Shown: piece after piece, positions 1 to 64,000 of the stretch | Position numbering within the stretch: position 1 is the first letter of the stretch | Layout of the letters: each line of letters starts with the position of its first letter | Virus record (IMG/VR): IMGVR_UViG_3300031134_000001 | Location: 1-64,000 of that record | Length of the DNA: 64,000 nt | Source: a virus | Taxonomy: Duplodnaviria > Caudoviricetes | Reading direction: 5' to 3' (one strand) | Made by a program: the position numbers and the translations under genes | The notes under the pieces: model-generated | The model's input: only the letters and a program-made list of their open reading frames with translations | What the model was told of the DNA's origin: nothing | The model's database searches: none

Positions 1-170
1 ATATGCTTGTACGCGGGCTGCGGTTCGATGAGCACGCCCTTGTGCTGCGGCTCACACATGAACTCGATAATCGGAATCAGTTGATCCCGATCTTCTTGGG
101 TAACTTGGCGCATGCCCAAGCGAGCCAGGCGTTGTTCCGTAAGTAAAAATTTAAGCAGATTATCAAGCAT
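1..170 (-). CDS. Hypothetical protein, N-terminal part only (runs off the window); third gene of the fibre/oxygenase cassette
   Basis: Read by hand on the minus strand: AGGAAA RBS, then ATG at 170, open to base 1 (MLDNLLKFLLTEQRLARLGMRQVTQEDRDQLIPIIEFMCEPQHKGVLIEPQPAYKH...). Starts 12 nt after the oxygenase stop. Confidence 0.7.
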   Translation of the reverse strand, partial: MLDNLLKFLLTEQRLARLGMRQVTQEDRDQLIPIIEFMCEPQHKGVLIEPQPAYKH

Positions 171-182
171 AGCATTTTCCTG

Positions 183-851
183 TTATTGGATCTTCGGACC
201 CATACCCCATACCACGATGGTTGCTCGGTCGCCCTTGGTCACAGGCATCACGCAGTGCGGGACGTGTGAGTAGAAGAACACAACAGTACCAGCAGGTGGT
301 CGCAGCGAGACAACGCTCTCTGGATTGCCGCCGATGTTCAGGAGCAGCTCACCCCCTTCGTATTCGTCTGGACCGGTCAAGAACAGCACGGCCGAGAGTT
401 TACGGTGCTCAGTCGACTCTTGGTTTTCATGCACGTCCACATGCCAGGTGTAATGCTGGTTCAGGCCGTACTTGGTAAACTGCATCGGGTTGAAGTGGTT
501 CAGCAGCAACTGGAACTTGTCGCGGTTGACCATGCCCATGGTGTCAGCCATCCGCTGGAGCAACCAGACCCGACCTTCGATTTCCGGCTGATTCGGATCG
601 TCGTTGATCCAAGCGATTTCCGAATCCCGGATTTCCTTGTCTTCGTGGTTGTTGCCAACCGAGCCGGCATGAAACACCATCAGTTCACCGAGCTCCCGGA
701 TCTTGCGGCACTCATCGCGTTCAGCGTTGTAGACCGGTGGTTGGCCTTCGGCTTCGACGTTCCACCCGTTGTTAAACGCGTTGAACAGTTCGCAATACGA
801 AACGTACGGGAAGGTACGTTCAGGAATGCCATAACGAGGATTTTGGTTCAT
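183..851 (-). CDS. 2OG-Fe(II) dioxygenase, PKHD/prolyl-4-hydroxylase-like
   Basis: QFTKY...YTWHVD (HxD), RKLSAVLFL, YEGGEL, GTVVFFYSHVPHCVMPVTKGDR (distal His and 2OG-binding Arg), WxxGP. AGGAAA RBS. Confidence 0.92.
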   Translation of the reverse strand: MNQNPRYGIPERTFPYVSYCELFNAFNNGWNVEAEGQPPVYNAERDECRKIRELGELMVFHAGSVGNNHEDKEIRDSEIAWINDDPNQPEIEGRVWLLQRMADTMGMVNRDKFQLLLNHFNPMQFTKYGLNQHYTWHVDVHENQESTEHRKLSAVLFLTGPDEYEGGELLLNIGGNPESVVSLRPPAGTVVFFYSHVPHCVMPVTKGDRATIVVWGMGPKIQ

Positions 852-875
852 GCTGTTTTCCTTTGTTAGTAGATA

Positions 876-3116
876 TTAGAATTGTTGCTTGACGATGACT
901 TGTGCGCCAGGACCCACGTTCACTGGGTACTTGCCGTCTGCGGTTGGGGTAACAGTCACCAGAGTATCTGCGACATAGTTACCACCTGCCGTACTCGCTG
1001 CGCCTGGGAAGACAACACCCAAAGCCGTGAACGGTTGCGAAGGCGCGCCTGTTGTGCTCGGATTGTAGACTGCACTGCCTGGCACGACTGGGTTGTAATT
1101 CGCGTTACCCGGCACGATTGGCGAATACACTGCGGTGCCAGCTACTGGGGGATTGTAGTTAGCATTGCCCGGTACGCCAGGGTTGTAGTTTGCGTTCCCT
1201 GGTGATGGCGGATTGTGTGTCGAGTTGCCAGGAATCGGCGGATTGTAATACGACGGATTGGAATAGCCCGGCGCCGGATACGGTGGCGTATACGTTGCAG
1301 GATTCGAATACGGCGGATTGGTCGTCGATGGATTGTACGTCGGCGGGTTGGTATTGCCCCACGTGATATTCGCTGGATTCGTGTTGCCTGGCGAATACGT
1401 ACCTGGGTTTGTGTTACCAGGAGAGTAAGTCGGCGGGTTAGTGTATCCGGGCGAAGAAATCGTACAGATGTGGTATTGCGTACCGGCGTTGTAACCATCA
1501 TTAAAACCACCATACGTCCAGCCTACAGGACACGAGTTTCGCGTCGGAACTTGCGTCTCATCGTAGTAGGGTGAATTGACGTTACCTGGAATTGTTGATC
1601 CTGGGTTGGTGTATCCGGGCGTGTAAGTCGGTGCATTGACATTACCCGGTGTTGTGATGTTCGGATTGGTGTATCCTGGCACCAGCGTCCCTGGGGAGTA
1701 CGATCCCGGCACTGGGTTACCCGGCGTCACGTATCCAGGCATGGTACCGCCCGACACGTAATTACCCGGAACCAAATTACCTGGCTGCGTTGGGTTCGAA
1801 CCAATGTAGTTACCAGGCGATGGCGGATTGTAGTTCGCCACATTTCCAGGCGTTCCAGTATTGTAATTAGCAACAGTGCCTGGCTTATCTGGATTGTATC
1901 CAGTTAACGCCCCTCCGGTTGGCGGATTGTAGTTAGCAATCGAAGCCGGTTTATCGGGGTTATACACAGCATTTCCTGGGGTTGGTAAATTATAATTAGC
2001 ATTCCCAGGTATTGCCGCATTGTAATTCGCATTGCCTCCCGTTGCCGGATTGGTGCCCGTTGGTGTGCCCGGAATCGCTGGGTTGTAGCCCGCTACTGTA
2101 CCAGCCAACGGCGGGTTGTAATTCGCGTTACCCGGTACCGCAGGATTGTAATTTGCATTACCGCCTGTGGTTGGGTTATAACGAATCACGCCTGCCGTGT
2201 AGGTCGGTGCGTTGGACGATGCTGGCACCCACGATGGTGGGTTGCTGTAGTTAAAGCTAGCGATATACGTCGGCGGATTGTAATACGACGGCTGGTAATT
2301 ACCAGCATTCGTGCCAACTGTACCAGCGCTATACGTGCCGTTATTGGTACCCGCATTGCCCGGCGTGTACGTACCTGGGTTGGTGTAACCCGGCAAGAAG
2401 ATCTCACACACCTTCACCGGCAGACCGTTGCCACTTACTACGTCGTCGTAACCAGCGTACGACCAGCCCACTGGACACGCGTGATTACGCGGCACGTAGG
2501 TGGTGTCGAAGGAATTCTGATTCGTGTTACCGGGCGTATAGTTACCTGGATTTGTATACGGATTACCAGGGGTGTAAGTTGGCGGGTTGGTAAACTGATT
2601 ACCCGGTGTGAACGATGCAGGTACCAAGTTGCCAGGAACGTAGGCGCTCGGATAAACCACGACGTTACCAGGCACTGTATAACCTGCCACGTAGTTACCC
2701 GGCGTGTACGACGGCGGTGTGGTGTAACGGTTACCGGGTTCAACTGGGTTGTAACCAGCCACTGCCACAGGTGTCGGTGGATTGTAGTTCGCCACCGTAC
2801 CGGGTGTGGTTGGATTGTAATTGGCTGAGCCGGCTACGGGTGGGTTGTAGTTAGCGTTACCGGGCACCACTGGATTGTACCCAACGATGTTACCAGGGGT
2901 GATGGGGTTGTAGTTGGCGACATTGCCAGGTGTTGCGGGATTGTACACCGCGTTACCAGGCACTTGTGGTTGGCCTGGCGAACCAGTGCCTGAGACAAGA
3001 ACGTGCGATTTGCCGTATTCTAATGCGACCACACCAGGAGCGTTAAACAGTGAGGTGCTAGGAACAATACGGGCATTCGTCCGTTCACGCCGAAACTTTT
3101 GCGTTAAACGAGTCAT
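876..3116 (-). CDS. Pro/Asn/Gly/Tyr-rich repeat protein, probably virion fibre-associated
   Basis: 746-aa ORF with AAGG RBS. About 22 YNP motifs (manual count) in YNPxxPGNAN-type units, plus YTPGN/TNPG units and two CPVGW...C modules. Non-repetitive termini. Lies directly downstream of a tail-fibre gene. Confidence 0.75.
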   Translation of the reverse strand: MTRLTQKFRRERTNARIVPSTSLFNAPGVVALEYGKSHVLVSGTGSPGQPQVPGNAVYNPATPGNVANYNPITPGNIVGYNPVVPGNANYNPPVAGSANYNPTTPGTVANYNPPTPVAVAGYNPVEPGNRYTTPPSYTPGNYVAGYTVPGNVVVYPSAYVPGNLVPASFTPGNQFTNPPTYTPGNPYTNPGNYTPGNTNQNSFDTTYVPRNHACPVGWSYAGYDDVVSGNGLPVKVCEIFLPGYTNPGTYTPGNAGTNNGTYSAGTVGTNAGNYQPSYYNPPTYIASFNYSNPPSWVPASSNAPTYTAGVIRYNPTTGGNANYNPAVPGNANYNPPLAGTVAGYNPAIPGTPTGTNPATGGNANYNAAIPGNANYNLPTPGNAVYNPDKPASIANYNPPTGGALTGYNPDKPGTVANYNTGTPGNVANYNPPSPGNYIGSNPTQPGNLVPGNYVSGGTMPGYVTPGNPVPGSYSPGTLVPGYTNPNITTPGNVNAPTYTPGYTNPGSTIPGNVNSPYYDETQVPTRNSCPVGWTYGGFNDGYNAGTQYHICTISSPGYTNPPTYSPGNTNPGTYSPGNTNPANITWGNTNPPTYNPSTTNPPYSNPATYTPPYPAPGYSNPSYYNPPIPGNSTHNPPSPGNANYNPGVPGNANYNPPVAGTAVYSPIVPGNANYNPVVPGSAVYNPSTTGAPSQPFTALGVVFPGAASTAGGNYVADTLVTVTPTADGKYPVNVGPGAQVIVKQQF

Positions 3117-3132
3117 TCTACCCTACCTTGTA

Positions 3133-4368
3133 TTAACGGGGATTTTTGTGGGACAGCGAGCCGGACCAGGTCACCATGTTGTCTTCGGAGTAGAAGTACC
3201 AGTCGTCTTTGGCACCGGCGGCTGTCGTGCGCGGCGGAGCGACACCGTCAACCCACTTGACATTCGAAGGCCATGCCAGTGCATATACCTTACCGGTTGC
3301 ATCGTTGATGGTGCTGATCGAGAACTCGACAACCTGATCGGTCATATCGCCCACCTTACGGATGTCGAAGCCGACGGCGCCGCTACCTGTGACAAACAAC
3401 TGGAACGCGCCAGCTTGACTGATGTCGATGGAGATCGTACCGGCCATGGGGATCTTGAGCAAGTTCTGCGAACCCAGGCCAATGAACTTTGGCCGCTGCA
3501 TGTTGGCTTTGGTCTTTAACTGTGCTTCGATCGAACCGAGTTGCGCTTGCAACTTCATGAACGACATCAGGATCGTATCGTCTTCAGTGAGGCTGACCGG
3601 ATCGGTGACGGTGAACTTAGCCAAACGCGTGGCCAGCACACGTGCTTCTGTGAAGTATTTATTTGTTGCACCTTCAGCGAAGTCGTCCGTGGTGCTTTGC
3701 AGGTTGGCCATGGCAGCTTCAATTGCCAGATCCATGTGCTCTTTGGACACAGCGCCGATATCGGCGGCGGTCAAATTGTGTACGTTACCACTGGCGCCCA
3801 TGTGCATCGTAAAGTCCGCCGAAGCTCGGGCCATCAGCGCATCGACAACACGGTTGACGGCTTCCACAACTTTGGTCATGCCGACCATGTCGCGCAGGTT
3901 CCATTCGTGTGGCACTGGCGGGAAGATGCTCGGGTAACCGGCGACACTCTCCCACGACGTCACGCGCGGGTTATGCGCTTTGTCAGCCAGGATTTGCAGC
4001 GTAGTGGCTGGATCGACGGTCCACTCTCCACCGACGGTCTGGTAAGGGTTGAAGATGACGGTGCCGCGCAGCTCGTTGTTGAGCATCGTGACCGAGCCGA
4101 AGACGGGCTTACCGCACGCACGCGTCGCGCCCACGAAGTGATGCGAGAAGTAGTAATCTTTGCCCAAGATCAGAGGACGGATGTCGCCCTGCAAGGACTT
4201 GAAGTTCATCGTCATGCTGTCGGCGAAGAACGGCGTCGCAGCTGGGATCAGGAAGATGAAGTTTTCATTGCCGCCACCCATCAAAGGCTGGAGTTCGCCA
4301 ATGACTTTGTTGGTAGTGGCTTGACCGGTTGGGTCAAAAGGGTATTGCGGGCTTGTCAGTGTAGCCAT
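3133..4368 (-). CDS. Tail fibre-like virion protein (phiKZ gp131-family-type N-terminus)
   Basis: N-terminal YPFDPTG...NKVIGE anchor motif; central TDDFAEGATNKYFTEAR and DTILMSFMKLQAQL fibre motifs; C-terminal LAWPSNVKWVDGVAP beta-sandwich. Start moved to ATG 4368 (GAGG RBS). Confidence 0.7.
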   Translation of the reverse strand: MATLTSPQYPFDPTGQATTNKVIGELQPLMGGGNENFIFLIPAATPFFADSMTMNFKSLQGDIRPLILGKDYYFSHHFVGATRACGKPVFGSVTMLNNELRGTVIFNPYQTVGGEWTVDPATTLQILADKAHNPRVTSWESVAGYPSIFPPVPHEWNLRDMVGMTKVVEAVNRVVDALMARASADFTMHMGASGNVHNLTAADIGAVSKEHMDLAIEAAMANLQSTTDDFAEGATNKYFTEARVLATRLAKFTVTDPVSLTEDDTILMSFMKLQAQLGSIEAQLKTKANMQRPKFIGLGSQNLLKIPMAGTISIDISQAGAFQLFVTGSGAVGFDIRKVGDMTDQVVEFSISTINDATGKVYALAWPSNVKWVDGVAPPRTTAAGAKDDWYFYSEDNMVTWSGSLSHKNPR

Positions 4369-4477
4369 GAAACGCACCTCTAAGATGGTCTGGGAAATGA
4401 TGCCAGGATAATGTTATGTTTGGTCCCAGCGACTATATTATCTCGGCGTTTAGCCTTTAAAGCAAAGGAATTTCCCT

Positions 4478-5728
4478 ATGTATCAACTGGTTTCTGCCAT
4501 CGTAAAGCCGGTCGACAGCGTGAGCCGTTGGCGCAATATGGGGATTGAAGAATTCCCATTGAACCTTCTGTTTCGCGACTTCAAGCGCGTGATCGTTACG
4601 CTTTCCCACACAGCGCTCGACCACTATGTCAGCTTGGAGCTGGAACCACTGCGGGCGCAATTAGGTGGCTTGAATAAAAAGTTCGGTCAGTGGCTCTCGG
4701 AAAATGGTTCCAACACGTTACCGACCTCCAACGTCGTACCGGTCATCAATACCCGCTACGCCCACTTTTCAGACGCAGTGCGTGCAGGTCACAAGATCAC
4801 GCCGACACACCCGACCATCTCGCCATCGAGCCCGCTGCCGCTGTCGAGCAAGTCGCACTTACTCATTACCAAAGCGGAAGCGGATTACGAACGGATCTAC
4901 AAGCACTGCTTGGTCAACGTCAATGGCTTCTACCATCAGACCGACCACAGTGTTGACGGCGTGTTTGTCACAGACGGCATGAAGACCTGTTTGAAAGGTC
5001 GACGCAACGAAATCGGCCTGCTCTCGTTTGAGAACTTGGGAGCACTGTCGTTTATCCCGATTACTGACGACATGATCTACAAGCACAAAGCGCAGCAACA
5101 ACTGCGCTACAACTGCTACGTCGACACGGGTGTGGATCTGTCGAGCAAAACCGTACTGTTGGTTCTGGGTGGTTATTTGCACACGCTTGACAAACGTTCG
5201 TTCTATCGCATCAGCACGAGCGCCTTCGGCATTGACTTCGCGCAGATCCCACTCATCGATCGTTACTTCGAATCGTACAAAGTGCTGGACTACAGCAGCT
5301 TGGAGTTGGAACGCTCAGACACCAACGAGAGTCAGATCAGTGTATCGAATCTGTACCAAGATGCGGTACTGCGCAAATACCTGCAACTGTCGCAAACGTT
5401 CTTGGTGGTGTTAGACAACGCTGAAGTCTTTACTGACACGGTCGAACTCAAGCCTTCGCCATTCCCCGGCAACTATACATCGGACGTTGCCCCGATCTAT
5501 CCGCTGATGGTAGGTCACGGTCGCCATGAAGTCTTCTGGCCACGTAAAGAGCACGATCGTTATTCGGTCAACATCAATGCGCGGGCAGCATGGACCGCCC
5601 CGAAGAACTACGACACCGTCAAAACGCAAGCACAAGCATCAGTCAGTAACGCCAAACTCGCCTCACTCGGTTTTCGTAATAGCAGCGCCCACTTCCAACT
5701 CATCGGCAGTGACTTCGATTTAGGTTAA
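4478..5728 (+). CDS. Conserved phiKZ-like virion structural protein (baseplate/fibre region)
   Basis: 416-aa ORF with AAGGA RBS, divergent from the fibre gene. Assignment rests on position and size (gp130-like arrangement), an inference. Confidence 0.5.
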   Translation: MYQLVSAIVKPVDSVSRWRNMGIEEFPLNLLFRDFKRVIVTLSHTALDHYVSLELEPLRAQLGGLNKKFGQWLSENGSNTLPTSNVVPVINTRYAHFSDAVRAGHKITPTHPTISPSSPLPLSSKSHLLITKAEADYERIYKHCLVNVNGFYHQTDHSVDGVFVTDGMKTCLKGRRNEIGLLSFENLGALSFIPITDDMIYKHKAQQQLRYNCYVDTGVDLSSKTVLLVLGGYLHTLDKRSFYRISTSAFGIDFAQIPLIDRYFESYKVLDYSSLELERSDTNESQISVSNLYQDAVLRKYLQLSQTFLVVLDNAEVFTDTVELKPSPFPGNYTSDVAPIYPLMVGHGRHEVFWPRKEHDRYSVNINARAAWTAPKNYDTVKTQAQASVSNAKLASLGFRNSSAHFQLIGSDFDLG

Positions 5729-5767
5729 CGTCATAGCTCCCCTCCCATCGCGGGAGGGGAGTATGCG
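5728..5767. terminator. GC-rich hairpin between convergent genes, CATA/TATG-flanked family
   Basis: ctcccctccc-atcgc-gggaggggag, flanked by acgtcata and tatgcg. Confidence 0.7.
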
Positions 5768-5769
5768 CT

Positions 5770-6027
5770 CTAGTCGGCAGTAGCCGATCCTGTACCGATA
5801 ATACCAGCACCGCAGCCTGCACGGTCGCCTGTGCGAACAATACCCCGTCCACTACCTGTGGCAGTAGAACTGGAGCTGATAGGCGTTGTGCCGTGACCTT
5901 TGATGGGGCACTGATGCATGTCGCCATGCACTACGCCATCAACACCGTCCACCGTAAAATTACCTGAGGCAGAAATGATTCGACCGCCGTGGTCACTACC
6001 ATCGCCTAACTTTGCAACATTGGGCAT
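5770..6027 (-). CDS. PAAR-domain spike tip protein
   Basis: 85 aa with AKLGDGSDHGG, HQCPIKGH and VRTGDRAGCGA (PAAR Zn-ligand His/Cys pattern). Directly downstream of the spike gene. Confidence 0.88.
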   Translation of the reverse strand: MPNVAKLGDGSDHGGRIISASGNFTVDGVDGVVHGDMHQCPIKGHGTTPISSSSTATGSGRGIVRTGDRAGCGAGIIGTGSATAD

Positions 6028-6036
6028 GTTCTCTCC

Positions 6037-6963
6037 TTAAGTCATTGCCACTTTCTTACTGATCTGTACGGCGGTGCCGTTGATGGTAATGACGCCGCCA
6101 GCCTTTTGCTTAATCGAACTAGAAGCATTCAGATCGAAGGTGCCCGTTTTCTCAGTCATGCTGTCGCTTGCCTCTACCGAGTAAGCTTTGGTTTTTTCAG
6201 CGATGCTGTTACCGGCAGTGATCTTCACAGTCTCACCGATCTCCTCGATCTTGTTCTTGGCCTTGAGTGTGTACGTCTCGGGTACCTGGATCGTCAAGTT
6301 CTTTTTGTTGATCTCAAACGACGTGCCGTCAGGGTTCTCCATCGCCATCTGCTTTTCTTTAAAGTTGATGATGAAGATGTGGCCTGTATCATCGCGTAAT
6401 TGGAAGCAACCGTCTTTAACGTTGAGCTGGATATCAACCGAACAGAATTCCCCATTGGCTTTACTGGTATGAAAGTTCACCACGCCTTTGTGGGTCGACA
6501 CTTCCATGAAGTAGTAATTGTCGCCGGTAACTTCAGCACCTTCTTTCATTGTGCCGGACCATGCATACACCACCGTTTCCAGTTTACGCAGCTTTAAGTC
6601 ATCAACCAATGTCGTCCAGAAGAAGCGATCCTCATCAGCCCAACGATAGAGCATCACCACAGCACCGCGGCGTACGTCTGGAGGGGTGAACCGGTTAGAG
6701 CTTCCCAAAGGCAGCCACGTGGCTTCTACGCTGTTTGAGGTGCCAACCTTGATCTGTGACTCCGCACCTTCTCGCTCAGACAGAGTAACAGTGCTAGAGA
6801 CGATTCCCGACTTGACTTCACCGTCGAGCATTGGTAAGTCTTCCACGGGCGTGACTTCCACGACGTGGTTAAAACCACCTTCCTTGTTCTTTATTTTTTT
6901 GTTCTCTGCCACCATGCCGAGGGAATATGGCTTTAGTTCTGAAAACATTTCCGGCGTCAGCAT
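6037..6963 (-). CDS. Central tail spike (gp5/VgrG-like; phiKZ gp164-like)
   Basis: OB-fold-like WLPLGSSNRFTPPDVRRGAVVMLY and a C-terminal ~8-aa beta-helix periodicity (ETVKITAG/NSIAEKTK/AYSVEASD...). Followed by PAAR. Confidence 0.8.
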   Translation of the reverse strand: MLTPEMFSELKPYSLGMVAENKKIKNKEGGFNHVVEVTPVEDLPMLDGEVKSGIVSSTVTLSEREGAESQIKVGTSNSVEATWLPLGSSNRFTPPDVRRGAVVMLYRWADEDRFFWTTLVDDLKLRKLETVVYAWSGTMKEGAEVTGDNYYFMEVSTHKGVVNFHTSKANGEFCSVDIQLNVKDGCFQLRDDTGHIFIINFKEKQMAMENPDGTSFEINKKNLTIQVPETYTLKAKNKIEEIGETVKITAGNSIAEKTKAYSVEASDSMTEKTGTFDLNASSSIKQKAGGVITINGTAVQISKKVAMT

Positions 6964-7041
6964 GACGTACTCCTAATCGGTAAAATGAAAAATGATGGGC
7001 TTTCTCTATGTTTTGTAAGAGGCCCATATTAGAAAGCACCC

Positions 7042-9603
7042 ATGTACAAAATTCTCTCTATTACGCTTGTCGGTTATCGTCGTATGCGGGGCACGGAGAT
7101 TCGAAAAATAACCATCTCACCGCACGCTGCGGTCCAGCTTATTCTGGGCAGTAACGGTTCCGGTAAGAGTTCGCTCTTGCATCAACTCACACCGTTGCCG
7201 TCCGAGAAGGACGACTTCATCAAGGGCGGCAGTAAAACAGTGCACATTGAAAGCGGCGGACACACGTTCATTTGCGCCACCCACGTCGACCGCGCTGCCG
7301 AGCACAGCTTTATCATGGATGATGAAGAGCTCAACACGGGTGGTACAGCGCAAGTGCAACGCGACTTGTGCTGGAAGTATTTCAAGGTCACACCAGCCTC
7401 GCACGAGATGATGCTGGGTATGGTCAAGTTCACGCAGCTCAAACCACCAGCCCGCCGTGAATGGTTGATGTCGCTGTGCGAGAGTGACAACGACTTTGCG
7501 CTGGACGCTTACGACAAACTCAACAAGCGGGCAAACCACTTGACGGGCGCTGTCAAGATGAATCAGAAGAACTTGGGCGTGGAAGTTGCCAAGATCATGT
7601 CTGAGGAAGAAGAAGCCAAACTCGAACAGGAAGTGAACGCGCTGCGACAAGAGCTGAACATTCTGCAGTCCGAGCGCATGCCAGTCGAGCAAAGCTCACA
7701 GCACTACCTGGATGAGCGCACACGGGCTTTGCGTAGCTTGAACGATGTCTCCACACGTCTGCTGCGTTTGCAGGTCGTAGCGCCTTACCAGTACGAGTGT
7801 TGGTGGGCTGATACCAATCCCCACGGTCAGCCAGTTAAAGCCACGTTCCGCTCGCTTAACGAAGTCGACATGGAGATCGACCGACTTAAGCATATCGCTA
7901 CCGGCAAAGAAGCTGTGTTGGTGACCGTGAACGAACAGTACAGCAAACTCCAACACCAACACGACATCTTGATTAAGACGGGCGCTGAAGGTGTTGAAAG
8001 CATTGACAACCAGATTCACATGCTGCGTGATGAGCGAACGAGCAAGGTCGGTAAGTTGCGATTGGAACTGTTGTTTCCTGATGCGTTTCATGCCAATGAA
8101 GCGTTGCAACCCATCTTTGATCCGTTGGTTTCGGCGCTGCGTGAGATCCCTGAGAATGGTGATCGACGCTATGGGCGTTCGCAGTACGAATCAATGCAGC
8201 AGCAACTGCTGTTGATGATCACTGAGATGAACAAACACATCGAGTACTTGCACCGGTTAAAAGCGCAGAAAGAACACGCTGACTTACACCGCGGTAAGAA
8301 CCAACACGTGTGTCCTTCGTGTGACCATAGCTGGGTAGTGGGTGTGGATGAGAAGCAGTACGAACTCATTGTGGCTGGTATCAAAGAAGGTGAAACCAAA
8401 CTCAAGGCCATGAAAGAGGCAGAAGCTCAGCAGCAAAAGAGTCTGGAAGTGGTGGAAGGGTATTTTGGCCAGTACCGCGAAATCATTGCCTACACCAAGA
8501 CCGTCACGATCTTAAATCCGTTCTGGGATTATTTGCTCGATTCGAAGTTGATTCTGGAGTCCCCTTTGGAAGCGGTCAACGCGTTGCAGTATTTACAGCG
8601 CGATCTGATCGTATCGATCGATGTACAGCGCATCGAACAGAAGTTGGAAGAACTGGCTAAGCTGCGGGCGCAAGCCGCGGAAGTTGGTGACGCTAACCTA
8701 AACGAAGTGCGCGCGCAGATGGAAGCGATGGCCGATAAGCTCGGACAACTCACGGCAGAGCTTTCCCACGTGCAGCGTTCGGTGTCAGCTTACAGCGAAT
8801 ACCGCCGGCAACTCAACATAGGTCTTCAACTCGGCGAAGAACTCCAGAAGCTCTCGGCCTTGGCAGAGCAGCAACAGTATAGCCACATCGAAGCATTCCG
8901 GCGTGAAAGCATTCACCACTGTCTGCGTGAAGTGGAAAACGCCATGGCGCTCAAAGAAGAATCGCTGCGCGCCGTCAAGCGTCAAAAGGAACTGGTGGGG
9001 ATGCTACGCAGTCAGATCGCTACTTTGGAGATTCAAGAAGCGGCGGCCAAAGCCATGGTTGCTGCTTTGTCGCCGAAGAACGGTTTGATTGCTGAAGGCT
9101 TGCTTGGTTTCATCCGCGCTTTCGTGGGTGCCATGAATGTCTTCATCAACCGCATCTGGTCCTACCCACTGCAAATCATCCCAACTGGTTACGATAGCGT
9201 CAATCGTGAACAAACCGCTGAACTCGATTACAAGTTCAAAGTCGTCGTTGAGCGGGAAGACAACTTGATCAAAGACGTCTCGTTGGGTAGTGAAGGGATC
9301 AAAGAGATCATTGACTTGGCATTCATGTTCGTGGCGATCAAGTACATGAACTTGGGCGATACGCCGTTGTTCTTGGATGAGCCGGGCCGGGCCTTTGACG
9401 ACAACCACAGTAACGAACTAACCGTGGCCATCAAGTGGGTGATGGACAACACCAATTGCCCGCAGCTGTGGATGATCTCTCACCACGCAGTCAACTATAC
9501 GGCTTTCTCGAATGCAGAAATTTGCATGATCGATGAACGGAACGTGGTGATTCCGGATAAGCCGTATAACAAGCATGTCGTCATCGAACGACACTTAAAC
9601 TAA
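7042..9603 (+). CDS. sbcC: SbcC/Rad50-like SMC-family ATPase
   Basis: Walker A GSNGSGKS, long coiled coils, CPSC zinc hook, signature SLGSEG, Walker B LFLDEPG, ISHH His switch. Confidence 0.92.
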   Translation: MYKILSITLVGYRRMRGTEIRKITISPHAAVQLILGSNGSGKSSLLHQLTPLPSEKDDFIKGGSKTVHIESGGHTFICATHVDRAAEHSFIMDDEELNTGGTAQVQRDLCWKYFKVTPASHEMMLGMVKFTQLKPPARREWLMSLCESDNDFALDAYDKLNKRANHLTGAVKMNQKNLGVEVAKIMSEEEEAKLEQEVNALRQELNILQSERMPVEQSSQHYLDERTRALRSLNDVSTRLLRLQVVAPYQYECWWADTNPHGQPVKATFRSLNEVDMEIDRLKHIATGKEAVLVTVNEQYSKLQHQHDILIKTGAEGVESIDNQIHMLRDERTSKVGKLRLELLFPDAFHANEALQPIFDPLVSALREIPENGDRRYGRSQYESMQQQLLLMITEMNKHIEYLHRLKAQKEHADLHRGKNQHVCPSCDHSWVVGVDEKQYELIVAGIKEGETKLKAMKEAEAQQQKSLEVVEGYFGQYREIIAYTKTVTILNPFWDYLLDSKLILESPLEAVNALQYLQRDLIVSIDVQRIEQKLEELAKLRAQAAEVGDANLNEVRAQMEAMADKLGQLTAELSHVQRSVSAYSEYRRQLNIGLQLGEELQKLSALAEQQQYSHIEAFRRESIHHCLREVENAMALKEESLRAVKRQKELVGMLRSQIATLEIQEAAAKAMVAALSPKNGLIAEGLLGFIRAFVGAMNVFINRIWSYPLQIIPTGYDSVNREQTAELDYKFKVVVEREDNLIKDVSLGSEGIKEIIDLAFMFVAIKYMNLGDTPLFLDEPGRAFDDNHSNELTVAIKWVMDNTNCPQLWMISHHAVNYTAFSNAEICMIDERNVVIPDKPYNKHVVIERHLN

Positions 9604-9621
9604 ACTATCAAGGAAAACAGC

Positions 9622-10050
9622 ATGGAAATCACCAGCACAATTAGCGCCCGAACATTCGGTGAAGAAATGGCAAGCCTTAACATCGATCCGATCGAATACA
9701 GTCGTCAGAGTGGTCGCACCCATCGCATGATGGAAGCTGCCAAAGTCTCTTGCGAGCGGGGTAAGCCGACTGTGGTCATCTTCAAAGATGAAAAGTCGGC
9801 GGAAGTGTGGCGTCGTAAGTACAAAGACATAGCCGGCTTGTCGATTATCCCGATGTCGCAACCCATGCCACATCTCGACTGGATTCAATCGAAGATGACG
9901 GGAGGCCCGTACGCTTTCCATCAAACCTTCATCGACCACGACACGTTCTTTGCATACCAAAAGGAAATCATCCGGGGTTATCACAGGTACGACCGCATCA
10001 TGGACACGGCGCCGTACAACCCGTTGGTTCTGGATAAACCGGCTGAATAA
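9622..10050 (+). CDS. Hypothetical protein with a degenerate P-loop-like motif
   Basis: 142-aa ORF with AAGGAAA RBS; SRQSGRT near the N-terminus. Confidence 0.65.
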   Translation: MEITSTISARTFGEEMASLNIDPIEYSRQSGRTHRMMEAAKVSCERGKPTVVIFKDEKSAEVWRRKYKDIAGLSIIPMSQPMPHLDWIQSKMTGGPYAFHQTFIDHDTFFAYQKEIIRGYHRYDRIMDTAPYNPLVLDKPAE

Positions 10051-10054
10051 GTAG

Positions 10055-10102
10055 ACAGCATAACTACCCCCTACCCCGCAAGGAGTAGGGGGCGTATGCC
10101 GT
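10055..10102. terminator. Hairpin between convergent genes, CATA/TATG family
   Basis: acagcata...ccccctacccc-gcaa-ggagtaggggg...tatgccgt. Confidence 0.75.
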
Positions 10103-10105
10103 TAC

Positions 10106-11473
10106 TTAAACAGCGGCCGTCTTTTCTGCTTGACAGGCCAGATCAAACACGGACTTGAGAACGTCACCGGTATCGATGATCACCATCGATGCTTTATGGA
10201 TGCCGATGGTCGTTGCTGCTTGGGTCATGAGGAGCATACGACCGTACGAAGCTACCAGAGCGCCTTCGGTGTATTTTTCCATGAACGTACCCATATCGCG
10301 CGACAGTTTCGGCCTTTGCGCTTTCAGAGCGTCAACCATCTTGATCATCTCTTCCGACATCTTTTCCATGGCTTCGATGTCGCTTAAGAACTTTGGATGC
10401 GTGACGCTTTTGGTAAAGCGCTTTGACTCTTCCAAAATGTCAGCCAGCTCATCGTCGTTCAACGACTTGGCTTGACTCTTGGCCGAGCCAGGTTTGTTCT
10501 TACCCGTGTGATACGTGAAGTAATCAAACGGATCGCCCATACCCATGCCATCACCCATACGACGACGATAGCCCACATAGATACCACCCAGTAATTTAGG
10601 GTAGCCGCTATCGCGACGGGTAGCGATGTCGCCTGGTGTCTTTTCGTAGCCAGGGTGGAAGTGCATCTTTTGGAAAAACTTGGTTTGCGGTCCTTCGATC
10701 CGGTCTTTGATATCGGACATCGCTTCCGAGACGGCGTTGACGTCGGCCATCGATTTGCGAATTACTTCCAGCGTTGGTAACGTGAAAGCTTCTTGCAGGT
10801 CAAGAAAACCGTTGATAGTATCGCCAGCCATGGCCACCAGATGCTTGACTTCCGACACCATCCGCTCTGGCGGTACGATGGTGGTTTCATCTGTCATGCA
10901 CAGACGCGAGGCATCGCCTGCAAAGTCCAGACTGATACGACCGACGTGTGTGCGACCTTTTGCTTCACCGCCGGAGACAGATGCATTGGCGTTGGCTTTA
11001 TGATCATCCAGGATCTTTTCCACCGCAGCTTCTTTCTTCTTGAGTGGCGACATGAAGTTCACGATCGTGCGGAAGAACGCTTTGATGTGATTCCAGGTCT
11101 TGCGGATGAAGTCCTTGATCGCTTCCCAGATCTTGGCCACACGTTCTTTGACGTTCTCGATAAAGCCTTCCGTTGAGACGCCGTCGAGCGAGACTTGTGG
11201 AATGATGTCGTCAGCGCAAGCATCGGTACCGGCAGCGGCCATATCCCCGACAGCGCCGATCAAACTTTGTTCGACTTCCCCCACAGTTTCGGTTTGGGCG
11301 ATGACCGACTGCACGTCAGTGACGATGTCTTGCGTGTCGTCCATGCGGTCGATCTCAACTTCCATGGCCACGAGATCGTTGTTGCTGGCATTGTGCTCAT
11401 CGATCAAGATGGCTTCTTCTTCAACCGACAGCGTAACAGGTGCTACCGGTTGGGCGACTAAGTGGCGTTTCAT
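10106..11473 (-). CDS. Internal head protein (phiKZ gp93/gp162/gp163-type paralog family)
   Basis: Acidic propeptide ending VSTE|GFIENVKERVAKIWEAIKDFIRKTW, matching S/A/G-x-E protease sites followed by an amphipathic helix. Confidence 0.7.
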   Translation of the reverse strand: MKRHLVAQPVAPVTLSVEEEAILIDEHNASNNDLVAMEVEIDRMDDTQDIVTDVQSVIAQTETVGEVEQSLIGAVGDMAAAGTDACADDIIPQVSLDGVSTEGFIENVKERVAKIWEAIKDFIRKTWNHIKAFFRTIVNFMSPLKKKEAAVEKILDDHKANANASVSGGEAKGRTHVGRISLDFAGDASRLCMTDETTIVPPERMVSEVKHLVAMAGDTINGFLDLQEAFTLPTLEVIRKSMADVNAVSEAMSDIKDRIEGPQTKFFQKMHFHPGYEKTPGDIATRRDSGYPKLLGGIYVGYRRRMGDGMGMGDPFDYFTYHTGKNKPGSAKSQAKSLNDDELADILEESKRFTKSVTHPKFLSDIEAMEKMSEEMIKMVDALKAQRPKLSRDMGTFMEKYTEGALVASYGRMLLMTQAATTIGIHKASMVIIDTGDVLKSVFDLACQAEKTAAV

Positions 11474-12108
11474 TATGGTTCTCGGATGGGGTTATCTTGG
11501 GCCAGTACGTAGGCTTCCAAGTCGTTGTATTTGGCGCGCAGGGCAACCAATGCTTCTTGCGCTACACGCAGTTTTGCCGCGTCAGTAACTACCGCACCCA
11601 TGACAACTTCACGCGCCGACTCGATGGCGGCGGCATCTTCCACAGTCAAGCTGGTCAAGCTCGACGCGAGCATGGCACGTACTGTCGCGTTTTGCACACC
11701 CATCAAGTCTCGGGCCATGTCCTTGAGTTGGCTCATGAAGTATTGCAAACTCAGGTCCTGTGGTAAGGCGCCTAAGTTCACGGTAACTAACATGGTGCCG
11801 TAGGGCACGCCAGTGGCCACTGGGAGCGATTCCAGATAGCTGTTGGGGACCTTTACCTCTTCCCCGTCCGAAGCTCGCAGCGTGACGATACAGACCCGGT
11901 CAGCCACGTCAGCTGCAAACTTCTCACGGTCGATTTCAAACGGCTCGTAAAAGAGAGCGTAAGGATCTTGGTTGGTTGACGCTACCGCATGCAGCGTTTG
12001 CAGACCAGTGACCTCGTAAGGCACACCAGCACTACACAAGCCCGTGAAGGGGTACTTGAGTTTGATGACACCGGACGAACCGATGCTAGGTTGGATATAG
12101 CGACTCAT
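11473..12108 (-). CDS. Conserved phiKZ-like virion protein
   Basis: 211-aa ORF whose stop overlaps the next start by one base; C-terminal coiled coil; structural operon context. Confidence 0.55.
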   Translation of the reverse strand: MSRYIQPSIGSSGVIKLKYPFTGLCSAGVPYEVTGLQTLHAVASTNQDPYALFYEPFEIDREKFAADVADRVCIVTLRASDGEEVKVPNSYLESLPVATGVPYGTMLVTVNLGALPQDLSLQYFMSQLKDMARDLMGVQNATVRAMLASSLTSLTVEDAAAIESAREVVMGAVVTDAAKLRVAQEALVALRAKYNDLEAYVLAQDNPIREP

Positions 12109-12111
12109 GGA

Positions 12112-13416
12112 TTAACCCATGTTCGATTTGGCAACCACGAGGTAGTTGACGTTCTCGTAGCTGCGCGTGATGTACAGAATGCCGTCACGCCGCACTTTCG
12201 TCATACCCACTGGGATGGTGGTGTATTGGCTGGCCGATTCCGCAGCGAACAACATCTGCTCGATCATGTACGCCCAGTCCTGGGTCTTCTTGGACATCCG
12301 GTTAAAGTCCACCGAAGTCGAGGTCACCGAAATGAAGTCCTTGAACATCTGGTTAAGCTTAAACACGCCGTTACGGTTGTCGGGCGAACCGATTGCCAGC
12401 AGTGCGACCGAGCGGTACGGGTGGCCAAAAGTCACCAAGTTCGAATCAATATGAGGTTGCGGGTATTGCGCCGCATATTGTTTCATTTTGGCCGGAGCAT
12501 TGGTGTGCACAACAAACGGCGAGTAAATGCCGGTGGCCAGTTCGCGGTTGGGAATAGCGTACTGGTCTTCGAGCGGCAGGATGATGAATTCTGTGCGCTT
12601 GAAAATGTCAGGGAAGATCTTGATCCATTCGTCACGCGTGCGTGCGGTGCGGTCCAAGATGTGTTCCATGATGGCGTCTTTGATCGAGTCGACGTTGTCG
12701 CCGGTAGGGCCGTAGATCAACACGCTCCAGTCGGTTGGCACCACGTGGTTCGAGTTCAGCGGATCGATATAATCGTACGTGTTGGTGCGGGTGACGGTAT
12801 CGGGGTACTTGCTCTTGGCCAGTTGGATACGATCCATGGTGGCCGAACTGGTCAGCGCTTTCACGAGCAGCTCGACTTCGGTACCTGGTTTGTGGAAGTT
12901 GTCCAGCGTGTCAAATGGCGGGATCACGTAGATCTCGTATTCATCGTATTGTTGCTGGAAGCTTTCGTCGACGAACCAGACCTTGAGGAAGTTCTCAGTG
13001 TGGCCATCGTCGGTCAAGCATTTCCACGACAGCCATTCTGGCAACGTGTAGCTGCCGTCCGAGACCATGTTGCCGCAGATGAAGTCACTGGCGTCACCCA
13101 CGAAATTGGTAATCAGGTTCTCCAGCAGCACGCCTGGCAGAATGTCGACTTGGCCGCTCAGTGTTTGGTTGTACACGAAATTACAAACCTTGAGCACTTG
13201 GTCGGCAATCGTTGTCGGGATCTTGATTGCTGTGTCGCCATCTTTCGAGATGAACGTCATGAGCGTCAAGTTCGGCGCGTTGTTGCGGTTACTGTAAATG
13301 CCTTTCTCACGGGAGAAGGTCGCGCCAATGGAAGACAACTCACCCAGCTTTGCGACGACGCCTGGTGTGTTGTTGGCGAAGGTTGTGTTGATGATGAAAC
13401 TCTTCAGTACGTACAT
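12112..13416 (-). CDS. Conserved phiKZ-like virion structural protein (gp157-like by position)
   Basis: ORF of ~434 aa; start moved to ATG 13416 (AGGAGA RBS); strongly biased codon usage. Confidence 0.6.
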   Translation of the reverse strand: MYVLKSFIINTTFANNTPGVVAKLGELSSIGATFSREKGIYSNRNNAPNLTLMTFISKDGDTAIKIPTTIADQVLKVCNFVYNQTLSGQVDILPGVLLENLITNFVGDASDFICGNMVSDGSYTLPEWLSWKCLTDDGHTENFLKVWFVDESFQQQYDEYEIYVIPPFDTLDNFHKPGTEVELLVKALTSSATMDRIQLAKSKYPDTVTRTNTYDYIDPLNSNHVVPTDWSVLIYGPTGDNVDSIKDAIMEHILDRTARTRDEWIKIFPDIFKRTEFIILPLEDQYAIPNRELATGIYSPFVVHTNAPAKMKQYAAQYPQPHIDSNLVTFGHPYRSVALLAIGSPDNRNGVFKLNQMFKDFISVTSTSVDFNRMSKKTQDWAYMIEQMLFAAESASQYTTIPVGMTKVRRDGILYITRSYENVNYLVVAKSNMG

Positions 13417-13533
13417 CGAATTCTCCTGCCGCAAAGGGCTTGGGTGAAGAGATAAAAAGGAGGCTAACTTGGGTATACTGACGTATGCTTAACTAGCCGT
13501 GTGTCTATAAAATAACTTCAAAAGGAATGAAGG

Positions 13534-13983
13534 ATGTCTTTCTTTATGGTTGTATTTAAGGTCATTCCTTACTTAGTACCATTTCTTAAAGAGATGATGC
13601 TGGGAAAGAAGACCTGGCGCCAGGCATTTAAAGACAATCGCGGTAAGACGATTTTAATGTTTGCGGTCATGGTGTCTGTGATTTTCAACGTCGTACTTAC
13701 CGCGCGTGTCGGTACCCTAGCGTATCGTTATCTTGAACTGTCACGCGCCAAAGAAGAACTCGATGCGAAGTACCACGCACTCGAAAAACCTAAACTGGTG
13801 GTCGAAGGTACACCACGCCACCCAATGGCTAACAGCCAGGAAATCTCAACAGAAATTCGTAAAGAACCGAAGTTGGTATTACCAACCAAACATGTTGCTA
13901 CTGTGGTTCAAGATGCGAAACTAGCGGCTGAACTTCAAGCCGACTTAGATCGTATCCGGGCACGGGAAGCAACGGACTTTTAA
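13534..13983 (+). CDS. Probable i-spanin (Rz-like) membrane protein
   Basis: Basic segment, then a TM helix (TILMFAVMVSVIFNVVLTA), then a coiled coil. Immediately upstream of a lipoprotein. Confidence 0.6.
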   Translation: MSFFMVVFKVIPYLVPFLKEMMLGKKTWRQAFKDNRGKTILMFAVMVSVIFNVVLTARVGTLAYRYLELSRAKEELDAKYHALEKPKLVVEGTPRHPMANSQEISTEIRKEPKLVLPTKHVATVVQDAKLAAELQADLDRIRAREATDF

Positions 13984-14002
13984 ACTCAATAAGGATTTCA
14001 TC

Positions 14003-14443
14003 GTGAAGTACATTCTTCGTGTATTGGCCTTGACAGTCACCCTCGCGTTGACAGGCTGCGGCAGCTTTAACAACAACTTCAATCACATGCCATCGATACC
14101 AGATCCATCGGTGATCGATCCGGCGTTGATTAACAAGCTCGGTTCTGACGGCGATGATGCCAAATCGATTCCAGATCCAGCACCAGAAAATGTAACGGCG
14201 CCGGCGGAGCACGTGGTCGAGAAAACAAAAGCGCGGTGCACCATCTCGCCTTACCCGCCAGCTGGGTATCCGCCTGAGTTACCGGTCGAGCAACTGCGTG
14301 CTGTCGCTGGCGATGTGTACGCCTTGGAGCGCCTGGAGCGTCGCCATATCGATGAACTGCGTGCTTACATCAGTGAGCGTCGTCGTCTGCTGCGTGACTC
14401 CCGTAAAGCTTTCATGGAAAAGTGCACGACGGTGAGCAAGTAG
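14003..14443 (+). CDS. Lipoprotein, probable o-spanin (Rz1-like)
   Basis: Signal peptide MKYILRVLALTVTLALTG|C (lipobox LTGC); Pro-rich mature region; two further Cys. Confidence 0.68.
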   Translation: MKYILRVLALTVTLALTGCGSFNNNFNHMPSIPDPSVIDPALINKLGSDGDDAKSIPDPAPENVTAPAEHVVEKTKARCTISPYPPAGYPPELPVEQLRAVAGDVYALERLERRHIDELRAYISERRRLLRDSRKAFMEKCTTVSK

Positions 14444-14515
14444 TCTAAAGGGATTTTTATCCCGGAGCATCATTCTTTAGACTAGCATGATCTCACGAAT
14501 ACTTTTCCGAAACGG

Positions 14516-16042
14516 ATGGATGTAATGGCAAAGAAAAAAGAAGCAGTTGACAAAGAACCGGGCATGATGGGCGCAGTGTTGTTTTGCGATGGTAGCGCCC
14601 GTCCGAATCCTGGGTTCGCTGGTTGGGGGCTGCATGGGTATCTGTACGAGGCCGTGGAGCCAACCAAAGGGACAGGTAATCCCGATTACGTTCTGACGGA
14701 AAATGATTACCTGACCAAAGTCGTTAAAGCTACGGTGCCAGATGTGAAGTTGGTCACACCACTTAAGTACGTTGACGGTTACGGCGGTGTGCCGTTGGAG
14801 TTGGCTGCAGACGACCGCGGTAACACCAACAACCAAGGCGAACTGATGGGCGCTATCGAAGCCTTGAAGCTGGGTATCGAACACCGACTCAAGAAGCTGC
14901 GCGTCTGGACTGATAGTCAGTACGTGGTGACCAACATGACTTACGCTTCTGGTTGGGAGCGACAAGGCTGGAAGTTGGCGAGCGGTGAACTGCCGAAGAA
15001 CATCCCGCTCTGGAAAGAATTCTTGGGCCTGCTCAAGATCATCAAAGAGCTGGATCTGGACTTTGCCATCAACTGGAACAAAGGCCACGCCGGTAACTAC
15101 GGCAATGAATTCGCCGACGGCCTGGCGTTTGTCGGTATGCGTCACGCGACCAACGACATCTTCGAGAGCAAGATCACGCTCTCCCCAGCTGATGGTTACT
15201 GGAAGTACGAAGCGAACCGCCACCCGTTCATTGGTCATCGCCGCATGTACTACAACACGCTGTTCGAGTCGAACATCCCAGGCGAGTACTGCTTGGGTGA
15301 ACACGACAAGGACGATGACTTGGCTGGTAAGCGCATGGCCAACGGCGCGTATGCGTACATCCGTCTGGACCAACCAGAGAACGTCTTGGAGCAAGTGCGT
15401 CGTCACAGCTGCAAGCTGGCTAACGGCGAAGACACCGTCATGATCGCTCGGGTTGATTATATCTACCGGGCAGAAGTGCACGAATATCTGGATACCTACG
15501 GCGATGTGGTGATGAACAATCCGCCCGATGCTCGCTCGTATTTGGACGCGGTGATCCGCCACAAGAAAGAGCCAGTGACCACGGAACACAATCCGCCGCT
15601 GCTCATCGGTCGTACTGAACATGAGTTGTCGAAATTGAAGGATGTTCTTGATGCGTATCTCAAGGACGGCGAAGGTTTGGTTTCCACGGACCTGACTCCT
15701 TTAATTTATGAGTCAATTGTGGAAACCAGTAAGAAAGGTGAGGATAAGCACATTACTAAGCTGCGTCCCGAGTTCGTAGTTGGGACGGCGAAGATGGATG
15801 CGAATGTGAACTACCGCCATCCTGACAGTAGTATTCGCCAAGTGAATGTCAGTCTGCTGCTTGGATTGGATTTACTGGACCGCAATGCATTACGCCGACT
15901 CGAAGAACTAGAACCGGAAGTTCGCTTAGTGACCTGGACGGAAGAGCCACAAGCTTTCCGTTTTGCGACCATCATTAAGGTGAAGGGCGCAGTGGGGATC
16001 TTCGCGGGCACGTACAGTAACCTGCGCTTAATCCTCGACTAG
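14516..16042 (+). CDS. rnhA: Ribonuclease HI with long C-terminal extension (phiKZ gp155-like)
   Basis: FCDGSARPNPGFAGWG, TNNQGELMGAIEAL, WTDSQYVV, WNKGHAGNYGNEFADGLA: the D-E-D-D catalytic set. Confidence 0.92.
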   Translation: MDVMAKKKEAVDKEPGMMGAVLFCDGSARPNPGFAGWGLHGYLYEAVEPTKGTGNPDYVLTENDYLTKVVKATVPDVKLVTPLKYVDGYGGVPLELAADDRGNTNNQGELMGAIEALKLGIEHRLKKLRVWTDSQYVVTNMTYASGWERQGWKLASGELPKNIPLWKEFLGLLKIIKELDLDFAINWNKGHAGNYGNEFADGLAFVGMRHATNDIFESKITLSPADGYWKYEANRHPFIGHRRMYYNTLFESNIPGEYCLGEHDKDDDLAGKRMANGAYAYIRLDQPENVLEQVRRHSCKLANGEDTVMIARVDYIYRAEVHEYLDTYGDVVMNNPPDARSYLDAVIRHKKEPVTTEHNPPLLIGRTEHELSKLKDVLDAYLKDGEGLVSTDLTPLIYESIVETSKKGEDKHITKLRPEFVVGTAKMDANVNYRHPDSSIRQVNVSLLLGLDLLDRNALRRLEELEPEVRLVTWTEEPQAFRFATIIKVKGAVGIFAGTYSNLRLILD

Positions 16043-16090
16043 AAGGAGCAAGCTTTACCAAAACGGGATTCATCCCCAGGAGTTTAATTC

Positions 16091-16495
16091 ATGCTCATCA
16101 AGCAATTTTTTAGCAACGTTGTAAACGAACGCATGCCGCGCAAAACGAAGCGTCAGTTTTTCTTGATTTCGTTTGCAGCCTTACTAACTGGCGCGACGAA
16201 GTATGACAAGGAGACATTCAAGAAATTGAATCGCGTGCTGGCCTTGTCTGAATCAGGCGAATCAGCGCTTGCAGTTCCGGCCATCCTGTCCAAAGTCATC
16301 TGGAACGGGAAGACGCCGTACGAGGTTTGCCAAGAAGATGTCACGAAGGGCGCATTCAACGCAGCGCGCATTTCCGGTGTCGTGGCCAACATTCTGAACA
16401 GCATGCCGCGTTGTTTGCATTACGGCAGTCCAGAAGACATCGAAAGCGACGTCGGTGTGATTCTCAATGGTCGTATGGAATTGTTGGGCGTTTAA
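16091..16495 (+). CDS. Conserved hypothetical protein
   Basis: 134-aa ORF with AGGAG RBS. Confidence 0.7.
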   Translation: MLIKQFFSNVVNERMPRKTKRQFFLISFAALLTGATKYDKETFKKLNRVLALSESGESALAVPAILSKVIWNGKTPYEVCQEDVTKGAFNAARISGVVANILNSMPRCLHYGSPEDIESDVGVILNGRMELLGV

Positions 16496-16507
16496 GCATT
16501 AACGCAG

Positions 16508-16561
16508 ATCGTCATAAGACCCCCCTGCCCCCGGATAGGAGGCAGGAGGGGAGCTTATGAT
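16508..16561. terminator. Hairpin between convergent genes, CATA/TATG family
   Basis: cgtcataag-acccccctgcc...ggcaggagggg-agcttatga. Confidence 0.65.
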
Positions 16562-16562
16562 C

Positions 16563-17429
16563 TTACTTCGACTTGTCCATGTCTTTGAGGATCTGGCTGA
16601 TCTTGTTCATGGTGTCGCCAATGGCGGTGTTGATCGTTACCGTGCGGAAGTACGTGGCCGCAAACAGTTCGAGTTCAGCGCCGACTTGGTAAGCACCGGA
16701 GGCCAGGTTGTTCACCACTTCAGGACCAGCACCTTCAAATTCGTTGTTGCGAATCTGCTTGATGATGATGCCCAGCTGAGTGTTGCACTCTTCGGCTTTC
16801 TTGTGCAGGTCATCGCGATTGATCGTGTTGACCAGGTGATCGATCTCGGTGACCAGCTTGAACACTTCTGGCCAGTCCGCATTACGATCCACCACGTCGC
16901 CGTAGGTACGCTCAGCCCGCGAGGAACCCATTTTAAAGCACTTGGACAGGCGCTTGTTCAGTTCGGTACGGGACTTCTCCATCTTCGCGTACAACGCGTC
17001 GTGGGGCATCGTAGTGACTTTGAGCTGGCGGTTGGTGATGATCTGCGCCAGGTACATCGAGTACTCGTTGAGCGAGTGCATCGTCACGGTGTGGCAATGC
17101 TGCACTGCTTCGCGTACCAGCATCAGGTATTCGATGTAGGCAACTTCCAGACCTTCCGGAACATATGCAATCAACGGTGACAGATTCAGGTAAATCCGAC
17201 CGTCGAGCAGGCGCATGAAATCGCGTTCGTTGCTCTTGAGTTGGACGGCTGGCTCGCTGCGGCTGAAGTTGTGGATGAAGCTTTGGAAGTTCTTCTGGAT
17301 GCTTGGCATCAGATTTTGCAGCGAGTTGGCAATGCCGGCCATCGAGAAGGTCTCGTGGCTGATCATCGTGCGCAGGTGATCCATGTCGTTCAGTGGATCT
17401 GTTTTCACAAGAGGTTGGACTAATTTCAT
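16563..17429 (-). CDS. Conserved phiKZ-like (head) protein, gp153-like by position
   Basis: Helical ~288-aa ORF; start moved to ATG 17429; lies between RNase H and UvsX as in phiKZ-like gene order. Confidence 0.6.
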   Translation of the reverse strand: MKLVQPLVKTDPLNDMDHLRTMISHETFSMAGIANSLQNLMPSIQKNFQSFIHNFSRSEPAVQLKSNERDFMRLLDGRIYLNLSPLIAYVPEGLEVAYIEYLMLVREAVQHCHTVTMHSLNEYSMYLAQIITNRQLKVTTMPHDALYAKMEKSRTELNKRLSKCFKMGSSRAERTYGDVVDRNADWPEVFKLVTEIDHLVNTINRDDLHKKAEECNTQLGIIIKQIRNNEFEGAGPEVVNNLASGAYQVGAELELFAATYFRTVTINTAIGDTMNKISQILKDMDKSK

Positions 17430-17577
17430 GGTCTTAATTTTCCACAGAAGTTGGTTAACAAATAGGTAGCCGATCACAATATCGGAATTGTACACATAAA
17501 ATTAAAGCCAGAGTTATCATAATCTGGTCAAGGACGTTTCGGCGTTCATCATTTCACCCAAGAACGGAGTACTCCTC

Positions 17578-19158
17578 GTGAGCTTATTACCCGGTAACCT
17601 GCAACAGGCCGCCTATATCAACCCATCCATTCCAGTCGGATGTGGCTTTGATATCCTGAACGGCGTGCTTTATAAAGGACTGCACCGTCAGTTCATCCTC
17701 TCGGGCGGTTTGTCCTACATCATGGGAATTGCCGCCAAAGGTAACGTGGGTAAGTCCACGCTGGCCGAGTGGTTCATGTATACCGCCATGTGCCGTGTGA
17801 CGTCGTGGGAATTCGAGACGCCAAGCGCCGGTATCTTCTACGACACGGAAATCAACAAGAACGAACCACGCATGACCGAACTGCAACTGGCCATCAAAGG
17901 TCTGTGCGGTCGTGATCTGTTCTCGGCTGGTCGCTTTAGCCTGACCAACAAAGTCCAGTACAGCGGCAACAAGTTCTTCGACATGATCAAAGACTGGCTC
18001 GATGCCAAGCGCAAAGATCGCAAAAACAGCTTCAACACCCCATTCGCTGACCGCGGTGGCAAGACCAACTTCAAGATGTTCGTACCAACGTTCTGCGCCG
18101 TGGACTCGTTGTCGGAATTCGATACCGACGATATCGACAAGGTCCGCGATAAAACGGAACTGGGTACGGGCGATCAGAACATCCTGAATATGCGCGCCGG
18201 TCTGGTCAAGGCCAACTTCCTGACCGAACTGCCACGCGTGACCATCCAGGCCAACAACTACACCGTGCTCGTAGCCCAGATGGGTAAGAACATGGACGTG
18301 GGTGCTTCGCCACACGCACCGAAACCGCAGCAGCTCAAGAACCTGCCAGCATCGGAAGCCATCAAAGGCGCCACTGCCAAGTTCACGTTCGCCACGCACG
18401 ACTGCTGGTGGATCGAAAGCTCGGCCCCGCTGTGGGACGATGAGATGAAGCCGGAGTACGTGATCGAGCCAGCCATGGCCCGTTCCAAAGACACCGACCT
18501 GCAAAAGACCAAGCTCAAGCAGCTGCGCTCCAAAGGCGGCCCATCTGGCGTGATCCACGAAATCCTCGTGTCGCAAAAGAACGGCATCCAGCCAGAGCTG
18601 ACCGAGTTCCACTACCTGCGTAGCTGCAAGCGTTGGGGTATGGAAGTCTCCGGTGGCGGTGGTTCGATCATGGAGATGCAACTCTACCCAGGCGTGAAGG
18701 TCAGTCGTCACACCGTCCGTATGCGCATCGACGAAGATCCGCTGTTCTGCAAGGCGCTGAACTTCACGATGGAAATGAAGCAGATGGAAGAACACTGGCC
18801 GTACGTCACTGAAGAAGGTTGGTTCGTCGATCCGGCAGAACTGTACCGCGGTTTGACCGCACGTGGTTACGACTGGAAGGTACTGCTCAACACCCGTGGC
18901 TACTGGTGTCTGGGCGAGGGCAAGGTGCCTGAACTGTGCACGTTCGACTTGTGGCGTATGTACCACGGCGGGTACCACCCGTACTGGTACGACAAAGCGG
19001 TCGGCGCTGAAGCTGCCAAGAAGGTCAACAAAGGCCCTCTGGAAGCCTTCATGAGCACGCTGCATCTCGGTCCTCTGTTGATCGATCTGCGTGAAGCCAA
19101 AGAGATCTACGGCTTTGCTAAGCCGATGGATGCTGCATCGGAACTCAAAGCAGCATAA
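17578..19158 (+). CDS. uvsX: UvsX/RecA-like recombinase
   Basis: GTG start after GGAG; Walker A GIAAKGNVGKST, FYDTE, Walker B AVDSLS; phiKZ-type C-terminal YDWKVLLNTRGYW...YHPYW. Confidence 0.88.
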   Translation: MSLLPGNLQQAAYINPSIPVGCGFDILNGVLYKGLHRQFILSGGLSYIMGIAAKGNVGKSTLAEWFMYTAMCRVTSWEFETPSAGIFYDTEINKNEPRMTELQLAIKGLCGRDLFSAGRFSLTNKVQYSGNKFFDMIKDWLDAKRKDRKNSFNTPFADRGGKTNFKMFVPTFCAVDSLSEFDTDDIDKVRDKTELGTGDQNILNMRAGLVKANFLTELPRVTIQANNYTVLVAQMGKNMDVGASPHAPKPQQLKNLPASEAIKGATAKFTFATHDCWWIESSAPLWDDEMKPEYVIEPAMARSKDTDLQKTKLKQLRSKGGPSGVIHEILVSQKNGIQPELTEFHYLRSCKRWGMEVSGGGGSIMEMQLYPGVKVSRHTVRMRIDEDPLFCKALNFTMEMKQMEEHWPYVTEEGWFVDPAELYRGLTARGYDWKVLLNTRGYWCLGEGKVPELCTFDLWRMYHGGYHPYWYDKAVGAEAAKKVNKGPLEAFMSTLHLGPLLIDLREAKEIYGFAKPMDAASELKAA

Positions 19159-19167
19159 TAAAAACGT

Positions 19168-19193
19168 GGTGGCGTGTTTAACGACGCGCCACC
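19168..19193 (+). terminator. Hairpin downstream of uvsX
   Basis: ggtggcgtg...cgcgccacc 9-bp stem, no long U tract. Confidence 0.4.
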
Positions 19194-19278
19194 TTACAAG
19201 GAAACAGTATCGTGGACCCTGCCGACGAAATGCACCTGGATGAAAATCCAACCAAATACAACATCAAGAAAGGTTGAT

Positions 19279-19464
19279 ATGTACGGCCCTGTATATCTCA
19301 TTATCGGTCTACTGACCGCAATCATCGGTAAGAACCTACACGGTAGCAACTGGTGGGCGTTGGCCGATTTCATCTGGTGGCCGTTAGTGTGGCTGAAGTG
19401 GATCTATTATCAAGAGGTCAATCTGACGCTTGTTGTCACGTCGTTTGACTGGTTCTTCCATTAA
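19279..19464 (+). CDS. Small membrane protein
   Basis: AAGAAAGG RBS before ATG 19279; 61 aa, Trp-rich, with two hydrophobic segments. Confidence 0.65.
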   Translation: MYGPVYLIIGLLTAIIGKNLHGSNWWALADFIWWPLVWLKWIYYQEVNLTLVVTSFDWFFH

Positions 19465-19479
19465 CACAAAACAAAAAAC

Positions 19480-19977
19480 ATGAAACTCGAACGTCAACTT
19501 GCGGCTGTGGTGCATACTGCCACCAGTAAAGCCATGTGGATGGACTTTTACAAAGCAGCGCAGAAGGTGCGTGACCGAGAGCCCAAATTCCCTGTGGGCG
19601 CCATCATCCAATCGCGTGTCGGTGATCTGCTGACCTGCGAAGTTATCGAAGGTCCAGACACGTATCTTCACAACTTCCAACCATCTTACTTGTTGCGTCC
19701 AGTTAGCGAGGTGGGTAAGCTGCCTACGATTAACCGAGCGCAAGCCGAGATCGATGTGACGTGGCATTCAGCAGCTTGCATGTTCAAGCGTGGTGATAAG
19801 ATCCGCCATGTGAAATCAAAGACCGATTACTGGGTGGTTGCCACCCCAGACGTCGCGCGTCTGGAAGAGACCAATGAACCGGCTTACGTATATCGTAGCG
19901 ACTTTAACAACCTCTGGTGGACGCGTCGCCAGAGCGAAATGGAAGACGGTCGGTTCGTCGTAGTACCAGGCTTTTAA
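19480..19977 (+). CDS. Hypothetical protein with C-terminal DUF1653-like domain
   Basis: GDKIRHVKSKTDYWVV...LEETNEPAYVYRS...WWTRRQSEMEDGRF pattern. Confidence 0.65.
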   Translation: MKLERQLAAVVHTATSKAMWMDFYKAAQKVRDREPKFPVGAIIQSRVGDLLTCEVIEGPDTYLHNFQPSYLLRPVSEVGKLPTINRAQAEIDVTWHSAACMFKRGDKIRHVKSKTDYWVVATPDVARLEETNEPAYVYRSDFNNLWWTRRQSEMEDGRFVVVPGF

Positions 19978-20041
19978 GTTGTTTCCTTGCTATTTCTTGT
20001 CAGAAATAGATTTCCTAATGTTATTTTTTTGGTAATTAAAT

Positions 20042-20494
20042 ATGTCGAATATGGATACTGTAGAAGTAGTACCGCCAAACGCAAACGACGTCACCGACGT
20101 TGAGTTCCGTGAGGTGGTTCAAGAGCAGCCAGACGATCAACCGCTGTCTATCGCGGAAACGATCACGATGGCGATGGAAGATGCGGGCGTCGTTGACGTC
20201 ATGGACTGGATGATCGGCATTGACAAAGAAGCTTTGACTTCGCCTGATCTGAACATCCAACGCTATCTCATCAACCGCCACTGGCGCGGCCTGTTTACAG
20301 GTCCGAACCTGACCAAAGACCAGATCAAGGAATCCATCAATGCGCGTGGGTGCTTGGTCGACGGTCGCTGGGAACTGGCGGATTGGCTCACTCACTTCAA
20401 AAAGGATGTCATCCCATGCGCGATCAAAGTCGGGATTCTCAAGCTGGCCCCATCGGAAAAGACGGACTCGCCGACTTCAAGTATCGAGTCCTAG
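20042..20494 (+). CDS. Conserved hypothetical protein
   Basis: 150-aa acidic ORF after an AT-rich spacer. Confidence 0.7.
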   Translation: MSNMDTVEVVPPNANDVTDVEFREVVQEQPDDQPLSIAETITMAMEDAGVVDVMDWMIGIDKEALTSPDLNIQRYLINRHWRGLFTGPNLTKDQIKESINARGCLVDGRWELADWLTHFKKDVIPCAIKVGILKLAPSEKTDSPTSSIES

Positions 20495-20964
20495 TCTTTG
20501 GCATTAAAGACTTCAACGACGCTAGCCTCTTTGACCAATGCATGCAAAAATTCCTGAAGGACAATAACGTCACTCAGGAAGAAGACAAACAGCACATCGT
20601 GTTTGTCACAGGCAAAAGTGGAAGAGGTGTTGACCTTTTACTCTGCAACTGGGTGAAAGCGAATCATTACCACTGGGTAGAGTTCTTGCCCAAGTGGGAT
20701 GAAGTTGACGTTGAAGGTTCGTCCGTTAAGTACCGTGATGGCAAACCATACAACTCCCGTGCTGGTTTTTGGCGGGATGAAGAAATGGTAGAAGTTTGCA
20801 CTCACGGTGTCTCTTTCTATGACGGGGTATCATCCGATACCCGTGACATGATCGATCGTATTGCGGATTTAGGTAGTCCGTGTTCGATGTATCTTGTCAC
20901 CGTAGACAAAGACGAGGACGAACATGCCGAAGAACAGGGCCGCCGCGGAAGCGGTTATACTTAA
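20416..20964 (+). CDS. SLOG-superfamily (YspA/DUF2493-like) protein
   Basis: RVLVFGIKDFND, IVFVTGKSGRGVD, W..F..KWD, AGFWRDEEM, FYDGVSSDTRDMI. Probable start ATG 20416 (AAAGGA RBS); overlaps both neighbours. Confidence 0.7.
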   Translation: MRDQSRDSQAGPIGKDGLADFKYRVLVFGIKDFNDASLFDQCMQKFLKDNNVTQEEDKQHIVFVTGKSGRGVDLLLCNWVKANHYHWVEFLPKWDEVDVEGSSVKYRDGKPYNSRAGFWRDEEMVEVCTHGVSFYDGVSSDTRDMIDRIADLGSPCSMYLVTVDKDEDEHAEEQGRRGSGYT

Positions 20965-21598
20965 GCGCATCGAACAGATGTCACCTGGAGGTCCCACTCC
21001 AGAAATCTATCGCGCGATGTTTGCGAAGATGGATGACGTTGCGTTCGATGCCTTCATGGCCAAGTTGAAACTTCGTCAGGGACGTTTGGCGATCATCGAA
21101 GCGAACATGTCTGCTACCGGGCTAACCATTGAAAATGCGTTGGCGATGGCAAAGGACATGAAGCACGAGTTTTACCAGCGCATCTGGATCAATCCAAATG
21201 ACGGTAAGACGCCAGCGTTCTTGACGAACAAGAAGTATTTAGTACTGGACCTGCCATATCGTCGGCAAGCCCAGCTGTTGGAAAAGAAAGCCCGTATCCC
21301 AAAGCACAACCGTTCGATCGATGAATTAACTGGTCAAGCGGCGGGTGATTCAAAAGGCAGCAAACTGTCATCTCCTGAGATCCAGGTGTTGGCGGCGCTG
21401 GACTTGCCGAACATGATTACGGAACAGATTAAGTTCCGCGGCGGTGACATCAAAGGTTTCGATGCCATGAACAACATGATCGACAAGACTGGCGCGGTTT
21501 CGATGGCGTCGATTGAGCACTTGGCGAGTGGAGTTGAATCCACGCGTACGCTCTCGACTTACCTGACGGGCATGCACCTTTCGAACACCCTGGTGTAG
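20924..21598 (+). CDS. Virion RNA polymerase beta subunit, C-terminal fragment (phiKZ gp149-like)
   Basis: LPYRRQAQLLEKK, DELTGQAAGDSKGSKLSSPEIQVLAA, EQIKFRGGD, corresponding to the RpoB C-terminal GQR.GEME...L..KSDD region. Confidence 0.82.
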   Translation: MPKNRAAAEAVILKRIEQMSPGGPTPEIYRAMFAKMDDVAFDAFMAKLKLRQGRLAIIEANMSATGLTIENALAMAKDMKHEFYQRIWINPNDGKTPAFLTNKKYLVLDLPYRRQAQLLEKKARIPKHNRSIDELTGQAAGDSKGSKLSSPEIQVLAALDLPNMITEQIKFRGGDIKGFDAMNNMIDKTGAVSMASIEHLASGVESTRTLSTYLTGMHLSNTLV

Positions 21599-21634
21599 AC
21601 CGGGCTTTCTATGACTAAACAGGCGACGTAAATA

Positions 21635-22180
21635 ATGAACAATGAAATTAATGCAATCAATCAAGGACCGTTTGACTTGTCTAAGATTCGGTTGTGCTTC
21701 ATCGCCTCGATCACTCAGACTTTGCACAATCTGAGTGCTGAAGATGCGGTGATGGTGCGAGGTAAGTTAATTGGGATCATCGGTGAATACACCGTACCTT
21801 ACATGTTTTCGCCCGACTTCCTTGTGGAGCTGAGCGAGACCGTGTTTGGCAACGAAACTTTTCGCGACTGGTTGTTCAATGCGCGGTTCGTGTTCTTCAT
21901 GAACTTAGCTGCGCTGTACGGTCAAGAAATGGTGAGCTTCATCCTTGATAACTTAGCTCGTAGTGCATCGCTTGACTTGGGTGCATTGGAATTCCTAAAC
22001 GCCGAGCAGAAGGAAGCGTTTAGTGCCGCTAGTGAGGTACCCCCTCAAGTAGCGCAAGAACTGTTAGGCTATCACGAAGCGAAAGCTGCGCTTGGTGCCA
22101 ACACGTGGATGATTATAATCATGCTCGCCGTAGCATTCATCCACTTGGAGCATGAAGTATTAGACATGCCCCAGAGCTGA
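21635..22180 (+). CDS. Hypothetical protein, possible C-terminal membrane anchor
   Basis: 181 aa; hydrophobic WMIIIMLAVAFI near the C-terminus. Confidence 0.65.
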   Translation: MNNEINAINQGPFDLSKIRLCFIASITQTLHNLSAEDAVMVRGKLIGIIGEYTVPYMFSPDFLVELSETVFGNETFRDWLFNARFVFFMNLAALYGQEMVSFILDNLARSASLDLGALEFLNAEQKEAFSAASEVPPQVAQELLGYHEAKAALGANTWMIIIMLAVAFIHLEHEVLDMPQS

Positions 22181-22201
22181 TGTAACAAAAAGAAGTAAAG
22201 T

Positions 22202-22963
22202 TTGAAAGAAGTGCAGTCCATGAATTCAGTGGAGCAATCTGCGTGGTCGGGCATTCTCATCTCGTTGGATGTGTTGCTCGACACGCGCTTAGGAACCATC
22301 GCGAAATTGGGCGGTTCCGAGCTAGCAGTAGAAGTATTGAAGGGAAACTATCACAACCGTAAGGACGATAAATTTTCCAACGTAAATGTGGATGCCTTTA
22401 ACGCCATGTATGCCGCACGCGATGAAGAGACGCTTTCAAAGTCGTATTCGACTAACATCGATACATTCTTACGCGAACTCGTTCACACGCTGATAAAGCA
22501 ATCACTTGTTAGGCCGTTCCACCAAGGAGTCCGTGTTGTTGTCAATACGTATCCGTACCAGCTTTCTGACACCGTCACCCAGCAGATATTGGGAGCAGTA
22601 GTCGATAAGTTACTAGCCGACATCGAGGTCGAAGTACCTCTCACCGTCGAAGCCGAACACTTAACCGATGAGCAGCTTAATCCAGAACACTGCAAGCAGA
22701 CATATTCAGCCATGCTGATGTATGATTACGAGCACTGGTTATCGATGCAACAGGCCGCGCTTACCAAACGACCCATGCCGGAGGTCACCCTTTTTGCGCC
22801 CGCCATCTACTTTGTTCAGACGCCTACTGAAGAAGACCTAGAAGCCGCTAAACACGAATTGCAGTTACACCCATTTGAGATACTACAAAAGACCCTCCAG
22901 GGGGCAGTCGATCTTCAGTTATTGCCAATTGAACTCTTCAGCATTGTTAATCCAGCCAAATGA
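22202..22963 (+). CDS. Conserved phiKZ-like hypothetical protein
   Basis: 253-aa ORF (alternative ATG at 22220); ISLDVLLDTRLGT motif near the N-terminus. Confidence 0.65.
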   Translation: MKEVQSMNSVEQSAWSGILISLDVLLDTRLGTIAKLGGSELAVEVLKGNYHNRKDDKFSNVNVDAFNAMYAARDEETLSKSYSTNIDTFLRELVHTLIKQSLVRPFHQGVRVVVNTYPYQLSDTVTQQILGAVVDKLLADIEVEVPLTVEAEHLTDEQLNPEHCKQTYSAMLMYDYEHWLSMQQAALTKRPMPEVTLFAPAIYFVQTPTEEDLEAAKHELQLHPFEILQKTLQGAVDLQLLPIELFSIVNPAK

Positions 22964-23004
22964 CAGCATACGCCCCGCTACCCGCTCGCAAGAGCAGGTA
23001 GCGG
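22963..23004. terminator. Hairpin between convergent genes, CATA-flanked
   Basis: acagcata...ccgctacccgctc-gcaa-gagcaggtagcgg. Confidence 0.7.
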
Positions 23005-23022
23005 AGTACAATACGTGGAGAA

Positions 23023-23544
23023 CTATTCCACGGCTTGTTGTTGACCCTTAGCGAAAGCGTCGTAGGACAGTTGTTGTGTGCCGATGTCCATCTGACCTGG
23101 TACCAACGTCGGTGGTCCGTCACTGTCATCCAGACTTGGCGCCACGCGGTTCGGGTCGATATCTTTCGGATCGAGCTGGAACATACGGCTTGTCATCGCG
23201 CGCAGCAGGCCGGCGCTGTCACGCTGGGACTGTTCAGACGTCTTGGCAGCAGCTTCGTCGATACCCACACGGCGACGGCTCACAACGGCTTTGTCCATGT
23301 CGCCAGCAGTCTTGAGTAACACGTTGAGCATGTCAGCGCTGACTTCTTGCGCCAATGCTTTGTGTACGTGCTTCTGAACCTTCAGTCGTACGCCTTGGGT
23401 GTGCGTGAGAACCGCGTCCAAATCGAGTACGTCAAACGCTGGTTCAGGTTCTGGTGCAGGTGGTTCTACGATGGCCAGCGCAGCTTTGGTAGCGCTGGGA
23501 TATTCTTCGTCAATATCTTCGTAGTTGTCTTGATTGTCACTCAT
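23023..23544 (-). CDS. Hypothetical protein
   Basis: 173-aa acidic, helical ORF with AAGGAA RBS. Confidence 0.7.
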   Translation of the reverse strand: MSDNQDNYEDIDEEYPSATKAALAIVEPPAPEPEPAFDVLDLDAVLTHTQGVRLKVQKHVHKALAQEVSADMLNVLLKTAGDMDKAVVSRRRVGIDEAAAKTSEQSQRDSAGLLRAMTSRMFQLDPKDIDPNRVAPSLDDSDGPPTLVPGQMDIGTQQLSYDAFAKGQQQAVE

Positions 23545-23580
23545 GGGAGGTTCCTTAGAAAAGTGTTTACCGCTAATAAA

Positions 23581-23598
23581 TCTCAGACCTATATCATT
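23581..23598 (+). promoter_or_regulatory. Putative early-promoter-like motif (CTATATCAT)
   Basis: Variant of the CTATATCAC motif at 45630 and 61839, ~50 nt upstream of the 23649 gene; resembles the phiKZ early TATATTAC consensus. Confidence 0.4.
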
Positions 23599-23648
23599 AA
23601 AGTAGAGTCATCTGGTATGTAAACCGTTGTATTAACAAGGAGGAGTAC

Positions 23649-24173
23649 ATGTTTAAACTTTGGCAACGTGTCAAAGGCTTAATCCCAAAAATCCCATCTG
23701 CCCCAGTTGTCCCGGAAGTAAATTTCGCGGCACTGTCTGTGGTGGACAAATGTGCGTTTGTGTATAACGCGCTGGATGTGGAGCAGTTCCAAAACTACCG
23801 CCATTCCGATGGCGTGGGTAAGATGGTCAGTGTAGTGCATGTTAACATCGAGGCGTGTATGGAGGACATCGCCCAACAGATCGAGTTCATCGAAAGAGCT
23901 GGTTTCATTCCTAATGGTCGGGAATACGAGGCCACGTTCAAATACATCAACCGGTTCTTTGTCACCAAACGGAACTACTACTTAGAATCCATCTACGAAG
24001 CTGTCAAGGATCTGCGCACTGTGGTGCTCGATCTCTGCGCGGTCGTGGACAAAACCAAGGACAGTGATTACCACAGCTACAACGTGCGCATGCTTCACGC
24101 GCTTCTCTTTACTTTAACCGAACTGGGCTCCCAACTAAACGATATCGCCAACGACATCGCGTATCGCTCTTAA
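23649..24173 (+). CDS. Hypothetical protein
   Basis: 174 aa with a strong AAGGAGGAG RBS. Confidence 0.75.
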   Translation: MFKLWQRVKGLIPKIPSAPVVPEVNFAALSVVDKCAFVYNALDVEQFQNYRHSDGVGKMVSVVHVNIEACMEDIAQQIEFIERAGFIPNGREYEATFKYINRFFVTKRNYYLESIYEAVKDLRTVVLDLCAVVDKTKDSDYHSYNVRMLHALLFTLTELGSQLNDIANDIAYRS

Positions 24174-24225
24174 TTTCGTTTCTTCGTTTTCTCTTCTCTT
24201 CGCTTTATTTCTTTTGAGGTACATT

Positions 24226-24765
24226 ATGGCTGAACGTAAACAACGCCCAATCCAGCAGATCATGGAGGACCCGAACAAGGCCGTCGCTAAGACGTATAGT
24301 TCGTGGGGCATGCTCTCTAAGCTGTGGCGCATTATTTTACGGGATAACCACATGAATGGTTATCGGTTCAACGTGCTGATGGATCGCTTTCTGAAAGATC
24401 CTCGCAACAGCCCCAAAAAGTCCGAGGGTGAACACTTCGACAATCGTGGCAATCTGAACAAGGAATTTTCCAATCCAACCATGAGTTGGAAAGTGTTTAT
24501 CAAGTGCATGAAGTTCATGGGGTTCAAAGAATTCCGCTTGACGATCGAAGCGCGGCACGAGGATGGCCATATCTCGGTGCACCGCACGATGCTCAATCTG
24601 GAAGAGAATCTGCTGCTGAATGATCCGCGGTTTGCTGAGGAATTGGAACGTAGCTTGGAAGAAGCTGCCAATGACCCCGACGCGAAGAATCTGCGCGTGC
24701 CAGATGACCAAGAGCCCATTGTCTACTTGGACCCCTACCCTGGTGAAGATGAGGGCGCGGCTTAA
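24226..24765 (+). CDS. Conserved hypothetical protein
   Basis: GAGG RBS before ATG 24226; basic N-terminus and acidic tail. Confidence 0.7.
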   Translation: MAERKQRPIQQIMEDPNKAVAKTYSSWGMLSKLWRIILRDNHMNGYRFNVLMDRFLKDPRNSPKKSEGEHFDNRGNLNKEFSNPTMSWKVFIKCMKFMGFKEFRLTIEARHEDGHISVHRTMLNLEENLLLNDPRFAEELERSLEEAANDPDAKNLRVPDDQEPIVYLDPYPGEDEGAA

Positions 24766-24768
24766 ATC

Positions 24769-25365
24769 ATGACTTGTCAAACATTGGCTCCCACGATGAA
24801 TAAAATCACATCTACTTCTCTGCCAATTCCCGACCCTAAGAAGGATGGCATTGATCACATCAACGTACACTACAACGATGGCATTACCTCGCTCGGACGG
24901 CAACTGTCATCGTACTACGTCCAAGCATTTAAACACCCGTACTTCGGACCGTTTCGCTGTGTCGCCGGCTTCATGTGCTACGTGCGCACGGGCTGCCGCG
25001 ATGATGCGTTCCGAGGCATGACCGGTTCGCAAGCAACTGCGTACCTCCGCCAACAAATCAAAGAAAAGAAGCTGTCGACTTACGACATTGAGGATGAAGA
25101 GAATGTGTTGATGTTGGCCATGCATGCACGGTTGACTCAACATTCTGTGACTGCAACACTCTTCAAGAATTCCACCCTGCCGTTCGAGAATTACTTTCTC
25201 TGGAGTGACGACAAAACCGTCGCCCGCAAAGATCGTTTGCCTGCACGCCCTGCAGACTCGGCCATGGTGATTCAATCCTTAACCACGCTGCGCGAATACA
25301 TGCAGGCCGGACTCGAACCGGACCCGATCAATCGTGACGCGTACGCCAAACTGCGCAAGACCTAA
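24769..25365 (+). CDS. Hypothetical protein, possibly NADAR/T4 gp30.3-like
   Basis: DGIDHINV...TSLGRQLS...FKHPYFGPF...GFMCY pattern, recalled as NADAR-like in jumbo phages; unverified. Confidence 0.45.
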   Translation: MTCQTLAPTMNKITSTSLPIPDPKKDGIDHINVHYNDGITSLGRQLSSYYVQAFKHPYFGPFRCVAGFMCYVRTGCRDDAFRGMTGSQATAYLRQQIKEKKLSTYDIEDEENVLMLAMHARLTQHSVTATLFKNSTLPFENYFLWSDDKTVARKDRLPARPADSAMVIQSLTTLREYMQAGLEPDPINRDAYAKLRKT

Positions 25366-25377
25366 ATCAGCTTGGCT

Positions 25378-25408
25378 GAGCACTCCTTCGGGGGTGCTCT
25401 TTTTTTTG
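25378..25408 (+). terminator. Rho-independent terminator
   Basis: gagcactcc-ttcg-ggggtgctc followed by a T run. Confidence 0.88.
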
Positions 25409-25422
25409 TTTAAAGGCACGCT

Positions 25423-26817
25423 ATGTTAACCAAGCAAGCATTAGCTCCGACCACATTTACCGCAGCACCAACCGAAGAACTGGCAGCGCCTGACGTCTAC
25501 GAGATTAAGAGCGCGTCAGTCATCAACAAACTGCCGCTTCCTAAGTCACTGAGCGTTGAATCCTTAACGAGTGAGCTGCGTGGTGGTAAGTCCATGCTCA
25601 CGGATTTGCCATCACTTAGTTCGTTAAAGACCGAAGTGGCTGGTGCCTGGAAAGTAGTGGGCACTGTCAAAGGTGCGATTGCCACAGCCAAAGGTATTGC
25701 TGACACGGCCAAGCAATACGGTTCGGTGTTTCAAAAGGCAGTAGGCGGCGTACAAGGCATCAAAGCGTTAGCGAGCATGAGCGGTCCTAGTTTACTCGGA
25801 CGCATCGCTGGCGGTACCTTAAATGGCGTGCCTGGCCTTGCTGGCACGAGTATCGCATCGCTCTCTACGATGTTGTCTAACAACGTCATGCCGCAGCAGG
25901 TCAAAGAGCTGTTTAACACACCCATCCCCGCTGTGCTCGGTACGTACGGTACGGTAGGCGGCGCGTTAACCAAGATCCTGCCAAGTAAGATTACCCAGTC
26001 TTACGAGATGACGTCGATGATCAACAACGTCATGGGCACTAACCAAATCGGGATTGTCGACAAAGACAGTACGGCGCGGTTGTTAGCTGGTTTGTCCATG
26101 GGCGGTATTGCAGGTGGTATCGACAACGCGTTTAGTAGTTTGAAGTCGTTGGCTGGTGGCGATGCGGCTATCGAGATGTCCGCCGCCATGTCGGCTATTT
26201 CCTACAGCGCGCAGTCTGGTAACATCAAGTCGCTCAAAGACGTTGTCTCGGCCATCGGTCCATCCAAGCTGGCATCCATTGCCAAGTCGACCATCAAGAA
26301 CATCTCGACGAACTACAACCCATCCAGTGAAGGTCCGGTCTCGGACACCGAGCGTCAAAAGGATTTCCTCGGGATGATCAGTAGCTTTAGTGATCTGGAC
26401 AAGAACTGGTTAACGCAAGATCGCATGAAGCTCGATCCACTCACCGGAGCGTCGATCTTTGACTTCAAAGTAACCGACGCGACGTTCGCATCAGAAGGTA
26501 GTCCCGATATGCGTCGTACGGTCACGATGGGCGCGATTCGTTCGGATGATCCAGAACTGAAGTGCTTGGCAGCGATCTCGATGTTCCCAGCATTAAGTCC
26601 GGAAGAAGAACTGCGTAAGAGCTTCCCGATGACCAACACGTCCATTACCGGCAACACCACCGCATCGAACAACACGGTAACGGGTAAACAACGCAATCCA
26701 TTAAACGACATTACCATCGACGGCAAGTACGGCGATTGGCGCGACGACGTGATGATCGATGGCGTGTCCAACAACACTCAGTCCGACACAGTTGTCAAAC
26801 AGTTGGGCGGTAGTTAA
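25423..26817 (+). CDS. Virion structural protein (tail/baseplate region)
   Basis: 464-aa Ser/Gly/Ala-rich ORF converging on the gp182/gp181-like pair. Confidence 0.5.
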   Translation: MLTKQALAPTTFTAAPTEELAAPDVYEIKSASVINKLPLPKSLSVESLTSELRGGKSMLTDLPSLSSLKTEVAGAWKVVGTVKGAIATAKGIADTAKQYGSVFQKAVGGVQGIKALASMSGPSLLGRIAGGTLNGVPGLAGTSIASLSTMLSNNVMPQQVKELFNTPIPAVLGTYGTVGGALTKILPSKITQSYEMTSMINNVMGTNQIGIVDKDSTARLLAGLSMGGIAGGIDNAFSSLKSLAGGDAAIEMSAAMSAISYSAQSGNIKSLKDVVSAIGPSKLASIAKSTIKNISTNYNPSSEGPVSDTERQKDFLGMISSFSDLDKNWLTQDRMKLDPLTGASIFDFKVTDATFASEGSPDMRRTVTMGAIRSDDPELKCLAAISMFPALSPEEELRKSFPMTNTSITGNTTASNNTVTGKQRNPLNDITIDGKYGDWRDDVMIDGVSNNTQSDTVVKQLGGS

Positions 26818-26825
26818 CCGTATCA

Positions 26826-26884
26826 GCGCATAGCCTCCCTCTACCCTTCGGGGTAGAGGGAGTTATGACGTCTTTCTTTTTTTT
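26826..26884. terminator. Bidirectional hairpin terminator, CATA/TATG family
   Basis: gcgcatag-cctccctctaccc-ttcg-gggtagagggag-ttatgacgt, then a T-rich run. Confidence 0.82.
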
Positions 26885-26885
26885 G

Positions 26886-28871
26886 TTACTGTCGGTCAGT
26901 ACCGCGATAGAACATACTCAAGGCCCGACCTGGGAACGTGTCACCAAAGAAGCTGGCCATGTGTGCTGGGCTCTTCCATGTTTCATACGCTGCCATCTTG
27001 CGCGTTAAGTTCAGCTTGAGCTTACGCAGGCCGTAGATCTGATCATTCAGAGCCATACCAGCCATGACTGCCAGATAGTCAGAGAAGTCCGTGTCTGGGG
27101 TAAACGCACCACCGGTTAAGGCTACTGCTGCGACTTGACCGTTTTCACCACCAATTACCGAACCAATGGCTTGCGCAATACCTTCACCGAAACTGAAGTT
27201 CTCGCTAATTGGCATGTGCAGCACCGATGACATGTCCAGAACCGTGAACGTGACGTCCACACCCATGGCGTGACCATCTTGGCTAAAGCCCACGTTACCT
27301 GTACCACGCGTGATACTCACCGAGTCGATCATACCCAAGCGTGTCTGGCAACGACCACGGTCGTACAGTTCCACCAAGAACGGGCTGGTGTACGATTGTG
27401 GACCAGTACCTTTCGGTAACACACCAGCCAAAATCATGGCCAGAGGAATGTCGATGTTAAGCACCTGCGAGACTGGATTACCATAGGGCGAGACCAGATT
27501 CATGGTGTACGTGGATTTACCCAGCTGCGCTGACGAACTCTGCCAGTATTTGGGGATGTCCACAAACGCACTACCAGCCAGCGAAGCCAGACCGGACATT
27601 TCCACAGACGACAGCAAACCACTGCCGAATGCTTGGATAGCCGACGTGGCTTCACCGATCAACGCACCTAACGGACCGCCAACGATGTTACCTTGAGCAA
27701 AGTCAAAGCGCTTACTGCGAGCATCTGCCGACATACCGTTCACGCGCGAAGACATGTTCGATTCGCCAACGGAGTTGGTAAAGCTATCTTGGATCGGACC
27801 AGTTGCATTAACACGGAACGACGCGAAGGCGGCGCCATCATCCAACTCGGCATTACCGAAGTTGATGAGTGACTTCAGATAACCTTCTTTCTTGTCCGCG
27901 CCTTGCTGGAACGTATCGTCCACCGACTCGCTACCACTGCCGCCGTTTTCAGTACCCGTCTTCATGGGAGAAGCTTCGAACCAAGCACGCAGATAATCTT
28001 CGATGTTTGGCTCTTTACTGCCTGGCAACGGCAACGGCGTGTTAAGCACTTCACGCGTGACGCGCTGCAAGTCCGTGATCCCCATTTCACCAGCTTGATC
28101 CAAGCGGGCGTTGAGTAACTTCTGCCGCTGCCGTTCCAAACGCTTGGCGCGGTTGGCAATGGCGTACACGTCGATCGAACCTTTCGGACCGAAGATCGTT
28201 GGCATGATCTTGTTCATGATCGGACCTGCTGCTTCGCCTTCGTAACCTGGATCAACGGTTTCAGAGATCGAGCCGAAGATACGTGGCACCACACCGCGGT
28301 TCACTGCCATGTGGTTAACCATGGTGTTCACGGCGTTCCAATAAATCGGCATCGAAGGACGCGAGTAGTAGAACTTGGTCTTAGGAACCTTGTCCAAGAA
28401 GTTAATGGCAGCGCCCAAGAAGTGCACCATCAACAACTTCCACGAGGCGAGCTGCACCACGAAGCCAGCGACCTTACCGATACTGAAGAAGAACTTATCG
28501 CTAGAGCGACCCGTGTTGGCCACTTGGCTAGCTGCACTACTGTAGAAGCCACTAAAGAACCGTGTCAGCGAGTTGTGCTGCGCCATCCCGAAGCGCATGT
28601 GGATGATCTGGGAATTTTGATCGATGATTTCTGTGTAAGCCCGGCCCTTACCTAAGCTACCGGTTAACTTACTTTTGATGCGGATGTCCGCATGCCGACA
28701 ACGTGTTGGGGGTGGGTTAATGCAAATGCTACCACCTGGCCGTGTGTCGGTGTAGTCGATGATCGCAGAGGTATAAAACCGTTTGCGAAAGTCGTCTGAT
28801 TTGGGGTCAAGCTCATCTTTCTTCACGAGGAAGGAGCGACGGACCCATGAAGAGTCTGGTTTGACTGCCAT
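26886..28871 (-). CDS. Baseplate hub/tail protein (phiKZ gp182-like)
   Basis: 661 aa directly downstream of the tape-measure/transglycosylase gene; QTRLGMIDSVSITRG motif. Confidence 0.65.
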   Translation of the reverse strand: MAVKPDSSWVRRSFLVKKDELDPKSDDFRKRFYTSAIIDYTDTRPGGSICINPPPTRCRHADIRIKSKLTGSLGKGRAYTEIIDQNSQIIHMRFGMAQHNSLTRFFSGFYSSAASQVANTGRSSDKFFFSIGKVAGFVVQLASWKLLMVHFLGAAINFLDKVPKTKFYYSRPSMPIYWNAVNTMVNHMAVNRGVVPRIFGSISETVDPGYEGEAAGPIMNKIMPTIFGPKGSIDVYAIANRAKRLERQRQKLLNARLDQAGEMGITDLQRVTREVLNTPLPLPGSKEPNIEDYLRAWFEASPMKTGTENGGSGSESVDDTFQQGADKKEGYLKSLINFGNAELDDGAAFASFRVNATGPIQDSFTNSVGESNMSSRVNGMSADARSKRFDFAQGNIVGGPLGALIGEATSAIQAFGSGLLSSVEMSGLASLAGSAFVDIPKYWQSSSAQLGKSTYTMNLVSPYGNPVSQVLNIDIPLAMILAGVLPKGTGPQSYTSPFLVELYDRGRCQTRLGMIDSVSITRGTGNVGFSQDGHAMGVDVTFTVLDMSSVLHMPISENFSFGEGIAQAIGSVIGGENGQVAAVALTGGAFTPDTDFSDYLAVMAGMALNDQIYGLRKLKLNLTRKMAAYETWKSPAHMASFFGDTFPGRALSMFYRGTDRQ

Positions 28872-28885
28872 AAAAATCCTTTAAA

Positions 28886-28915
28886 TAAAAAGCTGGGAGA
28901 GCCGAAGCCCTCCCA
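28886..28915 (-). terminator. Rho-independent terminator for the 36199..28922 gene
   Basis: Minus strand tgggagggc-ttcg-gctctccca-gcttttt. Confidence 0.75.
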
Positions 28916-28921
28916 TGTACT

Positions 28922-31900
28922 TTAGCCTGGTGCGCGTGGACGTGCTACGCTAACCGGTGCGCGGGGCAATTCACTGGTGCGTCGTTCTGCAACCCGTGAT
29001 TGCTGCGAGGTGGGTGCGCTGTTGCTGTTATCTGGCGCAGCAACACTGGCTTGTTGTGGCATCTTCAGGAAGTTATCCCGAATCTGCACCATGACATCAA
29101 ACGTCTTCTGTTGAATGTCACGCGACTGTGTCAGCAGACTGTTCGTGTCACCCAGGTTCGAGATGCGCACATCGTTCTGCTGCTTGACCGTGGCCATCTT
29201 GTCTTGCATCGAGCTTTGTGGCATGAAGCCACTGGCCAACATTCCCACAGGCATACCACCGCCAGTTGGGGCTGCTACACTCGACGTTGCGCCAGGCAAC
29301 TTCGCCGCTTGGGTATCAGTCGAACTCGCTGTTGCCACAACCGCACCAATACCGACCGGCGCAGCTTTAGCAGCTGCCGCAGCAGGCGCAGGCTTGTTGC
29401 TAGCGATGGCTGGAGGCGGAGCAGATGCTTTACTAGCCACCATGCTTTCACCACCATCGTTAATCATGCCTTTGGCTTTGTTGCGGATTTTGTTGTTCAT
29501 CAACTGATAAACTTGCGCAATCGTCCGAGGCTGACGGTCCTTGGTGAAGAAGATGTTCGGGTTGGATTTGGCCTCTTTCGGGAAGAGCTGCGAGGCATTG
29601 GCACTTGGATCGGATTGCAAGAACTTGCGACCCGTAACAGGACCCATGAAGTGACCCATGTAAATATCCGTATCTGTCACTTCGCGACCAAGTTTACCTT
29701 GCATCTCGTTGAGACAGGTTTTCAGATACTCCGCACCCATCAGCGCATTGGCCCGCGGGTCAGTGCGTGATGCGTTAGGCGCAATGCCGTACTTGGCGCC
29801 ATGTTTCTTCAGCATCCAAGTCCACGTGTCTGAGACGAACTGATACAGACCCGTCGCACTACCGGTCGGGGCTGGAATCTTGTAATCGAACCCAGACTCC
29901 ACCGCAGCCATGGCCGCCATCAACTTAGGATCAACGCCTGCCATTTGCGATGCTGCCAAAATGGTGTCTTTCAACGCTGACCACGAACCATTACCTTTCG
30001 GCATTGGGATCGAGTTGACGTCGCCGCCCGTACCTTTACCCGGATGGACCATTGCCACACCACCGACCATACCGCCCGGTGCTTCACCGATCGGGTTGTT
30101 GCCCACTTGCGGACTAGGGCCTGTCGTCTGTGGAGTTGGACCGCCACCGAAGAACGACTTGGTCTTTTGCCACATGCTACTAACGCCAGCCATCAACCCA
30201 CTTGCCGCTGAAGCGATCACGCCCGGTTGGCTATTGGCTGCACTCTTGTTGGCCGATGGTTGGTTTGCACCTTTACCACCTGGCTCCACGAGAATCGCTG
30301 CTTTGGCCATGTCCTTCAAACCGAGAATGTTGGCGTCTGTACTACGAACGTCAGCATTCATTGCGTAACCATCCCACGGCGGCACCGTCACGTTCCAGAC
30401 ACTACCAGCCGGGCCGTTGGTGGTAAACAGCGCCGTTGCAACATCAACCGCCTGCAACGACTTGAGAAGTGTCTTGCCAGTTGCCGGATCGTCTTTCCCT
30501 GTTTGGGCTTTTATCAAGCTTGCGTAGTTCAAGAACACCGGCAGGAATCGCTGGTTGAACCAGCTAAACCAGTTGGCCGTCAACTCATCGTCGGTACTGT
30601 CCACACCAAATGCAGCGCCGTTATCGAGCAGCACCTGTTCTACGGAACCAGACCATGTCGCCACGTTCTTGCTGTAGAGCAGTTGGCCTGTGAGATACTT
30701 CTCCAAAGCTTTCAAAGTTCGCACCTTGTCCGCTTCCATCTTCACCAAGCCGTACGCTTTCAGACGCACCACGTCAACGCCGTCGAGTCGGTCCGTGCCC
30801 AGCGATTCGAGAATCGTCGAGGAACCAGCCGCCATGACTTGACCACCCTTAGCAGGCATGACCTTCACAGGCACACCCGCGCCAGCCAATGCTTTCGCAC
30901 TCACACCAGTTGACGTTACACCACTTGGCTTTGCACTGGCCGCAGCAGCGCCTGCAACACCGACTGCCGCTACTCCAGCTACGGCGGCTTTACTGCCAGG
31001 CGACTTCTTCTTGAATTCGTTCTCAGCGATCGCAACAATCGCTTTGACATCCCCGCCACCCGAAGGCAGCGATTTCAGATCTTTGAAGGGTGACGTCGTC
31101 ACGCCGTACGGACCTTCAGGGAAGCGAACCAAGTTCAGGTAGTTCAGTGCTGCTGGACCATCTAGGTTGTCAACGTCACTTAACCACTTGTCACTAGCGA
31201 CCGACTTGAGCGCTGCAACGTGAGTTAAGAACACTGGCTTGAAACGATTACCGAACCATTGCAACCAGTTGCCCATCGCTTCTTTATCATCCTCATCAAC
31301 ATCGAAGTCTTTAAAGAGCGACATGAGGTTAGCGCGCTTAGGATCGAGCTTCGCACCTTCCTTACCGTAGATGATGGCATCCTTGAGTTTGTCTTCGAGA
31401 CCAAAGACAGCAGACAGATGGTCTTTGTCTGTCGGTGCAAAACCGTACTGCACGTAACGAATCCGCGAAAGCAGACCCAACGTCTTACGTGTGTAGAGTT
31501 TGTACGCACCGTACCCCAGTGCCGCCACGGCCAGGCCACCCAATACCACCGGTGAAGCCAAGACACCCGCCACGGCTGCTGCGCCTGCGCCCAGTGCACC
31601 ACCCACTGCAGCAGCGCCTGAAGCGATAGCACCACCGGCTCCAGCGAACATGCTACCAACGCCCAACAGGCCACCCCCAATACCCATCGCAAACCGGCCA
31701 CCAGCCTTCAAACCACTCCAGCCTTTACCGGCAACAAACTTGGCTTTACCTTTCCAGCCTTGCGATGTGGCCCAGCTACCGCCAGGACGACGCGCCATCC
31801 GGCGTTTACGACGCTTGTCTTTCGAGTCACGCCCATCGCCGTCAAGTTCGATGTTGGTGTCACCACCTTCGTCGTCTTCTTCTTTCTTACCACGCAGTCG

Positions 31901-34900
31901 ATCCCAGAGCGACAGGCCACCTCCCGCTTTACCGGCTTTACCAGCTTCAGCTTGGGCTTTGGCTTGTGCCGCTTTCTCCTCCGCTTCTTTCTTGTTGCGC
32001 ATCTGGTCTTCGTAACTACCGTCACGATCACCGTCCCCGTCAGAATCGAGCGTACTGCGCACTTTGCGTTTAGGCAGACGATCCATCAACACATCCCGAA
32101 TCTCTTTCAGATACGAGACTTGTTCGGTTTGCAGTTCCACCGCTTTCTTGGTGATCTCAGCAGACGGGCCTTGACGGAATGGATTGCGACCGCGCAGGAC
32201 GTCCATCGAACCACCAGCCAGATTCACAGCAGCCGACACGCCTTTCTTACCCAGCGCGTAACCATTCTTGATCAAGCTCGTACCAGCGTCGTTAACCAGC
32301 TTACCGGCTTTCCACGCCAACTTACCTGCCGTACGAATTCCCGACATGGCAAAGTTAAAGAGCTTACCAATACCGCTACGGATTGGATTGCCGTTCTTGT
32401 CGACCAGACCTTTGCGCAGATCGTCGTGCGTAAGCACTGTCTCTACGTTAGGACCATCGCCGATTAAGACCGGACCATCAATCTTACCTGGGCTCTTAAT
32501 GACCTTACCCGAGGCCGCGGAGTAGTACACCCCAGCGCGCATCAACCGCGCCGTCATGACAGGGCTATCCAGACGGTCTTTGACAAACACGTCTTTGGCC
32601 AAGTCGAGTAGTCCCCAGACTTTCTTACCGACCGAGAAGGCCATCTTAAAGACAGGCGGGATACCTTTGGTGACAACGCCCAACAAGCCCTTGCCGAGTC
32701 CGTACGCGCCAGAAGCCACAGCGCCTAAGGCGTTGAGCGACTTCTTAACTGGACCGACCTTCTGCCAAGCCTGTTCGATTTCAGCAGCTTCAAGAACAGT
32801 CTCTTCGCCCGCAGCGGTTTTACGCACCACATCGCCGCGGATATCTTTCAGCCGACGAATCGGCTTACCAGTTTCTTTGTCGAAGTAGACGTTACCTTCT
32901 TGCAGCATCCGGCCATACAGTCGCGGCTTGCGTTCGTTACCAACGTAGATATCCACGAAGCCGCGCGCGCGGCGGTATTGACTACCGCCTACCAGACCAA
33001 TGCCGTCGGCAGCCAGACCAGCAGTACCTTTGATCGCACCCCAACCGAAACGCGCAGTACCACCCACTACCGTGTTGACAGCTTTTCCGCCGAAGCGGGC
33101 TGTGTTACCGATCATGCGGGCGCCGAAACCCACACTGCGGGCAGCGAATATCGCGCTACCTTTGACCACATCAACCAAACGCATGGCGCCGTTATTTACA
33201 GCACGCTTGGTCTTACGCACGATGCCGTCAGGTACACCACCTGTGGTGATAATACCGTCCTCCAAACGATCGCGGATACTTTCCAGAATCGTCTTGATTT
33301 CACCCAACGTGCCTTTGTGTTCTTCACCATCCAGACCACGCGACTCGTTACGTTGACGCATCTGTTCAGTCGCTTGTTGGATACGATCGTGGATGTTGCC
33401 AGCAGTCGAGCGAGCCCGGCCACTTAAGTCGGTGAACATCTGACCAGCTTGGCTGCGACGCTGACGCAGGTTCTCGCGGAACTCATCGCTGTTAACGTAG
33501 TCTTGCGCACGCTCTGCACTGCCACGTACTTGGTCCCAACGATTGCGCAGCATACCGCCCAACTCATTCATGCTAGGACGACCATCCCAAGCTTCTTGAG
33601 CGCGACGTTGTTGGTCGGTTAAGAACTCTTGCGCACCATCGATCTGTGGCTGATACTGCTGCCGGAGGCGGCCACCTTGTACTAAGGCTTGGCGCTGCAA
33701 ACGCTTAGCGCGGCGCTTGGCTTCTGCTGACAGCTCCTGCGCACGGCGCTTAGCCTCATCGATTTGGTCTTGATGCTGTTGTTTGAGGCGGCCACCTGAG
33801 ACCAACGCTTGACGCTTTAAGCGCCGAGCGTTACGTGCAGCAGACGATGCCAAATCACTCGCACCATCAATCGCCCGGTCAAACGCCGATGGACCACTTG
33901 CCCCGCCCATGTTGGCCAGATCGGCTTGCATGGCAGTTAAGATGTCTTTGATGTCCGACACCAAGGGTTTGCTGTTTTGCAGCTCAATCACAGCGATCAG
34001 CTTTTGCAGCTCATCAACCATGGTCGAACCGTTAGCGGTATCGTTCGCTGCCGGCGGACGTGGTAACTGTGGCGGCGTACCACGATTGCCACCACGCCAG
34101 ACTTGTGGCGTACGACGAACACCACCAATGCCTGGAGCGCCGTTGGCGTTGTACTGCTCGCCATCGAAGTAGCTGTAGACTTTCTCCATGTCGATCTGGG
34201 TCGACCCTGGCTTGATCAAGCCCATGTCTTCCAGCATATCGCGCGGATACACTTCGAGCAGCTGTTGGATTTCTTTCTTGCGGCTACCAGCTGAACGACC
34301 CACATCGCTAAAGCGGCTAGCGAACTGGTTGTTCAGTGAGAACTCCGAGGCTTTGTTCTTCTCGTTCAAAGCGCGGAACAGTTCAGCGAACTTCTCACCG
34401 TTTGCCGACTCATTGAAGTTTGACGCATTCTGATAGTTCGAGATGCGACCAGTCTCGTAGCCAGCGCGACCGCGCAGATTGTCCTTCATCAAGAGCTTGG
34501 TCAACTCAGCGCGTTGCTGTGGATTTAAAACACCTGCCGGATCAACCATCTCCATCAGGCTTTCTTGTTCCCGTTTCACGCCCTTCCTCGAATTTTCATC
34601 GAAGAGTTTGTTGAACACGGACTTACGAACGGCCTTGGTCGAAGAGAACGCACCGCGGCTATAGTCGTATTGGATCAGATCAACTGACGTGTCGCCCGTG
34701 CGAGCGATTTGTTGCTCTTGCACGATGCGCGCTAACAGACCTGGGATGACTTCCACAATCGTCTTGTGCGCTTGGTTACTGAACTGGGTCGGTGCGTAAA
34801 GATCAGCAACGCCCTTTTCCTTAACCTGGGTGTCTGTCGCATTAGCCCGACGGATCGTACCTTTGAACAAATCGATCAGTGGGTTGCCTGCCACGCCAGC

Positions 34901-36199
34901 AACTTTACTCAAGAAGCTCTTGAGGCCGTCTGGCATCCGGGAGTTGTCCAGGAAGTCTTTGGTGGACTGCTCGGCATCGGTGTATTGGTTGGACCAGTCG
35001 TTGGCGATCTGTGGGACGTTTGAACCGAAGTGTTGCAGACGGTTACCCGTACGACGCAAGGCTTTGGCTTTGTTGCCATTGTCGCCCATGATCTTCTTGC
35101 CGACTTTACTAGCGGCCAGACCACCCAACCATTTTGCAGCCACACCACCGACGGCGTTACCACCCATGCGGTAGCGATCCATCCCCATGTCTTCTGCCAT
35201 GTTGACGGTGTCGCCTGCCATCTCCATACCACTGATACCATCACGCACACCACCAGCGAATTTGCTGATGCTGCCAATGGCTTGCTCACGGAATGCTTTG
35301 CCCAAGTTCTGCATGAACTCAGTGCGAGCGCCGAAGACGGTATCCTGAATACCGCCCATGACCTTGTTACGCAACATGTCCTTGAACTTCTCGGACGCGG
35401 TCATCTTGATGAGATCAGGCAGCGAAGTGTTGTGCAAGATCCCCGAGAGCATCTCGGTGTTGCGTACGTTCTGACGACGGGTCTCGTTTAACGTATCGAC
35501 TGCCACGTAGTAGTGACGGGCTTGCAGTTCGAGCGACTTCTTGTGGAAGTTAAACTCGATCCGGCGTTGGTACGCAGCCATCGACACCACACTGCGACGG
35601 ATACCGTCGAGCTGGGCCAAGTTATCGTTATGTCGGTTGTTGCCAACCACATCACGGATCGTCTCACGCGCATCAGACTTGGCTTCTTGCCGAGCACCTT
35701 CTTTGGCGTTGTACTGGAACGTATCTGACAGCATGGCGGCAACAGCCATATCGTTCGCTGCATTGGCCCCGATACCGACCTGTGGTTGATCGCGATACTT
35801 GTCCGCGAAACCTTTGAGTACTTTCTCTGCAGATTTCGGCAGATACTTGCTACTCGACGGCATCATTTTGTCGATCATGCGACCGACATCTTTGAACATC
35901 GGTTTGGCCTCTTTTTGGCCTTCATTGTATAGCTCACGGACGGACGTTGCCGATTGATCAGCTAAATCAACCATGTCGCCGAACCCGCGTGGTAATGCTT
36001 TCTTCACGAATTCACGGAAGAACGACCCACTCTTTACTGTGTCCTTGGCGCCTTCCCATGCGCCAGCGCCGACACGTTCGACGGCTTCGCGTTTATTCTT
36101 AGGCGGTTTAACTTCCATACTGAATTCTTCAAAGTCAAATTCATTACCGAAGTCATATTCGTCAAGATTGAGGCGTTCTGTGTTTGATTTACTCGCCAT
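28922..36199 (-). CDS. Tape-measure-like tail protein with C-terminal lytic transglycosylase (phiKZ gp181-like)
   Basis: 2425 aa. SLT motifs: LMAAMAAVESGF (catalytic Glu), SATGLYQFVSDTW, DPRANALMGAEYL, YMGHFMG. Long helical N-terminal part, internal duplications and a Gly/Ala hydrophobic segment. Confidence 0.9.
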   Translation of the reverse strand: MASKSNTERLNLDEYDFGNEFDFEEFSMEVKPPKNKREAVERVGAGAWEGAKDTVKSGSFFREFVKKALPRGFGDMVDLADQSATSVRELYNEGQKEAKPMFKDVGRMIDKMMPSSSKYLPKSAEKVLKGFADKYRDQPQVGIGANAANDMAVAAMLSDTFQYNAKEGARQEAKSDARETIRDVVGNNRHNDNLAQLDGIRRSVVSMAAYQRRIEFNFHKKSLELQARHYYVAVDTLNETRRQNVRNTEMLSGILHNTSLPDLIKMTASEKFKDMLRNKVMGGIQDTVFGARTEFMQNLGKAFREQAIGSISKFAGGVRDGISGMEMAGDTVNMAEDMGMDRYRMGGNAVGGVAAKWLGGLAASKVGKKIMGDNGNKAKALRRTGNRLQHFGSNVPQIANDWSNQYTDAEQSTKDFLDNSRMPDGLKSFLSKVAGVAGNPLIDLFKGTIRRANATDTQVKEKGVADLYAPTQFSNQAHKTIVEVIPGLLARIVQEQQIARTGDTSVDLIQYDYSRGAFSSTKAVRKSVFNKLFDENSRKGVKREQESLMEMVDPAGVLNPQQRAELTKLLMKDNLRGRAGYETGRISNYQNASNFNESANGEKFAELFRALNEKNKASEFSLNNQFASRFSDVGRSAGSRKKEIQQLLEVYPRDMLEDMGLIKPGSTQIDMEKVYSYFDGEQYNANGAPGIGGVRRTPQVWRGGNRGTPPQLPRPPAANDTANGSTMVDELQKLIAVIELQNSKPLVSDIKDILTAMQADLANMGGASGPSAFDRAIDGASDLASSAARNARRLKRQALVSGGRLKQQHQDQIDEAKRRAQELSAEAKRRAKRLQRQALVQGGRLRQQYQPQIDGAQEFLTDQQRRAQEAWDGRPSMNELGGMLRNRWDQVRGSAERAQDYVNSDEFRENLRQRRSQAGQMFTDLSGRARSTAGNIHDRIQQATEQMRQRNESRGLDGEEHKGTLGEIKTILESIRDRLEDGIITTGGVPDGIVRKTKRAVNNGAMRLVDVVKGSAIFAARSVGFGARMIGNTARFGGKAVNTVVGGTARFGWGAIKGTAGLAADGIGLVGGSQYRRARGFVDIYVGNERKPRLYGRMLQEGNVYFDKETGKPIRRLKDIRGDVVRKTAAGEETVLEAAEIEQAWQKVGPVKKSLNALGAVASGAYGLGKGLLGVVTKGIPPVFKMAFSVGKKVWGLLDLAKDVFVKDRLDSPVMTARLMRAGVYYSAASGKVIKSPGKIDGPVLIGDGPNVETVLTHDDLRKGLVDKNGNPIRSGIGKLFNFAMSGIRTAGKLAWKAGKLVNDAGTSLIKNGYALGKKGVSAAVNLAGGSMDVLRGRNPFRQGPSAEITKKAVELQTEQVSYLKEIRDVLMDRLPKRKVRSTLDSDGDGDRDGSYEDQMRNKKEAEEKAAQAKAQAEAGKAGKAGGGLSLWDRLRGKKEEDDEGGDTNIELDGDGRDSKDKRRKRRMARRPGGSWATSQGWKGKAKFVAGKGWSGLKAGGRFAMGIGGGLLGVGSMFAGAGGAIASGAAAVGGALGAGAAAVAGVLASPVVLGGLAVAALGYGAYKLYTRKTLGLLSRIRYVQYGFAPTDKDHLSAVFGLEDKLKDAIIYGKEGAKLDPKRANLMSLFKDFDVDEDDKEAMGNWLQWFGNRFKPVFLTHVAALKSVASDKWLSDVDNLDGPAALNYLNLVRFPEGPYGVTTSPFKDLKSLPSGGGDVKAIVAIAENEFKKKSPGSKAAVAGVAAVGVAGAAAASAKPSGVTSTGVSAKALAGAGVPVKVMPAKGGQVMAAGSSTILESLGTDRLDGVDVVRLKAYGLVKMEADKVRTLKALEKYLTGQLLYSKNVATWSGSVEQVLLDNGAAFGVDSTDDELTANWFSWFNQRFLPVFLNYASLIKAQTGKDDPATGKTLLKSLQAVDVATALFTTNGPAGSVWNVTVPPWDGYAMNADVRSTDANILGLKDMAKAAILVEPGGKGANQPSANKSAANSQPGVIASAASGLMAGVSSMWQKTKSFFGGGPTPQTTGPSPQVGNNPIGEAPGGMVGGVAMVHPGKGTGGDVNSIPMPKGNGSWSALKDTILAASQMAGVDPKLMAAMAAVESGFDYKIPAPTGSATGLYQFVSDTWTWMLKKHGAKYGIAPNASRTDPRANALMGAEYLKTCLNEMQGKLGREVTDTDIYMGHFMGPVTGRKFLQSDPSANASQLFPKEAKSNPNIFFTKDRQPRTIAQVYQLMNNKIRNKAKGMINDGGESMVASKASAPPPAIASNKPAPAAAAAKAAPVGIGAVVATASSTDTQAAKLPGATSSVAAPTGGGMPVGMLASGFMPQSSMQDKMATVKQQNDVRISNLGDTNSLLTQSRDIQQKTFDVMVQIRDNFLKMPQQASVAAPDNSNSAPTSQQSRVAERRTSELPRAPVSVARPRAPG

Positions 36200-36275
36200 A
36201 ACGTCTTACTCCTAATTAGTATACTCGCCTCGTATCTCTTGAGGCTTCATAGTTTTAGCGCACTAAGGACTTAGC

Positions 36276-37895
36276 ATGCAAAAATCAATGCTGCCTTTCA
36301 ATGTATCGATTTTACATTTGACCCCCCCTAAGCTGGCGGGACTGGCACAAATTACGTCGTTGTCGATGTATGAAGGCATCACGAACAACTTCCACCCAGA
36401 TGGACTGTTCTCTACCAAAATCTTTGGCCGTGTGGGCGATGATGTCCGCGCGCGGCGTTATGCCTACATCGATATCAAAGTAGCGGTGTTCCATCCGATC
36501 ATCTACAACACGCTGGTCTCACTCAAGCGGTTGTATGGTGGCATCATGTCGGGTCACGAATACGCAGTGTGGAATCCCGAGAAGAAAGACTTCGACCGCT
36601 CGGACGCCATGGATGGTGAGACTGGTTACCATTTCTTTATGACGTATTGGGAACAGATCGACTTTGCCAAAACGTCTAGCGACAAACGCGACATCGCGAT
36701 TCGCTTAATCGAGAAATACAAGAAGCAAGCCTTAACCAGTAAGATCATCGTGATCCCTGCGGGCCTGCGTGATGTGGAAATCGGCGGGGATGGTCGGCCA
36801 CGTGAAGATGAGATCAATCCCATCTACCGCGAACTGTTAAGTACGGCCAACACCTTGTCCGACATCGCGATTCGCTCCACACCAGAACTGATCGACCGAG
36901 CCCGTTTCAAACTGCAAACCACGTTCGTTAAGATCTATGACCTGATCGAGCGTTTGATTTACGGTAAGAACAAACTGATTCAAGGTAAGTGGGCTAGCCG
37001 GCGCATTATGAACGGCACTGGTAACGTCATCACGGCCCTGCCGGTGGAAACCCAGTACCTGGGCGCAGCAGGCGCAGCAGGCTTTAACGACACGGCTATC
37101 GGCCTGTTCCAACTGATCAAAGGCTTGCTGCCGATCGCGCTGTACCAACTCAAGCATGGTTGGTTGCGTCAAGTCTTCCCAGACTACAGCTTGCCCGTTA
37201 ATCTGGTGAACAAGAAAACGTTGAAGGCCGAACCCGTATCGCTCAAGACCGAGTACTACGATCGCTTCCAAACCAATGAAGGGTTGGAGAAAGTCGTCAA
37301 CGCCTTCCGCGAAGAATCGCTACGCGACCAGCCGATGGAACTGGAAGGTCGTTACATGGGCCTGATTTATAAGGGACCAGACAACACCTTCAAGATCTTC
37401 AACGACATCGATGAGTTGCCTGCCAACCGTAGCCGCGCGCACGTCTATCCGCTCACGTTCTGTGAGCTGGTCTATTTGTCCGGTTATCGCATGTGGAATA
37501 AATATCCAGCGACAGTGACCCGTTACCCAGTGACCGGTGTGGGTTCGATTTACCCAACCAGTCTGTATGTGCGCACCACCACGGTGGCTGAGTGCCGCAA
37601 AGAACTGGGTCGTAACTGGGAACCGCTGGACGACTCCCACACTGCCTACGAGTTCCCGGTGCCTGGTCCGTACATGAAGTCGATGTCGCCACACCCAACC
37701 CGTCTGGCCAAACTGGACGCCGACTTCGACGGCGATATGATGAACTGCAACATCGTGTACTCCGATGAAGCGGTCGAAGAAGTCAACAACTATTTTGGTA
37801 AACGCCGAGCGTATGTCGGTACCAACGGTCAATTCATTTCCAGCACCGCGGTGCATACAGCAAAACTGGTGTTTCATAACCTCACAGGGGATTAG
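36276..37895 (+). CDS. Virion RNA polymerase beta-prime N-terminal subunit (phiKZ gp180-like)
   Basis: LFSTKIFG, VIPAGLRD, GKWASRR, VTRYPV, catalytic DADFDGD. Confidence 0.93.
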   Translation: MQKSMLPFNVSILHLTPPKLAGLAQITSLSMYEGITNNFHPDGLFSTKIFGRVGDDVRARRYAYIDIKVAVFHPIIYNTLVSLKRLYGGIMSGHEYAVWNPEKKDFDRSDAMDGETGYHFFMTYWEQIDFAKTSSDKRDIAIRLIEKYKKQALTSKIIVIPAGLRDVEIGGDGRPREDEINPIYRELLSTANTLSDIAIRSTPELIDRARFKLQTTFVKIYDLIERLIYGKNKLIQGKWASRRIMNGTGNVITALPVETQYLGAAGAAGFNDTAIGLFQLIKGLLPIALYQLKHGWLRQVFPDYSLPVNLVNKKTLKAEPVSLKTEYYDRFQTNEGLEKVVNAFREESLRDQPMELEGRYMGLIYKGPDNTFKIFNDIDELPANRSRAHVYPLTFCELVYLSGYRMWNKYPATVTRYPVTGVGSIYPTSLYVRTTTVAECRKELGRNWEPLDDSHTAYEFPVPGPYMKSMSPHPTRLAKLDADFDGDMMNCNIVYSDEAVEEVNNYFGKRRAYVGTNGQFISSTAVHTAKLVFHNLTGD

Positions 37896-37900
37896 TTCTC

Positions 37901-40900
37901 ATGTTGCTCGATTTTAATCTCTTTTATCGTAACTACGGTCTGCGTCGTGCTGACCAGCTGATGGCGCCGCGCTTTGGTCACTTGGAGAACTTCCAGCTGC
38001 CACGCCGTGCGATCTTCCATAGCGCCCACGGCAGTCCGAACCAATACGGTCCATCGGACAACGACGTTGCGCTGCAAGGCTTTTCAGCTGCGATCATGAA
38101 AGACGACAAGGTCATTCAGAAAGCGCAAGCACGCAACATCTGGGTGCACCACGTCTTGGCACTGGCGCCAGGTCAATTGGGTCAACCATCCAAGCTGGCA
38201 GTCCAACCAGTCCAAGTCATTCGTCAGTACCACCAACACTACCGCCGGTTCCGTAACGCGGTCGATGAAAAGCCGTTGGCTGATGTCAACAGCTTGATGG
38301 TGTACAACTACAACGTCCTGCCGCATCTGCTGCGCTATCCGCGTAACCAGTTCAACCAGTATCTGGAATGGTACAACATCGAACGCACGGTCTGGACCGA
38401 GATTGCCCGTCTGTCAGCCATTACCGATCGACCTCAGTTCGTGCTGTGCCATGTGCCGCAAGTGTTGCCCGCCCGGTCGATCTTGCAGCAGTACGATACG
38501 ATGGACCCGAAAAAGCCCACGTCCCGGATTGCGCAGATCCTTTACTCCAACGAGCATTTGTTCTTGGGTGAAGTGTGGAAGTGGTTTGGCGAGAACCGCA
38601 GTCAGTCGCTGCTGGGCTTGGTACCACGTAAGCACTTGAACCGTGTGAACTTGGTGTTCCTCGAATCCGGTCAATGGACCGTGATTAACCTGGGCGTGCT
38701 TGACTCGTGGCGACGGCCGCTGCCGGCGGAGAAGTTCGAGAACGAACAAGAGCGCTCGAATCTGATTGCGCCTAAGTCGTTCCAGAATCACATCCTGCGT
38801 TTCTTCATGTCCGTAACCCAGTTGCGTTCTGTCGCCCCGACGGAAGTTACTGACATGGACGGTCGTCAAGTTCTCGATGACGACGACAAGAAAGACTTGC
38901 AGAAGGAATTGGCCACGATCACCAAAGTCGATTCTGGTCCAGCCGTCATCAACCCAACTACGGGTGCTGCGACGATTGCGACCAACCAACTCAAGGCCCA
39001 GTTTAGTGGTGCGGCTGATGACAAGCCAGACGACACCGCTGACAGCGTGAAGGTGGATGCCAATCTCGACGCCTCGATCGATGCCGAATTGGCCGAGATG
39101 GAAAAGGTCTTGGCTGCGCCAGTGGCTGATAACGCAGGCGATGAACAAACGGCGACGGCCAAACGGGAAGCCTGGATTACCACACCACAAAGCGTGGATG
39201 CTGAAATCCCGCCACTCGTGCGTCCCAGTCACGAAGAAGCACTGCTCAAGATCGCCAAAGCCAATCTGGCCAACGGTTCGATTACTGCTGCCCAGTACCG
39301 CAACTATGAAAAGGTGGCAAACGCTTACAAGACCATGAAGTCGCCAGATGGTAAGATGACCCTTGGGGAATTCATCGACATCTCGCCTGACTCGCTCTTG
39401 ATCAAGGAATCCAAAGCGATTCCCGACATCTCGACCGTGCCTGACAAAACCATGCTCAAGTCCTCGCTCTTGGACTTTGACAAACGGTATACCCGTGAAA
39501 TCATGCAGCGTGACGTGGCCTCGATGGCAATGTGCTTTGCGCAAGCTGGTTATGGCGTGACGGAATACGACGTGGAAACCGTCGACAGTCTGATGGGGGC
39601 GTATAACGTCTACACGGTGCGTGTGTTGCCAACTGATGGCAGCGCCTCAACGGTGCGCTTTAAGTTGCCTGTGATCGATCCTGATGGCAGCTACATGGCC
39701 AACGGTGTGAAGTACAGCATGCGTAAGCAGCGTGGCGACATCCCGATCCGTAAGACTGCGCCTGACACAGTGTCCCTGACCAGTTACTACGGCAAAGCGT
39801 TTATCCGTCGTAGTGAAAAGAAGGTGAACAGTTACGCGCCGTGGCTGACCAACAACCTGATGGCCAAGATGCTCGACGATCTCGATCCGAGTATCACCAA
39901 CGGTCACCCAGGCGACATGTCAGACAACGAGGCGAAAGTCCCACGTCTGTATGCGATCATCGCGTCAGCGTTCAATAGCTTCACGTTGACCACGAGTGCG
40001 TTGTCAGGTGCCCAAGGCCATATCTCGTTTGAGATGTCGTTTGACCATACCAAGCGTGAAGCGTTGTATGGCAAAGAAGCGTTGGCCAAGTACGAACAGA
40101 ACGGCACGATCATCGCTGGTATCTCCACCATGAAGTCGCATTACTTCCTGATTGGTAAATCCGGCGCGTGTGCTCTTGTGGGTCCGTCGCTCACAGGCGA
40201 GCATGAAGTCAAGCAGTTCTCGTTTGAACAGCTGATCGGTTTGGATCGCGCTAAGGCGCCGGTCGATATCGCAGTCATGAAGATTGCTGGTGCGACGATG
40301 CCACTCGGTGTGATCTTGGCGTATGCCATTGGTCTGGACCCGATGCTTGCGTTACTCAAGTCGAAGATTCGCCGCGTGCCGGCGGGGACACGGTTGAACA
40401 TGGCGTTGAACGAAGCGTCGGTGGTATTTAACGATGAGTCGATTGTGTTTGACAAGAACGACCAACTCACCGGTTTGTTCCTGGGTGGCTTTAACGAATA
40501 CCATCGTCACATCCGTCGTTACAACGTGCATCTGTTTAACAGCAAAGAAGTCTACCTGAACGTGCTGGAAGCTGATGGTCTGGGCGTGCGCTACATCCGT
40601 GAGATGAACTTGTTCTACCAAATGTTCATCGACCCGATCACGCACGACATTTTGGTCGAAATGAAAATGCCGACTGACATGCGGGCACTGCTCGTGGTGG
40701 CTGGCACGATGCTGCTGACGGACGACCATCCAGACGAACTCGACGGCGCCTTCATGCGCTTGAAAGGTTACGAACGGATGGCTGGTGCAGTGTACTCCGA
40801 AATGGTACGCTCCATCCGTCAACACAACGGCAGTGCCGGCAAGTCCCGCTCAGCACTGAACATGGACCCGTTCGCGGTGTTCACGGCTATTCAGACTGAC

Positions 40901-42334
40901 CCTGCTAAGACTCAAGTGAACGAGATCAATCCGATCCAGAACTTGAAGGAACAGGAAGCGGTGACGTACAACGGCACGGGCGGTCGTAACAGTCGCACGA
41001 TGACCAAAGGCACCCGTACCTATCACCGCAACGACATGGGGTTAATCTCCACTGACACGGTCGATAGCTCGGACGTTGCGATCAACACCTCGACCTGCGC
41101 CAATCCCCAGTTCACATCCCTGCGCGGCCTAACGCGTCCTTACGAGGAGACGATGGGTAAAACGGCACTGCTTTCAACAGCTGTGTTGTTAGCACCGGGC
41201 ACCAGCAACGACGACATGAAGCGGGCTAACTTCATCGGCATTCAACACTCGCACACCGTCGCATGCGCAGGCTACCATCAGATGCCAGTGCGCACCGGTT
41301 ACGAGCAAGTCGTTGCACACCGCACAGGCGACATGTTTGCAGCCTCGGCTACCCAAGACGGTAAAGTCATCTCGGTGGCGCCTACCGGCATCATCGTGCA
41401 GTATGCTGATGGCACCCGTCAAGGTTACGAGATCGGTCGCCGGTTTGGTAACGCCGCTGGTCTGACGATCCCGCACGAGATCCGCGCCAACGTTAAGTTG
41501 AACGAGGAATTCAAACAGGGTCGTATCCTGATTTATAACACGGGCTTCTTTGAGACCGATATCTTAAATCCGGACAACGTGGTGTGGAAAGCGGGTATGT
41601 TGGTTAAGACCGTGTTGATGGAAGTACCAGAGACCCTGGAAGACTCCTCAGCCGTCTCAGCGCGCATCACGGACAAGCTCGTGACCAAGGTCTCGAAGTA
41701 CTCCGACGTCGTGGTAACGTTCGATCAAGCCATCTCTAAACTGGTCAAAGAAGGCCAAGCCGTCTCCAGCGAAGATATTTTATGCATAATTGAGGATGCT
41801 GTTACGAGTCAAGCAAATCTGTTTGATGAGAATTCTCTCAACACGCTCAAGCTGCTGAGTAACTACGCGCCACAGGCGAAAGTGAAAGGTGTCGTTGAGC
41901 GGGTGGAAGTGTACTACCACGGTGAGAAGGAAGACATGAGCGATTCTCTGCGGAGTATTGCCAATGCTTCTGACAAAGCCCTGGCTGAACGCTTTAAGTC
42001 CACCGGCCGGAAAGTGTTAACCGGTAGCGTGGATGAAGCCTTCCGCGTTGAGGGAGAACCTTTGCAGTTTGAACATCTCTGCGTTCGCATCTACATCACG
42101 TCAGACGTTGACATGGGTGAGGGTGACAAGGGCGTGTTCGCCAACCAAATGAAAACCGTCGTTGGTAAGAAAATGGTGGGCGAATATAAAACAGAGAAGG
42201 GCGACATCATCGACGCTGTCTTCGGTGCGCAAAGTATCGATAACCGGATCGTGCTCTCGCCATACGTCATCGGCATGTATAGCGTTCTTTTAGACCTAGC
42301 GGGTCAAGAAGCTCTCGCCGCGTACGAATCATAA
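37901..42334 (+). CDS. Virion RNA polymerase beta subunit (phiKZ gp178-like)
   Basis: 1477 aa; NDDMKRANFIGIQ, VLMEVPETLEDSSAVS, GEGDKGVFANQMKTV, IDAVFGAQSIDNR. Confidence 0.9.
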   Translation: MLLDFNLFYRNYGLRRADQLMAPRFGHLENFQLPRRAIFHSAHGSPNQYGPSDNDVALQGFSAAIMKDDKVIQKAQARNIWVHHVLALAPGQLGQPSKLAVQPVQVIRQYHQHYRRFRNAVDEKPLADVNSLMVYNYNVLPHLLRYPRNQFNQYLEWYNIERTVWTEIARLSAITDRPQFVLCHVPQVLPARSILQQYDTMDPKKPTSRIAQILYSNEHLFLGEVWKWFGENRSQSLLGLVPRKHLNRVNLVFLESGQWTVINLGVLDSWRRPLPAEKFENEQERSNLIAPKSFQNHILRFFMSVTQLRSVAPTEVTDMDGRQVLDDDDKKDLQKELATITKVDSGPAVINPTTGAATIATNQLKAQFSGAADDKPDDTADSVKVDANLDASIDAELAEMEKVLAAPVADNAGDEQTATAKREAWITTPQSVDAEIPPLVRPSHEEALLKIAKANLANGSITAAQYRNYEKVANAYKTMKSPDGKMTLGEFIDISPDSLLIKESKAIPDISTVPDKTMLKSSLLDFDKRYTREIMQRDVASMAMCFAQAGYGVTEYDVETVDSLMGAYNVYTVRVLPTDGSASTVRFKLPVIDPDGSYMANGVKYSMRKQRGDIPIRKTAPDTVSLTSYYGKAFIRRSEKKVNSYAPWLTNNLMAKMLDDLDPSITNGHPGDMSDNEAKVPRLYAIIASAFNSFTLTTSALSGAQGHISFEMSFDHTKREALYGKEALAKYEQNGTIIAGISTMKSHYFLIGKSGACALVGPSLTGEHEVKQFSFEQLIGLDRAKAPVDIAVMKIAGATMPLGVILAYAIGLDPMLALLKSKIRRVPAGTRLNMALNEASVVFNDESIVFDKNDQLTGLFLGGFNEYHRHIRRYNVHLFNSKEVYLNVLEADGLGVRYIREMNLFYQMFIDPITHDILVEMKMPTDMRALLVVAGTMLLTDDHPDELDGAFMRLKGYERMAGAVYSEMVRSIRQHNGSAGKSRSALNMDPFAVFTAIQTDPAKTQVNEINPIQNLKEQEAVTYNGTGGRNSRTMTKGTRTYHRNDMGLISTDTVDSSDVAINTSTCANPQFTSLRGLTRPYEETMGKTALLSTAVLLAPGTSNDDMKRANFIGIQHSHTVACAGYHQMPVRTGYEQVVAHRTGDMFAASATQDGKVISVAPTGIIVQYADGTRQGYEIGRRFGNAAGLTIPHEIRANVKLNEEFKQGRILIYNTGFFETDILNPDNVVWKAGMLVKTVLMEVPETLEDSSAVSARITDKLVTKVSKYSDVVVTFDQAISKLVKEGQAVSSEDILCIIEDAVTSQANLFDENSLNTLKLLSNYAPQAKVKGVVERVEVYYHGEKEDMSDSLRSIANASDKALAERFKSTGRKVLTGSVDEAFRVEGEPLQFEHLCVRIYITSDVDMGEGDKGVFANQMKTVVGKKMVGEYKTEKGDIIDAVFGAQSIDNRIVLSPYVIGMYSVLLDLAGQEALAAYES

Positions 42335-42336
42335 CC

Positions 42337-42378
42337 CACAGGACGGCTTACGCCGTCCTGTGATTCGTCTTCTTTTTT
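42337..42378 (+). terminator. Hairpin terminator after the RNAP beta gene
   Basis: cacaggacggc-ttac-gccgtcctgtg perfect 11-bp stem, then a T-rich run; preceded by CATA. Confidence 0.75.
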
Positions 42379-42396
42379 AGTAACCAAAGGAACATA

Positions 42397-42594
42397 ATGA
42401 ACAATCTCTCATCTTTGCAAACCGTGCTGACAGTTGCCAATGCGGCTGAACTGACGGCAGCGATTGCGAAAGAGGTGCTGGGTAACGATGTGGCTGATTC
42501 GGTCGAAGGCAGCGAGCTGACCTCGGACGTCGTGCGCGATATCGCTGTGGCCCAAATCCAGCAAAACCTGTCCACCTACAACCGGAGCAAATAA
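42397..42594 (+). CDS. Small conserved virion-region protein
   Basis: 65 aa with AAGGAA RBS; its stop abuts the next ATG. Confidence 0.7.
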   Translation: MNNLSSLQTVLTVANAAELTAAIAKEVLGNDVADSVEGSELTSDVVRDIAVAQIQQNLSTYNRSK

Positions 42595-44022
42595 ATGCTT
42601 AGCCCTAGCGCCATTTACAAAGCGATCGCCTTGACCGGTCAGTTCGATGCCGCCGGCATCATCCTGAAACCGCTGGGTGGTTCGCCACTGCATCACGTGG
42701 TCGAAGCGTGTGCGACTTTGCCTGAGATGGCATACAAGACCGAAGGCGGCACTGTCGAATTCGACTTCGGCGCGATCGAGCGCGCAGCCAATGCCAAAGA
42801 AGGTGTGTTCGATCGCTCGCGTCACGATTACGCCATGACCGACTTCGCCAACCTGGGCGCTGAGACGGTGCGTAAGTCGCTGTACGTGGCCCGCAACCTC
42901 GTGGCACCACGCATCAACAGCCTGCTCGAACTGGTGACCATGCGTCTGGCCAATGCCCCGGTGTCGGATCTGTCCAAACTGCGCATCAGCGAAGAAGAAG
43001 ACTGCCCAGCCATCTACGGCCCGAACCTGCGTCGCCTCGTCGACCAGTACGCCAACTACCACAACGGCGAACCTACGCTCTCGCTCAACGGTCCTGAACT
43101 GGGCACGGACGAAATCCTGAAGTACATGGAAACGGGCATTGCTTCGATCGACGACGAACTCATCACGTGGGCTGCAGCGCTGCCAGAAGCCACCCTGCAA
43201 GACACATACCGCAGTTTCTTCACGACGTTAAACGGTCGCGATAACCGCGGCTTCTTCGGTCGTATCGACAAGTCGGTCGTCAAGATGGTGATCGTGTATT
43301 GCATCGCCCGTCACCTGTTCGAAAACGACGTCCTGCTCGACGGCATCTCGCTGAGCCTGAAAGAATACCGCGCGGTCTTGACCGGCCTGATGGCACAAAG
43401 CGCGCACCTCTTGACCATCCAGATGGAAAAGAACGATGCGTCGATCAAGAACGGCAACATGGTGCGTTCGATCAACGGTGTCGAGATCCGTGTGTTCCCG
43501 CCAGTCTACCGCGAATGGCTCAAGAACGGCGGCAACACCGACGTGCTGTACGGCATGGCCACATCGGGTGAGCAGAAGTTCACCATCGATGCGATCAGCG
43601 AAAACGCCGACAAGTACGTCAAAGCCTGGAACAGCTACGCTTCGCTCATCACGGCGCGCGACAGCATGGCGCGGATGAACTTCCTGCGCGAACAGCTCAT
43701 CATGTCGTACGAGAGCATCATCAACGCACCGAACGAAGAAGGCATCCTGCCTAACCCGGCCGACGTGCGTGCTGAAATGGATTGCTTCCGCGACGTGCTG
43801 CGTGAAATGACCGTGAACGACGCCGACAACTTGCACCTCATGTGCTTGAAACTCGTGTGCCGTGCTTCGTTCTGCGAAACGCCTGCGGAAATGATCCTGA
43901 TCAAGATGGACGAAGAAGCCAAGAAGAATCCAAAGCTGTCCCCGCGTGAAGCTGGCGCCTTGGCTGTCATCTGGTACATCTCGGCCTGGGTCTCCTCGCT
44001 GATCATCATCGACAACGCGTAA
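42595..44022 (+). CDS. Head/ejection protein (phiKZ gp177-like by synteny)
   Basis: 475 aa with strong C-ending codon bias, between the RNAP beta gene and gp176/gp175-like genes. Confidence 0.65.
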   Translation: MLSPSAIYKAIALTGQFDAAGIILKPLGGSPLHHVVEACATLPEMAYKTEGGTVEFDFGAIERAANAKEGVFDRSRHDYAMTDFANLGAETVRKSLYVARNLVAPRINSLLELVTMRLANAPVSDLSKLRISEEEDCPAIYGPNLRRLVDQYANYHNGEPTLSLNGPELGTDEILKYMETGIASIDDELITWAAALPEATLQDTYRSFFTTLNGRDNRGFFGRIDKSVVKMVIVYCIARHLFENDVLLDGISLSLKEYRAVLTGLMAQSAHLLTIQMEKNDASIKNGNMVRSINGVEIRVFPPVYREWLKNGGNTDVLYGMATSGEQKFTIDAISENADKYVKAWNSYASLITARDSMARMNFLREQLIMSYESIINAPNEEGILPNPADVRAEMDCFRDVLREMTVNDADNLHLMCLKLVCRASFCETPAEMILIKMDEEAKKNPKLSPREAGALAVIWYISAWVSSLIIIDNA

Positions 44023-44033
44023 GGACATCGGCC

Positions 44034-44750
44034 ATGGATTACAGTCACTACATCCACGATGCGGCGAAAGTACACAGTGCGCTCGCTGAATTGCCGAACG
44101 GTAGTTTGGTGGCCAAAAAGGCAATCAAGATCGTCGTCCCTACTCGGTTTGCTGAGCGGGGTTTGGCGTTCGTGGGTATCGAAACTAGCATCGTCGGTAT
44201 CTACGCCATCATTGTGGAAGACCAGTACTACGGCGTGTCCACCACCAATGCCATGATTCGCATCACGCCGTCTTCGACCAACAAGGTCACGTACGACGAA
44301 GATGAGTATTACGAGTTCTCGTTCGATCCAGGTGCAACGATCATCCCGTCGCTCGACTTGGTGAAGATCGATACCATCGTGTACAACATCTACGATGAGC
44401 TGTTAGGTAAAGGTCGGGTGCCTTGGTACATGTCGTACGAGCTGATGGGTGGCTTGTTTGACACGGCCAAGGATCACGCTGGTGCCAACGTGGGTCAACA
44501 ACAGGAGGTCGTCGAAATGATGGTCTCCTTGATCACACGCGATGAAAGCAACCGGGTAGAGTACTACCGCCGGGTTGTTGCGCAAGATCCGAAAAAGAGG
44601 CCAGCCTTCATCCCGCTACGTAGTGTGGCGTATGCCGCGACCAATACCTTGAACAAAGTCGCAGGTAGCTATGCGCGGGACGGGATGGTTTCAGCATTGG
44701 TCACACCAACTGAGCGGGTGGAGCGACTCGAATCACTCCTTCGAACTTAA
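44034..44750 (+). CDS. Virion RNA polymerase small (beta-prime middle) subunit (phiKZ gp176-like)
   Basis: 238 aa directly upstream of the protease, the conserved position; GKGRVPWYMSY, FIPLRSV. Mainly synteny plus recalled motifs. Confidence 0.65.
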   Translation: MDYSHYIHDAAKVHSALAELPNGSLVAKKAIKIVVPTRFAERGLAFVGIETSIVGIYAIIVEDQYYGVSTTNAMIRITPSSTNKVTYDEDEYYEFSFDPGATIIPSLDLVKIDTIVYNIYDELLGKGRVPWYMSYELMGGLFDTAKDHAGANVGQQQEVVEMMVSLITRDESNRVEYYRRVVAQDPKKRPAFIPLRSVAYAATNTLNKVAGSYARDGMVSALVTPTERVERLESLLRT

Positions 44751-44761
44751 TTGGAAAGACT

Positions 44762-45562
44762 ATGTTCGCCAATACCAACTCGGTCGTCTTTGCTTGCACC
44801 TCGCTTGAAGGTGTGAACAAAGTCGGCCTGCTGAAAAAGACACCGGAGGGTTATTACCCGATGGTGGTGGGGGCGTTAAACGTCTTCAACTCGGGCGGGC
44901 AGTTCTACCCAGCCAACAACGATGCACGTGCGCTGTTCGAACAATCCAGTTCGTTCATGCGCCGTGTGCAAGATGGTGCACTGCGTGGTGAGATGGGTCA
45001 CCCAAAGCCGGGACCGCGCAGTCTGGATCAAAACGAACAGCGCTTGCGCGATCAAGAGTTCGTTCGCCGTAACCTCTCGATCTACGAAGAACGGGTGTGT
45101 TGCCACCACATGAAGATTTGGCTGGACTTCGATTCAGTCAAAAACAAAGATGGTCAGCCAGTCATCGCCATCATGTCGCTGGTCAAGCCCAGCGGCGAAC
45201 TCGGCCACGTCTTGGAAAAGCAATTGGAAAACCCGCATGAGAATGTGTGTTTCTCGATCCGCTCGTTCACAGACAACAAAACCCGCTTCGGCATCGAAGA
45301 GCGCACGCTCAAAGAAATCGTGACGTTTGACTACGTTAACGAGCCAGGCATTTCCCACGCTAAGAAGTATCTCTCCCCGGCCTTGGAGAGCGGCTTTGAA
45401 ATGTCAATTAGCCGTGGTATGTTGGACAGCGCAATCATGATGAACCGTCCGGACAGTGTGTCGTCCGAGTCGATCATCGTTCGCCCTGACAACCTGTACA
45501 ATTCGATGAACTGGCCACTGCCAGGTCATAGTTCGAAACAGCTGCCTTCGCGCGGCTGGTAA
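44762..45562 (+). CDS. Prohead protease (phiKZ gp175-like)
   Basis: LRGEMGHP (His), CFSIRS (Ser), TFDYVNEPGI (Asp region), and a C-terminal ALE|S self-cleavage-type site. Confidence 0.87.
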   Translation: MFANTNSVVFACTSLEGVNKVGLLKKTPEGYYPMVVGALNVFNSGGQFYPANNDARALFEQSSSFMRRVQDGALRGEMGHPKPGPRSLDQNEQRLRDQEFVRRNLSIYEERVCCHHMKIWLDFDSVKNKDGQPVIAIMSLVKPSGELGHVLEKQLENPHENVCFSIRSFTDNKTRFGIEERTLKEIVTFDYVNEPGISHAKKYLSPALESGFEMSISRGMLDSAIMMNRPDSVSSESIIVRPDNLYNSMNWPLPGHSSKQLPSRGW

Positions 45563-45606
45563 TGATAAGACCTCTCTGCCTTTCGGGGTGGAGGGGTCTT
45601 ATGCCG
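45563..45606. terminator. Hairpin, TATGCCGT family
   Basis: ataagacctctctgcc-tttc-ggggtggaggggtcttat-gccgt. Confidence 0.7.
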
Positions 45607-45621
45607 TATGGTTCTAAATCG

Positions 45622-45640
45622 TTTTAACGCTATATCACTT
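45622..45640 (+). promoter_or_regulatory. Putative early promoter (TTTTAACGCTATATCAC)
   Basis: Near-identical to the motif at 61831-61847; similar to the phiKZ early TATATTAC element. Confidence 0.5.
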
Positions 45641-45739
45641 TACTGTAATTAGTTGTCAATATGCAATCTAACGATATAAAAATAGCTGGTATCCACCTGC
45701 TATAGAGCCGAACCACCTCTTAACCAAAAGGAAAACGAA

Positions 45740-46243
45740 TTGGGCACTCCTATCAATCCACAGTGGGAACACGTGTTGCTGACCTTCAAAGGCAACGAAC
45801 ACAAATTCTCCGGCGTGGTTGCGCAAGCGACCAAAGACACCATCGACGTTGACATCGAACTGATCGACTTGGTTGCCTCTGCCAAGGAAGTTGCTCACGT
45901 TTCGAATGTGATCGATGTCGAAGACCTCGAAATCGTCACGCCAATCTTTTACAAGCACGAAGGCAAGTTCATCGTGCTGGCCGGTGCTGACAAAGTCATC
46001 GCCACCAAACAAGCAGCAAAGCCCAAAGCCGATGGTTCGCCGATCACGGTCAAGGGTCGCATGCTGTCTTCGGTTGCACTCAAAGGCGTTCGCGTCTTGA
46101 AAGCGCAACCACCCGCAGAGCAAGTACGTCCAGCGACACCGTTCAATCCACCGCGACTGAACACGCCGCATCGCGCTGGCGCCTACAACAGCGACAGCCA
46201 ACCCCGTACCTACGCCGGCAAACCAACGCCACGTAAGTACTGA
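45740..46243 (+). CDS. Hypothetical protein
   Basis: TTG start after AAAAGGAAA; 167 aa with a Pro/Arg-rich tail. Confidence 0.7.
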   Translation: MGTPINPQWEHVLLTFKGNEHKFSGVVAQATKDTIDVDIELIDLVASAKEVAHVSNVIDVEDLEIVTPIFYKHEGKFIVLAGADKVIATKQAAKPKADGSPITVKGRMLSSVALKGVRVLKAQPPAEQVRPATPFNPPRLNTPHRAGAYNSDSQPRTYAGKPTPRKY

Positions 46244-46286
46244 TTCATTTCACCCGTAGTACATACCACCAAAAAAGGAAAACAGC

Positions 46287-46793
46287 ATGAGCACCGAAAA
46301 GATCGCAGAAGTCAAACTGAATCCGGCCGTCGAAGAAATGAAGGGCAAGATCTACGAAGCCATCACCGTGTCGAACACCGGTGACGTCGAAAAGACCGAG
46401 AACATCTACGAGAGCACCCTGCCCGACGACATCACGATCGACATGGTCAAGCGCGTCAACACGCACAACGAACTGTTCATCGCTGCCGCCTACGACGCCA
46501 TCGGTGACGCTGCTCGCGCCGCGGCCCTGGAACACGAAGGCATCAAGCAAGTCAACGCAACCATCGGCATGACCGGCCGCAACACCCTGCACGTGCAGTG
46601 GGACCGCGCCGTCGAACGCAACGCCGGCATCGCCGAAAAAGGCAAGGTCGCCCCGAAGAAAACCGTGTACGGCGCCATGTCCGGCAAACTGACCGTCGCC
46701 GGCACCGACACCGGCTCGGGCGAGCTGGGCAAAGTCGCACGTCGCCAAAAGCAAGCAGCACAAGACATGTTCGCGCCGGCCGTCACGGCCTAA
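46287..46793 (+). CDS. Abundant small protein of unknown function
   Basis: 168 aa with AAAGGAAA RBS; near-exclusive C/G-ending codons; basic C-terminal third. Confidence 0.8.
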   Translation: MSTEKIAEVKLNPAVEEMKGKIYEAITVSNTGDVEKTENIYESTLPDDITIDMVKRVNTHNELFIAAAYDAIGDAARAAALEHEGIKQVNATIGMTGRNTLHVQWDRAVERNAGIAEKGKVAPKKTVYGAMSGKLTVAGTDTGSGELGKVARRQKQAAQDMFAPAVTA

Positions 46794-46801
46794 GCAGCAT
46801 C

Positions 46802-47210
46802 GACCTGGTAGTCCCTTGTAATGCATGAAAGCTCACCAGGCACACCCATGCGTTACAAGGAGGTCAAAAAGAAATCTACTGATGTCGACGTTTGCTCACA
46901 CCGGCGACTAGGTAGTCCTGCTCTGACACACCGCGGTAGTTATTCTCTCGCAATCCAACGCGAAGGTTATAAGTTACAATCTATCGCCAAGTGTGTTACG
47001 ACAGGATCGAGACTAGGACAGACCTAGTGCTCGGAGCACCGCAAATTCTTGAAACATTCCTCTTAGCTCTTAGCGGGGCAAACGGGGCGCATTGGTCCCC
47101 ATCGAGAATCTGTGGTGTTAGTAGTTCCATGACGGTGAGGCGTCATGGTTGTGGATAGCCGCACTGCCCTTCGGGGTGGTGCGGTTATTTATGACGTCTT
47201 TATTTTTTTG
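46802..47210 (+). ncRNA. Candidate structured non-coding RNA or long structured 3' UTR
   Basis: No convincing ORF. Long nested stems found by eye (46814-46827/46847-46860; 46908-47027), further hairpins, and a terminator with T tract at ~47155-47210. Confidence 0.55.
47155..47210 (+). terminator. Rho-independent terminator, TATGACGT family
   Basis: atagccgcactgccc-ttcg-gggtggtgcggttat, then ttatgacgt and a T run. Confidence 0.8.
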
Positions 47211-47323
47211 TTTGTTTCTAGGTGTATTGCCCCTAAGCCTCACCACGGCGTTTGTTTTTGCTCCACTCAAGAATCTACCGCGCAGTAGAAAGAATCGCTC
47301 CTAGAGGCTATACGTAGGTCCTG

Positions 47324-47377
47324 ACGGCATAATACCCCCATCCATCTCCACAGCGGGGATGGATGGGATGTATGACT
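47324..47377. terminator. Hairpin at the end of the tail tube gene, ACGGCATA/TATG family
   Basis: acggcataa-tacccccatccatctcc-acagc-ggggatggatgggatg-tatgact. Confidence 0.7.
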
Positions 47378-47381
47378 TCAA

Positions 47382-48272
47382 TTAGAAGTTGGTCTGACGC
47401 TGCGAGACAGCTTTGATGGAAGCATCGAAACCAGTTTCGACTGCCGATGCGACGTCTGCGCTGATCTTGTCGACCATGGCTTGTTTCATCATCGGGTTTG
47501 CACCCACGTAGTTCACGGCGTTCAGGATACGCTGCGCGAACGCATCGACGCCGGCGCCGACTTGTTGCAGAGCGGTGAACGACAGATCGACCGTGACGGT
47601 TTGCATGTCCTGGGTCTTGTCAGCCGAACCGACGATATCGCCGGTGCCTTCAGGGAACATGTTAAAGCACAGGAACGCTTGCTGGACTTTACGACCGAAT
47701 GCATCCGGTTCGATGTACAGCACGGTCATTGTGGTCTGGTCAGCCAGCAGGTCGGGCGACGCGCCGCCGGCAAATGCTGCTTGGAAGCTTGGCAGGGTAG
47801 CGACCGATGCGAACTTGGTGTCCGGGTCCATACCAGCGTAGAGCATCCAGGTTTCGATCAGGCGTTGGATCGGACGACCGTAACGCTCGATGTACGAGTG
47901 CTTGGGCATCGATTCAGCGCGCTTGATGTTCACCAGGTCGCGTTGCATTTGACCGGAACCACCGAATGCGTTTTGTGCGAATTCAGCGGTCAGGCCGCGG
48001 TTCAGACCGTCGATCGACAGCCACTGCGTCTCGATCAGAGCGCGCAGAACCTTGACGAACTTGTCGCCGTTGGGGAAGTACTGGAACAGCTTCGGAGCCT
48101 GGATCAGGATCGGGATGAGGTGACGACGTACGTGAGCTTGGTTGTTGACAAACGCAGCGTGGTCTGGAGCCCAGCCCATCTGACCGCCATAGGTCAGGTC
48201 GACCATGGGTGCGTTCGCACCCAGACCGAAGGCTGTGCCCGGTTGCATGATAGCACCATTGACGCGGGACAT
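47382..48272 (-). CDS. Tail tube protein (phiKZ gp30-like)
   Basis: 296 aa directly downstream of the sheath gene; IETQWLSIDGLN, CFNMFPEGTG; extreme codon bias. Confidence 0.85.
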   Translation of the reverse strand: MSRVNGAIMQPGTAFGLGANAPMVDLTYGGQMGWAPDHAAFVNNQAHVRRHLIPILIQAPKLFQYFPNGDKFVKVLRALIETQWLSIDGLNRGLTAEFAQNAFGGSGQMQRDLVNIKRAESMPKHSYIERYGRPIQRLIETWMLYAGMDPDTKFASVATLPSFQAAFAGGASPDLLADQTTMTVLYIEPDAFGRKVQQAFLCFNMFPEGTGDIVGSADKTQDMQTVTVDLSFTALQQVGAGVDAFAQRILNAVNYVGANPMMKQAMVDKISADVASAVETGFDASIKAVSQRQTNF

Positions 48273-48341
48273 GTATATACCTTTTTGTAAAGGAACTAGA
48301 CAACCTTAGTCATCTAATTCCATTTGGGGAGGGCTGGAGAT

Positions 48342-50423
48342 TTAAGCTTGAGCCAGATCTTCAGCGCGGTACGACTCGATGGTCAGCGACTGGACAGTGC
48401 GCATCGGCGAGGCGCCGAGCTTGATCACGGTCGTCCAGCTGTAACCACGCAGGTCATCGTCCGCAGTGAAGTGCGTATCTGGGATGATGATGAAGCGGTT
48501 GTCGAACTTGCCATCGACTTCCGCCATGATCGCAGCGTTCACACGTTCGACGATCTGGTCTTTGGTCAGATCGCTACGGCCGGTGAAATCGCGGTGCACC
48601 TTGTCGCCGATACGCACGAGTTGTGCGCAAGCAAACGCGGTGATCGCGCTGTTCAACACCGAGGTGTCGTCTGGGTAGACGGTCTGGTGTGCTGGGAAGT
48701 ACATGGTGTCCATGGTGTACGGCTCAGGCCAGACCATGCTTGCTTCCCAGTCCTTGTAACGGGCGGTAGCAGGACGGAACACGACGTTCAGGTCGCGCAG
48801 CGTCGAGACGACGTTGTTCGGGTTGACGTCTGGCTTGTAGTTTGGAACCCACTTGCCGTTCGATGCACCCATGTACAGCGCCCACTTTTCAGCACGGTCG
48901 ATCGAAGCCGGAACAGCGGCGACGTAGTTGCTGTTGAGCAGGTAGCCCGAACCAGCGACAATACTGGCGCGCACCGTTGGGGTAGCGTAGTATTCCGATT
49001 CAGGGTAGTTCAGCAGATGCTGCGACAGCGAAATCGCCACCGAACGTTCTTGATCGTCCGTCAGCATTTGACCGCCGACAACGTGGGTGGCACCCATCAC
49101 GAACGTATCCTTACGGACCGCGATGAAGTTACCCATGACCATCTTGACCGACAGCGGGAAGCCGGAATCCCAGAAGATGTTCTCCGGGTTGTTCACAGCG
49201 TCTTGACGCTGGCTGTTCTTGTCGCCGTATTCCTGCAACTTGGCTTTGACCAGCGCCGAGAAGGCTTCGTCGGTCATCGTGCCGTCGTTACCACCTTGGG
49301 CAAACATCACGCCGTTCTCGTTCATGCGTACGCTGTTAGCAGCGCCGACGACGAGTTGGAAAGCGTGGTATGGCGCGCCGTAGGACGACACAGCGGTGAA
49401 CGGGTTCAGACGGTAGATCTCGTCTTCTTCACCGTTGATGTCGCTGAACATGTCCATGTGCGGGAACTCGACGGTGTGGATCATCGACAACACGGTCTTG
49501 ATGTTGTTGTCGTAGACCTTGACACGGTCGAAGTCACCGATGGTTGGCGAGAAGCCTGGGGTCGACGCGTCTTGGTAAGCCTTGACGAAGATGTCGCCCA
49601 GATACATTTGTGCCGACGTGTTACGGTCGCGCATGCCTGGCTTCAGGGTGAACGTGATCGCTGGCGCGCCCGAGAGGGTGCCGACGGTCGACGGACTGGT
49701 CAGGCGATCCGGACGCGATTTAACCGCGAGCTGGAACGGGTATGCTTTTTGATCGGTGATCAGGCGGGTGTCGACAGCAGCTTGCGACAGTTGGGTCAGT
49801 GCCCAGATCGCGATGCCTTTGTGGTTACCCCATTCGCCTTCCGAGCTGACCATGAAGTCCAGGATCGGGTAGCGGTCCGACTGTGTCGAATTGCTGGTGT
49901 CGGTTTGGTCACCCTTGGTGATTTGGCCGATACCGAATTGACGCATGCCGTCAACAACAGCGATGGGTTCAACAACCCATTTGCCCATGATGCCGTCGTG
50001 CTTGGCAGCCACCGGGATCTTTTGACCGTCGTTGATTTTGTACGAGCCATCGAGATTGCGCTCGAAGTCTTGCACTTGCGTTGGCAGCAAATCGAACGAC
50101 AGACGGAAAGCCGCCGGAGGTGCGATATCGCTTGGTGCCACGCGCTCGACGCAGGTCGAATTGCCGGCGCGGTTGAACACGTTGGCAAATGCGGTCGAGT
50201 GGTTGAAGTACGGGCTTGTTTCGTCGAACGTTTCCGCACCGAAGATGGCAGCACGGCTGGCACCCACAACGAGATAGTTCTTGCCGAGTTTACCCTTGCG
50301 GGCGAACACGAACGATTTTGGCAGGTGGGATGGCTGATCGAGTGGCTGGGGAGCCAGTGTCCGACCAGACACATCGTGGATGCCGCGATTATACGACATC
50401 GCTACGGCGTTTGGAATGTTCAT
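48342..50423 (-). CDS. Tail sheath protein (phiKZ gp29-like)
   Basis: 693 aa; QPLDQPSHLPKSFVFARKG, FWDSGFPL, C-terminal FTADDDLRGYSWT; paired with the tube gene. Confidence 0.88.
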   Translation of the reverse strand: MNIPNAVAMSYNRGIHDVSGRTLAPQPLDQPSHLPKSFVFARKGKLGKNYLVVGASRAAIFGAETFDETSPYFNHSTAFANVFNRAGNSTCVERVAPSDIAPPAAFRLSFDLLPTQVQDFERNLDGSYKINDGQKIPVAAKHDGIMGKWVVEPIAVVDGMRQFGIGQITKGDQTDTSNSTQSDRYPILDFMVSSEGEWGNHKGIAIWALTQLSQAAVDTRLITDQKAYPFQLAVKSRPDRLTSPSTVGTLSGAPAITFTLKPGMRDRNTSAQMYLGDIFVKAYQDASTPGFSPTIGDFDRVKVYDNNIKTVLSMIHTVEFPHMDMFSDINGEEDEIYRLNPFTAVSSYGAPYHAFQLVVGAANSVRMNENGVMFAQGGNDGTMTDEAFSALVKAKLQEYGDKNSQRQDAVNNPENIFWDSGFPLSVKMVMGNFIAVRKDTFVMGATHVVGGQMLTDDQERSVAISLSQHLLNYPESEYYATPTVRASIVAGSGYLLNSNYVAAVPASIDRAEKWALYMGASNGKWVPNYKPDVNPNNVVSTLRDLNVVFRPATARYKDWEASMVWPEPYTMDTMYFPAHQTVYPDDTSVLNSAITAFACAQLVRIGDKVHRDFTGRSDLTKDQIVERVNAAIMAEVDGKFDNRFIIIPDTHFTADDDLRGYSWTTVIKLGASPMRTVQSLTIESYRAEDLAQA

Positions 50424-50658
50424 TATGTCAGGTTCCTGTCGCTAATAATGAATGGTATGGTTTCGGTATTGTTTTGAAGTCGATGCCCAGCATCATAGTA
50501 ATCGTAAAAAAATACTGGCAGGATCGGCGTAAAGTCCTACCTGTAATGTTAAAACAACCTGAGCGGACTCGACATTGGTTTAACATAGAATGTCGGGCAT
50601 ATAGGGGAAGGTAATATTTTTATCCTTCTCTTTGTCAAGAAATTAAGGATGAACTAGA

Positions 50659-51627
50659 ATGACAATCTGCCACACAGCTTACAACACCACTGCCTGTGCT
50701 GGGCACCGGATGGCGCCCATTGTGGATGCAATCCAAGAAGCACAGGTGCGGGAGTTTCTCAGCCACGCTGACGGCGTGACGTATATCGATACATCCACGG
50801 GTGCATCGGGACAAATCAAAGCGTTCAAGCATGCGCTGTATATCCACAAGACCAACGTGCAAGATCAGCGCGGTAGCAACATCTCGGCGGAAGAGCCTAT
50901 CCTGGCCATGGACGTGCGGGCATGCGGTCGGTTCGATACCACCACGGGTCGGTTCAAAGTGACCAACTCGACGATGTACAAAAACCTGATCTACCGCGCG
51001 GCCTTGTCGTCGGTGTGGTTGACCAACGGCGCTGCGGCGTTCCGTAACATCACGCCAACAGCCACCGGTATTTTCGCCTCGTGGTTGGCTGAAGCCATTA
51101 GCTTCAAGTACGCACTGGACCCAAAAGCCAAGATCGACTTGATGATCGTGGCCGGCCTGTTCTACCAATCGAATCACATCGACGGCGTCGAGTTCGACAA
51201 AGGCAACGAAGCACGTTATCTGTCGGCCGTGTCCAACGCACTGAAAGTGAACGTCACGGAAGTGAACCGGATCTATCAGCAAACCCAAGCCATTGTCTCG
51301 ATCGAAGACTTCTGCTCCAAAGCCAAACAAGTACTGGGCAATGTGCGGCTGGAAAACCTGAACCATGGCGTGTTGATCGCCATGATGAGTTCGACCTGGT
51401 CGGGCGACAACGCACCAGAACTCGTGGCTGTGGCCATGGAGCATCCGCCAACCTGGATCTCGCTGGTGTACGAAGCGGCTACTAACATGGCGCTGCGCAA
51501 AGTTGGTTTGTCACGCATCGTCGAACGTCGTCAATACCTCGACGGGCTGGAGCGCTTGACCCAGATGCTCAGGACCCTGGCCCCGGAATCGACTGCGAAG
51601 ATCGAGAACGTTCCGTCGCTATACTGA
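50659..51627 (+). CDS. Virion structural protein (phiKZ gp28-like by synteny)
   Basis: 322 aa divergent from the sheath gene; VAVAMEHPPTW motif. Confidence 0.65.
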   Translation: MTICHTAYNTTACAGHRMAPIVDAIQEAQVREFLSHADGVTYIDTSTGASGQIKAFKHALYIHKTNVQDQRGSNISAEEPILAMDVRACGRFDTTTGRFKVTNSTMYKNLIYRAALSSVWLTNGAAAFRNITPTATGIFASWLAEAISFKYALDPKAKIDLMIVAGLFYQSNHIDGVEFDKGNEARYLSAVSNALKVNVTEVNRIYQQTQAIVSIEDFCSKAKQVLGNVRLENLNHGVLIAMMSSTWSGDNAPELVAVAMEHPPTWISLVYEAATNMALRKVGLSRIVERRQYLDGLERLTQMLRTLAPESTAKIENVPSLY

Positions 51628-51638
51628 AAGCAAAGCTA

Positions 51639-51695
51639 ACCGCCATCTGGATCGAGCAATCGGTCTGGGTGGCGGTACCTTTTATTTCTTTTCTT
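51639..51695 (+). terminator. Rho-independent terminator
   Basis: accgccatctggatcga-gcaa-tcggtctgggtggcggt, then a T-rich tract. Confidence 0.78.
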
Positions 51696-51708
51696 TTTAA
51701 GGACAGCT

Positions 51709-54276
51709 ATGGCTGACTATCTGGTTAAACAAGCCATCCAAAACATCTGGTGCACGCCTGAGCAGGATCAACAGTCCAACTTCAAGTTGGGCAAGATCAC
51801 GCGCTATGGTGGTGTGTATACCAAGGTGGAAGTGATGTGGCGGGAATACGTCCTGCCTGTTCCGGGCGTTTTGTTTCACTGCTATCAAATCGGTAATATC
51901 GGTCCACACCATCTGGGACTGACTTCGCCACCAGCGCCGGGCTTCTGGATGCGGATGCCCGAAGTGTGCGAGAAAGAAGAAACCATCATCGACTTGTACA
52001 CAGTCAGTGGTCGGCAATCGCCGCGTGTGTTGGCCTGGTATACGATCACGGATGATCGGGCCTTGATCATCGCTGTACAAAAGCATCCCCGTGTGGACAT
52101 CAACTACGATACAGAAGCGTTGTATCTGCGGGTCTATCACAACGCGTACTACGGTTCGGTGCGGCGCGATGTAACGCGAGACTTCATCGAAGTGCGCGGT
52201 GGTATTCCCCGTAACGTCGATGAGATCCGCGCGATCCAGACCATGTACTTGAAAGCCAAAGAGCGTGGTGTTGCATACGCGTTCATCAACGGTTATTTGG
52301 TGGACCAACTCGACCTGTTGACAGTGCAGATTGATGACGTCATCGAGTACGTGTACGATGGTTCGATCTACGCGGTTGAAGACTTGATCATCGGTCAGCT
52401 GCCAGTGTTTGACAGCACGATGGATGCTAAACGCAAGTACCTGATCCACGCGCTGCAATCGATCAAGACCAACATCACGTACCATGACGATGTGGATGTG
52501 TTCCTGTTTAAGAAAGAACCACAGGGACGCTTTAAGGGCGTGTACTTCCACCGTAACCAAAAGGACGCTGTGCGGCAAGTTACGCATGCGGACTTTTCCA
52601 TTTCGATCCAGTATCTCGATGCGTTCTTGCATACGCTGCCAGATTGGGACAACACCAACGACTTGACCATCCGGTTACAGATGCGTCACTCGGGTTACCG
52701 TCGGCCTCTCTCAGGGGAAGCGAACCGCATCAAAGAACTGTACAAGTTGCCAGACGCTGAGATCGTTAAAGCCATGGTCGGTGTAGATGCTGTTGTGCCG
52801 GAGTGGCAAGCAGCCAATCTGGAAGCCTCGGCGTACGCCAAGATCATGCGGGCCAGTACGATGGAAGTTACCGCAGCGCTGGTGCAAGAAGCTTACGGTT
52901 ACAACGCCATGAGTCAAATCTTGGCACCCACGCCGCAGTTCGTTAAGAACGTCTCGACCGTGGGCGTGGTGGACATTCCACCGAACCTGCAATACCGCAG
53001 CACGGTGTACGAATACGACTTCGATGGCCATCTGTTGGGTTGGCATTTGCATACGCTGGGCGCTCGGTGGATCACCCGTAACCCAGCGGCACGCATGGTG
53101 CAGATCATGTCGGGCTACGGCGTTAAGCGTATCGACGAACGTTACGGCGCGCAGATCATGACGCTGGATAACAATCTGGATTACCGGGCGTATGTTTGCA
53201 CGATCGTCAATGGCTCACCCGACAACATCTGGCAGGACGTCACCGACTCGGGTTCGTACACCGTCTCAGGCGGTTCGATCCATTGGTTAACTTCGGCAAG
53301 CACCACGTACACCATGGTGCGCAGTAACCTGGATTTCCTGTGCTACGACTTAGCGCTGCCAGTACAAGCTGGTGTGCTGGCGTTTAGTTTGACGTCCGAG
53401 CAAGACCGCGGACTGGGTCACGTGAACACCGTTATGCAAGTGCAGATGGGTGAACTCGATGTCTGGTTAAACAAGAAGGCATTGGTGGAAGGTATCGACT
53501 ACATCGTGAACTTCCCGCGTGTGGTGATCATCAACAAGAAGTACATCGACCATAAGAAAGCGGCTCAAGACATCACCGTGCGTTTCTGCGGTCATGCCAA
53601 AGCGGACATGACTCGTGCTGTGCTGGGTGACCGTGGCTTCGTTAGTCATGGCGTACTGTCGAACAACAACAAGTTCGATATCCGTGATGACAAGGTGCTG
53701 CACATCTCCGTGGGCGGCGGCGTGTACGATCGGAGCGAACTGACGTTTGCGGAAGAACACAGCGGCGTGAATGTTGAAGGCGTACCCAACGGTTCGCCGT
53801 ATGTGGTGCGTGATGTCGTGGTGCCGATGCGTGGTACAACCAATGCGAAAACGTATGAGCTGCGTGATAAAGCTTTGGTGACCGATGAAAACGTCAGTGA
53901 CTATTTGACGCTCAAATTACCACCACCAACCTACGACAATCCAAGTGCAATCAAAGAGCGCTATCCAGTCTACAGTCCCTTCGTTTCGGCGTTGATTGAC
54001 GACTTGGCTAGTGGCGACTTTAGTGATGAGCGGATCTTCGAGCATTACAACGACGACATGCTCAAGTCGATGTGCGCTTACTACGAGCCGCTGCTGGCGT
54101 TTGAACCAACGCGGGCACCCAACGTCGTCGATACGCATTACGTGAGCGTGCAGCCCTATTACAAGGACGCGGTGACGAATCTGGGGTTGTTTGAATACCG
54201 CTTCCTTTCACGCGCCGTTTCACTTTACTTAAACAACGCAATTGAACTGTCACACTTCGTGACCGTTACGGCGTAA
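51709..54276 (+). CDS. Baseplate structural protein (phiKZ gp27-like)
   Basis: 855 aa; AIQNIWCTPEQD N-terminus; beta-rich; synteny. Confidence 0.7.
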   Translation: MADYLVKQAIQNIWCTPEQDQQSNFKLGKITRYGGVYTKVEVMWREYVLPVPGVLFHCYQIGNIGPHHLGLTSPPAPGFWMRMPEVCEKEETIIDLYTVSGRQSPRVLAWYTITDDRALIIAVQKHPRVDINYDTEALYLRVYHNAYYGSVRRDVTRDFIEVRGGIPRNVDEIRAIQTMYLKAKERGVAYAFINGYLVDQLDLLTVQIDDVIEYVYDGSIYAVEDLIIGQLPVFDSTMDAKRKYLIHALQSIKTNITYHDDVDVFLFKKEPQGRFKGVYFHRNQKDAVRQVTHADFSISIQYLDAFLHTLPDWDNTNDLTIRLQMRHSGYRRPLSGEANRIKELYKLPDAEIVKAMVGVDAVVPEWQAANLEASAYAKIMRASTMEVTAALVQEAYGYNAMSQILAPTPQFVKNVSTVGVVDIPPNLQYRSTVYEYDFDGHLLGWHLHTLGARWITRNPAARMVQIMSGYGVKRIDERYGAQIMTLDNNLDYRAYVCTIVNGSPDNIWQDVTDSGSYTVSGGSIHWLTSASTTYTMVRSNLDFLCYDLALPVQAGVLAFSLTSEQDRGLGHVNTVMQVQMGELDVWLNKKALVEGIDYIVNFPRVVIINKKYIDHKKAAQDITVRFCGHAKADMTRAVLGDRGFVSHGVLSNNNKFDIRDDKVLHISVGGGVYDRSELTFAEEHSGVNVEGVPNGSPYVVRDVVVPMRGTTNAKTYELRDKALVTDENVSDYLTLKLPPPTYDNPSAIKERYPVYSPFVSALIDDLASGDFSDERIFEHYNDDMLKSMCAYYEPLLAFEPTRAPNVVDTHYVSVQPYYKDAVTNLGLFEYRFLSRAVSLYLNNAIELSHFVTVTA

Positions 54277-54286
54277 CGGAGAAAAC

Positions 54287-56011
54287 ATGGCAACTAATAA
54301 CACGGTCGCGCTGAACGGCGCGGCCATTCCCGTCATGGCATTGAGCACAGTCGGTGTTGTAGGTACCGATGGTGTCGTGCCAGTGTACGATCCTGATGCA
54401 CGCTGGGCACAGTGGGCTTTGCATGAAGTCTACGTGGGCAAAGCTGGCGCCAAGCGCTACGTGCCGAAAGTGGGTGACTGGGTCGTCGACACGCCTGCCG
54501 CCAAGTTCTACGAGGTGACGGAAATCGACGTGACCACGCTCATCCCACGCATGAAGTCGATCCGGCCTTTGGTGCAAGACCAGGAGTTCAGCAACGCTGA
54601 CATGATCCTCGGTGTGGGTCCGGGCGGTATCTCCGATACGTTCCGCGCTTACCTGAACAAGAACGTGTTGCCGTACACCTTGACCATCGACGCCCGTCTA
54701 CACACGTACTCCTCGGAAGCGGAAAGCTTTACGGTGTTTCGTGGTACCGACATCGAAGGCACGGCCAAACCGATCAGCCAGATGTACAACCAATCGAGCG
54801 AATTGATTGGCACGGCTATCCCACTGACGCTGGCAGCGATCGATGGTAACAACCGTACAGTCAAGTCGTTCCCGATGTGCTACACGACTGAAGACATGCC
54901 TAACGGCGAGAAGGTCGTCTTGATCGTGTTTGCAGACGGCAGTCACCAAGTGTCTAAAGTCGAGCTGTTGATCGAGAACACGGAATTCGTTCCATCGGCT
55001 GACAACTCGCTCAAGCAGATCACCAACATCAGTCTGGAGTCGCCGTTCATTTCGCCGTCGGACCCGAACGTCTTGAGCTTCCCGCTGAACGTCATGATGA
55101 ATGGTCTGTCGCTCATGGGTGTGGTGCACTACAACGACGGCAGCAAACTGCGCCTGCCGGTGAACGATACCCGCTTCTCGCTGCGTGGTCTGGATAACTT
55201 CGTCTCCACCTACGCTGGCCAGAAGTTTGACCTGGTGCTGGACTACAAGCTGGCCCCTGAAGAAGTGACGGTGGGATTGCAGACCACACCAGCGCGGTCG
55301 GTCACGCGTCGTTACGAAGGCATCACCACCAACTTCGAAGGCATGTACTCGCCGAAGCTGTATGGCTTCCCAGTGTGGATCAACTCGGTGCGTGGTTACC
55401 GGATCGAATGGTGGCTCTACGACATGGAGCGTCGCCTGGCGCAACTGGTGACGCCGTTCGTGCAGTACAACGCCAATTCGCGTCCGTTCGACCCAACCGG
55501 CTACGGCTTTAAGCAATCGATCGGCGTGACGATCAACCTTAAGGATGTCAATCCATCGGGTCTGGCGTTGAACCACGTGCAAGCTGTCGACTTCGTTCTG
55601 CGTCAGCAAGGCACCGCGCGTACAACGAACTGGGCTGTTGGTTTCATCCCGAACCAAGAAGTGCTGTTCGGCGAAAACAACTTCGCTAAGATGACGCTCA
55701 TCGATCAGAACCAGATGCAGCTGGACATCACGTGCGGTGAGACTACCCAAGTTGGCTGGTTAGAACGCCTGTACCGCCTGGTGCATCCGTTGTCGGACCC
55801 AGGTCGTGAAAGCCGTGCACCAAACCCGACGCACTTCTCGGTGTGCACGCCTGAATGGGAAGTGGCTTACCCAATCGGTCAATGGAACAAAAAGCTTGTC
55901 TTGAATTACACGGTGCCAAACAACGGTACTTTGTTCATCAAGTTCTTCATCCGTACGGCTGAAACTGACATTCACCTGTCAGTCGCGGGTATTCCCGTGT
56001 ATAGCCAGTAA
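54287..56011 (+). CDS. Baseplate/tail structural protein (phiKZ gp26-like)
   Basis: 574 aa beta-rich ORF directly upstream of the terminase gene. Confidence 0.68.
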   Translation: MATNNTVALNGAAIPVMALSTVGVVGTDGVVPVYDPDARWAQWALHEVYVGKAGAKRYVPKVGDWVVDTPAAKFYEVTEIDVTTLIPRMKSIRPLVQDQEFSNADMILGVGPGGISDTFRAYLNKNVLPYTLTIDARLHTYSSEAESFTVFRGTDIEGTAKPISQMYNQSSELIGTAIPLTLAAIDGNNRTVKSFPMCYTTEDMPNGEKVVLIVFADGSHQVSKVELLIENTEFVPSADNSLKQITNISLESPFISPSDPNVLSFPLNVMMNGLSLMGVVHYNDGSKLRLPVNDTRFSLRGLDNFVSTYAGQKFDLVLDYKLAPEEVTVGLQTTPARSVTRRYEGITTNFEGMYSPKLYGFPVWINSVRGYRIEWWLYDMERRLAQLVTPFVQYNANSRPFDPTGYGFKQSIGVTINLKDVNPSGLALNHVQAVDFVLRQQGTARTTNWAVGFIPNQEVLFGENNFAKMTLIDQNQMQLDITCGETTQVGWLERLYRLVHPLSDPGRESRAPNPTHFSVCTPEWEVAYPIGQWNKKLVLNYTVPNNGTLFIKFFIRTAETDIHLSVAGIPVYSQ

Positions 56012-56015
56012 GGCC

Positions 56016-56064
56016 AACATCCCCACTACCATGCGGTGGTGGGGAGTTTCCCGGTCTATGACGT
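56016..56064. terminator. Hairpin between the gp26-like gene and terminase, TATGACGT family
   Basis: aacatccccactacc-atgc-ggtggtggggagttt...ctatgacgt. Confidence 0.55.
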
Positions 56065-56080
56065 TCTTCGAAAGTACATC

Positions 56081-58264
56081 ATGATTCTGTTTTTAGAAGA
56101 TTGGTTAAAGTATCCCAACGCTATACCGCACAAGAACACCCGCAATGAATCTTGGTTTTACATGGCCCAAGTCTACAAAGCCATGGGTGTTAAAAATCAC
56201 ATGTTCCTGCTAGCGTTGATCAATCCGCTGCTGCAATATGTCGATCCGCATTCCCCGAATTTAACGCAAGAACAAAAGGATATGGTCTTGGCCGAGTGCA
56301 AGATCAATCCTTGGTACTACTTCCGCGAAGTCGCGCGCATTCCAGCAGGTGTGGGTTTGCCAGACGAACCAGTCAAAGCCAACCGCGGTAACATCGCAGC
56401 ATGGTGGTGCTTCTTCAATCACATCACCATCACCATGATTCAACCCCGTCAGACGGGTAAGTCATACACCATCTACGAGCTCGACGTGTACTTGATGACT
56501 GTGCTGTGCCAAGGCACGAACATGAATCTGTTTACCAAAGACGAAAAGCTGCGTAAAGATGCGGTGGACATTATCAAGAAGATCTTTGACACGCTACCGG
56601 AGTATCTGGATTTACGCAACAAGCGCACCGATGCGAACAACACCGAAGAGATCACGGTCAATCTCTTGGAGAACAAACTGCGCACGTTCGTGCCACGTTC
56701 GTCGGAGAAAGATGCCAACAACGTGGGTCGTGGTTTCGGCTCGCCCGTTAACCACGTCGACGAAGCGGCGTTCTGCGGCAATGCCCACATCTCGATGCCA
56801 GCGCTGTTCTCGGCAGGTAACGCCAAACGTGACATGGCCAAGCGCTCCGGCGCGCCGTACTGCAACATCATCACCACAACGGCCGGTAAGCTCGATAGTG
56901 CAGAAGGTAAGTTCGTCTACGAGAACTACATCTTGGCTTCTATGCCAATGACTGAGCACATCTACGATCAGCAAAACGAAGAAGCCTTGGCTGATTTCGT
57001 CAAACGTAATGCTGGTGGTAATCTGCAAATCTCGATCATCATGAGTCACCGCCAACTCGGCTTGTCCGATGAATGGTTGTGGGAAGCGATGAATGAGACG
57101 AAGACGTTTGGTGATGCGGCTGACCGAGATTACTTCAACGTCTGGACCTCGGGTACGGAATCGCATCCATTGTCGCCTGCATTGCTCAAGCGTATCGTCG
57201 CATCGCAAAACGATGTGTTCTACGACCAGTACTTCCCGCACCAGAAATACTTCATTCGCTGGAATGTGAATGAGTGTAATCTGGAGAACTACATGCGGCA
57301 TTCTAAACTCATCCTCGGGGTCGACCCATCGTCTGCTAACAACAACGATGATATCGCACTTGTGTGGGTGGATGCGGCAACGCTCGATGTGGTGGCCAGT
57401 GCGACGGTAAACGAAACGAACATCCTGATGTTTGGTAACTGGATGGCGATGCACTTGGTGGAGAACAAGAACGTGACCTTGGTCATTGAATCGAAGTCTA
57501 CCGGTGAAGCGCTGCGTGACATGATGCTACAGATCCTGCCGTCGTTTGGTGAAGATCCTTACAAGCGCATGTTTAACACAATCGTGCAAGACAAAGACGA
57601 TTATCCAGAACGTTACGATGTGGTGCGTTTACCGATGAGTCGTCGGGACAACACCATGTACACGTTGAACAAGTCGGCCTTTGGTTTCGTAACTGCTGCT
57701 AGCGGCCGGTTTGCCCGTAGCGACCTGTACGGTAACACGCTGCAAGAAGCAGCCAAGCGCGGTGGCAACAAAGTGTACGACCGGCGTTTGATTAACCAGA
57801 TCACCAGTCTGGTCAAGAAGAACGAGCGGGTTGACCACCAAAACGGTAAGCACGATGACTTGGTGGTGGCGTGGTTGCTCTGTCATTGGTTCCTGTCCAA
57901 CGGCAAACACATGGCGGTCTATGGCATTCAGGACGTCATGACGCAAGTGGGCGACGAACGTGAAGTGACGTACGAAGAACACTTGGCCCTGCAAGCGCAA
58001 AAGCAACTGCGTGAACAGATCGATACGTTAGGGCAGGATCTGGAAGATTGTGCTGATCCGTATTTGGCTGAGAAGCTGGAACACCAGCTGCGATTCTTGG
58101 CACAGAACATCGTGTACCAGCCAGGCGACTTGACAAGTGTTGACCAGATGTTGGCCGACATCAAAGAGCGCAAGAAGAAACGCAGTCAAACTTCGTCGCT
58201 CAATCGTAGCGATGAAGCAGTGAACGATACCGACTTCTATCGGAAAATGATGGGCATGCGGTAA
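56081..58264 (+). CDS. terL: Terminase large subunit (phiKZ gp25-like)
   Basis: Walker A QPRQTGKS, Walker B HVDEAAF, ITTTAG motif III, nuclease ILGVDPS and HDDLVVAW. Start moved to ATG 56081. Confidence 0.92.
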   Translation: MILFLEDWLKYPNAIPHKNTRNESWFYMAQVYKAMGVKNHMFLLALINPLLQYVDPHSPNLTQEQKDMVLAECKINPWYYFREVARIPAGVGLPDEPVKANRGNIAAWWCFFNHITITMIQPRQTGKSYTIYELDVYLMTVLCQGTNMNLFTKDEKLRKDAVDIIKKIFDTLPEYLDLRNKRTDANNTEEITVNLLENKLRTFVPRSSEKDANNVGRGFGSPVNHVDEAAFCGNAHISMPALFSAGNAKRDMAKRSGAPYCNIITTTAGKLDSAEGKFVYENYILASMPMTEHIYDQQNEEALADFVKRNAGGNLQISIIMSHRQLGLSDEWLWEAMNETKTFGDAADRDYFNVWTSGTESHPLSPALLKRIVASQNDVFYDQYFPHQKYFIRWNVNECNLENYMRHSKLILGVDPSSANNNDDIALVWVDAATLDVVASATVNETNILMFGNWMAMHLVENKNVTLVIESKSTGEALRDMMLQILPSFGEDPYKRMFNTIVQDKDDYPERYDVVRLPMSRRDNTMYTLNKSAFGFVTAASGRFARSDLYGNTLQEAAKRGGNKVYDRRLINQITSLVKKNERVDHQNGKHDDLVVAWLLCHWFLSNGKHMAVYGIQDVMTQVGDEREVTYEEHLALQAQKQLREQIDTLGQDLEDCADPYLAEKLEHQLRFLAQNIVYQPGDLTSVDQMLADIKERKKKRSQTSSLNRSDEAVNDTDFYRKMMGMR

Positions 58265-58279
58265 GTCTTTTTTGTAGTG

Positions 58280-58334
58280 ACGGCATAGTTCCCCATGGCC
58301 CTTGCGGGCCACGGGGGCTATTGCAGTATGCCGT
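58280..58334. terminator. Hairpin between convergent genes with perfect ACGGCATA/TATGCCGT arms
   Basis: acggc-atagttccccatggccc-ttgc-gggccacgggggctat-tgcag-tatgccgt. Confidence 0.72.
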
Positions 58335-58731
58335 CACCCACAGCAGCGACGATCCGTGTTTCCAACAAATCTAAGTACGCATTGACTTGCCGAATCCGAA
58401 TCATCGAATCGAAGTTCCAGCGATGCACCAAAGACGGAATGTCGACATCAAGCTCACATGCTTTTCGCAATGGCTCTGGTGCGTCGTGCCCTACCACCGA
58501 AAAGACGTTGTAGCTATACAAGGTGCGGTTAGGCACATACCAGCGATTGTAACGCACGTGGTATTCTCGACGATGGCAGTAGATGGCAATTTCAAACCCG
58601 CGTACGGTAAAGCCCCGCAAATCTCCCAGCGCATTTTCTGGCCGTTTGATTTCCGTTACTGTATTCGTGCCACGTAAATACTCAAACAACATCAAACTTC
58701 CACTAGCAAAAAACTTCAAGAATTTCAGCAT
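58318..58731 (-). CDS. Hypothetical protein
   Basis: 137-aa ORF with AGGGA RBS. Confidence 0.65.
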   Translation of the reverse strand: MLKFLKFFASGSLMLFEYLRGTNTVTEIKRPENALGDLRGFTVRGFEIAIYCHRREYHVRYNRWYVPNRTLYSYNVFSVVGHDAPEPLRKACELDVDIPSLVHRWNFDSMIRIRQVNAYLDLLETRIVAAVGDGILQ

Positions 58732-58760
58732 GTCGCATCCCTAGTGAGAGGTGACGACTG

Positions 58761-59990
58761 CTATGTGTTGGCGTAATGCCTTTTGGCGAGACTGCGCAAC
58801 ACAATGTACAGAAGTACCCCTGTGCGGATAGGTGGTAAAAGGCTCACGTTGCGGGTGCCAGTTGCTTCCCTCACCATGTCTTCAGTCCGTCGGCGAATAT
58901 CCATCAGGATAGGATCGGTCGAACGGGCTGCTGTATACACACCACGTAACTTCGCCAACAGGGCAGGTAGGTCATGCGGGTTTTGTAGTGCGTCGGCATT
59001 GTGAGCCAAGTAATCGAAACAGTGCACCATGATTTCCTGGGTCAGGTCTTGCAGCTTGTGCGCTTGATGACCTTGGAAATGCTCCGACAACCATTCCAGT
59101 GTTCCCCGGAATAAGCTAGGCGGCATGGTTTGTACCATCCCTTCGATGACAGTCAACAGTTCTTCTCGCAGGAAGCTTGATTTGTCAGGAATGATGGACT
59201 GGATGTAGCGGGTGTAATTGGCCAAGCTCTTGGTTTTATCCTTGAGGATCTCTTTGCCATCGTGCTCGACAGTTTGCGATACTGCGATGATGCGTTTACC
59301 CGATGCGTTGATTTGGTAGTGCATACCAGCGATCAAGCGCAGCGTTTTGCGTAAGCGGGTTTGGATGTCGTTGACGATCTTTTCGATCTCACGGTCGTCA
59401 CCCATTTTTTGGAAGTGCTTAAAGCGTGGTGCTTTTTCGTCGAGGATGTCTTCTGCGCGTTTGCGCAAGTACGCTCCCCAACTGCCAGCTTGTTTCAGAT
59501 CGAACTTCATCGACAACGACGCATAGGTCGCTTCCGCCACCGACTTGTCGGCAGGGTAGATGAAGTGACGATACAGCCGGCTGGTTAAGAACTTGTACTG
59601 CATGACTAAGATGACCGAGATCATTGCGTCGCGCTTTAACCCATCGGGGATATTGGGCGCGTTCAAGATTACGTGGGTCAGCCAGATGCAAGACAGGTTC
59701 ATGGCGTCAGATGCCACTTGGTGATCCCGGTGCACTGTTGGAAGCTTGAACAACGCTTCTTGCAGTGTGTCTTCATCTGTGTGCAAAATCTCATCGAACC
59801 AGACCAGACGATCCGAATCGGTAAAGCGCACAATCTGAACACCGGTTAAGTGACCACCGAAGAACTTGACGTGTTCATCGTTCTTGGCCACAAACGCCAA
59901 AGCGTATGCGACGACTTTCTTGGCTAAGATTGAATCAACAATCACATCCGGGCATTGTTGCTCAAATACGTTACGTACAAGTAAACTCAT
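58761..59990 (-). CDS. Conserved phiKZ-like helical protein of unknown function
   Basis: 409 aa from ATG 59990; FFGGHLTG, FDLKQAGSWG motifs. Confidence 0.7.
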   Translation of the reverse strand: MSLLVRNVFEQQCPDVIVDSILAKKVVAYALAFVAKNDEHVKFFGGHLTGVQIVRFTDSDRLVWFDEILHTDEDTLQEALFKLPTVHRDHQVASDAMNLSCIWLTHVILNAPNIPDGLKRDAMISVILVMQYKFLTSRLYRHFIYPADKSVAEATYASLSMKFDLKQAGSWGAYLRKRAEDILDEKAPRFKHFQKMGDDREIEKIVNDIQTRLRKTLRLIAGMHYQINASGKRIIAVSQTVEHDGKEILKDKTKSLANYTRYIQSIIPDKSSFLREELLTVIEGMVQTMPPSLFRGTLEWLSEHFQGHQAHKLQDLTQEIMVHCFDYLAHNADALQNPHDLPALLAKLRGVYTAARSTDPILMDIRRRTEDMVREATGTRNVSLLPPIRTGVLLYIVLRSLAKRHYANT

Positions 59991-60045
59991 GGAAGTTTTT
60001 CCTTTGGGACAAGGTTCACAAGATGAGACTCCGTAAACCATGCTG

Positions 60046-60085
60046 ACGGCATAAAGCCCCACCGAGTCACCCCGGCGAGGCTTTA
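60046..60085. terminator. Hairpin, ACGGCATA family
   Basis: acggc-ataaagccccaccg...cggcgaggctttat. Confidence 0.6.
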
Positions 60086-60104
60086 TTAGTCGATGGCGAA
60101 AAGA

Positions 60105-60797
60105 TTACTTCGCTTGACGGGCGGCGCGCGCTTTGACGTAGTCGCCGAAGTTGCGCACCACTTTACCGCCCAGGGCGATGACCATGGATTCCATGGCGAC
60201 CACGAGCTCTGGGCTGTTGGTGATGACGGTTGGGCTTTCCGAGTCCAGCACCTGATCAGGCACGACGTCGTCGATCAGGACGGTGACGTTTTCTGGGTTA
60301 TCGGACGTGGCCAGGATTTCCGTGACGTCCTTGACGGTGTCAGGCGTGACCTGGGTTTCGTCGATAGCGTACAGCGTTTCGAACGCGCTGTCGTCGGTTG
60401 GTGCAGTGTCGCTGATCGAATCAGCCAGGCTCGATGCCACGACCGAGTCGATGGCTTGCGATTCCAGCACGATGTTGCCGACTTCCGAGATGATCGCCGC
60501 TTCGACGGTCTCTTGGGTCTCGCCTTCAGCTGGCTTGAGGTTGCTGGTATCGACTTCGGCTTCGTCTTCAGCCGGCGGTGGCGTCTCGCCTTCGACTGGT
60601 GCTGGCGGCGTCTCGCCTTCAGCTGGGGCATTCTTGTCGTAGGTCTTGGCCAGGGCTTCGGAGTACACGTCAGCCAGTGGACCTTTCATGACAACGGTGG
60701 TGTCTTCGGTAGCTGGGTTGACAGCGTTGACATCGAAGTCTTCCATCGCCAGGTGGTGGCGGGAGCGGGTACCGAACAGATTGCGCATATGGGACAT
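60105..60797 (-). CDS. Acidic head protein with probable protease-cleaved propeptide
   Basis: 230 aa, very acidic; LAME and VAME A-x-E sites; AAGGAAA RBS; strong codon bias. Confidence 0.65.
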   Translation of the reverse strand: MSHMRNLFGTRSRHHLAMEDFDVNAVNPATEDTTVVMKGPLADVYSEALAKTYDKNAPAEGETPPAPVEGETPPPAEDEAEVDTSNLKPAEGETQETVEAAIISEVGNIVLESQAIDSVVASSLADSISDTAPTDDSAFETLYAIDETQVTPDTVKDVTEILATSDNPENVTVLIDDVVPDQVLDSESPTVITNSPELVVAMESMVIALGGKVVRNFGDYVKARAARQAK

Positions 60798-61271
60798 TGC
60801 AAGTTTCCTTCACGTGGGTAAAAAAGATCTGAGTTAACACACGCTAATTTGAAGCGATGCGTTTCACAGTATGGTTAAGCACAGAATGTGGGTCAAGGAA
60901 CGTTAGTTGTCTAAAAGACAACGCGCGCCCTTTACGTACATGTATTTCTGTTTTTTCAAGCGGCTACGCTTTAAGGTGGATGTATTCCAAATAATACCCT
61001 TGTCTTTGTTTTTATTCATTTATCTTTAGTGTTATTAGAGAAGCGCCCCTAAGGCGCGGATCGCTAGGCTACGCTGTAAATGTTTCCTCCGGTAAAAAAA
61101 TACAGTGAGGTACAAGATGTTTATGCATTGTAGCGAGTGGAACGAGCGGTCGGTAACGAACGGCGCGGTAGCAGAGTGAAGTTAGTAGGAAAACCAACTA
61201 CGTTTGGGGGAGAGGGGGGCAACTTACCCTAGGACCCGCATAGCGGGGCCTCTATCTAACAAGCAAAACTA

Positions 61272-61775
61272 ATGGGGGGTAAGGTGATTGAAAAGCTGTT
61301 GTTAAGTATGCCATACAAGTTCGTACAAATCGAGTACCAAGGGAAGAAGTTTTGGGGAATAGCGGCAAATCCCAGAACGATCCACCATATACAAGAGTTT
61401 CGTCGTTACGTAATCAACGCCAAGTTGTTTACGCTTAAGGAGCTACGACAAATTCAAATTGGTGCGGTCGCGCAAGATGAATCGGAAGACCTGCGTATGT
61501 GGATCTATCACGCGATTTGCGAACGTACTGATCTGGTGACCAAAGGACGTTGGCTCTTTTATTTCAACGACAACAGTGAGCTGGTCATCACAACGTACGC
61601 TGATCAAGAACTGGGCATCGCGCCAGTGATCGCAACGCCTACCAGTCATTCACTCAAGGAGTACGATGATTTGTTGGAAGTCGTGGCGCGTCAGAAAGAA
61701 GGCGTAGACATCAGTCTGCGAATTCGTGACTTACAATCCAAACGCGTCGACATCAACTGTAGTAAGCGTGGATAA
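61272..61775 (+). CDS. Hypothetical protein
   Basis: 167-aa ORF; start uncertain. Confidence 0.65.
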   Translation: MGGKVIEKLLLSMPYKFVQIEYQGKKFWGIAANPRTIHHIQEFRRYVINAKLFTLKELRQIQIGAVAQDESEDLRMWIYHAICERTDLVTKGRWLFYFNDNSELVITTYADQELGIAPVIATPTSHSLKEYDDLLEVVARQKEGVDISLRIRDLQSKRVDINCSKRG

Positions 61776-61807
61776 AGCTAACCCACCTTCGGGTGGGCTT
61801 TATGCCG
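61772..61807. terminator. Hairpin, TATGCCGT family
   Basis: ataaagc-taa-cccacc-ttcg-ggtggg-ctttat-gccgt. Confidence 0.7.
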
Positions 61808-61830
61808 TCAAAACGAAATGTAATAGAAAA

Positions 61831-61848
61831 TTTCAACTCTATATCACT
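61831..61848 (+). promoter_or_regulatory. Putative early promoter (TTTCAACTCTATATCAC)
   Basis: Repeats the 45622 motif; precedes a run of small co-oriented genes. Confidence 0.55.
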
Positions 61849-61874
61849 TAGCCGAATACCTACAGGAGTCATTC

Positions 61875-62186
61875 ATGCAACTGGATAAATTGATACTAAA
61901 AGCTAACTCCATGTCCAAAGAAGATAGCTGCCATGGAAAAATCACTAACATCATTCTTCATCAACCAGATGAAGATACCATTGCCGAACTAAAGGCTCTC
62001 AAAAAAGGGCAGCACATCAACCACATTGAGTTGCGCGATAAAGAAAGTGATGGCTACGAGGATCTCACTTACCATCGCCACGTATTTGAAGTGGTAGGTG
62101 TGTTTGAAGATGAACGTCCTTACAAGAACGTTTTTATGTTAGTTCTGCTCAACTCGATGGGCAGCTTTCGCGCCGTGTCGGAGTAA
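61875..62186 (+). CDS. Hypothetical protein
   Basis: 103 aa with AGGAG RBS. Confidence 0.7.
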   Translation: MQLDKLILKANSMSKEDSCHGKITNIILHQPDEDTIAELKALKKGQHINHIELRDKESDGYEDLTYHRHVFEVVGVFEDERPYKNVFMLVLLNSMGSFRAVSE

Positions 62187-62199
62187 AAGGAATAAAGTA

Positions 62200-62550
62200 A
62201 TGGATTCCCAACAAGCTCTTCGCAGTCTTATCATTAACGCTATTGCATTACATCCCGCCCGTAGTGCAACTATGCAAGAAATCAACTCGACCCTTGGCTG
62301 GAATGTCATCACCCGCTACAAAACGGAGTATGCCATTCCAGCAGTAACTTCGCATGAAGTATTGAACTTGATGCTTGGACAGATGGTGCTTCAACGTAAG
62401 TTGAACATCGTTACCCGTGACGGCGTTAATTGTTACGCTATTGCAGAACGCGACTTCATCCCTCCAGATCACACCGCTGAGATTGAGGATCTGAAAGAAC
62501 GCGTCAAGGCTCTCGAAGACCTCGTTCGCAACCTCACCCAACCTACTTAA
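62200..62550 (+). CDS. Hypothetical protein, possible winged helix plus C-terminal coiled coil
   Basis: 116 aa with AAGGAA RBS; helix-helix-helix-hairpin pattern, then EIEDLKERVKALEDLV. Confidence 0.65.
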   Translation: MDSQQALRSLIINAIALHPARSATMQEINSTLGWNVITRYKTEYAIPAVTSHEVLNLMLGQMVLQRKLNIVTRDGVNCYAIAERDFIPPDHTAEIEDLKERVKALEDLVRNLTQPT

Positions 62551-62563
62551 CTAAAGGAGTGTC

Positions 62564-62914
62564 ATGAGTATCTTGTCGCAATTTAATCATCTACATTCCA
62601 TTTGCACTTCTGAAGACCTGGACAATCCGCCATTGGAAAATTTGTTCAACGCCTATTCGGTCCGTAACCTGCACGTTAATGACGTGCTCGCTACTGAACT
62701 TGATGATGTTTCGTCAGCAGTTGCTATCAGAACGAATGTGGGGATTATCATCCTTACAAATGAGTGGGAATCCAAGGATGTGTTTTGCCATCTCACAGAT
62801 AGCGTAGCTGCCGATCCAGAATGGCAAGCACTCGGTTTTGAAAAGTCGACGCTAATCGACACTGAGGAAAAGTGGACGTTTATCCTCAGTCAACAACGTT
62901 ACACCGGTCTATAA
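62564..62914 (+). CDS. Hypothetical protein
   Basis: 116 aa with AAAGGAG RBS. Confidence 0.72.
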   Translation: MSILSQFNHLHSICTSEDLDNPPLENLFNAYSVRNLHVNDVLATELDDVSSAVAIRTNVGIIILTNEWESKDVFCHLTDSVAADPEWQALGFEKSTLIDTEEKWTFILSQQRYTGL

Positions 62915-62942
62915 CCCAACTAACAACACAAGGAGCACTACC

Positions 62943-63389
62943 ATGGCAACTGCAAAAGAACTGTTTGAAAAATTCCTCGATCAAGAAGCGGATAACAAAC
63001 TTTCCTACCATCTGCACACGCTGGAATGGCTAAAGAGAAAGCGCTCGAATGCTGAGGGTTCCCTTACCGTGTGTAAAATGGCGTTGGAGCAAAAGAAAGA
63101 AGAAACGCCACTGCCGCACCACATGAACGATTTCGAAGACGAGCTGGACGAAATCGATGCGCAAACAAAAATCAACGACGCCATGGACAAGGTGCTCGCC
63201 ATCGCCGAAGACGACGACGGCTTTATCATCACGAAGGGCGATTCGGAAAAGCCGTGGTACGAGCAAGAACCAGTTTACTGGACTCCGCACAAACCAACTG
63301 CCGACTGGGCCGTCACGTTCTTCAACGCCCATGCGATCATCACCGCACCAGAAGCCAAGCCTTTCAATCACGGCTGCTTCGTGGAGTAA
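62943..63389 (+). CDS. Hypothetical protein
   Basis: 148 aa, acidic/coiled coil, AAGGAG RBS. Confidence 0.75.
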   Translation: MATAKELFEKFLDQEADNKLSYHLHTLEWLKRKRSNAEGSLTVCKMALEQKKEETPLPHHMNDFEDELDEIDAQTKINDAMDKVLAIAEDDDGFIITKGDSEKPWYEQEPVYWTPHKPTADWAVTFFNAHAIITAPEAKPFNHGCFVE

Positions 63390-63392
63390 TCG

Positions 63393-63836
63393 ATGCAGTT
63401 ATCCACCGTAAGTGAACGCAACCTTGACTTGGTTTTGGCTATAGCGCAAGGTAAGACATTACAAGCTGCCGGCGCCGAAGTGGGTATTAGCATCGAGCGA
63501 ACTCGGCAAATTGTGCGTAGCTTTTGCCGGGAGTACTTGCGTTACTCTCAATCCCAAGGTACGCCGGAAACGTTTTATCCAGGACCTGACATCGAAGGTG
63601 AACATTACTTCGGCGAGAGTCCCTACAACAATCACAAGCACAGCGACCCGACAACCAGCATGCGCAGCTTTAGACGGCTGTGGAATAAAGGTTTAGCTGT
63701 GTTAGATGTTGGAGCGTCGAATCCATGGCCCGGCCTTGACCGTCTCGAAGATTTGCGTTTAAATAGCGACTATTGGATACACCAAATTAAGTTGCTGCGT
63801 GAACGGCGTGCCTCATCTAAACACAAGGTAAAATAG
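63393..63836 (+). CDS. HTH protein with a sigma-70 region 4-like N-terminal domain
   Basis: GKTLQAAGAEVGISIERTRQIV resembles the TLxEIGxxxGVSRERVRQI HTH. Confidence 0.65.
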   Translation: MQLSTVSERNLDLVLAIAQGKTLQAAGAEVGISIERTRQIVRSFCREYLRYSQSQGTPETFYPGPDIEGEHYFGESPYNNHKHSDPTTSMRSFRRLWNKGLAVLDVGASNPWPGLDRLEDLRLNSDYWIHQIKLLRERRASSKHKVK

Positions 63837-63837
63837 C

Positions 63838-64000
63838 ATGAAAATCGTAGATCTTGCCACATTTTTGGCCTATCCGGACGGTGTGGTATTTGCCGAGTAC
63901 GACCCTTGCATCATTGGGGAAATTGAAGTGCGTGGCGATGTCTGGATGTATGACAAACTAAGTAACTGCTGCTATCAGCGTTTTTCGCTGTTTGGTGCAG
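63838..64000 (+). CDS. Hypothetical protein, partial (runs off the window)
   Basis: Read by hand: AAGG upstream, ATG 63838, MKIVDLATFLAYPDGVVFAEYDPCIIGEIEVRG..., open to the end. Confidence 0.65.
   Translation, partial: MKIVDLATFLAYPDGVVFAEYDPCIIGEIEVRGDVWMYDKLSNCCYQRFSLFGA

What the first reader, a model, noticed from the sequence alone, without database searches (positions are those of the whole stretch)
1..4368. Candidate phage system for modifying its own virion protein: fibre + Pro/Asn repeat protein + prolyl-hydroxylase-like oxygenase
Seen: four tightly packed minus-strand genes (gaps of 16, 24 and 12 nt): a tail-fibre-like protein, a 746-aa protein made almost entirely of Pro/Asn/Gly/Tyr/Thr repeats, an intact 2OG-Fe(II) dioxygenase, and a further gene. 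Established: enzymes of this fold hydroxylate Pro (P4H, PHD) or Asn/Asp residues in peptides, and hydroxyproline stabilises collagen/extensin-type polyproline structures and can carry glycans. Inference: the oxygenase hydroxylates the adjacent repeat protein (xPG or YNP sites) to stiffen or decorate a virion appendage. That would make it a morphogenesis enzyme rather than the 'auxiliary metabolic gene' such oxygenases are usually called.
Basis: partly seen in the sequence, partly recalled or inferred. Interest (0 to 1): 0.82.

Follow-up and report, generated by a model that had tools for sequence, protein, structure and literature searches.

The report
Phage fibre repeat-protein hydroxylase cassette
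A giant (phiKZ-like) phage carries, inside its tail-fibre operon, a hypervariable Pro/Asn-rich repeat protein followed by a prolyl-hydroxylase-type enzyme and two unknown partner proteins; the same gene set recurs in unrelated phage types, so some phages probably modify their own fibre proteins chemically, though no chemistry has been shown.

Summary
Four tightly packed minus-strand genes encode a tail fibre, a 746-aa repeat protein (64% P/N/G/T/Y, period 10-11 aa), an intact PF13640 2OG-Fe(II) oxygenase, and a DUF6065-like gene that wraps around the record end.

Searching from the oxygenase, or separately from the repeat protein, finds one cassette: fibre, then repeat protein with conserved N- and C-terminal caps, then oxygenase, then DUF6065-A and DUF6065-B. 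It occurs in 24 of 62 dereplicated oxygenase lineages, in phiKZ-like jumbo phages and in T4-like phages. Cyanophage-type oxygenases lack it. Relatives add a Skp1-type GlcNAc transferase (PF11397) or a sulfotransferase (PF03567), which points to decoration of a protein.

The chemistry is not shown. Core proline content ranges from 4 to 31% among relatives, so xPG/YNP is not a conserved site. This genome has no PF11397 transferase. DUF6065 has a dUTPase-like fold and also occurs without the oxygenase, in bacteria and haloarchaeal viruses.

Earlier notes of this scan report similar cassettes on other DNA. Iyer et al. (2010) predicted analogous bacterial systems.

I rate it a new variant of a known kind, interest about 0.6.

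The parts
3133..4368 (-). Tail-fibre gene 1 (411 aa from ATG 4368; the ORF is open from GTG 4377). The N-terminal half is a jumbo-phage fibre/virion attachment domain. The last ~120 aa are a fibre-end domain found upstream of every repeat protein.
   Evidence: PHROG hits; tblastn to jumbo phages; RBS at 4368. The C-terminal domain is homologous to the ORF directly upstream of the repeat protein in nearly all cassette loci. It is of the rV5/phi92 fibre-end type.
876..3116 (-). Repeat protein, 746 aa: conserved N-cap, hypervariable 10-11-aa YNPxxPGNxx-type repeats, two Cys-pair modules, conserved C-cap.
   Evidence: composition, periodicity; homologues; family alignment.
2967..3116 (-). N-cap of the repeat protein (aa 1-50), conserved across the family.
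   Evidence: Alignment; HMM hits E 1e-12 to 1e-25 in 50+ loci; pLDDT 80-95 in the model of a short member.
879..1043 (-). C-cap of the repeat protein (aa 692-746), always at the extreme C-terminus.
   Evidence: There are 166 representative clusters at E <= 1e-3 in 1.84 billion proteins, each matching at the protein's end. pLDDT is about 92.
2406..2477 (-). First Cys-pair module (aa 214-237, CPVGW...C) interrupting the repeats.
   Evidence: similar CP.P...Y.C modules occur in relatives.
1464..1532 (-). Second Cys-pair module (aa 529-551).
183..851 (-). 2OG-Fe(II) oxygenase of the prolyl-hydroxylase/PKHD type (222 aa). Codons: H137 at 441-443, D139 at 435-437, H199 at 255-257, R209 at 225-227.
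   Evidence: PF13640 E 8e-21; phrog_61; invariant residues; PDB profile hits; coordinates. It is the only PF13640 gene in the genome.
1..170 (-). First 56 codons of DUF6065-like gene A (267 aa). The gene continues at the record end (G000:C1:270273-271026; window 1-120 repeats record 270907-271026). Downstream, outside the window, follow DUF6065-like B, a tail-fibre-assembly-chaperone-like gene and fibre 2.

Best explanation
The region is the front half of a conserved 'fibre-tip decoration' cassette of a phiKZ-like jumbo phage, all on one strand with gaps of 24 nt or less. The gene order is:
1. fibre 1
2. repeat protein
3. prolyl-hydroxylase-type oxygenase
4. DUF6065-A
5. DUF6065-B
6. a fibre-chaperone-like gene
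7. fibre 2

**Shown.** The gene order and the intact catalytic residues are read from the sequence. The cassette recurs in jumbo and T4-like phages. The repeat core is hypervariable between two conserved caps.

**Inferred.**
- The repeat protein is a virion component that attaches to the conserved C-terminal domain of the fibre encoded just upstream, much as gp38-type adhesins attach to gp37.
- Late in infection the oxygenase, working with the two DUF6065 proteins, hydroxylates residues of the repeat region. The most likely targets are prolines in x-Pro-Gly or Asn-Pro contexts.
- In relatives the product is further GlcNAc-ylated (PF11397/GT60) or sulfated (PF03567). In this phage hydroxylation would be the only added step.
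- The likely effect is to stiffen or change the surface of a receptor-binding appendage.
For: - **Operon.** There are no minus-strand terminator-like sites between the genes, and each start has an RBS-like motif.
- **Enzyme type.** The HxD...H...R residues are intact. The PDB profile hits, in order, are PKHD hydroxylases at E 1e-15, the PBCV-1 P4H at 4e-10, then the Chlamydomonas and B. anthracis P4Hs.
- **Linkage from the oxygenase.** All relatives at about 37-75 % identity have a cap-bearing repeat ORF upstream and DUF6065-A/B downstream. More distant cyanophage-type oxygenases have none.
- **Linkage from the repeat protein.** All 5 assembly look-ups carry PF13640 and DUF6065. So do 36 of 37 evaluable viral contigs.
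- **After dereplication at 90 %.** Of 62 oxygenase clusters, 24 have both partners, 33 have neither and 5 are partial. On the tree the cassette label needs 3 changes, against 20.8 when shuffled.
- **Backbones.** The window has a split RNAP beta and is phiKZ-like. L088 carries T4 gp13/14/15 and a terminase.
- **Extra tailoring genes in relatives.** PF11397 at E 1e-22, Sulfotransfer_2, and GT25 with GT_PLOD. L090 keeps the fibre and repeat protein with a sulfotransferase-like gene but no oxygenase, so the repeat protein is the common non-enzyme element.
- **DUF6065 and hydroxylases.** DUF6065 is fused to PF13640 in a viral protein cluster and to Cupin_8/JmjC in a bacterial one.
- **Fibre link.** Every repeat gene follows a fibre that shares one C-terminal domain.
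Against: - No chemistry is shown, and no cultured phage with the cassette was found in the phage collection. There is therefore no virion proteomics.
- Core proline content varies from 3.9 to 31 % among family members. The L017 and L106 repeats (YNAQNVAS-type) have almost no Pro or Gly, yet keep the oxygenase.
- L090 has PG-rich repeats without any oxygenase.
- DUF6065 has a dUTPase/dCTP-deaminase fold (Z 9.9-5.8). It occurs alone in 79 of 79 bacterial loci examined. It also occurs in haloarchaeal viruses that lack PF13640, beside thymidylate synthase. Its role need not be protein modification.
- The nearest solved relatives, the PKHD-type hydroxylases, have no substrate named in the entry titles or in the papers found.
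- The linkage could partly reflect co-inheritance of a mobile fibre cassette.
Confidence: 0.5

Rival explanations
1. The oxygenase and the DUF6065 pair mature or assemble the fibre itself. They would act on the conserved C-terminal fibre domain, or serve as assembly factors alongside the chaperone-like gene. The repeat protein would be only a co-assembled tip protein.
For: The fibre C-terminal domain is as constant a neighbour as the repeat protein. The enzymes sit between two fibres that both carry this domain and next to a Phage_tail_APC-like gene. An earlier scan note on phiKZ describes an oxygenase cassette that follows fibre genes sharing one C-terminal domain (I did not check it).
Against: The same fibre-end domain is common in rV5- and phi92-like phages, and that search turned up no cassette-bearing phage. 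Fibre 2 of this genome has the domain but is not followed by enzymes of its own. The extra GT60 and sulfotransferase genes fit a repetitive, Thr/Pro/Tyr-rich substrate better than a ~100-aa globular domain.
Confidence: 0.17
2. The enzyme does modify the repeat protein, but at a residue other than proline. Asparagine (beta-hydroxylation) or the aromatic residue of the [YFW]-N motif are the candidates.
For: Asn is the only residue enriched in every family member (8-26 % of the core). The invariant columns of the family alignments are mostly Asn. Pro-poor members keep the oxygenase. In a bacterial cluster DUF6065 is fused to Cupin_8/JmjC domains, the family that includes Asn hydroxylases.
Against: All characterised relatives found by the profile are prolyl hydroxylases. 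From general knowledge, known protein Asn/Asp hydroxylases belong to other 2OG families. L109 and L110 have one [YFW]N in the core yet keep the oxygenase.
Confidence: 0.15
3. The oxygenase and DUF6065 proteins act on something other than virion proteins, such as a host protein (EF-Tu or a ribosomal protein), a nucleotide or nucleotide-sugar, or a small molecule. They would then sit among the fibre genes only because that region accumulates accessory genes.
For: DUF6065 has a dUTPase-like fold. It stands alone in bacteria. In haloarchaeal viruses it lies next to thymidylate synthase and DNA polymerase. Related cyanophage oxygenases are annotated as auxiliary metabolic genes. The nearest solved relatives have unknown substrates.
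Against: The order repeat protein, oxygenase, DUF6065-A, DUF6065-B is kept, with gaps of a few nucleotides, across oxygenases only ~40 % identical and across two phage backbones. The genes are co-directional with late structural genes. Hitch-hiking does not predict that 36 of 37 repeat-protein loci carry the enzyme.
Confidence: 0.15

Closest known systems
PBCV-1 (chlorovirus) prolyl 4-hydroxylase (PDB 5c5t) with the virus's own proline-rich repeat proteins
   Same: A virus-encoded small P4H-type 2OG oxygenase, and virus-encoded proteins with short Pro-rich repeats as presumed substrates. Found by the profile at E 4e-10.
   Different: That is a eukaryotic virus, and as I recall its repeats are PAPK-type. 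Here the host is bacterial, the repeats have a 10-11-aa period and are Asn/Tyr-rich, the enzyme is genetically welded to one substrate candidate and to two DUF6065 proteins, and its nearest solved relatives are PKHD-type hydroxylases rather than the PBCV-1 enzyme.
Skp1 hydroxyproline glycosylation pathway of protists: PhyA prolyl 4-hydroxylase, then Gnt1 (PF11397/GT60)
   Same: T4-like relatives of this cassette pair a PF13640 oxygenase with a PF11397 transferase in one operon.
   Different: The window's genome has no PF11397 gene. Skp1 carries a single target Pro, whereas this candidate substrate is a long hypervariable repeat. From general knowledge GT60 also includes Ser/Thr GlcNAc transferases, so a Hyp link is not implied.
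Bacterial dioxygenase + sulfotransferase neighbourhoods with collagen-like or tail-collar proteins (Iyer, Abhiman, de Souza & Aravind 2010, PMC2938197)
   Same: They predicted hydroxylation followed by sulfation of co-encoded glycine-rich or tail-collar proteins, using the same gene-neighbourhood logic. Sulfotransfer_2 genes occur in variants of this cassette.
   Different: Those systems are bacterial, use beta-hydroxylase-family enzymes and involve collagen-like G-X-Y peptides. The same paper read the cyanophage dioxygenase arrays as secondary metabolism. It does not describe the cap-flanked repeat family or DUF6065.
PKHD-type hydroxylases (Sbal_3634 PDB 3dkq; PiuC/YbiX)
   Same: They are the closest solved sequences (E 1e-15 to 4e-14, aligned over ~170 residues including HxD, the distal His and Arg). 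NCBIfam PRK05467-type models hit below their cut-offs.
   Different: They are bacterial stand-alone genes. Their substrate is not named in the PDB titles or in the papers found. NCBIfam scores of 46-62 bits lie far below the equivalog cut-offs of 143-399.
gp38-type tail-fibre adhesins of T2/S16-like phages (glycine-rich motifs around hypervariable segments)
   Same: A gene directly after a fibre gene, conserved attachment parts, and a Gly/Pro-rich hypervariable middle. This comparison rests on memory and was not tested.
   Different: No sequence or fold match was obtained. The cap domain gave only generic beta-sandwich matches (Z < 6). gp38 adhesins are not known to travel with tailoring enzymes.

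Membership tests
2OG-Fe(II) oxygenase, P4H/PKHD branch (PF13640) | Match to the family model above the curated cut-off | tested here: met
   75.2 bits against a cut-off of 27, E 8e-21; 74.2 bits in the six-frame genome search.
2OG-Fe(II) oxygenase, P4H/PKHD branch (PF13640) | HxD...H iron triad and a basic residue for the 2OG C5 carboxylate | tested here: met
   H137, D139, H199 and R209 are invariant in 15 homologues and align to the corresponding motifs of 3dkq and PiuC.
Peptidyl-prolyl 4-hydroxylase (functional class) | Hydroxylates peptidyl proline | not testable with these tools
   Only homology and gene context are available. The complex prediction with a repeat segment gave no verdict.
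PKHD-type hydroxylase YbiX/PiuC (NCBIfam PRK05467 equivalogs) | Score above the equivalog cut-off | tested here: not met
   Best score 61.6 bits against a cut-off of 143. The others score 46-51 bits against 180-399.
Skp1-type Hyp-GlcNAc pathway (P4H + PF11397/GT60) | A PF11397 transferase encoded with the hydroxylase | tested here: not met
   No PF11397 match in the 271-kb genome at E <= 0.1. It is present in T4-like relatives.
Collagen-like protein | Gly at every third residue (G-X-Y runs) | tested here: not met
   The period is 10-11 aa, and autocorrelation at lag 3 is 0.063, the lowest of lags 3-24.
Extensin (PF02095) | Score above the Pfam gathering threshold | tested here: not met
   22.1 bits against a cut-off of 105. 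This is a composition-driven match.
Cap-flanked phage repeat protein family (defined here) | Conserved N-cap and C-cap around a variable repeat core, directly after a fibre gene | tested here: met
   For the window's protein the C-cap hit was obtained directly (E 1e-18, via L082). Its N-cap aligns with the family. The upstream fibre shares the family's C-terminal domain.
DUF6065 (PF19541), the gene at window 1-170 and its paralogue | Match to the Pfam model; dUTPase-like fold | tested here: inconclusive
   The window's own copy scores 20.9 bits against a cut-off of 26.6, while its 77 %-identical orthologue reaches 27.3. All 14 aligned members hit DUF6065 (best E 1.8e-13). The model (pLDDT 83) matches dUTPases at Z 9.9. 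Paralogue B has no Pfam hit, but its Atlas structural neighbours are DUF6065 clusters.

The most novel reading that the evidence does not exclude
Tailed phages of at least two unrelated lineages carry a mobile cassette that post-translationally hydroxylates a hypervariable, cap-flanked repeat adhesin at the fibre tip. In relatives the cassette then glycosylates or sulfates it. The hydroxylation is done by a P4H-like oxygenase that needs a heteromeric pair of dUTPase-fold DUF6065 proteins as a new kind of hydroxylase partner. This would be the first hydroxylated virion protein known in a bacteriophage, and it would assign a function to DUF6065.
Probability: 0.4. Interest if true: 0.8.

Novelty: new variant of a known kind. 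Interest (0 to 1): 0.62.

Why it matters
Phage 2OG-Fe(II) oxygenases are abundant and are routinely labelled auxiliary metabolic genes without evidence.

This cassette offers a concrete, testable alternative for one clade of them. The candidate substrate is encoded one gene upstream, the accessory proteins one and two genes downstream, and natural variants add or drop a glycosyltransferase or a sulfotransferase.

If the inference holds:
- phage receptor-binding appendages can carry enzyme-made hydroxyl, sugar or sulfate groups that genome-based host-range prediction cannot see;
- DUF6065, a family found here in 557 stretches of bacterial genome contigs and also in archaeal viruses, gets a first functional context;
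- the family of repeat proteins with conserved caps and free-running cores becomes a new scaffold for studying rapid adhesin evolution.

Tried and rejected
- **Complex prediction.** Oxygenase + repeat residues 46-100 + Fe gave score 0.00, no verdict. It counts neither for nor against binding.
- **Phage collection searches with the window.** Megablast of window 1-6000 and tblastn of the repeat protein found nothing. The low-complexity filter, or omission of near relatives, may explain this.
- **Family-wide search with alignment A4.** The narrower alignment A5 worked.
- **Fold of the repeat region.** The Atlas model of the 746-aa protein is unusable (pLDDT 0.37). AlphaFold2 of a short member leaves the repeats at pLDDT 35-40. 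Only the caps fold, and they match nothing specific (best Z 5.9).
- **Collagen and extensin readings.** Both were rejected (see the membership tests).
- **DNA-modification reading** (oxygenase + dUTPase-fold + GT as a base-hypermodification system). I rate this unlikely: the oxygenase is P4H-type, not TET/JBP, and the genes lie inside the late fibre operon. It is kept within the third rival.
- **Bacterial DUF6065 contexts.** In 79 loci the gene stands alone with no recurring neighbour seen, so this gave no functional lead.
- **Promoter and terminator scans.** Counts were at or below the shuffled expectation.
- **Literature.** No paper mentions DUF6065. None was found on phage virion hydroxyproline or P4H with fibres. 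The PiuC papers found do not give a substrate.
Full report
**1. What is in the sequence**

The window is the first 64 kb of a 271,026-bp phage record with direct terminal repeats. Window bases 1-120 repeat the last 120 bases of the record, so genes run across the record's ends. The phage is phiKZ-like: the window encodes split RNA polymerase beta subunits, a 2425-aa tail protein with a transglycosylase domain, and a large terminase. A PAAR protein, a baseplate protein and an SbcC-like ATPase lie next to the finding.

On the minus strand I confirm the following genes:
- a fibre gene at 3133-4377, whose likely start is the ATG at 4368 behind an AGAGGTG ribosome-binding site;
- a 746-aa repeat protein at 876-3116;
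- a 222-aa oxygenase at 183-851;
- a gene that starts at 170.

The fourth gene continues at the record end and encodes a 267-aa DUF6065-like protein ('A'). Downstream of it lie a 263-aa paralogue ('B'), a 160-aa gene resembling tail-fibre assembly chaperones, a second fibre (358 aa) and then lysis-like genes. I found no minus-strand terminator-like site inside the fibre-to-B stretch. The scans carry little weight, because the counts are at or below the shuffled expectation.

**2. The repeat protein**

Pro, Asn, Gly, Thr and Tyr make up 64.5 % of the protein. YNP occurs 22 times and PGN 29 times, against 1.7 and 2.3 expected and maxima of 7 and 9 in 5000 shuffles. Successive YNP motifs are 10-11 residues apart. 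Tandem Repeats Finder sees no DNA repeat, so the periodicity is maintained at protein level.

Homologues exist, and their alignment shows the real architecture:
- a conserved N-terminal cap of about 45-50 aa;
- a conserved C-terminal cap of about 55 aa;
- between them a repeat core that differs freely, even among close relatives.

Across 37 distinct family members the core ranges widely:

| Core property | Range |
|---|---|
| Pro | 3.9 to 31 % |
| Asn | 8 to 26 % |
| [YFW]-N motifs | 1 to 56 copies |

Unit types include YNPxxPGNxx, YNAQNVAS, FNAPTNGPQN and FTPGNPTPPNAG. Many members, including this one twice, carry a short Cys-pair module inside the core.

AlphaFold2 on a 268-aa member models both caps with pLDDT of about 80-95 as beta strands and leaves the repeats at 35-40. 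The cap domain matches only generic beta-sandwiches (best Z 5.9). A profile of the C-cap finds 166 representative clusters among 1.84 billion proteins. In the rows I inspected the match ends at or within a few residues of the C-terminus. The family is real, rare and undescribed in Pfam.

**3. The oxygenase**

The oxygenase matches PF13640 at 75 bits. H137-x-D139, H199 and R209 are invariant in 15 homologues. A profile search of PDB sequences puts the hits in this order:

| Hit | E-value |
|---|---|
| PKHD-type hydroxylases (3dkq, PiuC) | 1e-15 to 4e-14 |
| PBCV-1 P4H | 4e-10 |
| Chlamydomonas P4H | 4e-8 |
| Bacillus anthracis P4H | 2e-7 |
| Pseudomonas EF-Tu prolyl hydroxylase (4iw3; identity from memory) | 2e-6 |

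NCBIfam equivalog cut-offs for YbiX-type enzymes are not reached. The enzyme is therefore an intact member of the prolyl-hydroxylase branch, but it is not an orthologue of any characterised enzyme. It is the only PF13640 gene in the genome.

**4. The linkage test**

*Starting from the oxygenase.* A scan of viral contigs returned 80 loci. In the nearest ones (about 37-75 % identity), the ORF that ends just before the oxygenase is a repeat protein with both caps, and two DUF6065-like genes follow. The more distant, cyanophage-type oxygenases have neither.

*Starting from the repeat protein.* This is the independent direction.
- All 5 assembly look-ups carry PF13640 and DUF6065 next to or a few genes after the repeat gene.
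- 36 of 37 evaluable contigs found with the N-cap carry the oxygenase and both DUF6065 genes.

*After dereplication.* At 90 % identity there are 62 oxygenase clusters: 24 with both partners, 33 with neither and 5 partial. In a maximum-likelihood tree the cassette enzymes fall into one group of 26 plus a small second group. The label needs 3 changes, against 20.8 for shuffled labels.

*Backbones.* The cassette sits in phiKZ-like jumbo phages with the same synteny as the window (L001, L002, L210, L211). It also sits in T4-like phages just upstream of gp13/gp14/gp15.

*The fibre.* The ORF directly upstream of the repeat gene is, in almost every locus, a fibre whose last ~100 residues are homologous to residues ~290-411 of the window's fibre, while the rest of the fibre varies from about 280 to over 1700 aa of open frame. 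That end domain is also common in rV5- and phi92-type phages. In some jumbo relatives the second fibre has its own repeat protein.

**5. Variants that inform function**

- Most T4-like cassettes add a PF11397 'GlcNAc' transferase (E 1e-22), the family of the Skp1 hydroxyproline GlcNAc transferase.
- Several add a Sulfotransfer_2 gene.
- One locus has a GT25/GT_PLOD gene nearby.
- L090 keeps the fibre, the repeat protein and a gene with a PKTG-type motif resembling those sulfotransferases, but lacks the oxygenase and DUF6065. Pfam gave no sulfotransferase hit for that gene.

The element common to all these enzyme sets is the repeat protein, which is what one expects of a shared substrate. The window's own genome has no PF11397 gene, so here hydroxylation would be the only tailoring step.

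**6. DUF6065**

Protein A folds with pLDDT 83 into a dUTPase/dCTP-deaminase-like barrel. The top 22 structural matches are all from that superfamily (Z 9.9 to 5.8), followed by a drop to 4.7. Many polar residues are invariant, which suggests a binding or catalytic site.

The ESM Atlas lists a viral cluster in which DUF6065 is fused to PF13640, and a bacterial cluster in which it is fused to Cupin_8/JmjC. These fusions link it to protein hydroxylases.

Against a strict dependence:
- homologues stand alone in 79 of 79 bacterial loci examined, mostly Rhizobiales;
- they occur in haloarchaeal myoviruses that lack PF13640, between thymidylate synthase/DNA polymerase and baseplate genes.

The role of DUF6065 stays open. 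It could be an accessory subunit, a nucleotide-binding enzyme or an assembly factor.

**7. Interpretation**

The most economical reading is a fibre-tip decoration cassette. The oxygenase, probably together with DUF6065-A/B, hydroxylates the repeat protein, and that protein attaches to the conserved fibre end. I put this at about 0.5.

Proline is the likeliest target because every characterised relative is a prolyl hydroxylase and this protein offers 49 Pro-Gly sites. Asn is the only residue enriched everywhere.

The rivals are:
- action on the fibre end domain, or a role in assembly;
- hydroxylation of a non-proline residue;
- a target unrelated to the virion.

A complex prediction of the oxygenase with a repeat segment gave no verdict.

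**8. Comparison with what is known**

- A virus-encoded P4H with viral proline-rich repeat proteins is known from chlorovirus PBCV-1.
- P4H followed by a GT60 transferase is the Skp1 pathway of protists.
- Iyer et al. (2010, PMC2938197) predicted hydroxylation followed by sulfation of collagen-like and tail-collar proteins in bacterial gene neighbourhoods. They read the cyanophage dioxygenase arrays as secondary metabolism.
- I found no paper on hydroxylated phage virion proteins, on this repeat family or on DUF6065.
- Earlier notes of this scan describe similar cassettes in other genomes: a P4H-type enzyme with DUF6065 beside Gly/Asn-rich or collagen-like fibres, and P4H with GT60. The scan has therefore found this before on other DNA. 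Those notes are unchecked AI readings and are not independent evidence.

**9. Verdict**

The linkage is strong. The chemistry, the target residue and the role of DUF6065 are unproven.
- It is a new variant of a known kind.
- It is a well-defined system that can be taken to the bench directly.

Noticed in passing
window 1-120 and G000:C1:270907-271026: The record's two ends are the same 120 bases (an assembly overlap of a circular or terminally redundant genome). Any gene call at the window start is therefore truncated artificially.
   Followed up: yes
L109:9665-10366, L124:9382-10014, L128:9360-10067, L017:7222-7914: Sulfotransfer_2 (PF03567) genes are inserted in some cassette variants: between the oxygenase and DUF6065-A in L109 and L124, and just upstream of the oxygenase in L128 and L017. 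L090 has a similar PKTG-motif gene but no oxygenase.
   Followed up: partly
L087:13510-15344: A Glyco_transf_25 + GT_PLOD protein lies about 2 kb downstream of a cassette in a T4-like phage. From memory, these are the domains of the collagen hydroxylysine glycosyltransferases.
   Followed up: no
L089 (Halovirus HSTV-2, gene 40) and HF1/HF2/HRTV relatives: Close DUF6065-A homologues (30-35 % identity, HMM E 7e-71) occur in haloarchaeal myoviruses that have no PF13640 gene. The gene sits between thymidylate synthase/DNA polymerase and the baseplate genes.
   Followed up: partly
L131-L209 (bacterial genome contigs): DUF6065-A homologues were found in 557 stretches of bacterial genome contigs, mainly Rhizobiales, Comamonadaceae and Actinomycetota. 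In the 79 loci examined the gene stands alone, with no oxygenase or paralogue within 6 kb.
   Followed up: partly
window 1464-1532 and 2406-2477; homologues P0006, P0007, L017, L090: A short two-cysteine module (CP.P/G ... Y.C, about 23-30 aa) recurs in the middle of otherwise unrelated repeat cores. It may be a turn or tip element, or a metal or disulfide site.
   Followed up: no
L007 and L014: Two complete or partial cassettes lie in tandem in one contig (two repeat proteins, two oxygenases). In L007 the first repeat protein is 1245 aa with 79 PG motifs.
   Followed up: no
window 11989-13455(+)/12112-13434(-), 17578-19158(+)/17587-19251(-), 48324-50477(+)/48342-50423(-): Three pairs of near-full-length open frames lie on opposite strands over the same DNA. 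Which strand codes was not examined.
   Followed up: no
window 28922-36199 (-): A 2425-aa protein matches phrog_3201 ('tail fiber protein', 1108 bits) and has an internal transglycosylase domain (aa 2064-2300). It is probably the tail tape-measure or lysin protein of this jumbo phage.
   Followed up: no
L010:10990-11451, also L004 and L009: A small CxxCxxCC-type (PF03692-like, weak) protein follows the PF11397 transferase in several T4-like cassettes.
   Followed up: no

What the first reader, a model, noticed from the sequence alone, without database searches (positions are those of the whole stretch)
46802..47210. Candidate novel ~400-nt structured non-coding RNA
This is one of the two largest non-coding gaps in an otherwise packed window, and it is extensively self-complementary. 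Stem A: ccttgtaatgcatg (46814-27) pairs with catgcgttacaagg (46847-60), closed by gacct/aggtc. Stem B is a ~120-nt nested rod: ctaggt/acctag (46908/47022), tcctg/cagga, acacac/gtgtgt, gcggtag/ctatcgc, tcgc/gcga. Both long stems begin with a near-identical 14-mer (gacctggtagtccc at 46802; gactaggtagtcct at 46906). Then come gtgctc-gga-gcac, gggg...cccc, the perfect ccatgacg-gtgagg-cgtcatgg hairpin (47127-48) and a T-tailed terminator. G-U pairs favour the plus strand. I saw no tRNA, tmRNA or RNase P hallmarks. It could be a protein-sponge/decoy RNA, a 6S-like RNAP mimic, or a structural RNA.
Basis: partly seen in the sequence, partly recalled or inferred. Interest (0 to 1): 0.72.

Follow-up and report, generated by a model that had tools for sequence, protein, structure and literature searches.

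The report
Modular structured RNA tail, jumbo phage
The largest gene-free stretch of this uncultivated giant phage encodes a heavily folded plus-strand RNA attached to the end of a 168-aa gene; two of its folded modules are conserved with compensating mutations in related phages, match no known RNA family, and have no known function.

Summary
Window 46794-47210 folds far better than shuffles on the + strand (z -6.2; minus strand -3.1). It matches no Rfam family, no tRNA or tmRNA, and holds no conserved ORF.

It lies between convergent genes of a complete 271-kb phiKZ-like phage: a 168-aa ORF and the tail tube gene. It is the longest ORF-free stretch in that genome.

It is not one conserved 400-nt unit but a chain of modules:
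- **Module A** (46802-46865) is a long hairpin just after the stop codon. Its loop holds an invariant ACCAGGCAC core in seven lineages and its stem covaries.
- **Module C** (47035-47119) has a closing helix in which 10 of 12 pairs change on both sides across five lineages.
- **Terminator** (47150-47210) is of the phiKZ type.
Relatives carry other modules there, including tRNA-like ones.

Strain variants include one fully compensatory pair. Three further changes keep pairing on the + strand only.

Two phyllosphere metatranscriptome contigs cover the region. One runs on from the upstream coding sequence, and both stop at 47114/47115.

Best reading: a structured 3' tail that leaves a stable RNA with specific docking sites. 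The partner and the function are unknown. A 6S-like role is not supported.

The parts
46287..46793 (+). 168-aa ORF of unknown function whose transcript carries the structured tail
   Evidence: ORF list. PHROG 9746, unknown function. No Pfam hit. A ~165-180-aa ORF sits in the same position, convergent with the tube gene, in the relatives' loci where that part is held. An RNA contig runs from 46470 across the stop codon to 47114.
46802..46865 (+). Module A: long hairpin about 10-20 nt after the stop codon (stem 46814-27 with 46847-60). The 19-nt apical loop holds the core CACCAGGCACACC (46834-46846).
   Evidence: Fold z -3.9. The loop core ACCAGGCAC is invariant in 7 lineages. The upper stem is 91% paired over 8 pairs in 7 sequences, against 30-43% when slid, and pairs 4-8 show 3-5 pair types. 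A strain variant carries G46818C together with C46856G, a compensatory pair.
46866..46880 (+). Conserved A-rich single-stranded linker (AAAAAGAAAUC)
   Evidence: Conserved after Module A in all seven lineages. It is unpaired in local folds.
46906..47033 (+).
   Evidence: Fold z -4.2. No sequence counterpart in any relative locus. Relatives carry other modules here, including tRNA-like ones. Strain variants fall mostly in its apical unpaired part. A 7-bp direct repeat GACTAGG (46906-12 and 47011-17) flanks the rod; this could be chance.
47035..47119 (+). Module C: closing helix (core 47041-52 with 47102-13) around the conserved strands GAAACAUUCC (47051-60) and UGGUCCYCAUC (47093-47103), with inner hairpin GGGG/CCYC (47084-87 with 47097-47100)
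   Evidence: Of 12 closing pairs, 10 change on both sides. 92% of cells are paired against 43-52% when slid, and 0 of 500 shuffles reach this. The covariance model R1 finds it only in the window, L004, L005, L093 and L095 at 66-73 bits. Fold z -4.1 on +, -1.4 on minus. Two RNA contigs end at 47114/47115.
47118..47148 (+). Linker UUAGUAGUU (AGUAGU at 47120-25) and the perfect 8-bp hairpin 47127-47148. The base CCAUG...CAUGGUUGUG is shared with L004 and L095.
   Evidence: RGUAGU occurs 15 times on the + strand of ten gaps against 2.9 expected and 4 on the minus strand.
47150..47210 (+). Intrinsic terminator of the + strand unit: long G-U-rich stem, CUUCGG loop, then UAUGACGUC and a U run
   Evidence: Terminator scan. 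Stems covary in 10 loci around an almost invariant CUUCGG loop. The variants A47163G and T47165C keep pairing, the first only on the + strand. The same hairpin-plus-TATGNCGTC design recurs about 21 times in the genome.
47211..47322 (.). Spacer between the two facing terminators. It is conserved in sequence (AAGAATCTACC, CGCTCCTAGAGGC) but not structured.
   Evidence: Conserved blocks. Fold z -1.0 on + and 0.0 on minus. This is the site where relatives carry an inserted gene cassette.
47323..47368 (-). Terminator of the tail tube gene: hairpin 47337-47368 followed, on the minus strand, by UAUGCCGUC
47382..48272 (-). Tail tube gene, convergent with the RNA unit
   Evidence: PF23806 Phage_TTP_14, E 1.4e-92. 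PHROG 3185.

Best explanation
Window 46794-47210 encodes, on the + strand, the long and highly structured 3' tail of the transcript of the 168-aa gene. A phiKZ-type intrinsic terminator ends it.

The tail is a chain of independently folding modules joined by short single-stranded linkers (A-rich, or RGUAGU). Two modules are old and under selection for structure: Module A, a hairpin with an invariant apical-loop core placed just after the stop codon, and Module C, a covarying helix around two invariant strands. The middle rod is a recent, lineage-specific addition.

How I think it works (inferred):
- The stack of stable helices stops 3'-to-5' decay and stops read-through into the convergent tail operon.
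- A stable RNA is left whose 3' end sits at the foot of Module C, near 47115.
- The invariant loop core of Module A and the junction strands of Module C serve as docking sites for a specific partner, a protein or another RNA.

Shown: structure, strand, conservation, covariation, continuity with the upstream coding sequence in an RNA-library contig.
Inferred: processing, stability, docking function, identity of any partner.
For: **Folding**
- + strand z -6.2 against -3.1 on the minus strand.
- Each sub-element scores z about -4.
- The + strand fold is 14-53 kcal/mol more stable than the minus strand in 8 of 10 related loci.
- L004 and L005 fold at z -8.6 and -4.7.

**Covariation**
- Module C's closing helix has 10 of 12 pairs changed on both sides and 92% of cells paired, against about 45% when slid; 0 of 500 shuffles reach this.
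- Module A's stem is 91% paired against 30-43% when slid.
- Terminator stems covary.

**Strain variants**
- G46818C with C46856G is a compensatory pair.
- A47035G, A47038G and A47163G keep pairing only as G-U on the + strand.

**Non-coding and unclassified**
- No Rfam, tRNA or tmRNA match.
- No frame-specific conservation.

**Transcript evidence**
- A 644-nt contig of a phyllosphere metatranscriptome covers 46470-47114 without a break across the stop codon.
- A 231-nt contig of a second study covers 46886-47115.
- Both end within one base of each other with no loose ends, while a DNA contig continues.

**Linkage and range**
- The RNA stays next to the ~170-aa gene even where a gene cassette is inserted between it and the tube gene.
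- Phages with 40-46% tube identity have no such gap.
Against: - The RNA evidence comes from assembled contigs. They give no strand, no true ends and no expression level, and DNA carry-over in the libraries was not excluded.
- The two runs share year and habitat and may be one campaign.
- Only 5-7 independent lineages carry the modules, so covariation statistics rest on few sequences.
- Module C is missing from two close relatives (L091, L094), so it is dispensable in some lineages.
- No partner has been identified. No complement of the Module A loop exists elsewhere in the phage genome.
- A purely protective role would not need invariant loop sequences. A docking role has no direct support.
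Confidence: 0.55

Rival explanations
1. A trans-acting stable non-coding RNA, released from the 3' tail, titrates or mimics a host factor. Candidates are Hfq (through the A-rich and AGU-AGU single-stranded linkers plus the U tail) or the RNase E degradosome.
For: - Module A's loop core is invariant while its stem diverges.
- Single-stranded ARN-like linkers (AAAAAGAAAUC, AGUAGU) are strand-specific and enriched.
- The contig over 46470-47114 has about ten times the depth of the contigs over the 5' part of the same gene (weak, one figure per contig).
- The architecture is modular.
- From general knowledge, not tested here: phiKZ-type phages target the degradosome with the protein Dip.
Against: - No binding data exist.
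- The host is unknown.
- ARN-type motifs are short and common.
- Contig depth is a poor measure of abundance.
- The element is always linked in cis to one gene.
Confidence: 0.22
2. A precursor for several small stable RNAs: an RNA gene island. The modules would be cut apart at the RGUAGU or A-rich linkers, as in a tRNA operon, and lineages would swap modules in and out.
For: - Relatives carry tRNA-like modules with T arms at this site (L005, L091; sub-threshold Rfam tRNA-Sec hit of 25 bits).
- A tRNA lies just upstream of the ~170-aa gene in L004 (36 bits), and a tRNA 3' end is seen in the X15 strain.
- Module content differs between close relatives.
- A punctuation-like motif precedes several hairpins.
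Against: - ARAGORN calls none of the tRNA-like modules at default settings.
- The window itself has no T-arm-like sequence here, and its seven tRNAs lie at 190-195 kb.
- One RNA contig spans Module A, the rod and Module C in a single piece.
Confidence: 0.1
3. No RNA function beyond termination. The gap would be a recombination and insertion hotspot between convergent operons, filled with palindromic scars and decayed mobile elements.
For: - Gene cassettes and GIY-YIG endonuclease genes insert here in relatives.
- The middle part is not conserved.
- The rod is flanked by a 7-bp direct repeat.
Against: - Helices covary.
- G-U pairs are kept on the + strand only.
- Loop cores stay invariant across lineages whose stems have diverged.
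- RNA-library contigs cover the region.
Confidence: 0.08
4. A 6S-like RNA polymerase mimic, or a small protein gene (the 68-aa ORF 46821-47027).
For: A rod-like fold at 46915-47007. An ATG-started ORF exists.
Against: - No Rfam 6S match even at E up to 10.
- The rod has no counterpart in any relative locus.
- The ORF's start lies inside the Module A stem.
- Six-frame comparison shows matches in all frames and on both strands, and only at nucleotide-conserved blocks.
Confidence: 0.03

Closest known systems
Conserved intrinsic terminator motif of phiKZ and 201phi2-1 (ONT-cappable-seq; PMC10914365, PMC11512511)
   Same: The 3' end of the unit is a GC-rich hairpin with a U run. The same design is reused about 21 times in this genome, often facing another copy at convergent gene ends. 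Both papers report a reused terminator motif, elongated hairpins and bidirectional sites.
   Different: This explains only 47150-47210 and 47323-47368, not the roughly 350 nt of structured RNA upstream. The papers give their motifs as figures, so I could not compare the sequences letter by letter.
Structured small RNA conserved by position in giant phages (201phi2-1 sRNA005, and phiKZ sRNA upstream of gp182; PMC11512511)
   Same: A structured RNA of a nucleus-forming jumbo phage, kept at a fixed place next to a structural gene in related phages. Its function is unknown.
   Different: That RNA comes from a 5' UTR by early termination and is short. This one is a 3' tail of about 400 nt with several modules. 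I found no sequence relation.
3'-UTR-derived small RNAs of enterobacteria (for example CpxQ, SroC; from general knowledge)
   Same: The RNA is co-transcribed with a coding gene, shares its terminator, and may be released as a stable 3' fragment.
   Different: Those are 50-100 nt Hfq-dependent seed-pairing RNAs. Here no seed or target is known, the size is far larger, and processing is only hinted at by the contig ends.
Large ornate RNAs associated with phages and tRNAs (GOLLD RF01998, ROOL RF03087)
   Same: A long, multi-helix, phage-borne RNA of unknown function. Relatives have tRNA-like elements beside it.
   Different: No match to either model at gathering score, nor at E up to 10 over the region. 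It is much smaller and its module content is variable.
Stable RNAs of the phage T4 tRNA region (species 1 and 2; from general knowledge)
   Same: Phage-encoded stable structured RNAs of unknown function, found in company with tRNA genes.
   Different: In the window no tRNA is adjacent, since the tRNA cluster lies at 190-195 kb.

Membership tests
Any Rfam 15 family (riboswitches, ribozymes, 6S, tmRNA, RNase P, GOLLD, ROOL, group I/II introns) | Covariance-model score at or above the family's gathering threshold | tested here: not met
   No hit in the 64-kb window at gathering score. Over 46700-47450 at E up to 10 there were only three chance-level hits of 12-16 bits against thresholds of 35-80.
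6S RNA | Rod about 180 nt long with a large central bubble, conserved among relatives | tested here: not met
   The rod 46915-47007 is about 93 nt and has no counterpart in any of the related loci. No Rfam 6S hit.
tRNA / tmRNA | Cloverleaf with a T arm (GGUUCGAAUCC-like) and an acceptor stem | tested here: not met
   ARAGORN finds none in the window and Rfam reports no tRNA at E up to 10. Relatives L005 and L091 do have T-arm-bearing tRNA-like modules at this site, but only below threshold.
phiKZ-type intrinsic terminator | GC-rich hairpin followed by a U run at the 3' end of a transcription unit, with a design reused across the genome | tested here: met
   47150-47210 is called by the terminator scan. 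The hairpin-plus-TATGNCGTC design recurs 24 times, about 21 of them after GC hairpins. Stems covary in 10 loci.
phiKZ-type intrinsic terminator | Mapped transcript 3' ends at the site | not testable with these tools
   Only assembled contigs were available, and they do not reach 47150.
Conserved structured RNA element (general criterion) | Helices kept through compensatory changes in independent lineages | tested here: met
   Module C closing helix. Module A stem. Strain-level compensatory pair 46818/46856.
3'-UTR-derived stable RNA | Continuous transcription from the upstream coding sequence | tested here: inconclusive
   One RNA-library contig spans 46470-47114 across the stop codon. A contig can, however, merge overlapping transcripts, and DNA carry-over was not excluded.
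3'-UTR-derived stable RNA | Discrete processed ends and accumulation above the parent mRNA | tested here: inconclusive
   Contigs of two runs end at 47114/47115 without loose ends. Contig depth is 30 against 2-3 for the 5' part of the gene. These are weak hints only.
Hfq-binding RNA | Single-stranded ARN repeats, a terminator U tail, and binding to Hfq | not testable with these tools
   Sequence motifs compatible with ARN repeats exist. The host is unknown and no binding test is possible.
Small protein gene | An ORF conserved in one frame among relatives | tested here: not met
   The six-frame comparison of ten gaps shows only short matches, in several frames and on both strands, at nucleotide-conserved blocks.

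The most novel reading that the evidence does not exclude
A clade of uncultivated nucleus-forming jumbo phages keeps a dedicated RNA locus behind one late gene, where structured modules are shuffled in and out. These include two new RNA folds with invariant recognition loops and tRNA-like pieces. The locus yields an abundant stable RNA that acts in trans on a host or phage factor: a decoy for Hfq or the degradosome, or a scaffold held together by a kissing contact between the Module A loop (ACCAG) and the Module C loop (YUGGU).
Probability: 0.2. Interest if true: 0.8.

Novelty: new variant of a known kind. Interest (0 to 1): 0.55.

Why it matters
Little is known about RNA-level control in nucleus-forming jumbo phages. 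These phages transcribe with their own polymerases and must move RNA out of a protein shell.

This locus offers two compact, covariation-supported RNA folds that match no described family. Both sit at a fixed place in the longest non-coding stretch of the genome, and environmental RNA data show signs of expression.

If the modules bind a specific partner, they would be a handle on phage mRNA stability, processing or host-factor capture in this group. The module-swapping pattern would also show how phages evolve new RNAs.

If the region is only a protective tail, it is still a useful annotation and an example of a very long structured 3' UTR in a phage.

Tried and rejected
- **Pattern scans.** Scans of IMG/VR for the Module C core and the Module A loop, and of the metagenome collection for Module C, returned only the contigs of L004 and L005 (one of them twice). 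All other hits were chance matches inside coding sequence.
- **Model search.** The covariance model R1 found no Module C in L091, L094, L096-L098 or 15 more distant phiKZ-like loci.
- **Kin search.** The genome search cannot draw relatives for a virus record.
- **Cultured relatives.** The 168-aa protein has no match in the cultured-phage collection. The closest cultured tail tube is 43.5% identical.
- **Target search.** No complement of the Module A loop exists elsewhere in the genome within one mismatch.
- **Relaxed tRNA scan.** ARAGORN at a relaxed score gives scattered, unreliable calls in every gap. I did not use them.
- **Pseudoknot CCUGGU (46804-09) with loop ACCAGG (46835-40).**
  - For: the complementarity also exists in L004 and L091, and is swapped in L096.
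  - Against: it is absent or imperfect in L095, L005 and L093, and the strain variant T46806A breaks its central pair without compensation.
  - It is left open, leaning against.
- **Stop-codon read-through.** Reading past the stop meets another stop after five codons.
- **Host-type promoters.** No sigma-70-type promoter was found. This is uninformative for a phage with its own polymerases.
- **RNA cover beyond 47115.** Parts of the stretch without RNA cover (47116-47700) prove nothing, because the contigs are fragmentary.
- **Literature.** Searches found no description of this element.

Full report
**Setting**

The window is the first 64 kb of a complete 271,026-bp virus record with direct terminal repeats. 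Its genes mark it as a phiKZ-like jumbo phage:
- tail sheath, 48342-50423 (-);
- tail tube, 47382-48272 (-), PF23806;
- prohead protease, 44762-45562 (+).

No cultured phage is close. The best tail tube match is 43.5% identical, and the 168-aa protein has no match at all. Near-identical DNA occurs in phyllosphere, straw and food-production metagenomes.

The finding lies in a 588-nt gap (46794-47381) between convergent genes: a 168-aa ORF of unknown function on the + strand and the tail tube gene on the minus strand. This gap is the longest stretch of the whole genome without an ORF of 70 aa or more.

**The observation**

| Stretch | + strand | minus strand |
|---|---|---|
| Whole (46794-47215) | -168 kcal/mol vs -128 +/- 6.4 for shuffles; z -6.2 | z -3.1 |
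| Module A hairpin | z -3.9 | -2.2 |
| Rod region | z -4.2 | -2.3 |
| Module C | z -4.1 | -1.4 |

Rfam gives nothing at gathering score and only chance-level hits at E up to 10. ARAGORN finds no tRNA or tmRNA.

**Relatives**

The tail tube protein led to loci at 82-57% identity (L004, L005, L090, L091, L093-L098). Wherever the neighbouring gene is held in the locus, a non-coding gap follows the ~170-aa gene: 525-837 nt in the loci with DNA, and about 460 nt in one contig without DNA. Each gap ends in a terminator and faces the tube gene. Phages with 40-46% tube identity have only 100-420 nt there. The long RNA region is therefore specific to this clade.

In L090, L091 and one more contig, a cassette lies between the tube gene and the RNA region. 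It carries Hcp, Rap1a and Tae4, and in L090 also a GIY-YIG endonuclease. The RNA stays with the ~170-aa gene.

**Anatomy by comparison**

- *Module A (46802-46865).* A long, irregular hairpin starts 10-20 nt after the stop codon. Its apical loop holds an invariant ACCAGGCAC core, within YCACCAGGCACRCC, in seven lineages. It is followed by a conserved A-rich linker. The first eight stem pairs are 91% paired across the seven sequences, against 30-43% when the partner is slid, and pairs 4-8 show three to five pair types.
- *Middle part (46906-47033).* The rod is unique to the window's lineage. L004 has two other hairpins there. L005, L093, L095, L094 and L091 share a different module. L005 and L091 also carry tRNA-like modules with T arms, which score below threshold in Rfam and are not called by ARAGORN.
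- *Module C (47035-47119).* A closing helix surrounds GAAACAUUCC, a variable insert, and the hairpin GGGG...UGGUCCYC. Across five lineages, 10 of the 12 closing pairs change on both sides. 92% of cells pair, against 43-52% in slid controls, and no shuffle in 500 reaches the observed values. A covariance model finds it only in those five lineages.
- *3' end.* A linker (UUAGUAGUU) and a hairpin whose base is shared with L004 and L095 come next. Then comes the terminator, whose stems covary around a CUUCGG loop in ten loci.
- *RGUAGU motif.* It precedes several hairpins. It occurs 15 times on the + strand of the ten gaps (2.9 expected) and 4 times on the minus strand. AGUAGU alone occurs 9 times against 1.1 expected, and never on the minus strand.

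**Strand and selection**

The + strand fold is 14-53 kcal/mol more stable than the minus strand in 8 of 10 loci. Wobble pairs in the Module C helices work only on the + strand.

Contigs of near-identical strains give direct evidence:
- G46818C and C46856G occur together and restore a pair in the Module A stem.
- A47035G, A47038G and A47163G turn A-U pairs into G-U pairs, which would be A-C mismatches on the other strand.
- T47165C turns a U-G pair into C-G.
- Two changes (T46806A, C46945A) break predicted but less certain pairs.

**Expression**

Two phyllosphere metatranscriptome runs from different study records (same year and habitat) hold parts of the stretch.
- One 644-nt contig covers 46470-47114, so it runs on from the coding sequence across the stop codon through Module A, the rod and Module C.
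- One 231-nt contig covers 46886-47115.

Both end within one base of each other, at the foot of the Module C closing helix, with no loose ends, while a DNA contig continues.

Contigs show no strand and no level, and DNA carry-over was not excluded.

**Coding potential**

The six-frame comparison of the gaps shows short matches in several frames and on both strands, only where the nucleotides are conserved. The 68-aa ORF starts inside the Module A stem and spans the non-conserved rod. Reading through the stop codon of the 168-aa gene meets another stop after five codons.

**Interpretation**

Shown:
- a + strand RNA structure under selection;
- at least two conserved modules that match no described family;
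- a standard terminator of the phiKZ type (compare PMC10914365 and PMC11512511);
- physical linkage to the ~170-aa gene.

Inferred:
- the helices protect the transcript's 3' end and insulate the two convergent operons;
- a stable fragment ending near 47115 accumulates;
- the invariant loop core of Module A and the invariant strands of Module C are docking sites.

A purely protective role does not explain sequences that stay invariant while the stems around them change, so I expect a specific partner. It could be the 168-aa protein itself, a host factor such as Hfq or RNase E, or an internal loop-loop contact (ACCAG in the Module A loop with YUGGU in the Module C hairpin loop). The last cannot be tested because both sides are nearly invariant.

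The 6S-like idea fails because the rod is not conserved. The tRNA-operon-like reading gains some weight from the tRNA-like modules of relatives, but the single contig across all modules argues against it.

**Novelty**

The terminator is known biology. Modules A and C and the modular 3' tail are not in Rfam, and I found no description of them in the literature I searched.

Noticed in passing
window 47158-47198 (+), 47368-47323 (-), and genome-wide: A GC-rich hairpin followed directly by TATG(C/A)CGTC occurs 24 times in the 271-kb genome, about 21 of them right after a hairpin. Several sites carry the inverted half (GACGGCATA) on the other side, which gives long palindromes. Two copies face each other in this gap. 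It is probably this phage's version of the reused phiKZ-type terminator. The TATG may merely extend the stem base.
   Followed up: partly
window 47211-47322: The spacer between the two facing terminators has blocks (AAGAATCTACC, CGCTCCTAGAGGC) with recognisable counterparts in most related loci. It does not fold better than shuffles on either strand (z -1.0 and 0.0). It may be a protein-binding site or a short unstructured RNA. It is also where relatives carry inserted genes.
   Followed up: partly
L090:3603-5521, L091:3589-4930: Close relatives carry a cassette between the tail tube gene and the RNA region: Hcp (type VI secretion tube protein), Rap1a (immunity) and Tae4 (amidase effector), plus a GIY-YIG homing endonuclease in L090. 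A type VI effector-immunity set in a jumbo phage is unusual.
   Followed up: no
L004:6046-6177 (-); L091 gap (about L091:5070-5240, -); window 46247: Relatives have tRNA-like genes with good acceptor, D and T arms but 60-90 extra nucleotides in the middle (Rfam tRNA 36 bits in L004, with 75 nt in place of the 17-nt anticodon arm). In one strain from a metatranscriptome, a tRNA 3' end with CCA abuts position 46247, just upstream of the 168-aa gene, where the window has none.
   Followed up: partly
window 46906-46912 and 47011-47017: A 7-bp direct repeat GACTAGG flanks the lineage-specific rod. Removing the rod and one repeat copy would leave a simple hairpin. This may be the footprint of a small palindromic insertion, but a 7-mer repeat in 400 nt is expected by chance several times.
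   Followed up: no
window 46807, 46911, 46935, 47120 and relatives' gaps: The motif RGUAGU (often YAGUAGU, sometimes followed by AAA) recurs in single-stranded linkers on the + strand only. It may be a processing signal or a protein-binding signal.
   Followed up: partly
window 60822-61271: This is the second-largest ORF-free stretch of the genome (450 nt), with terminator-type hairpins at 61786 and 61809. I did not examine it.
   Followed up: no
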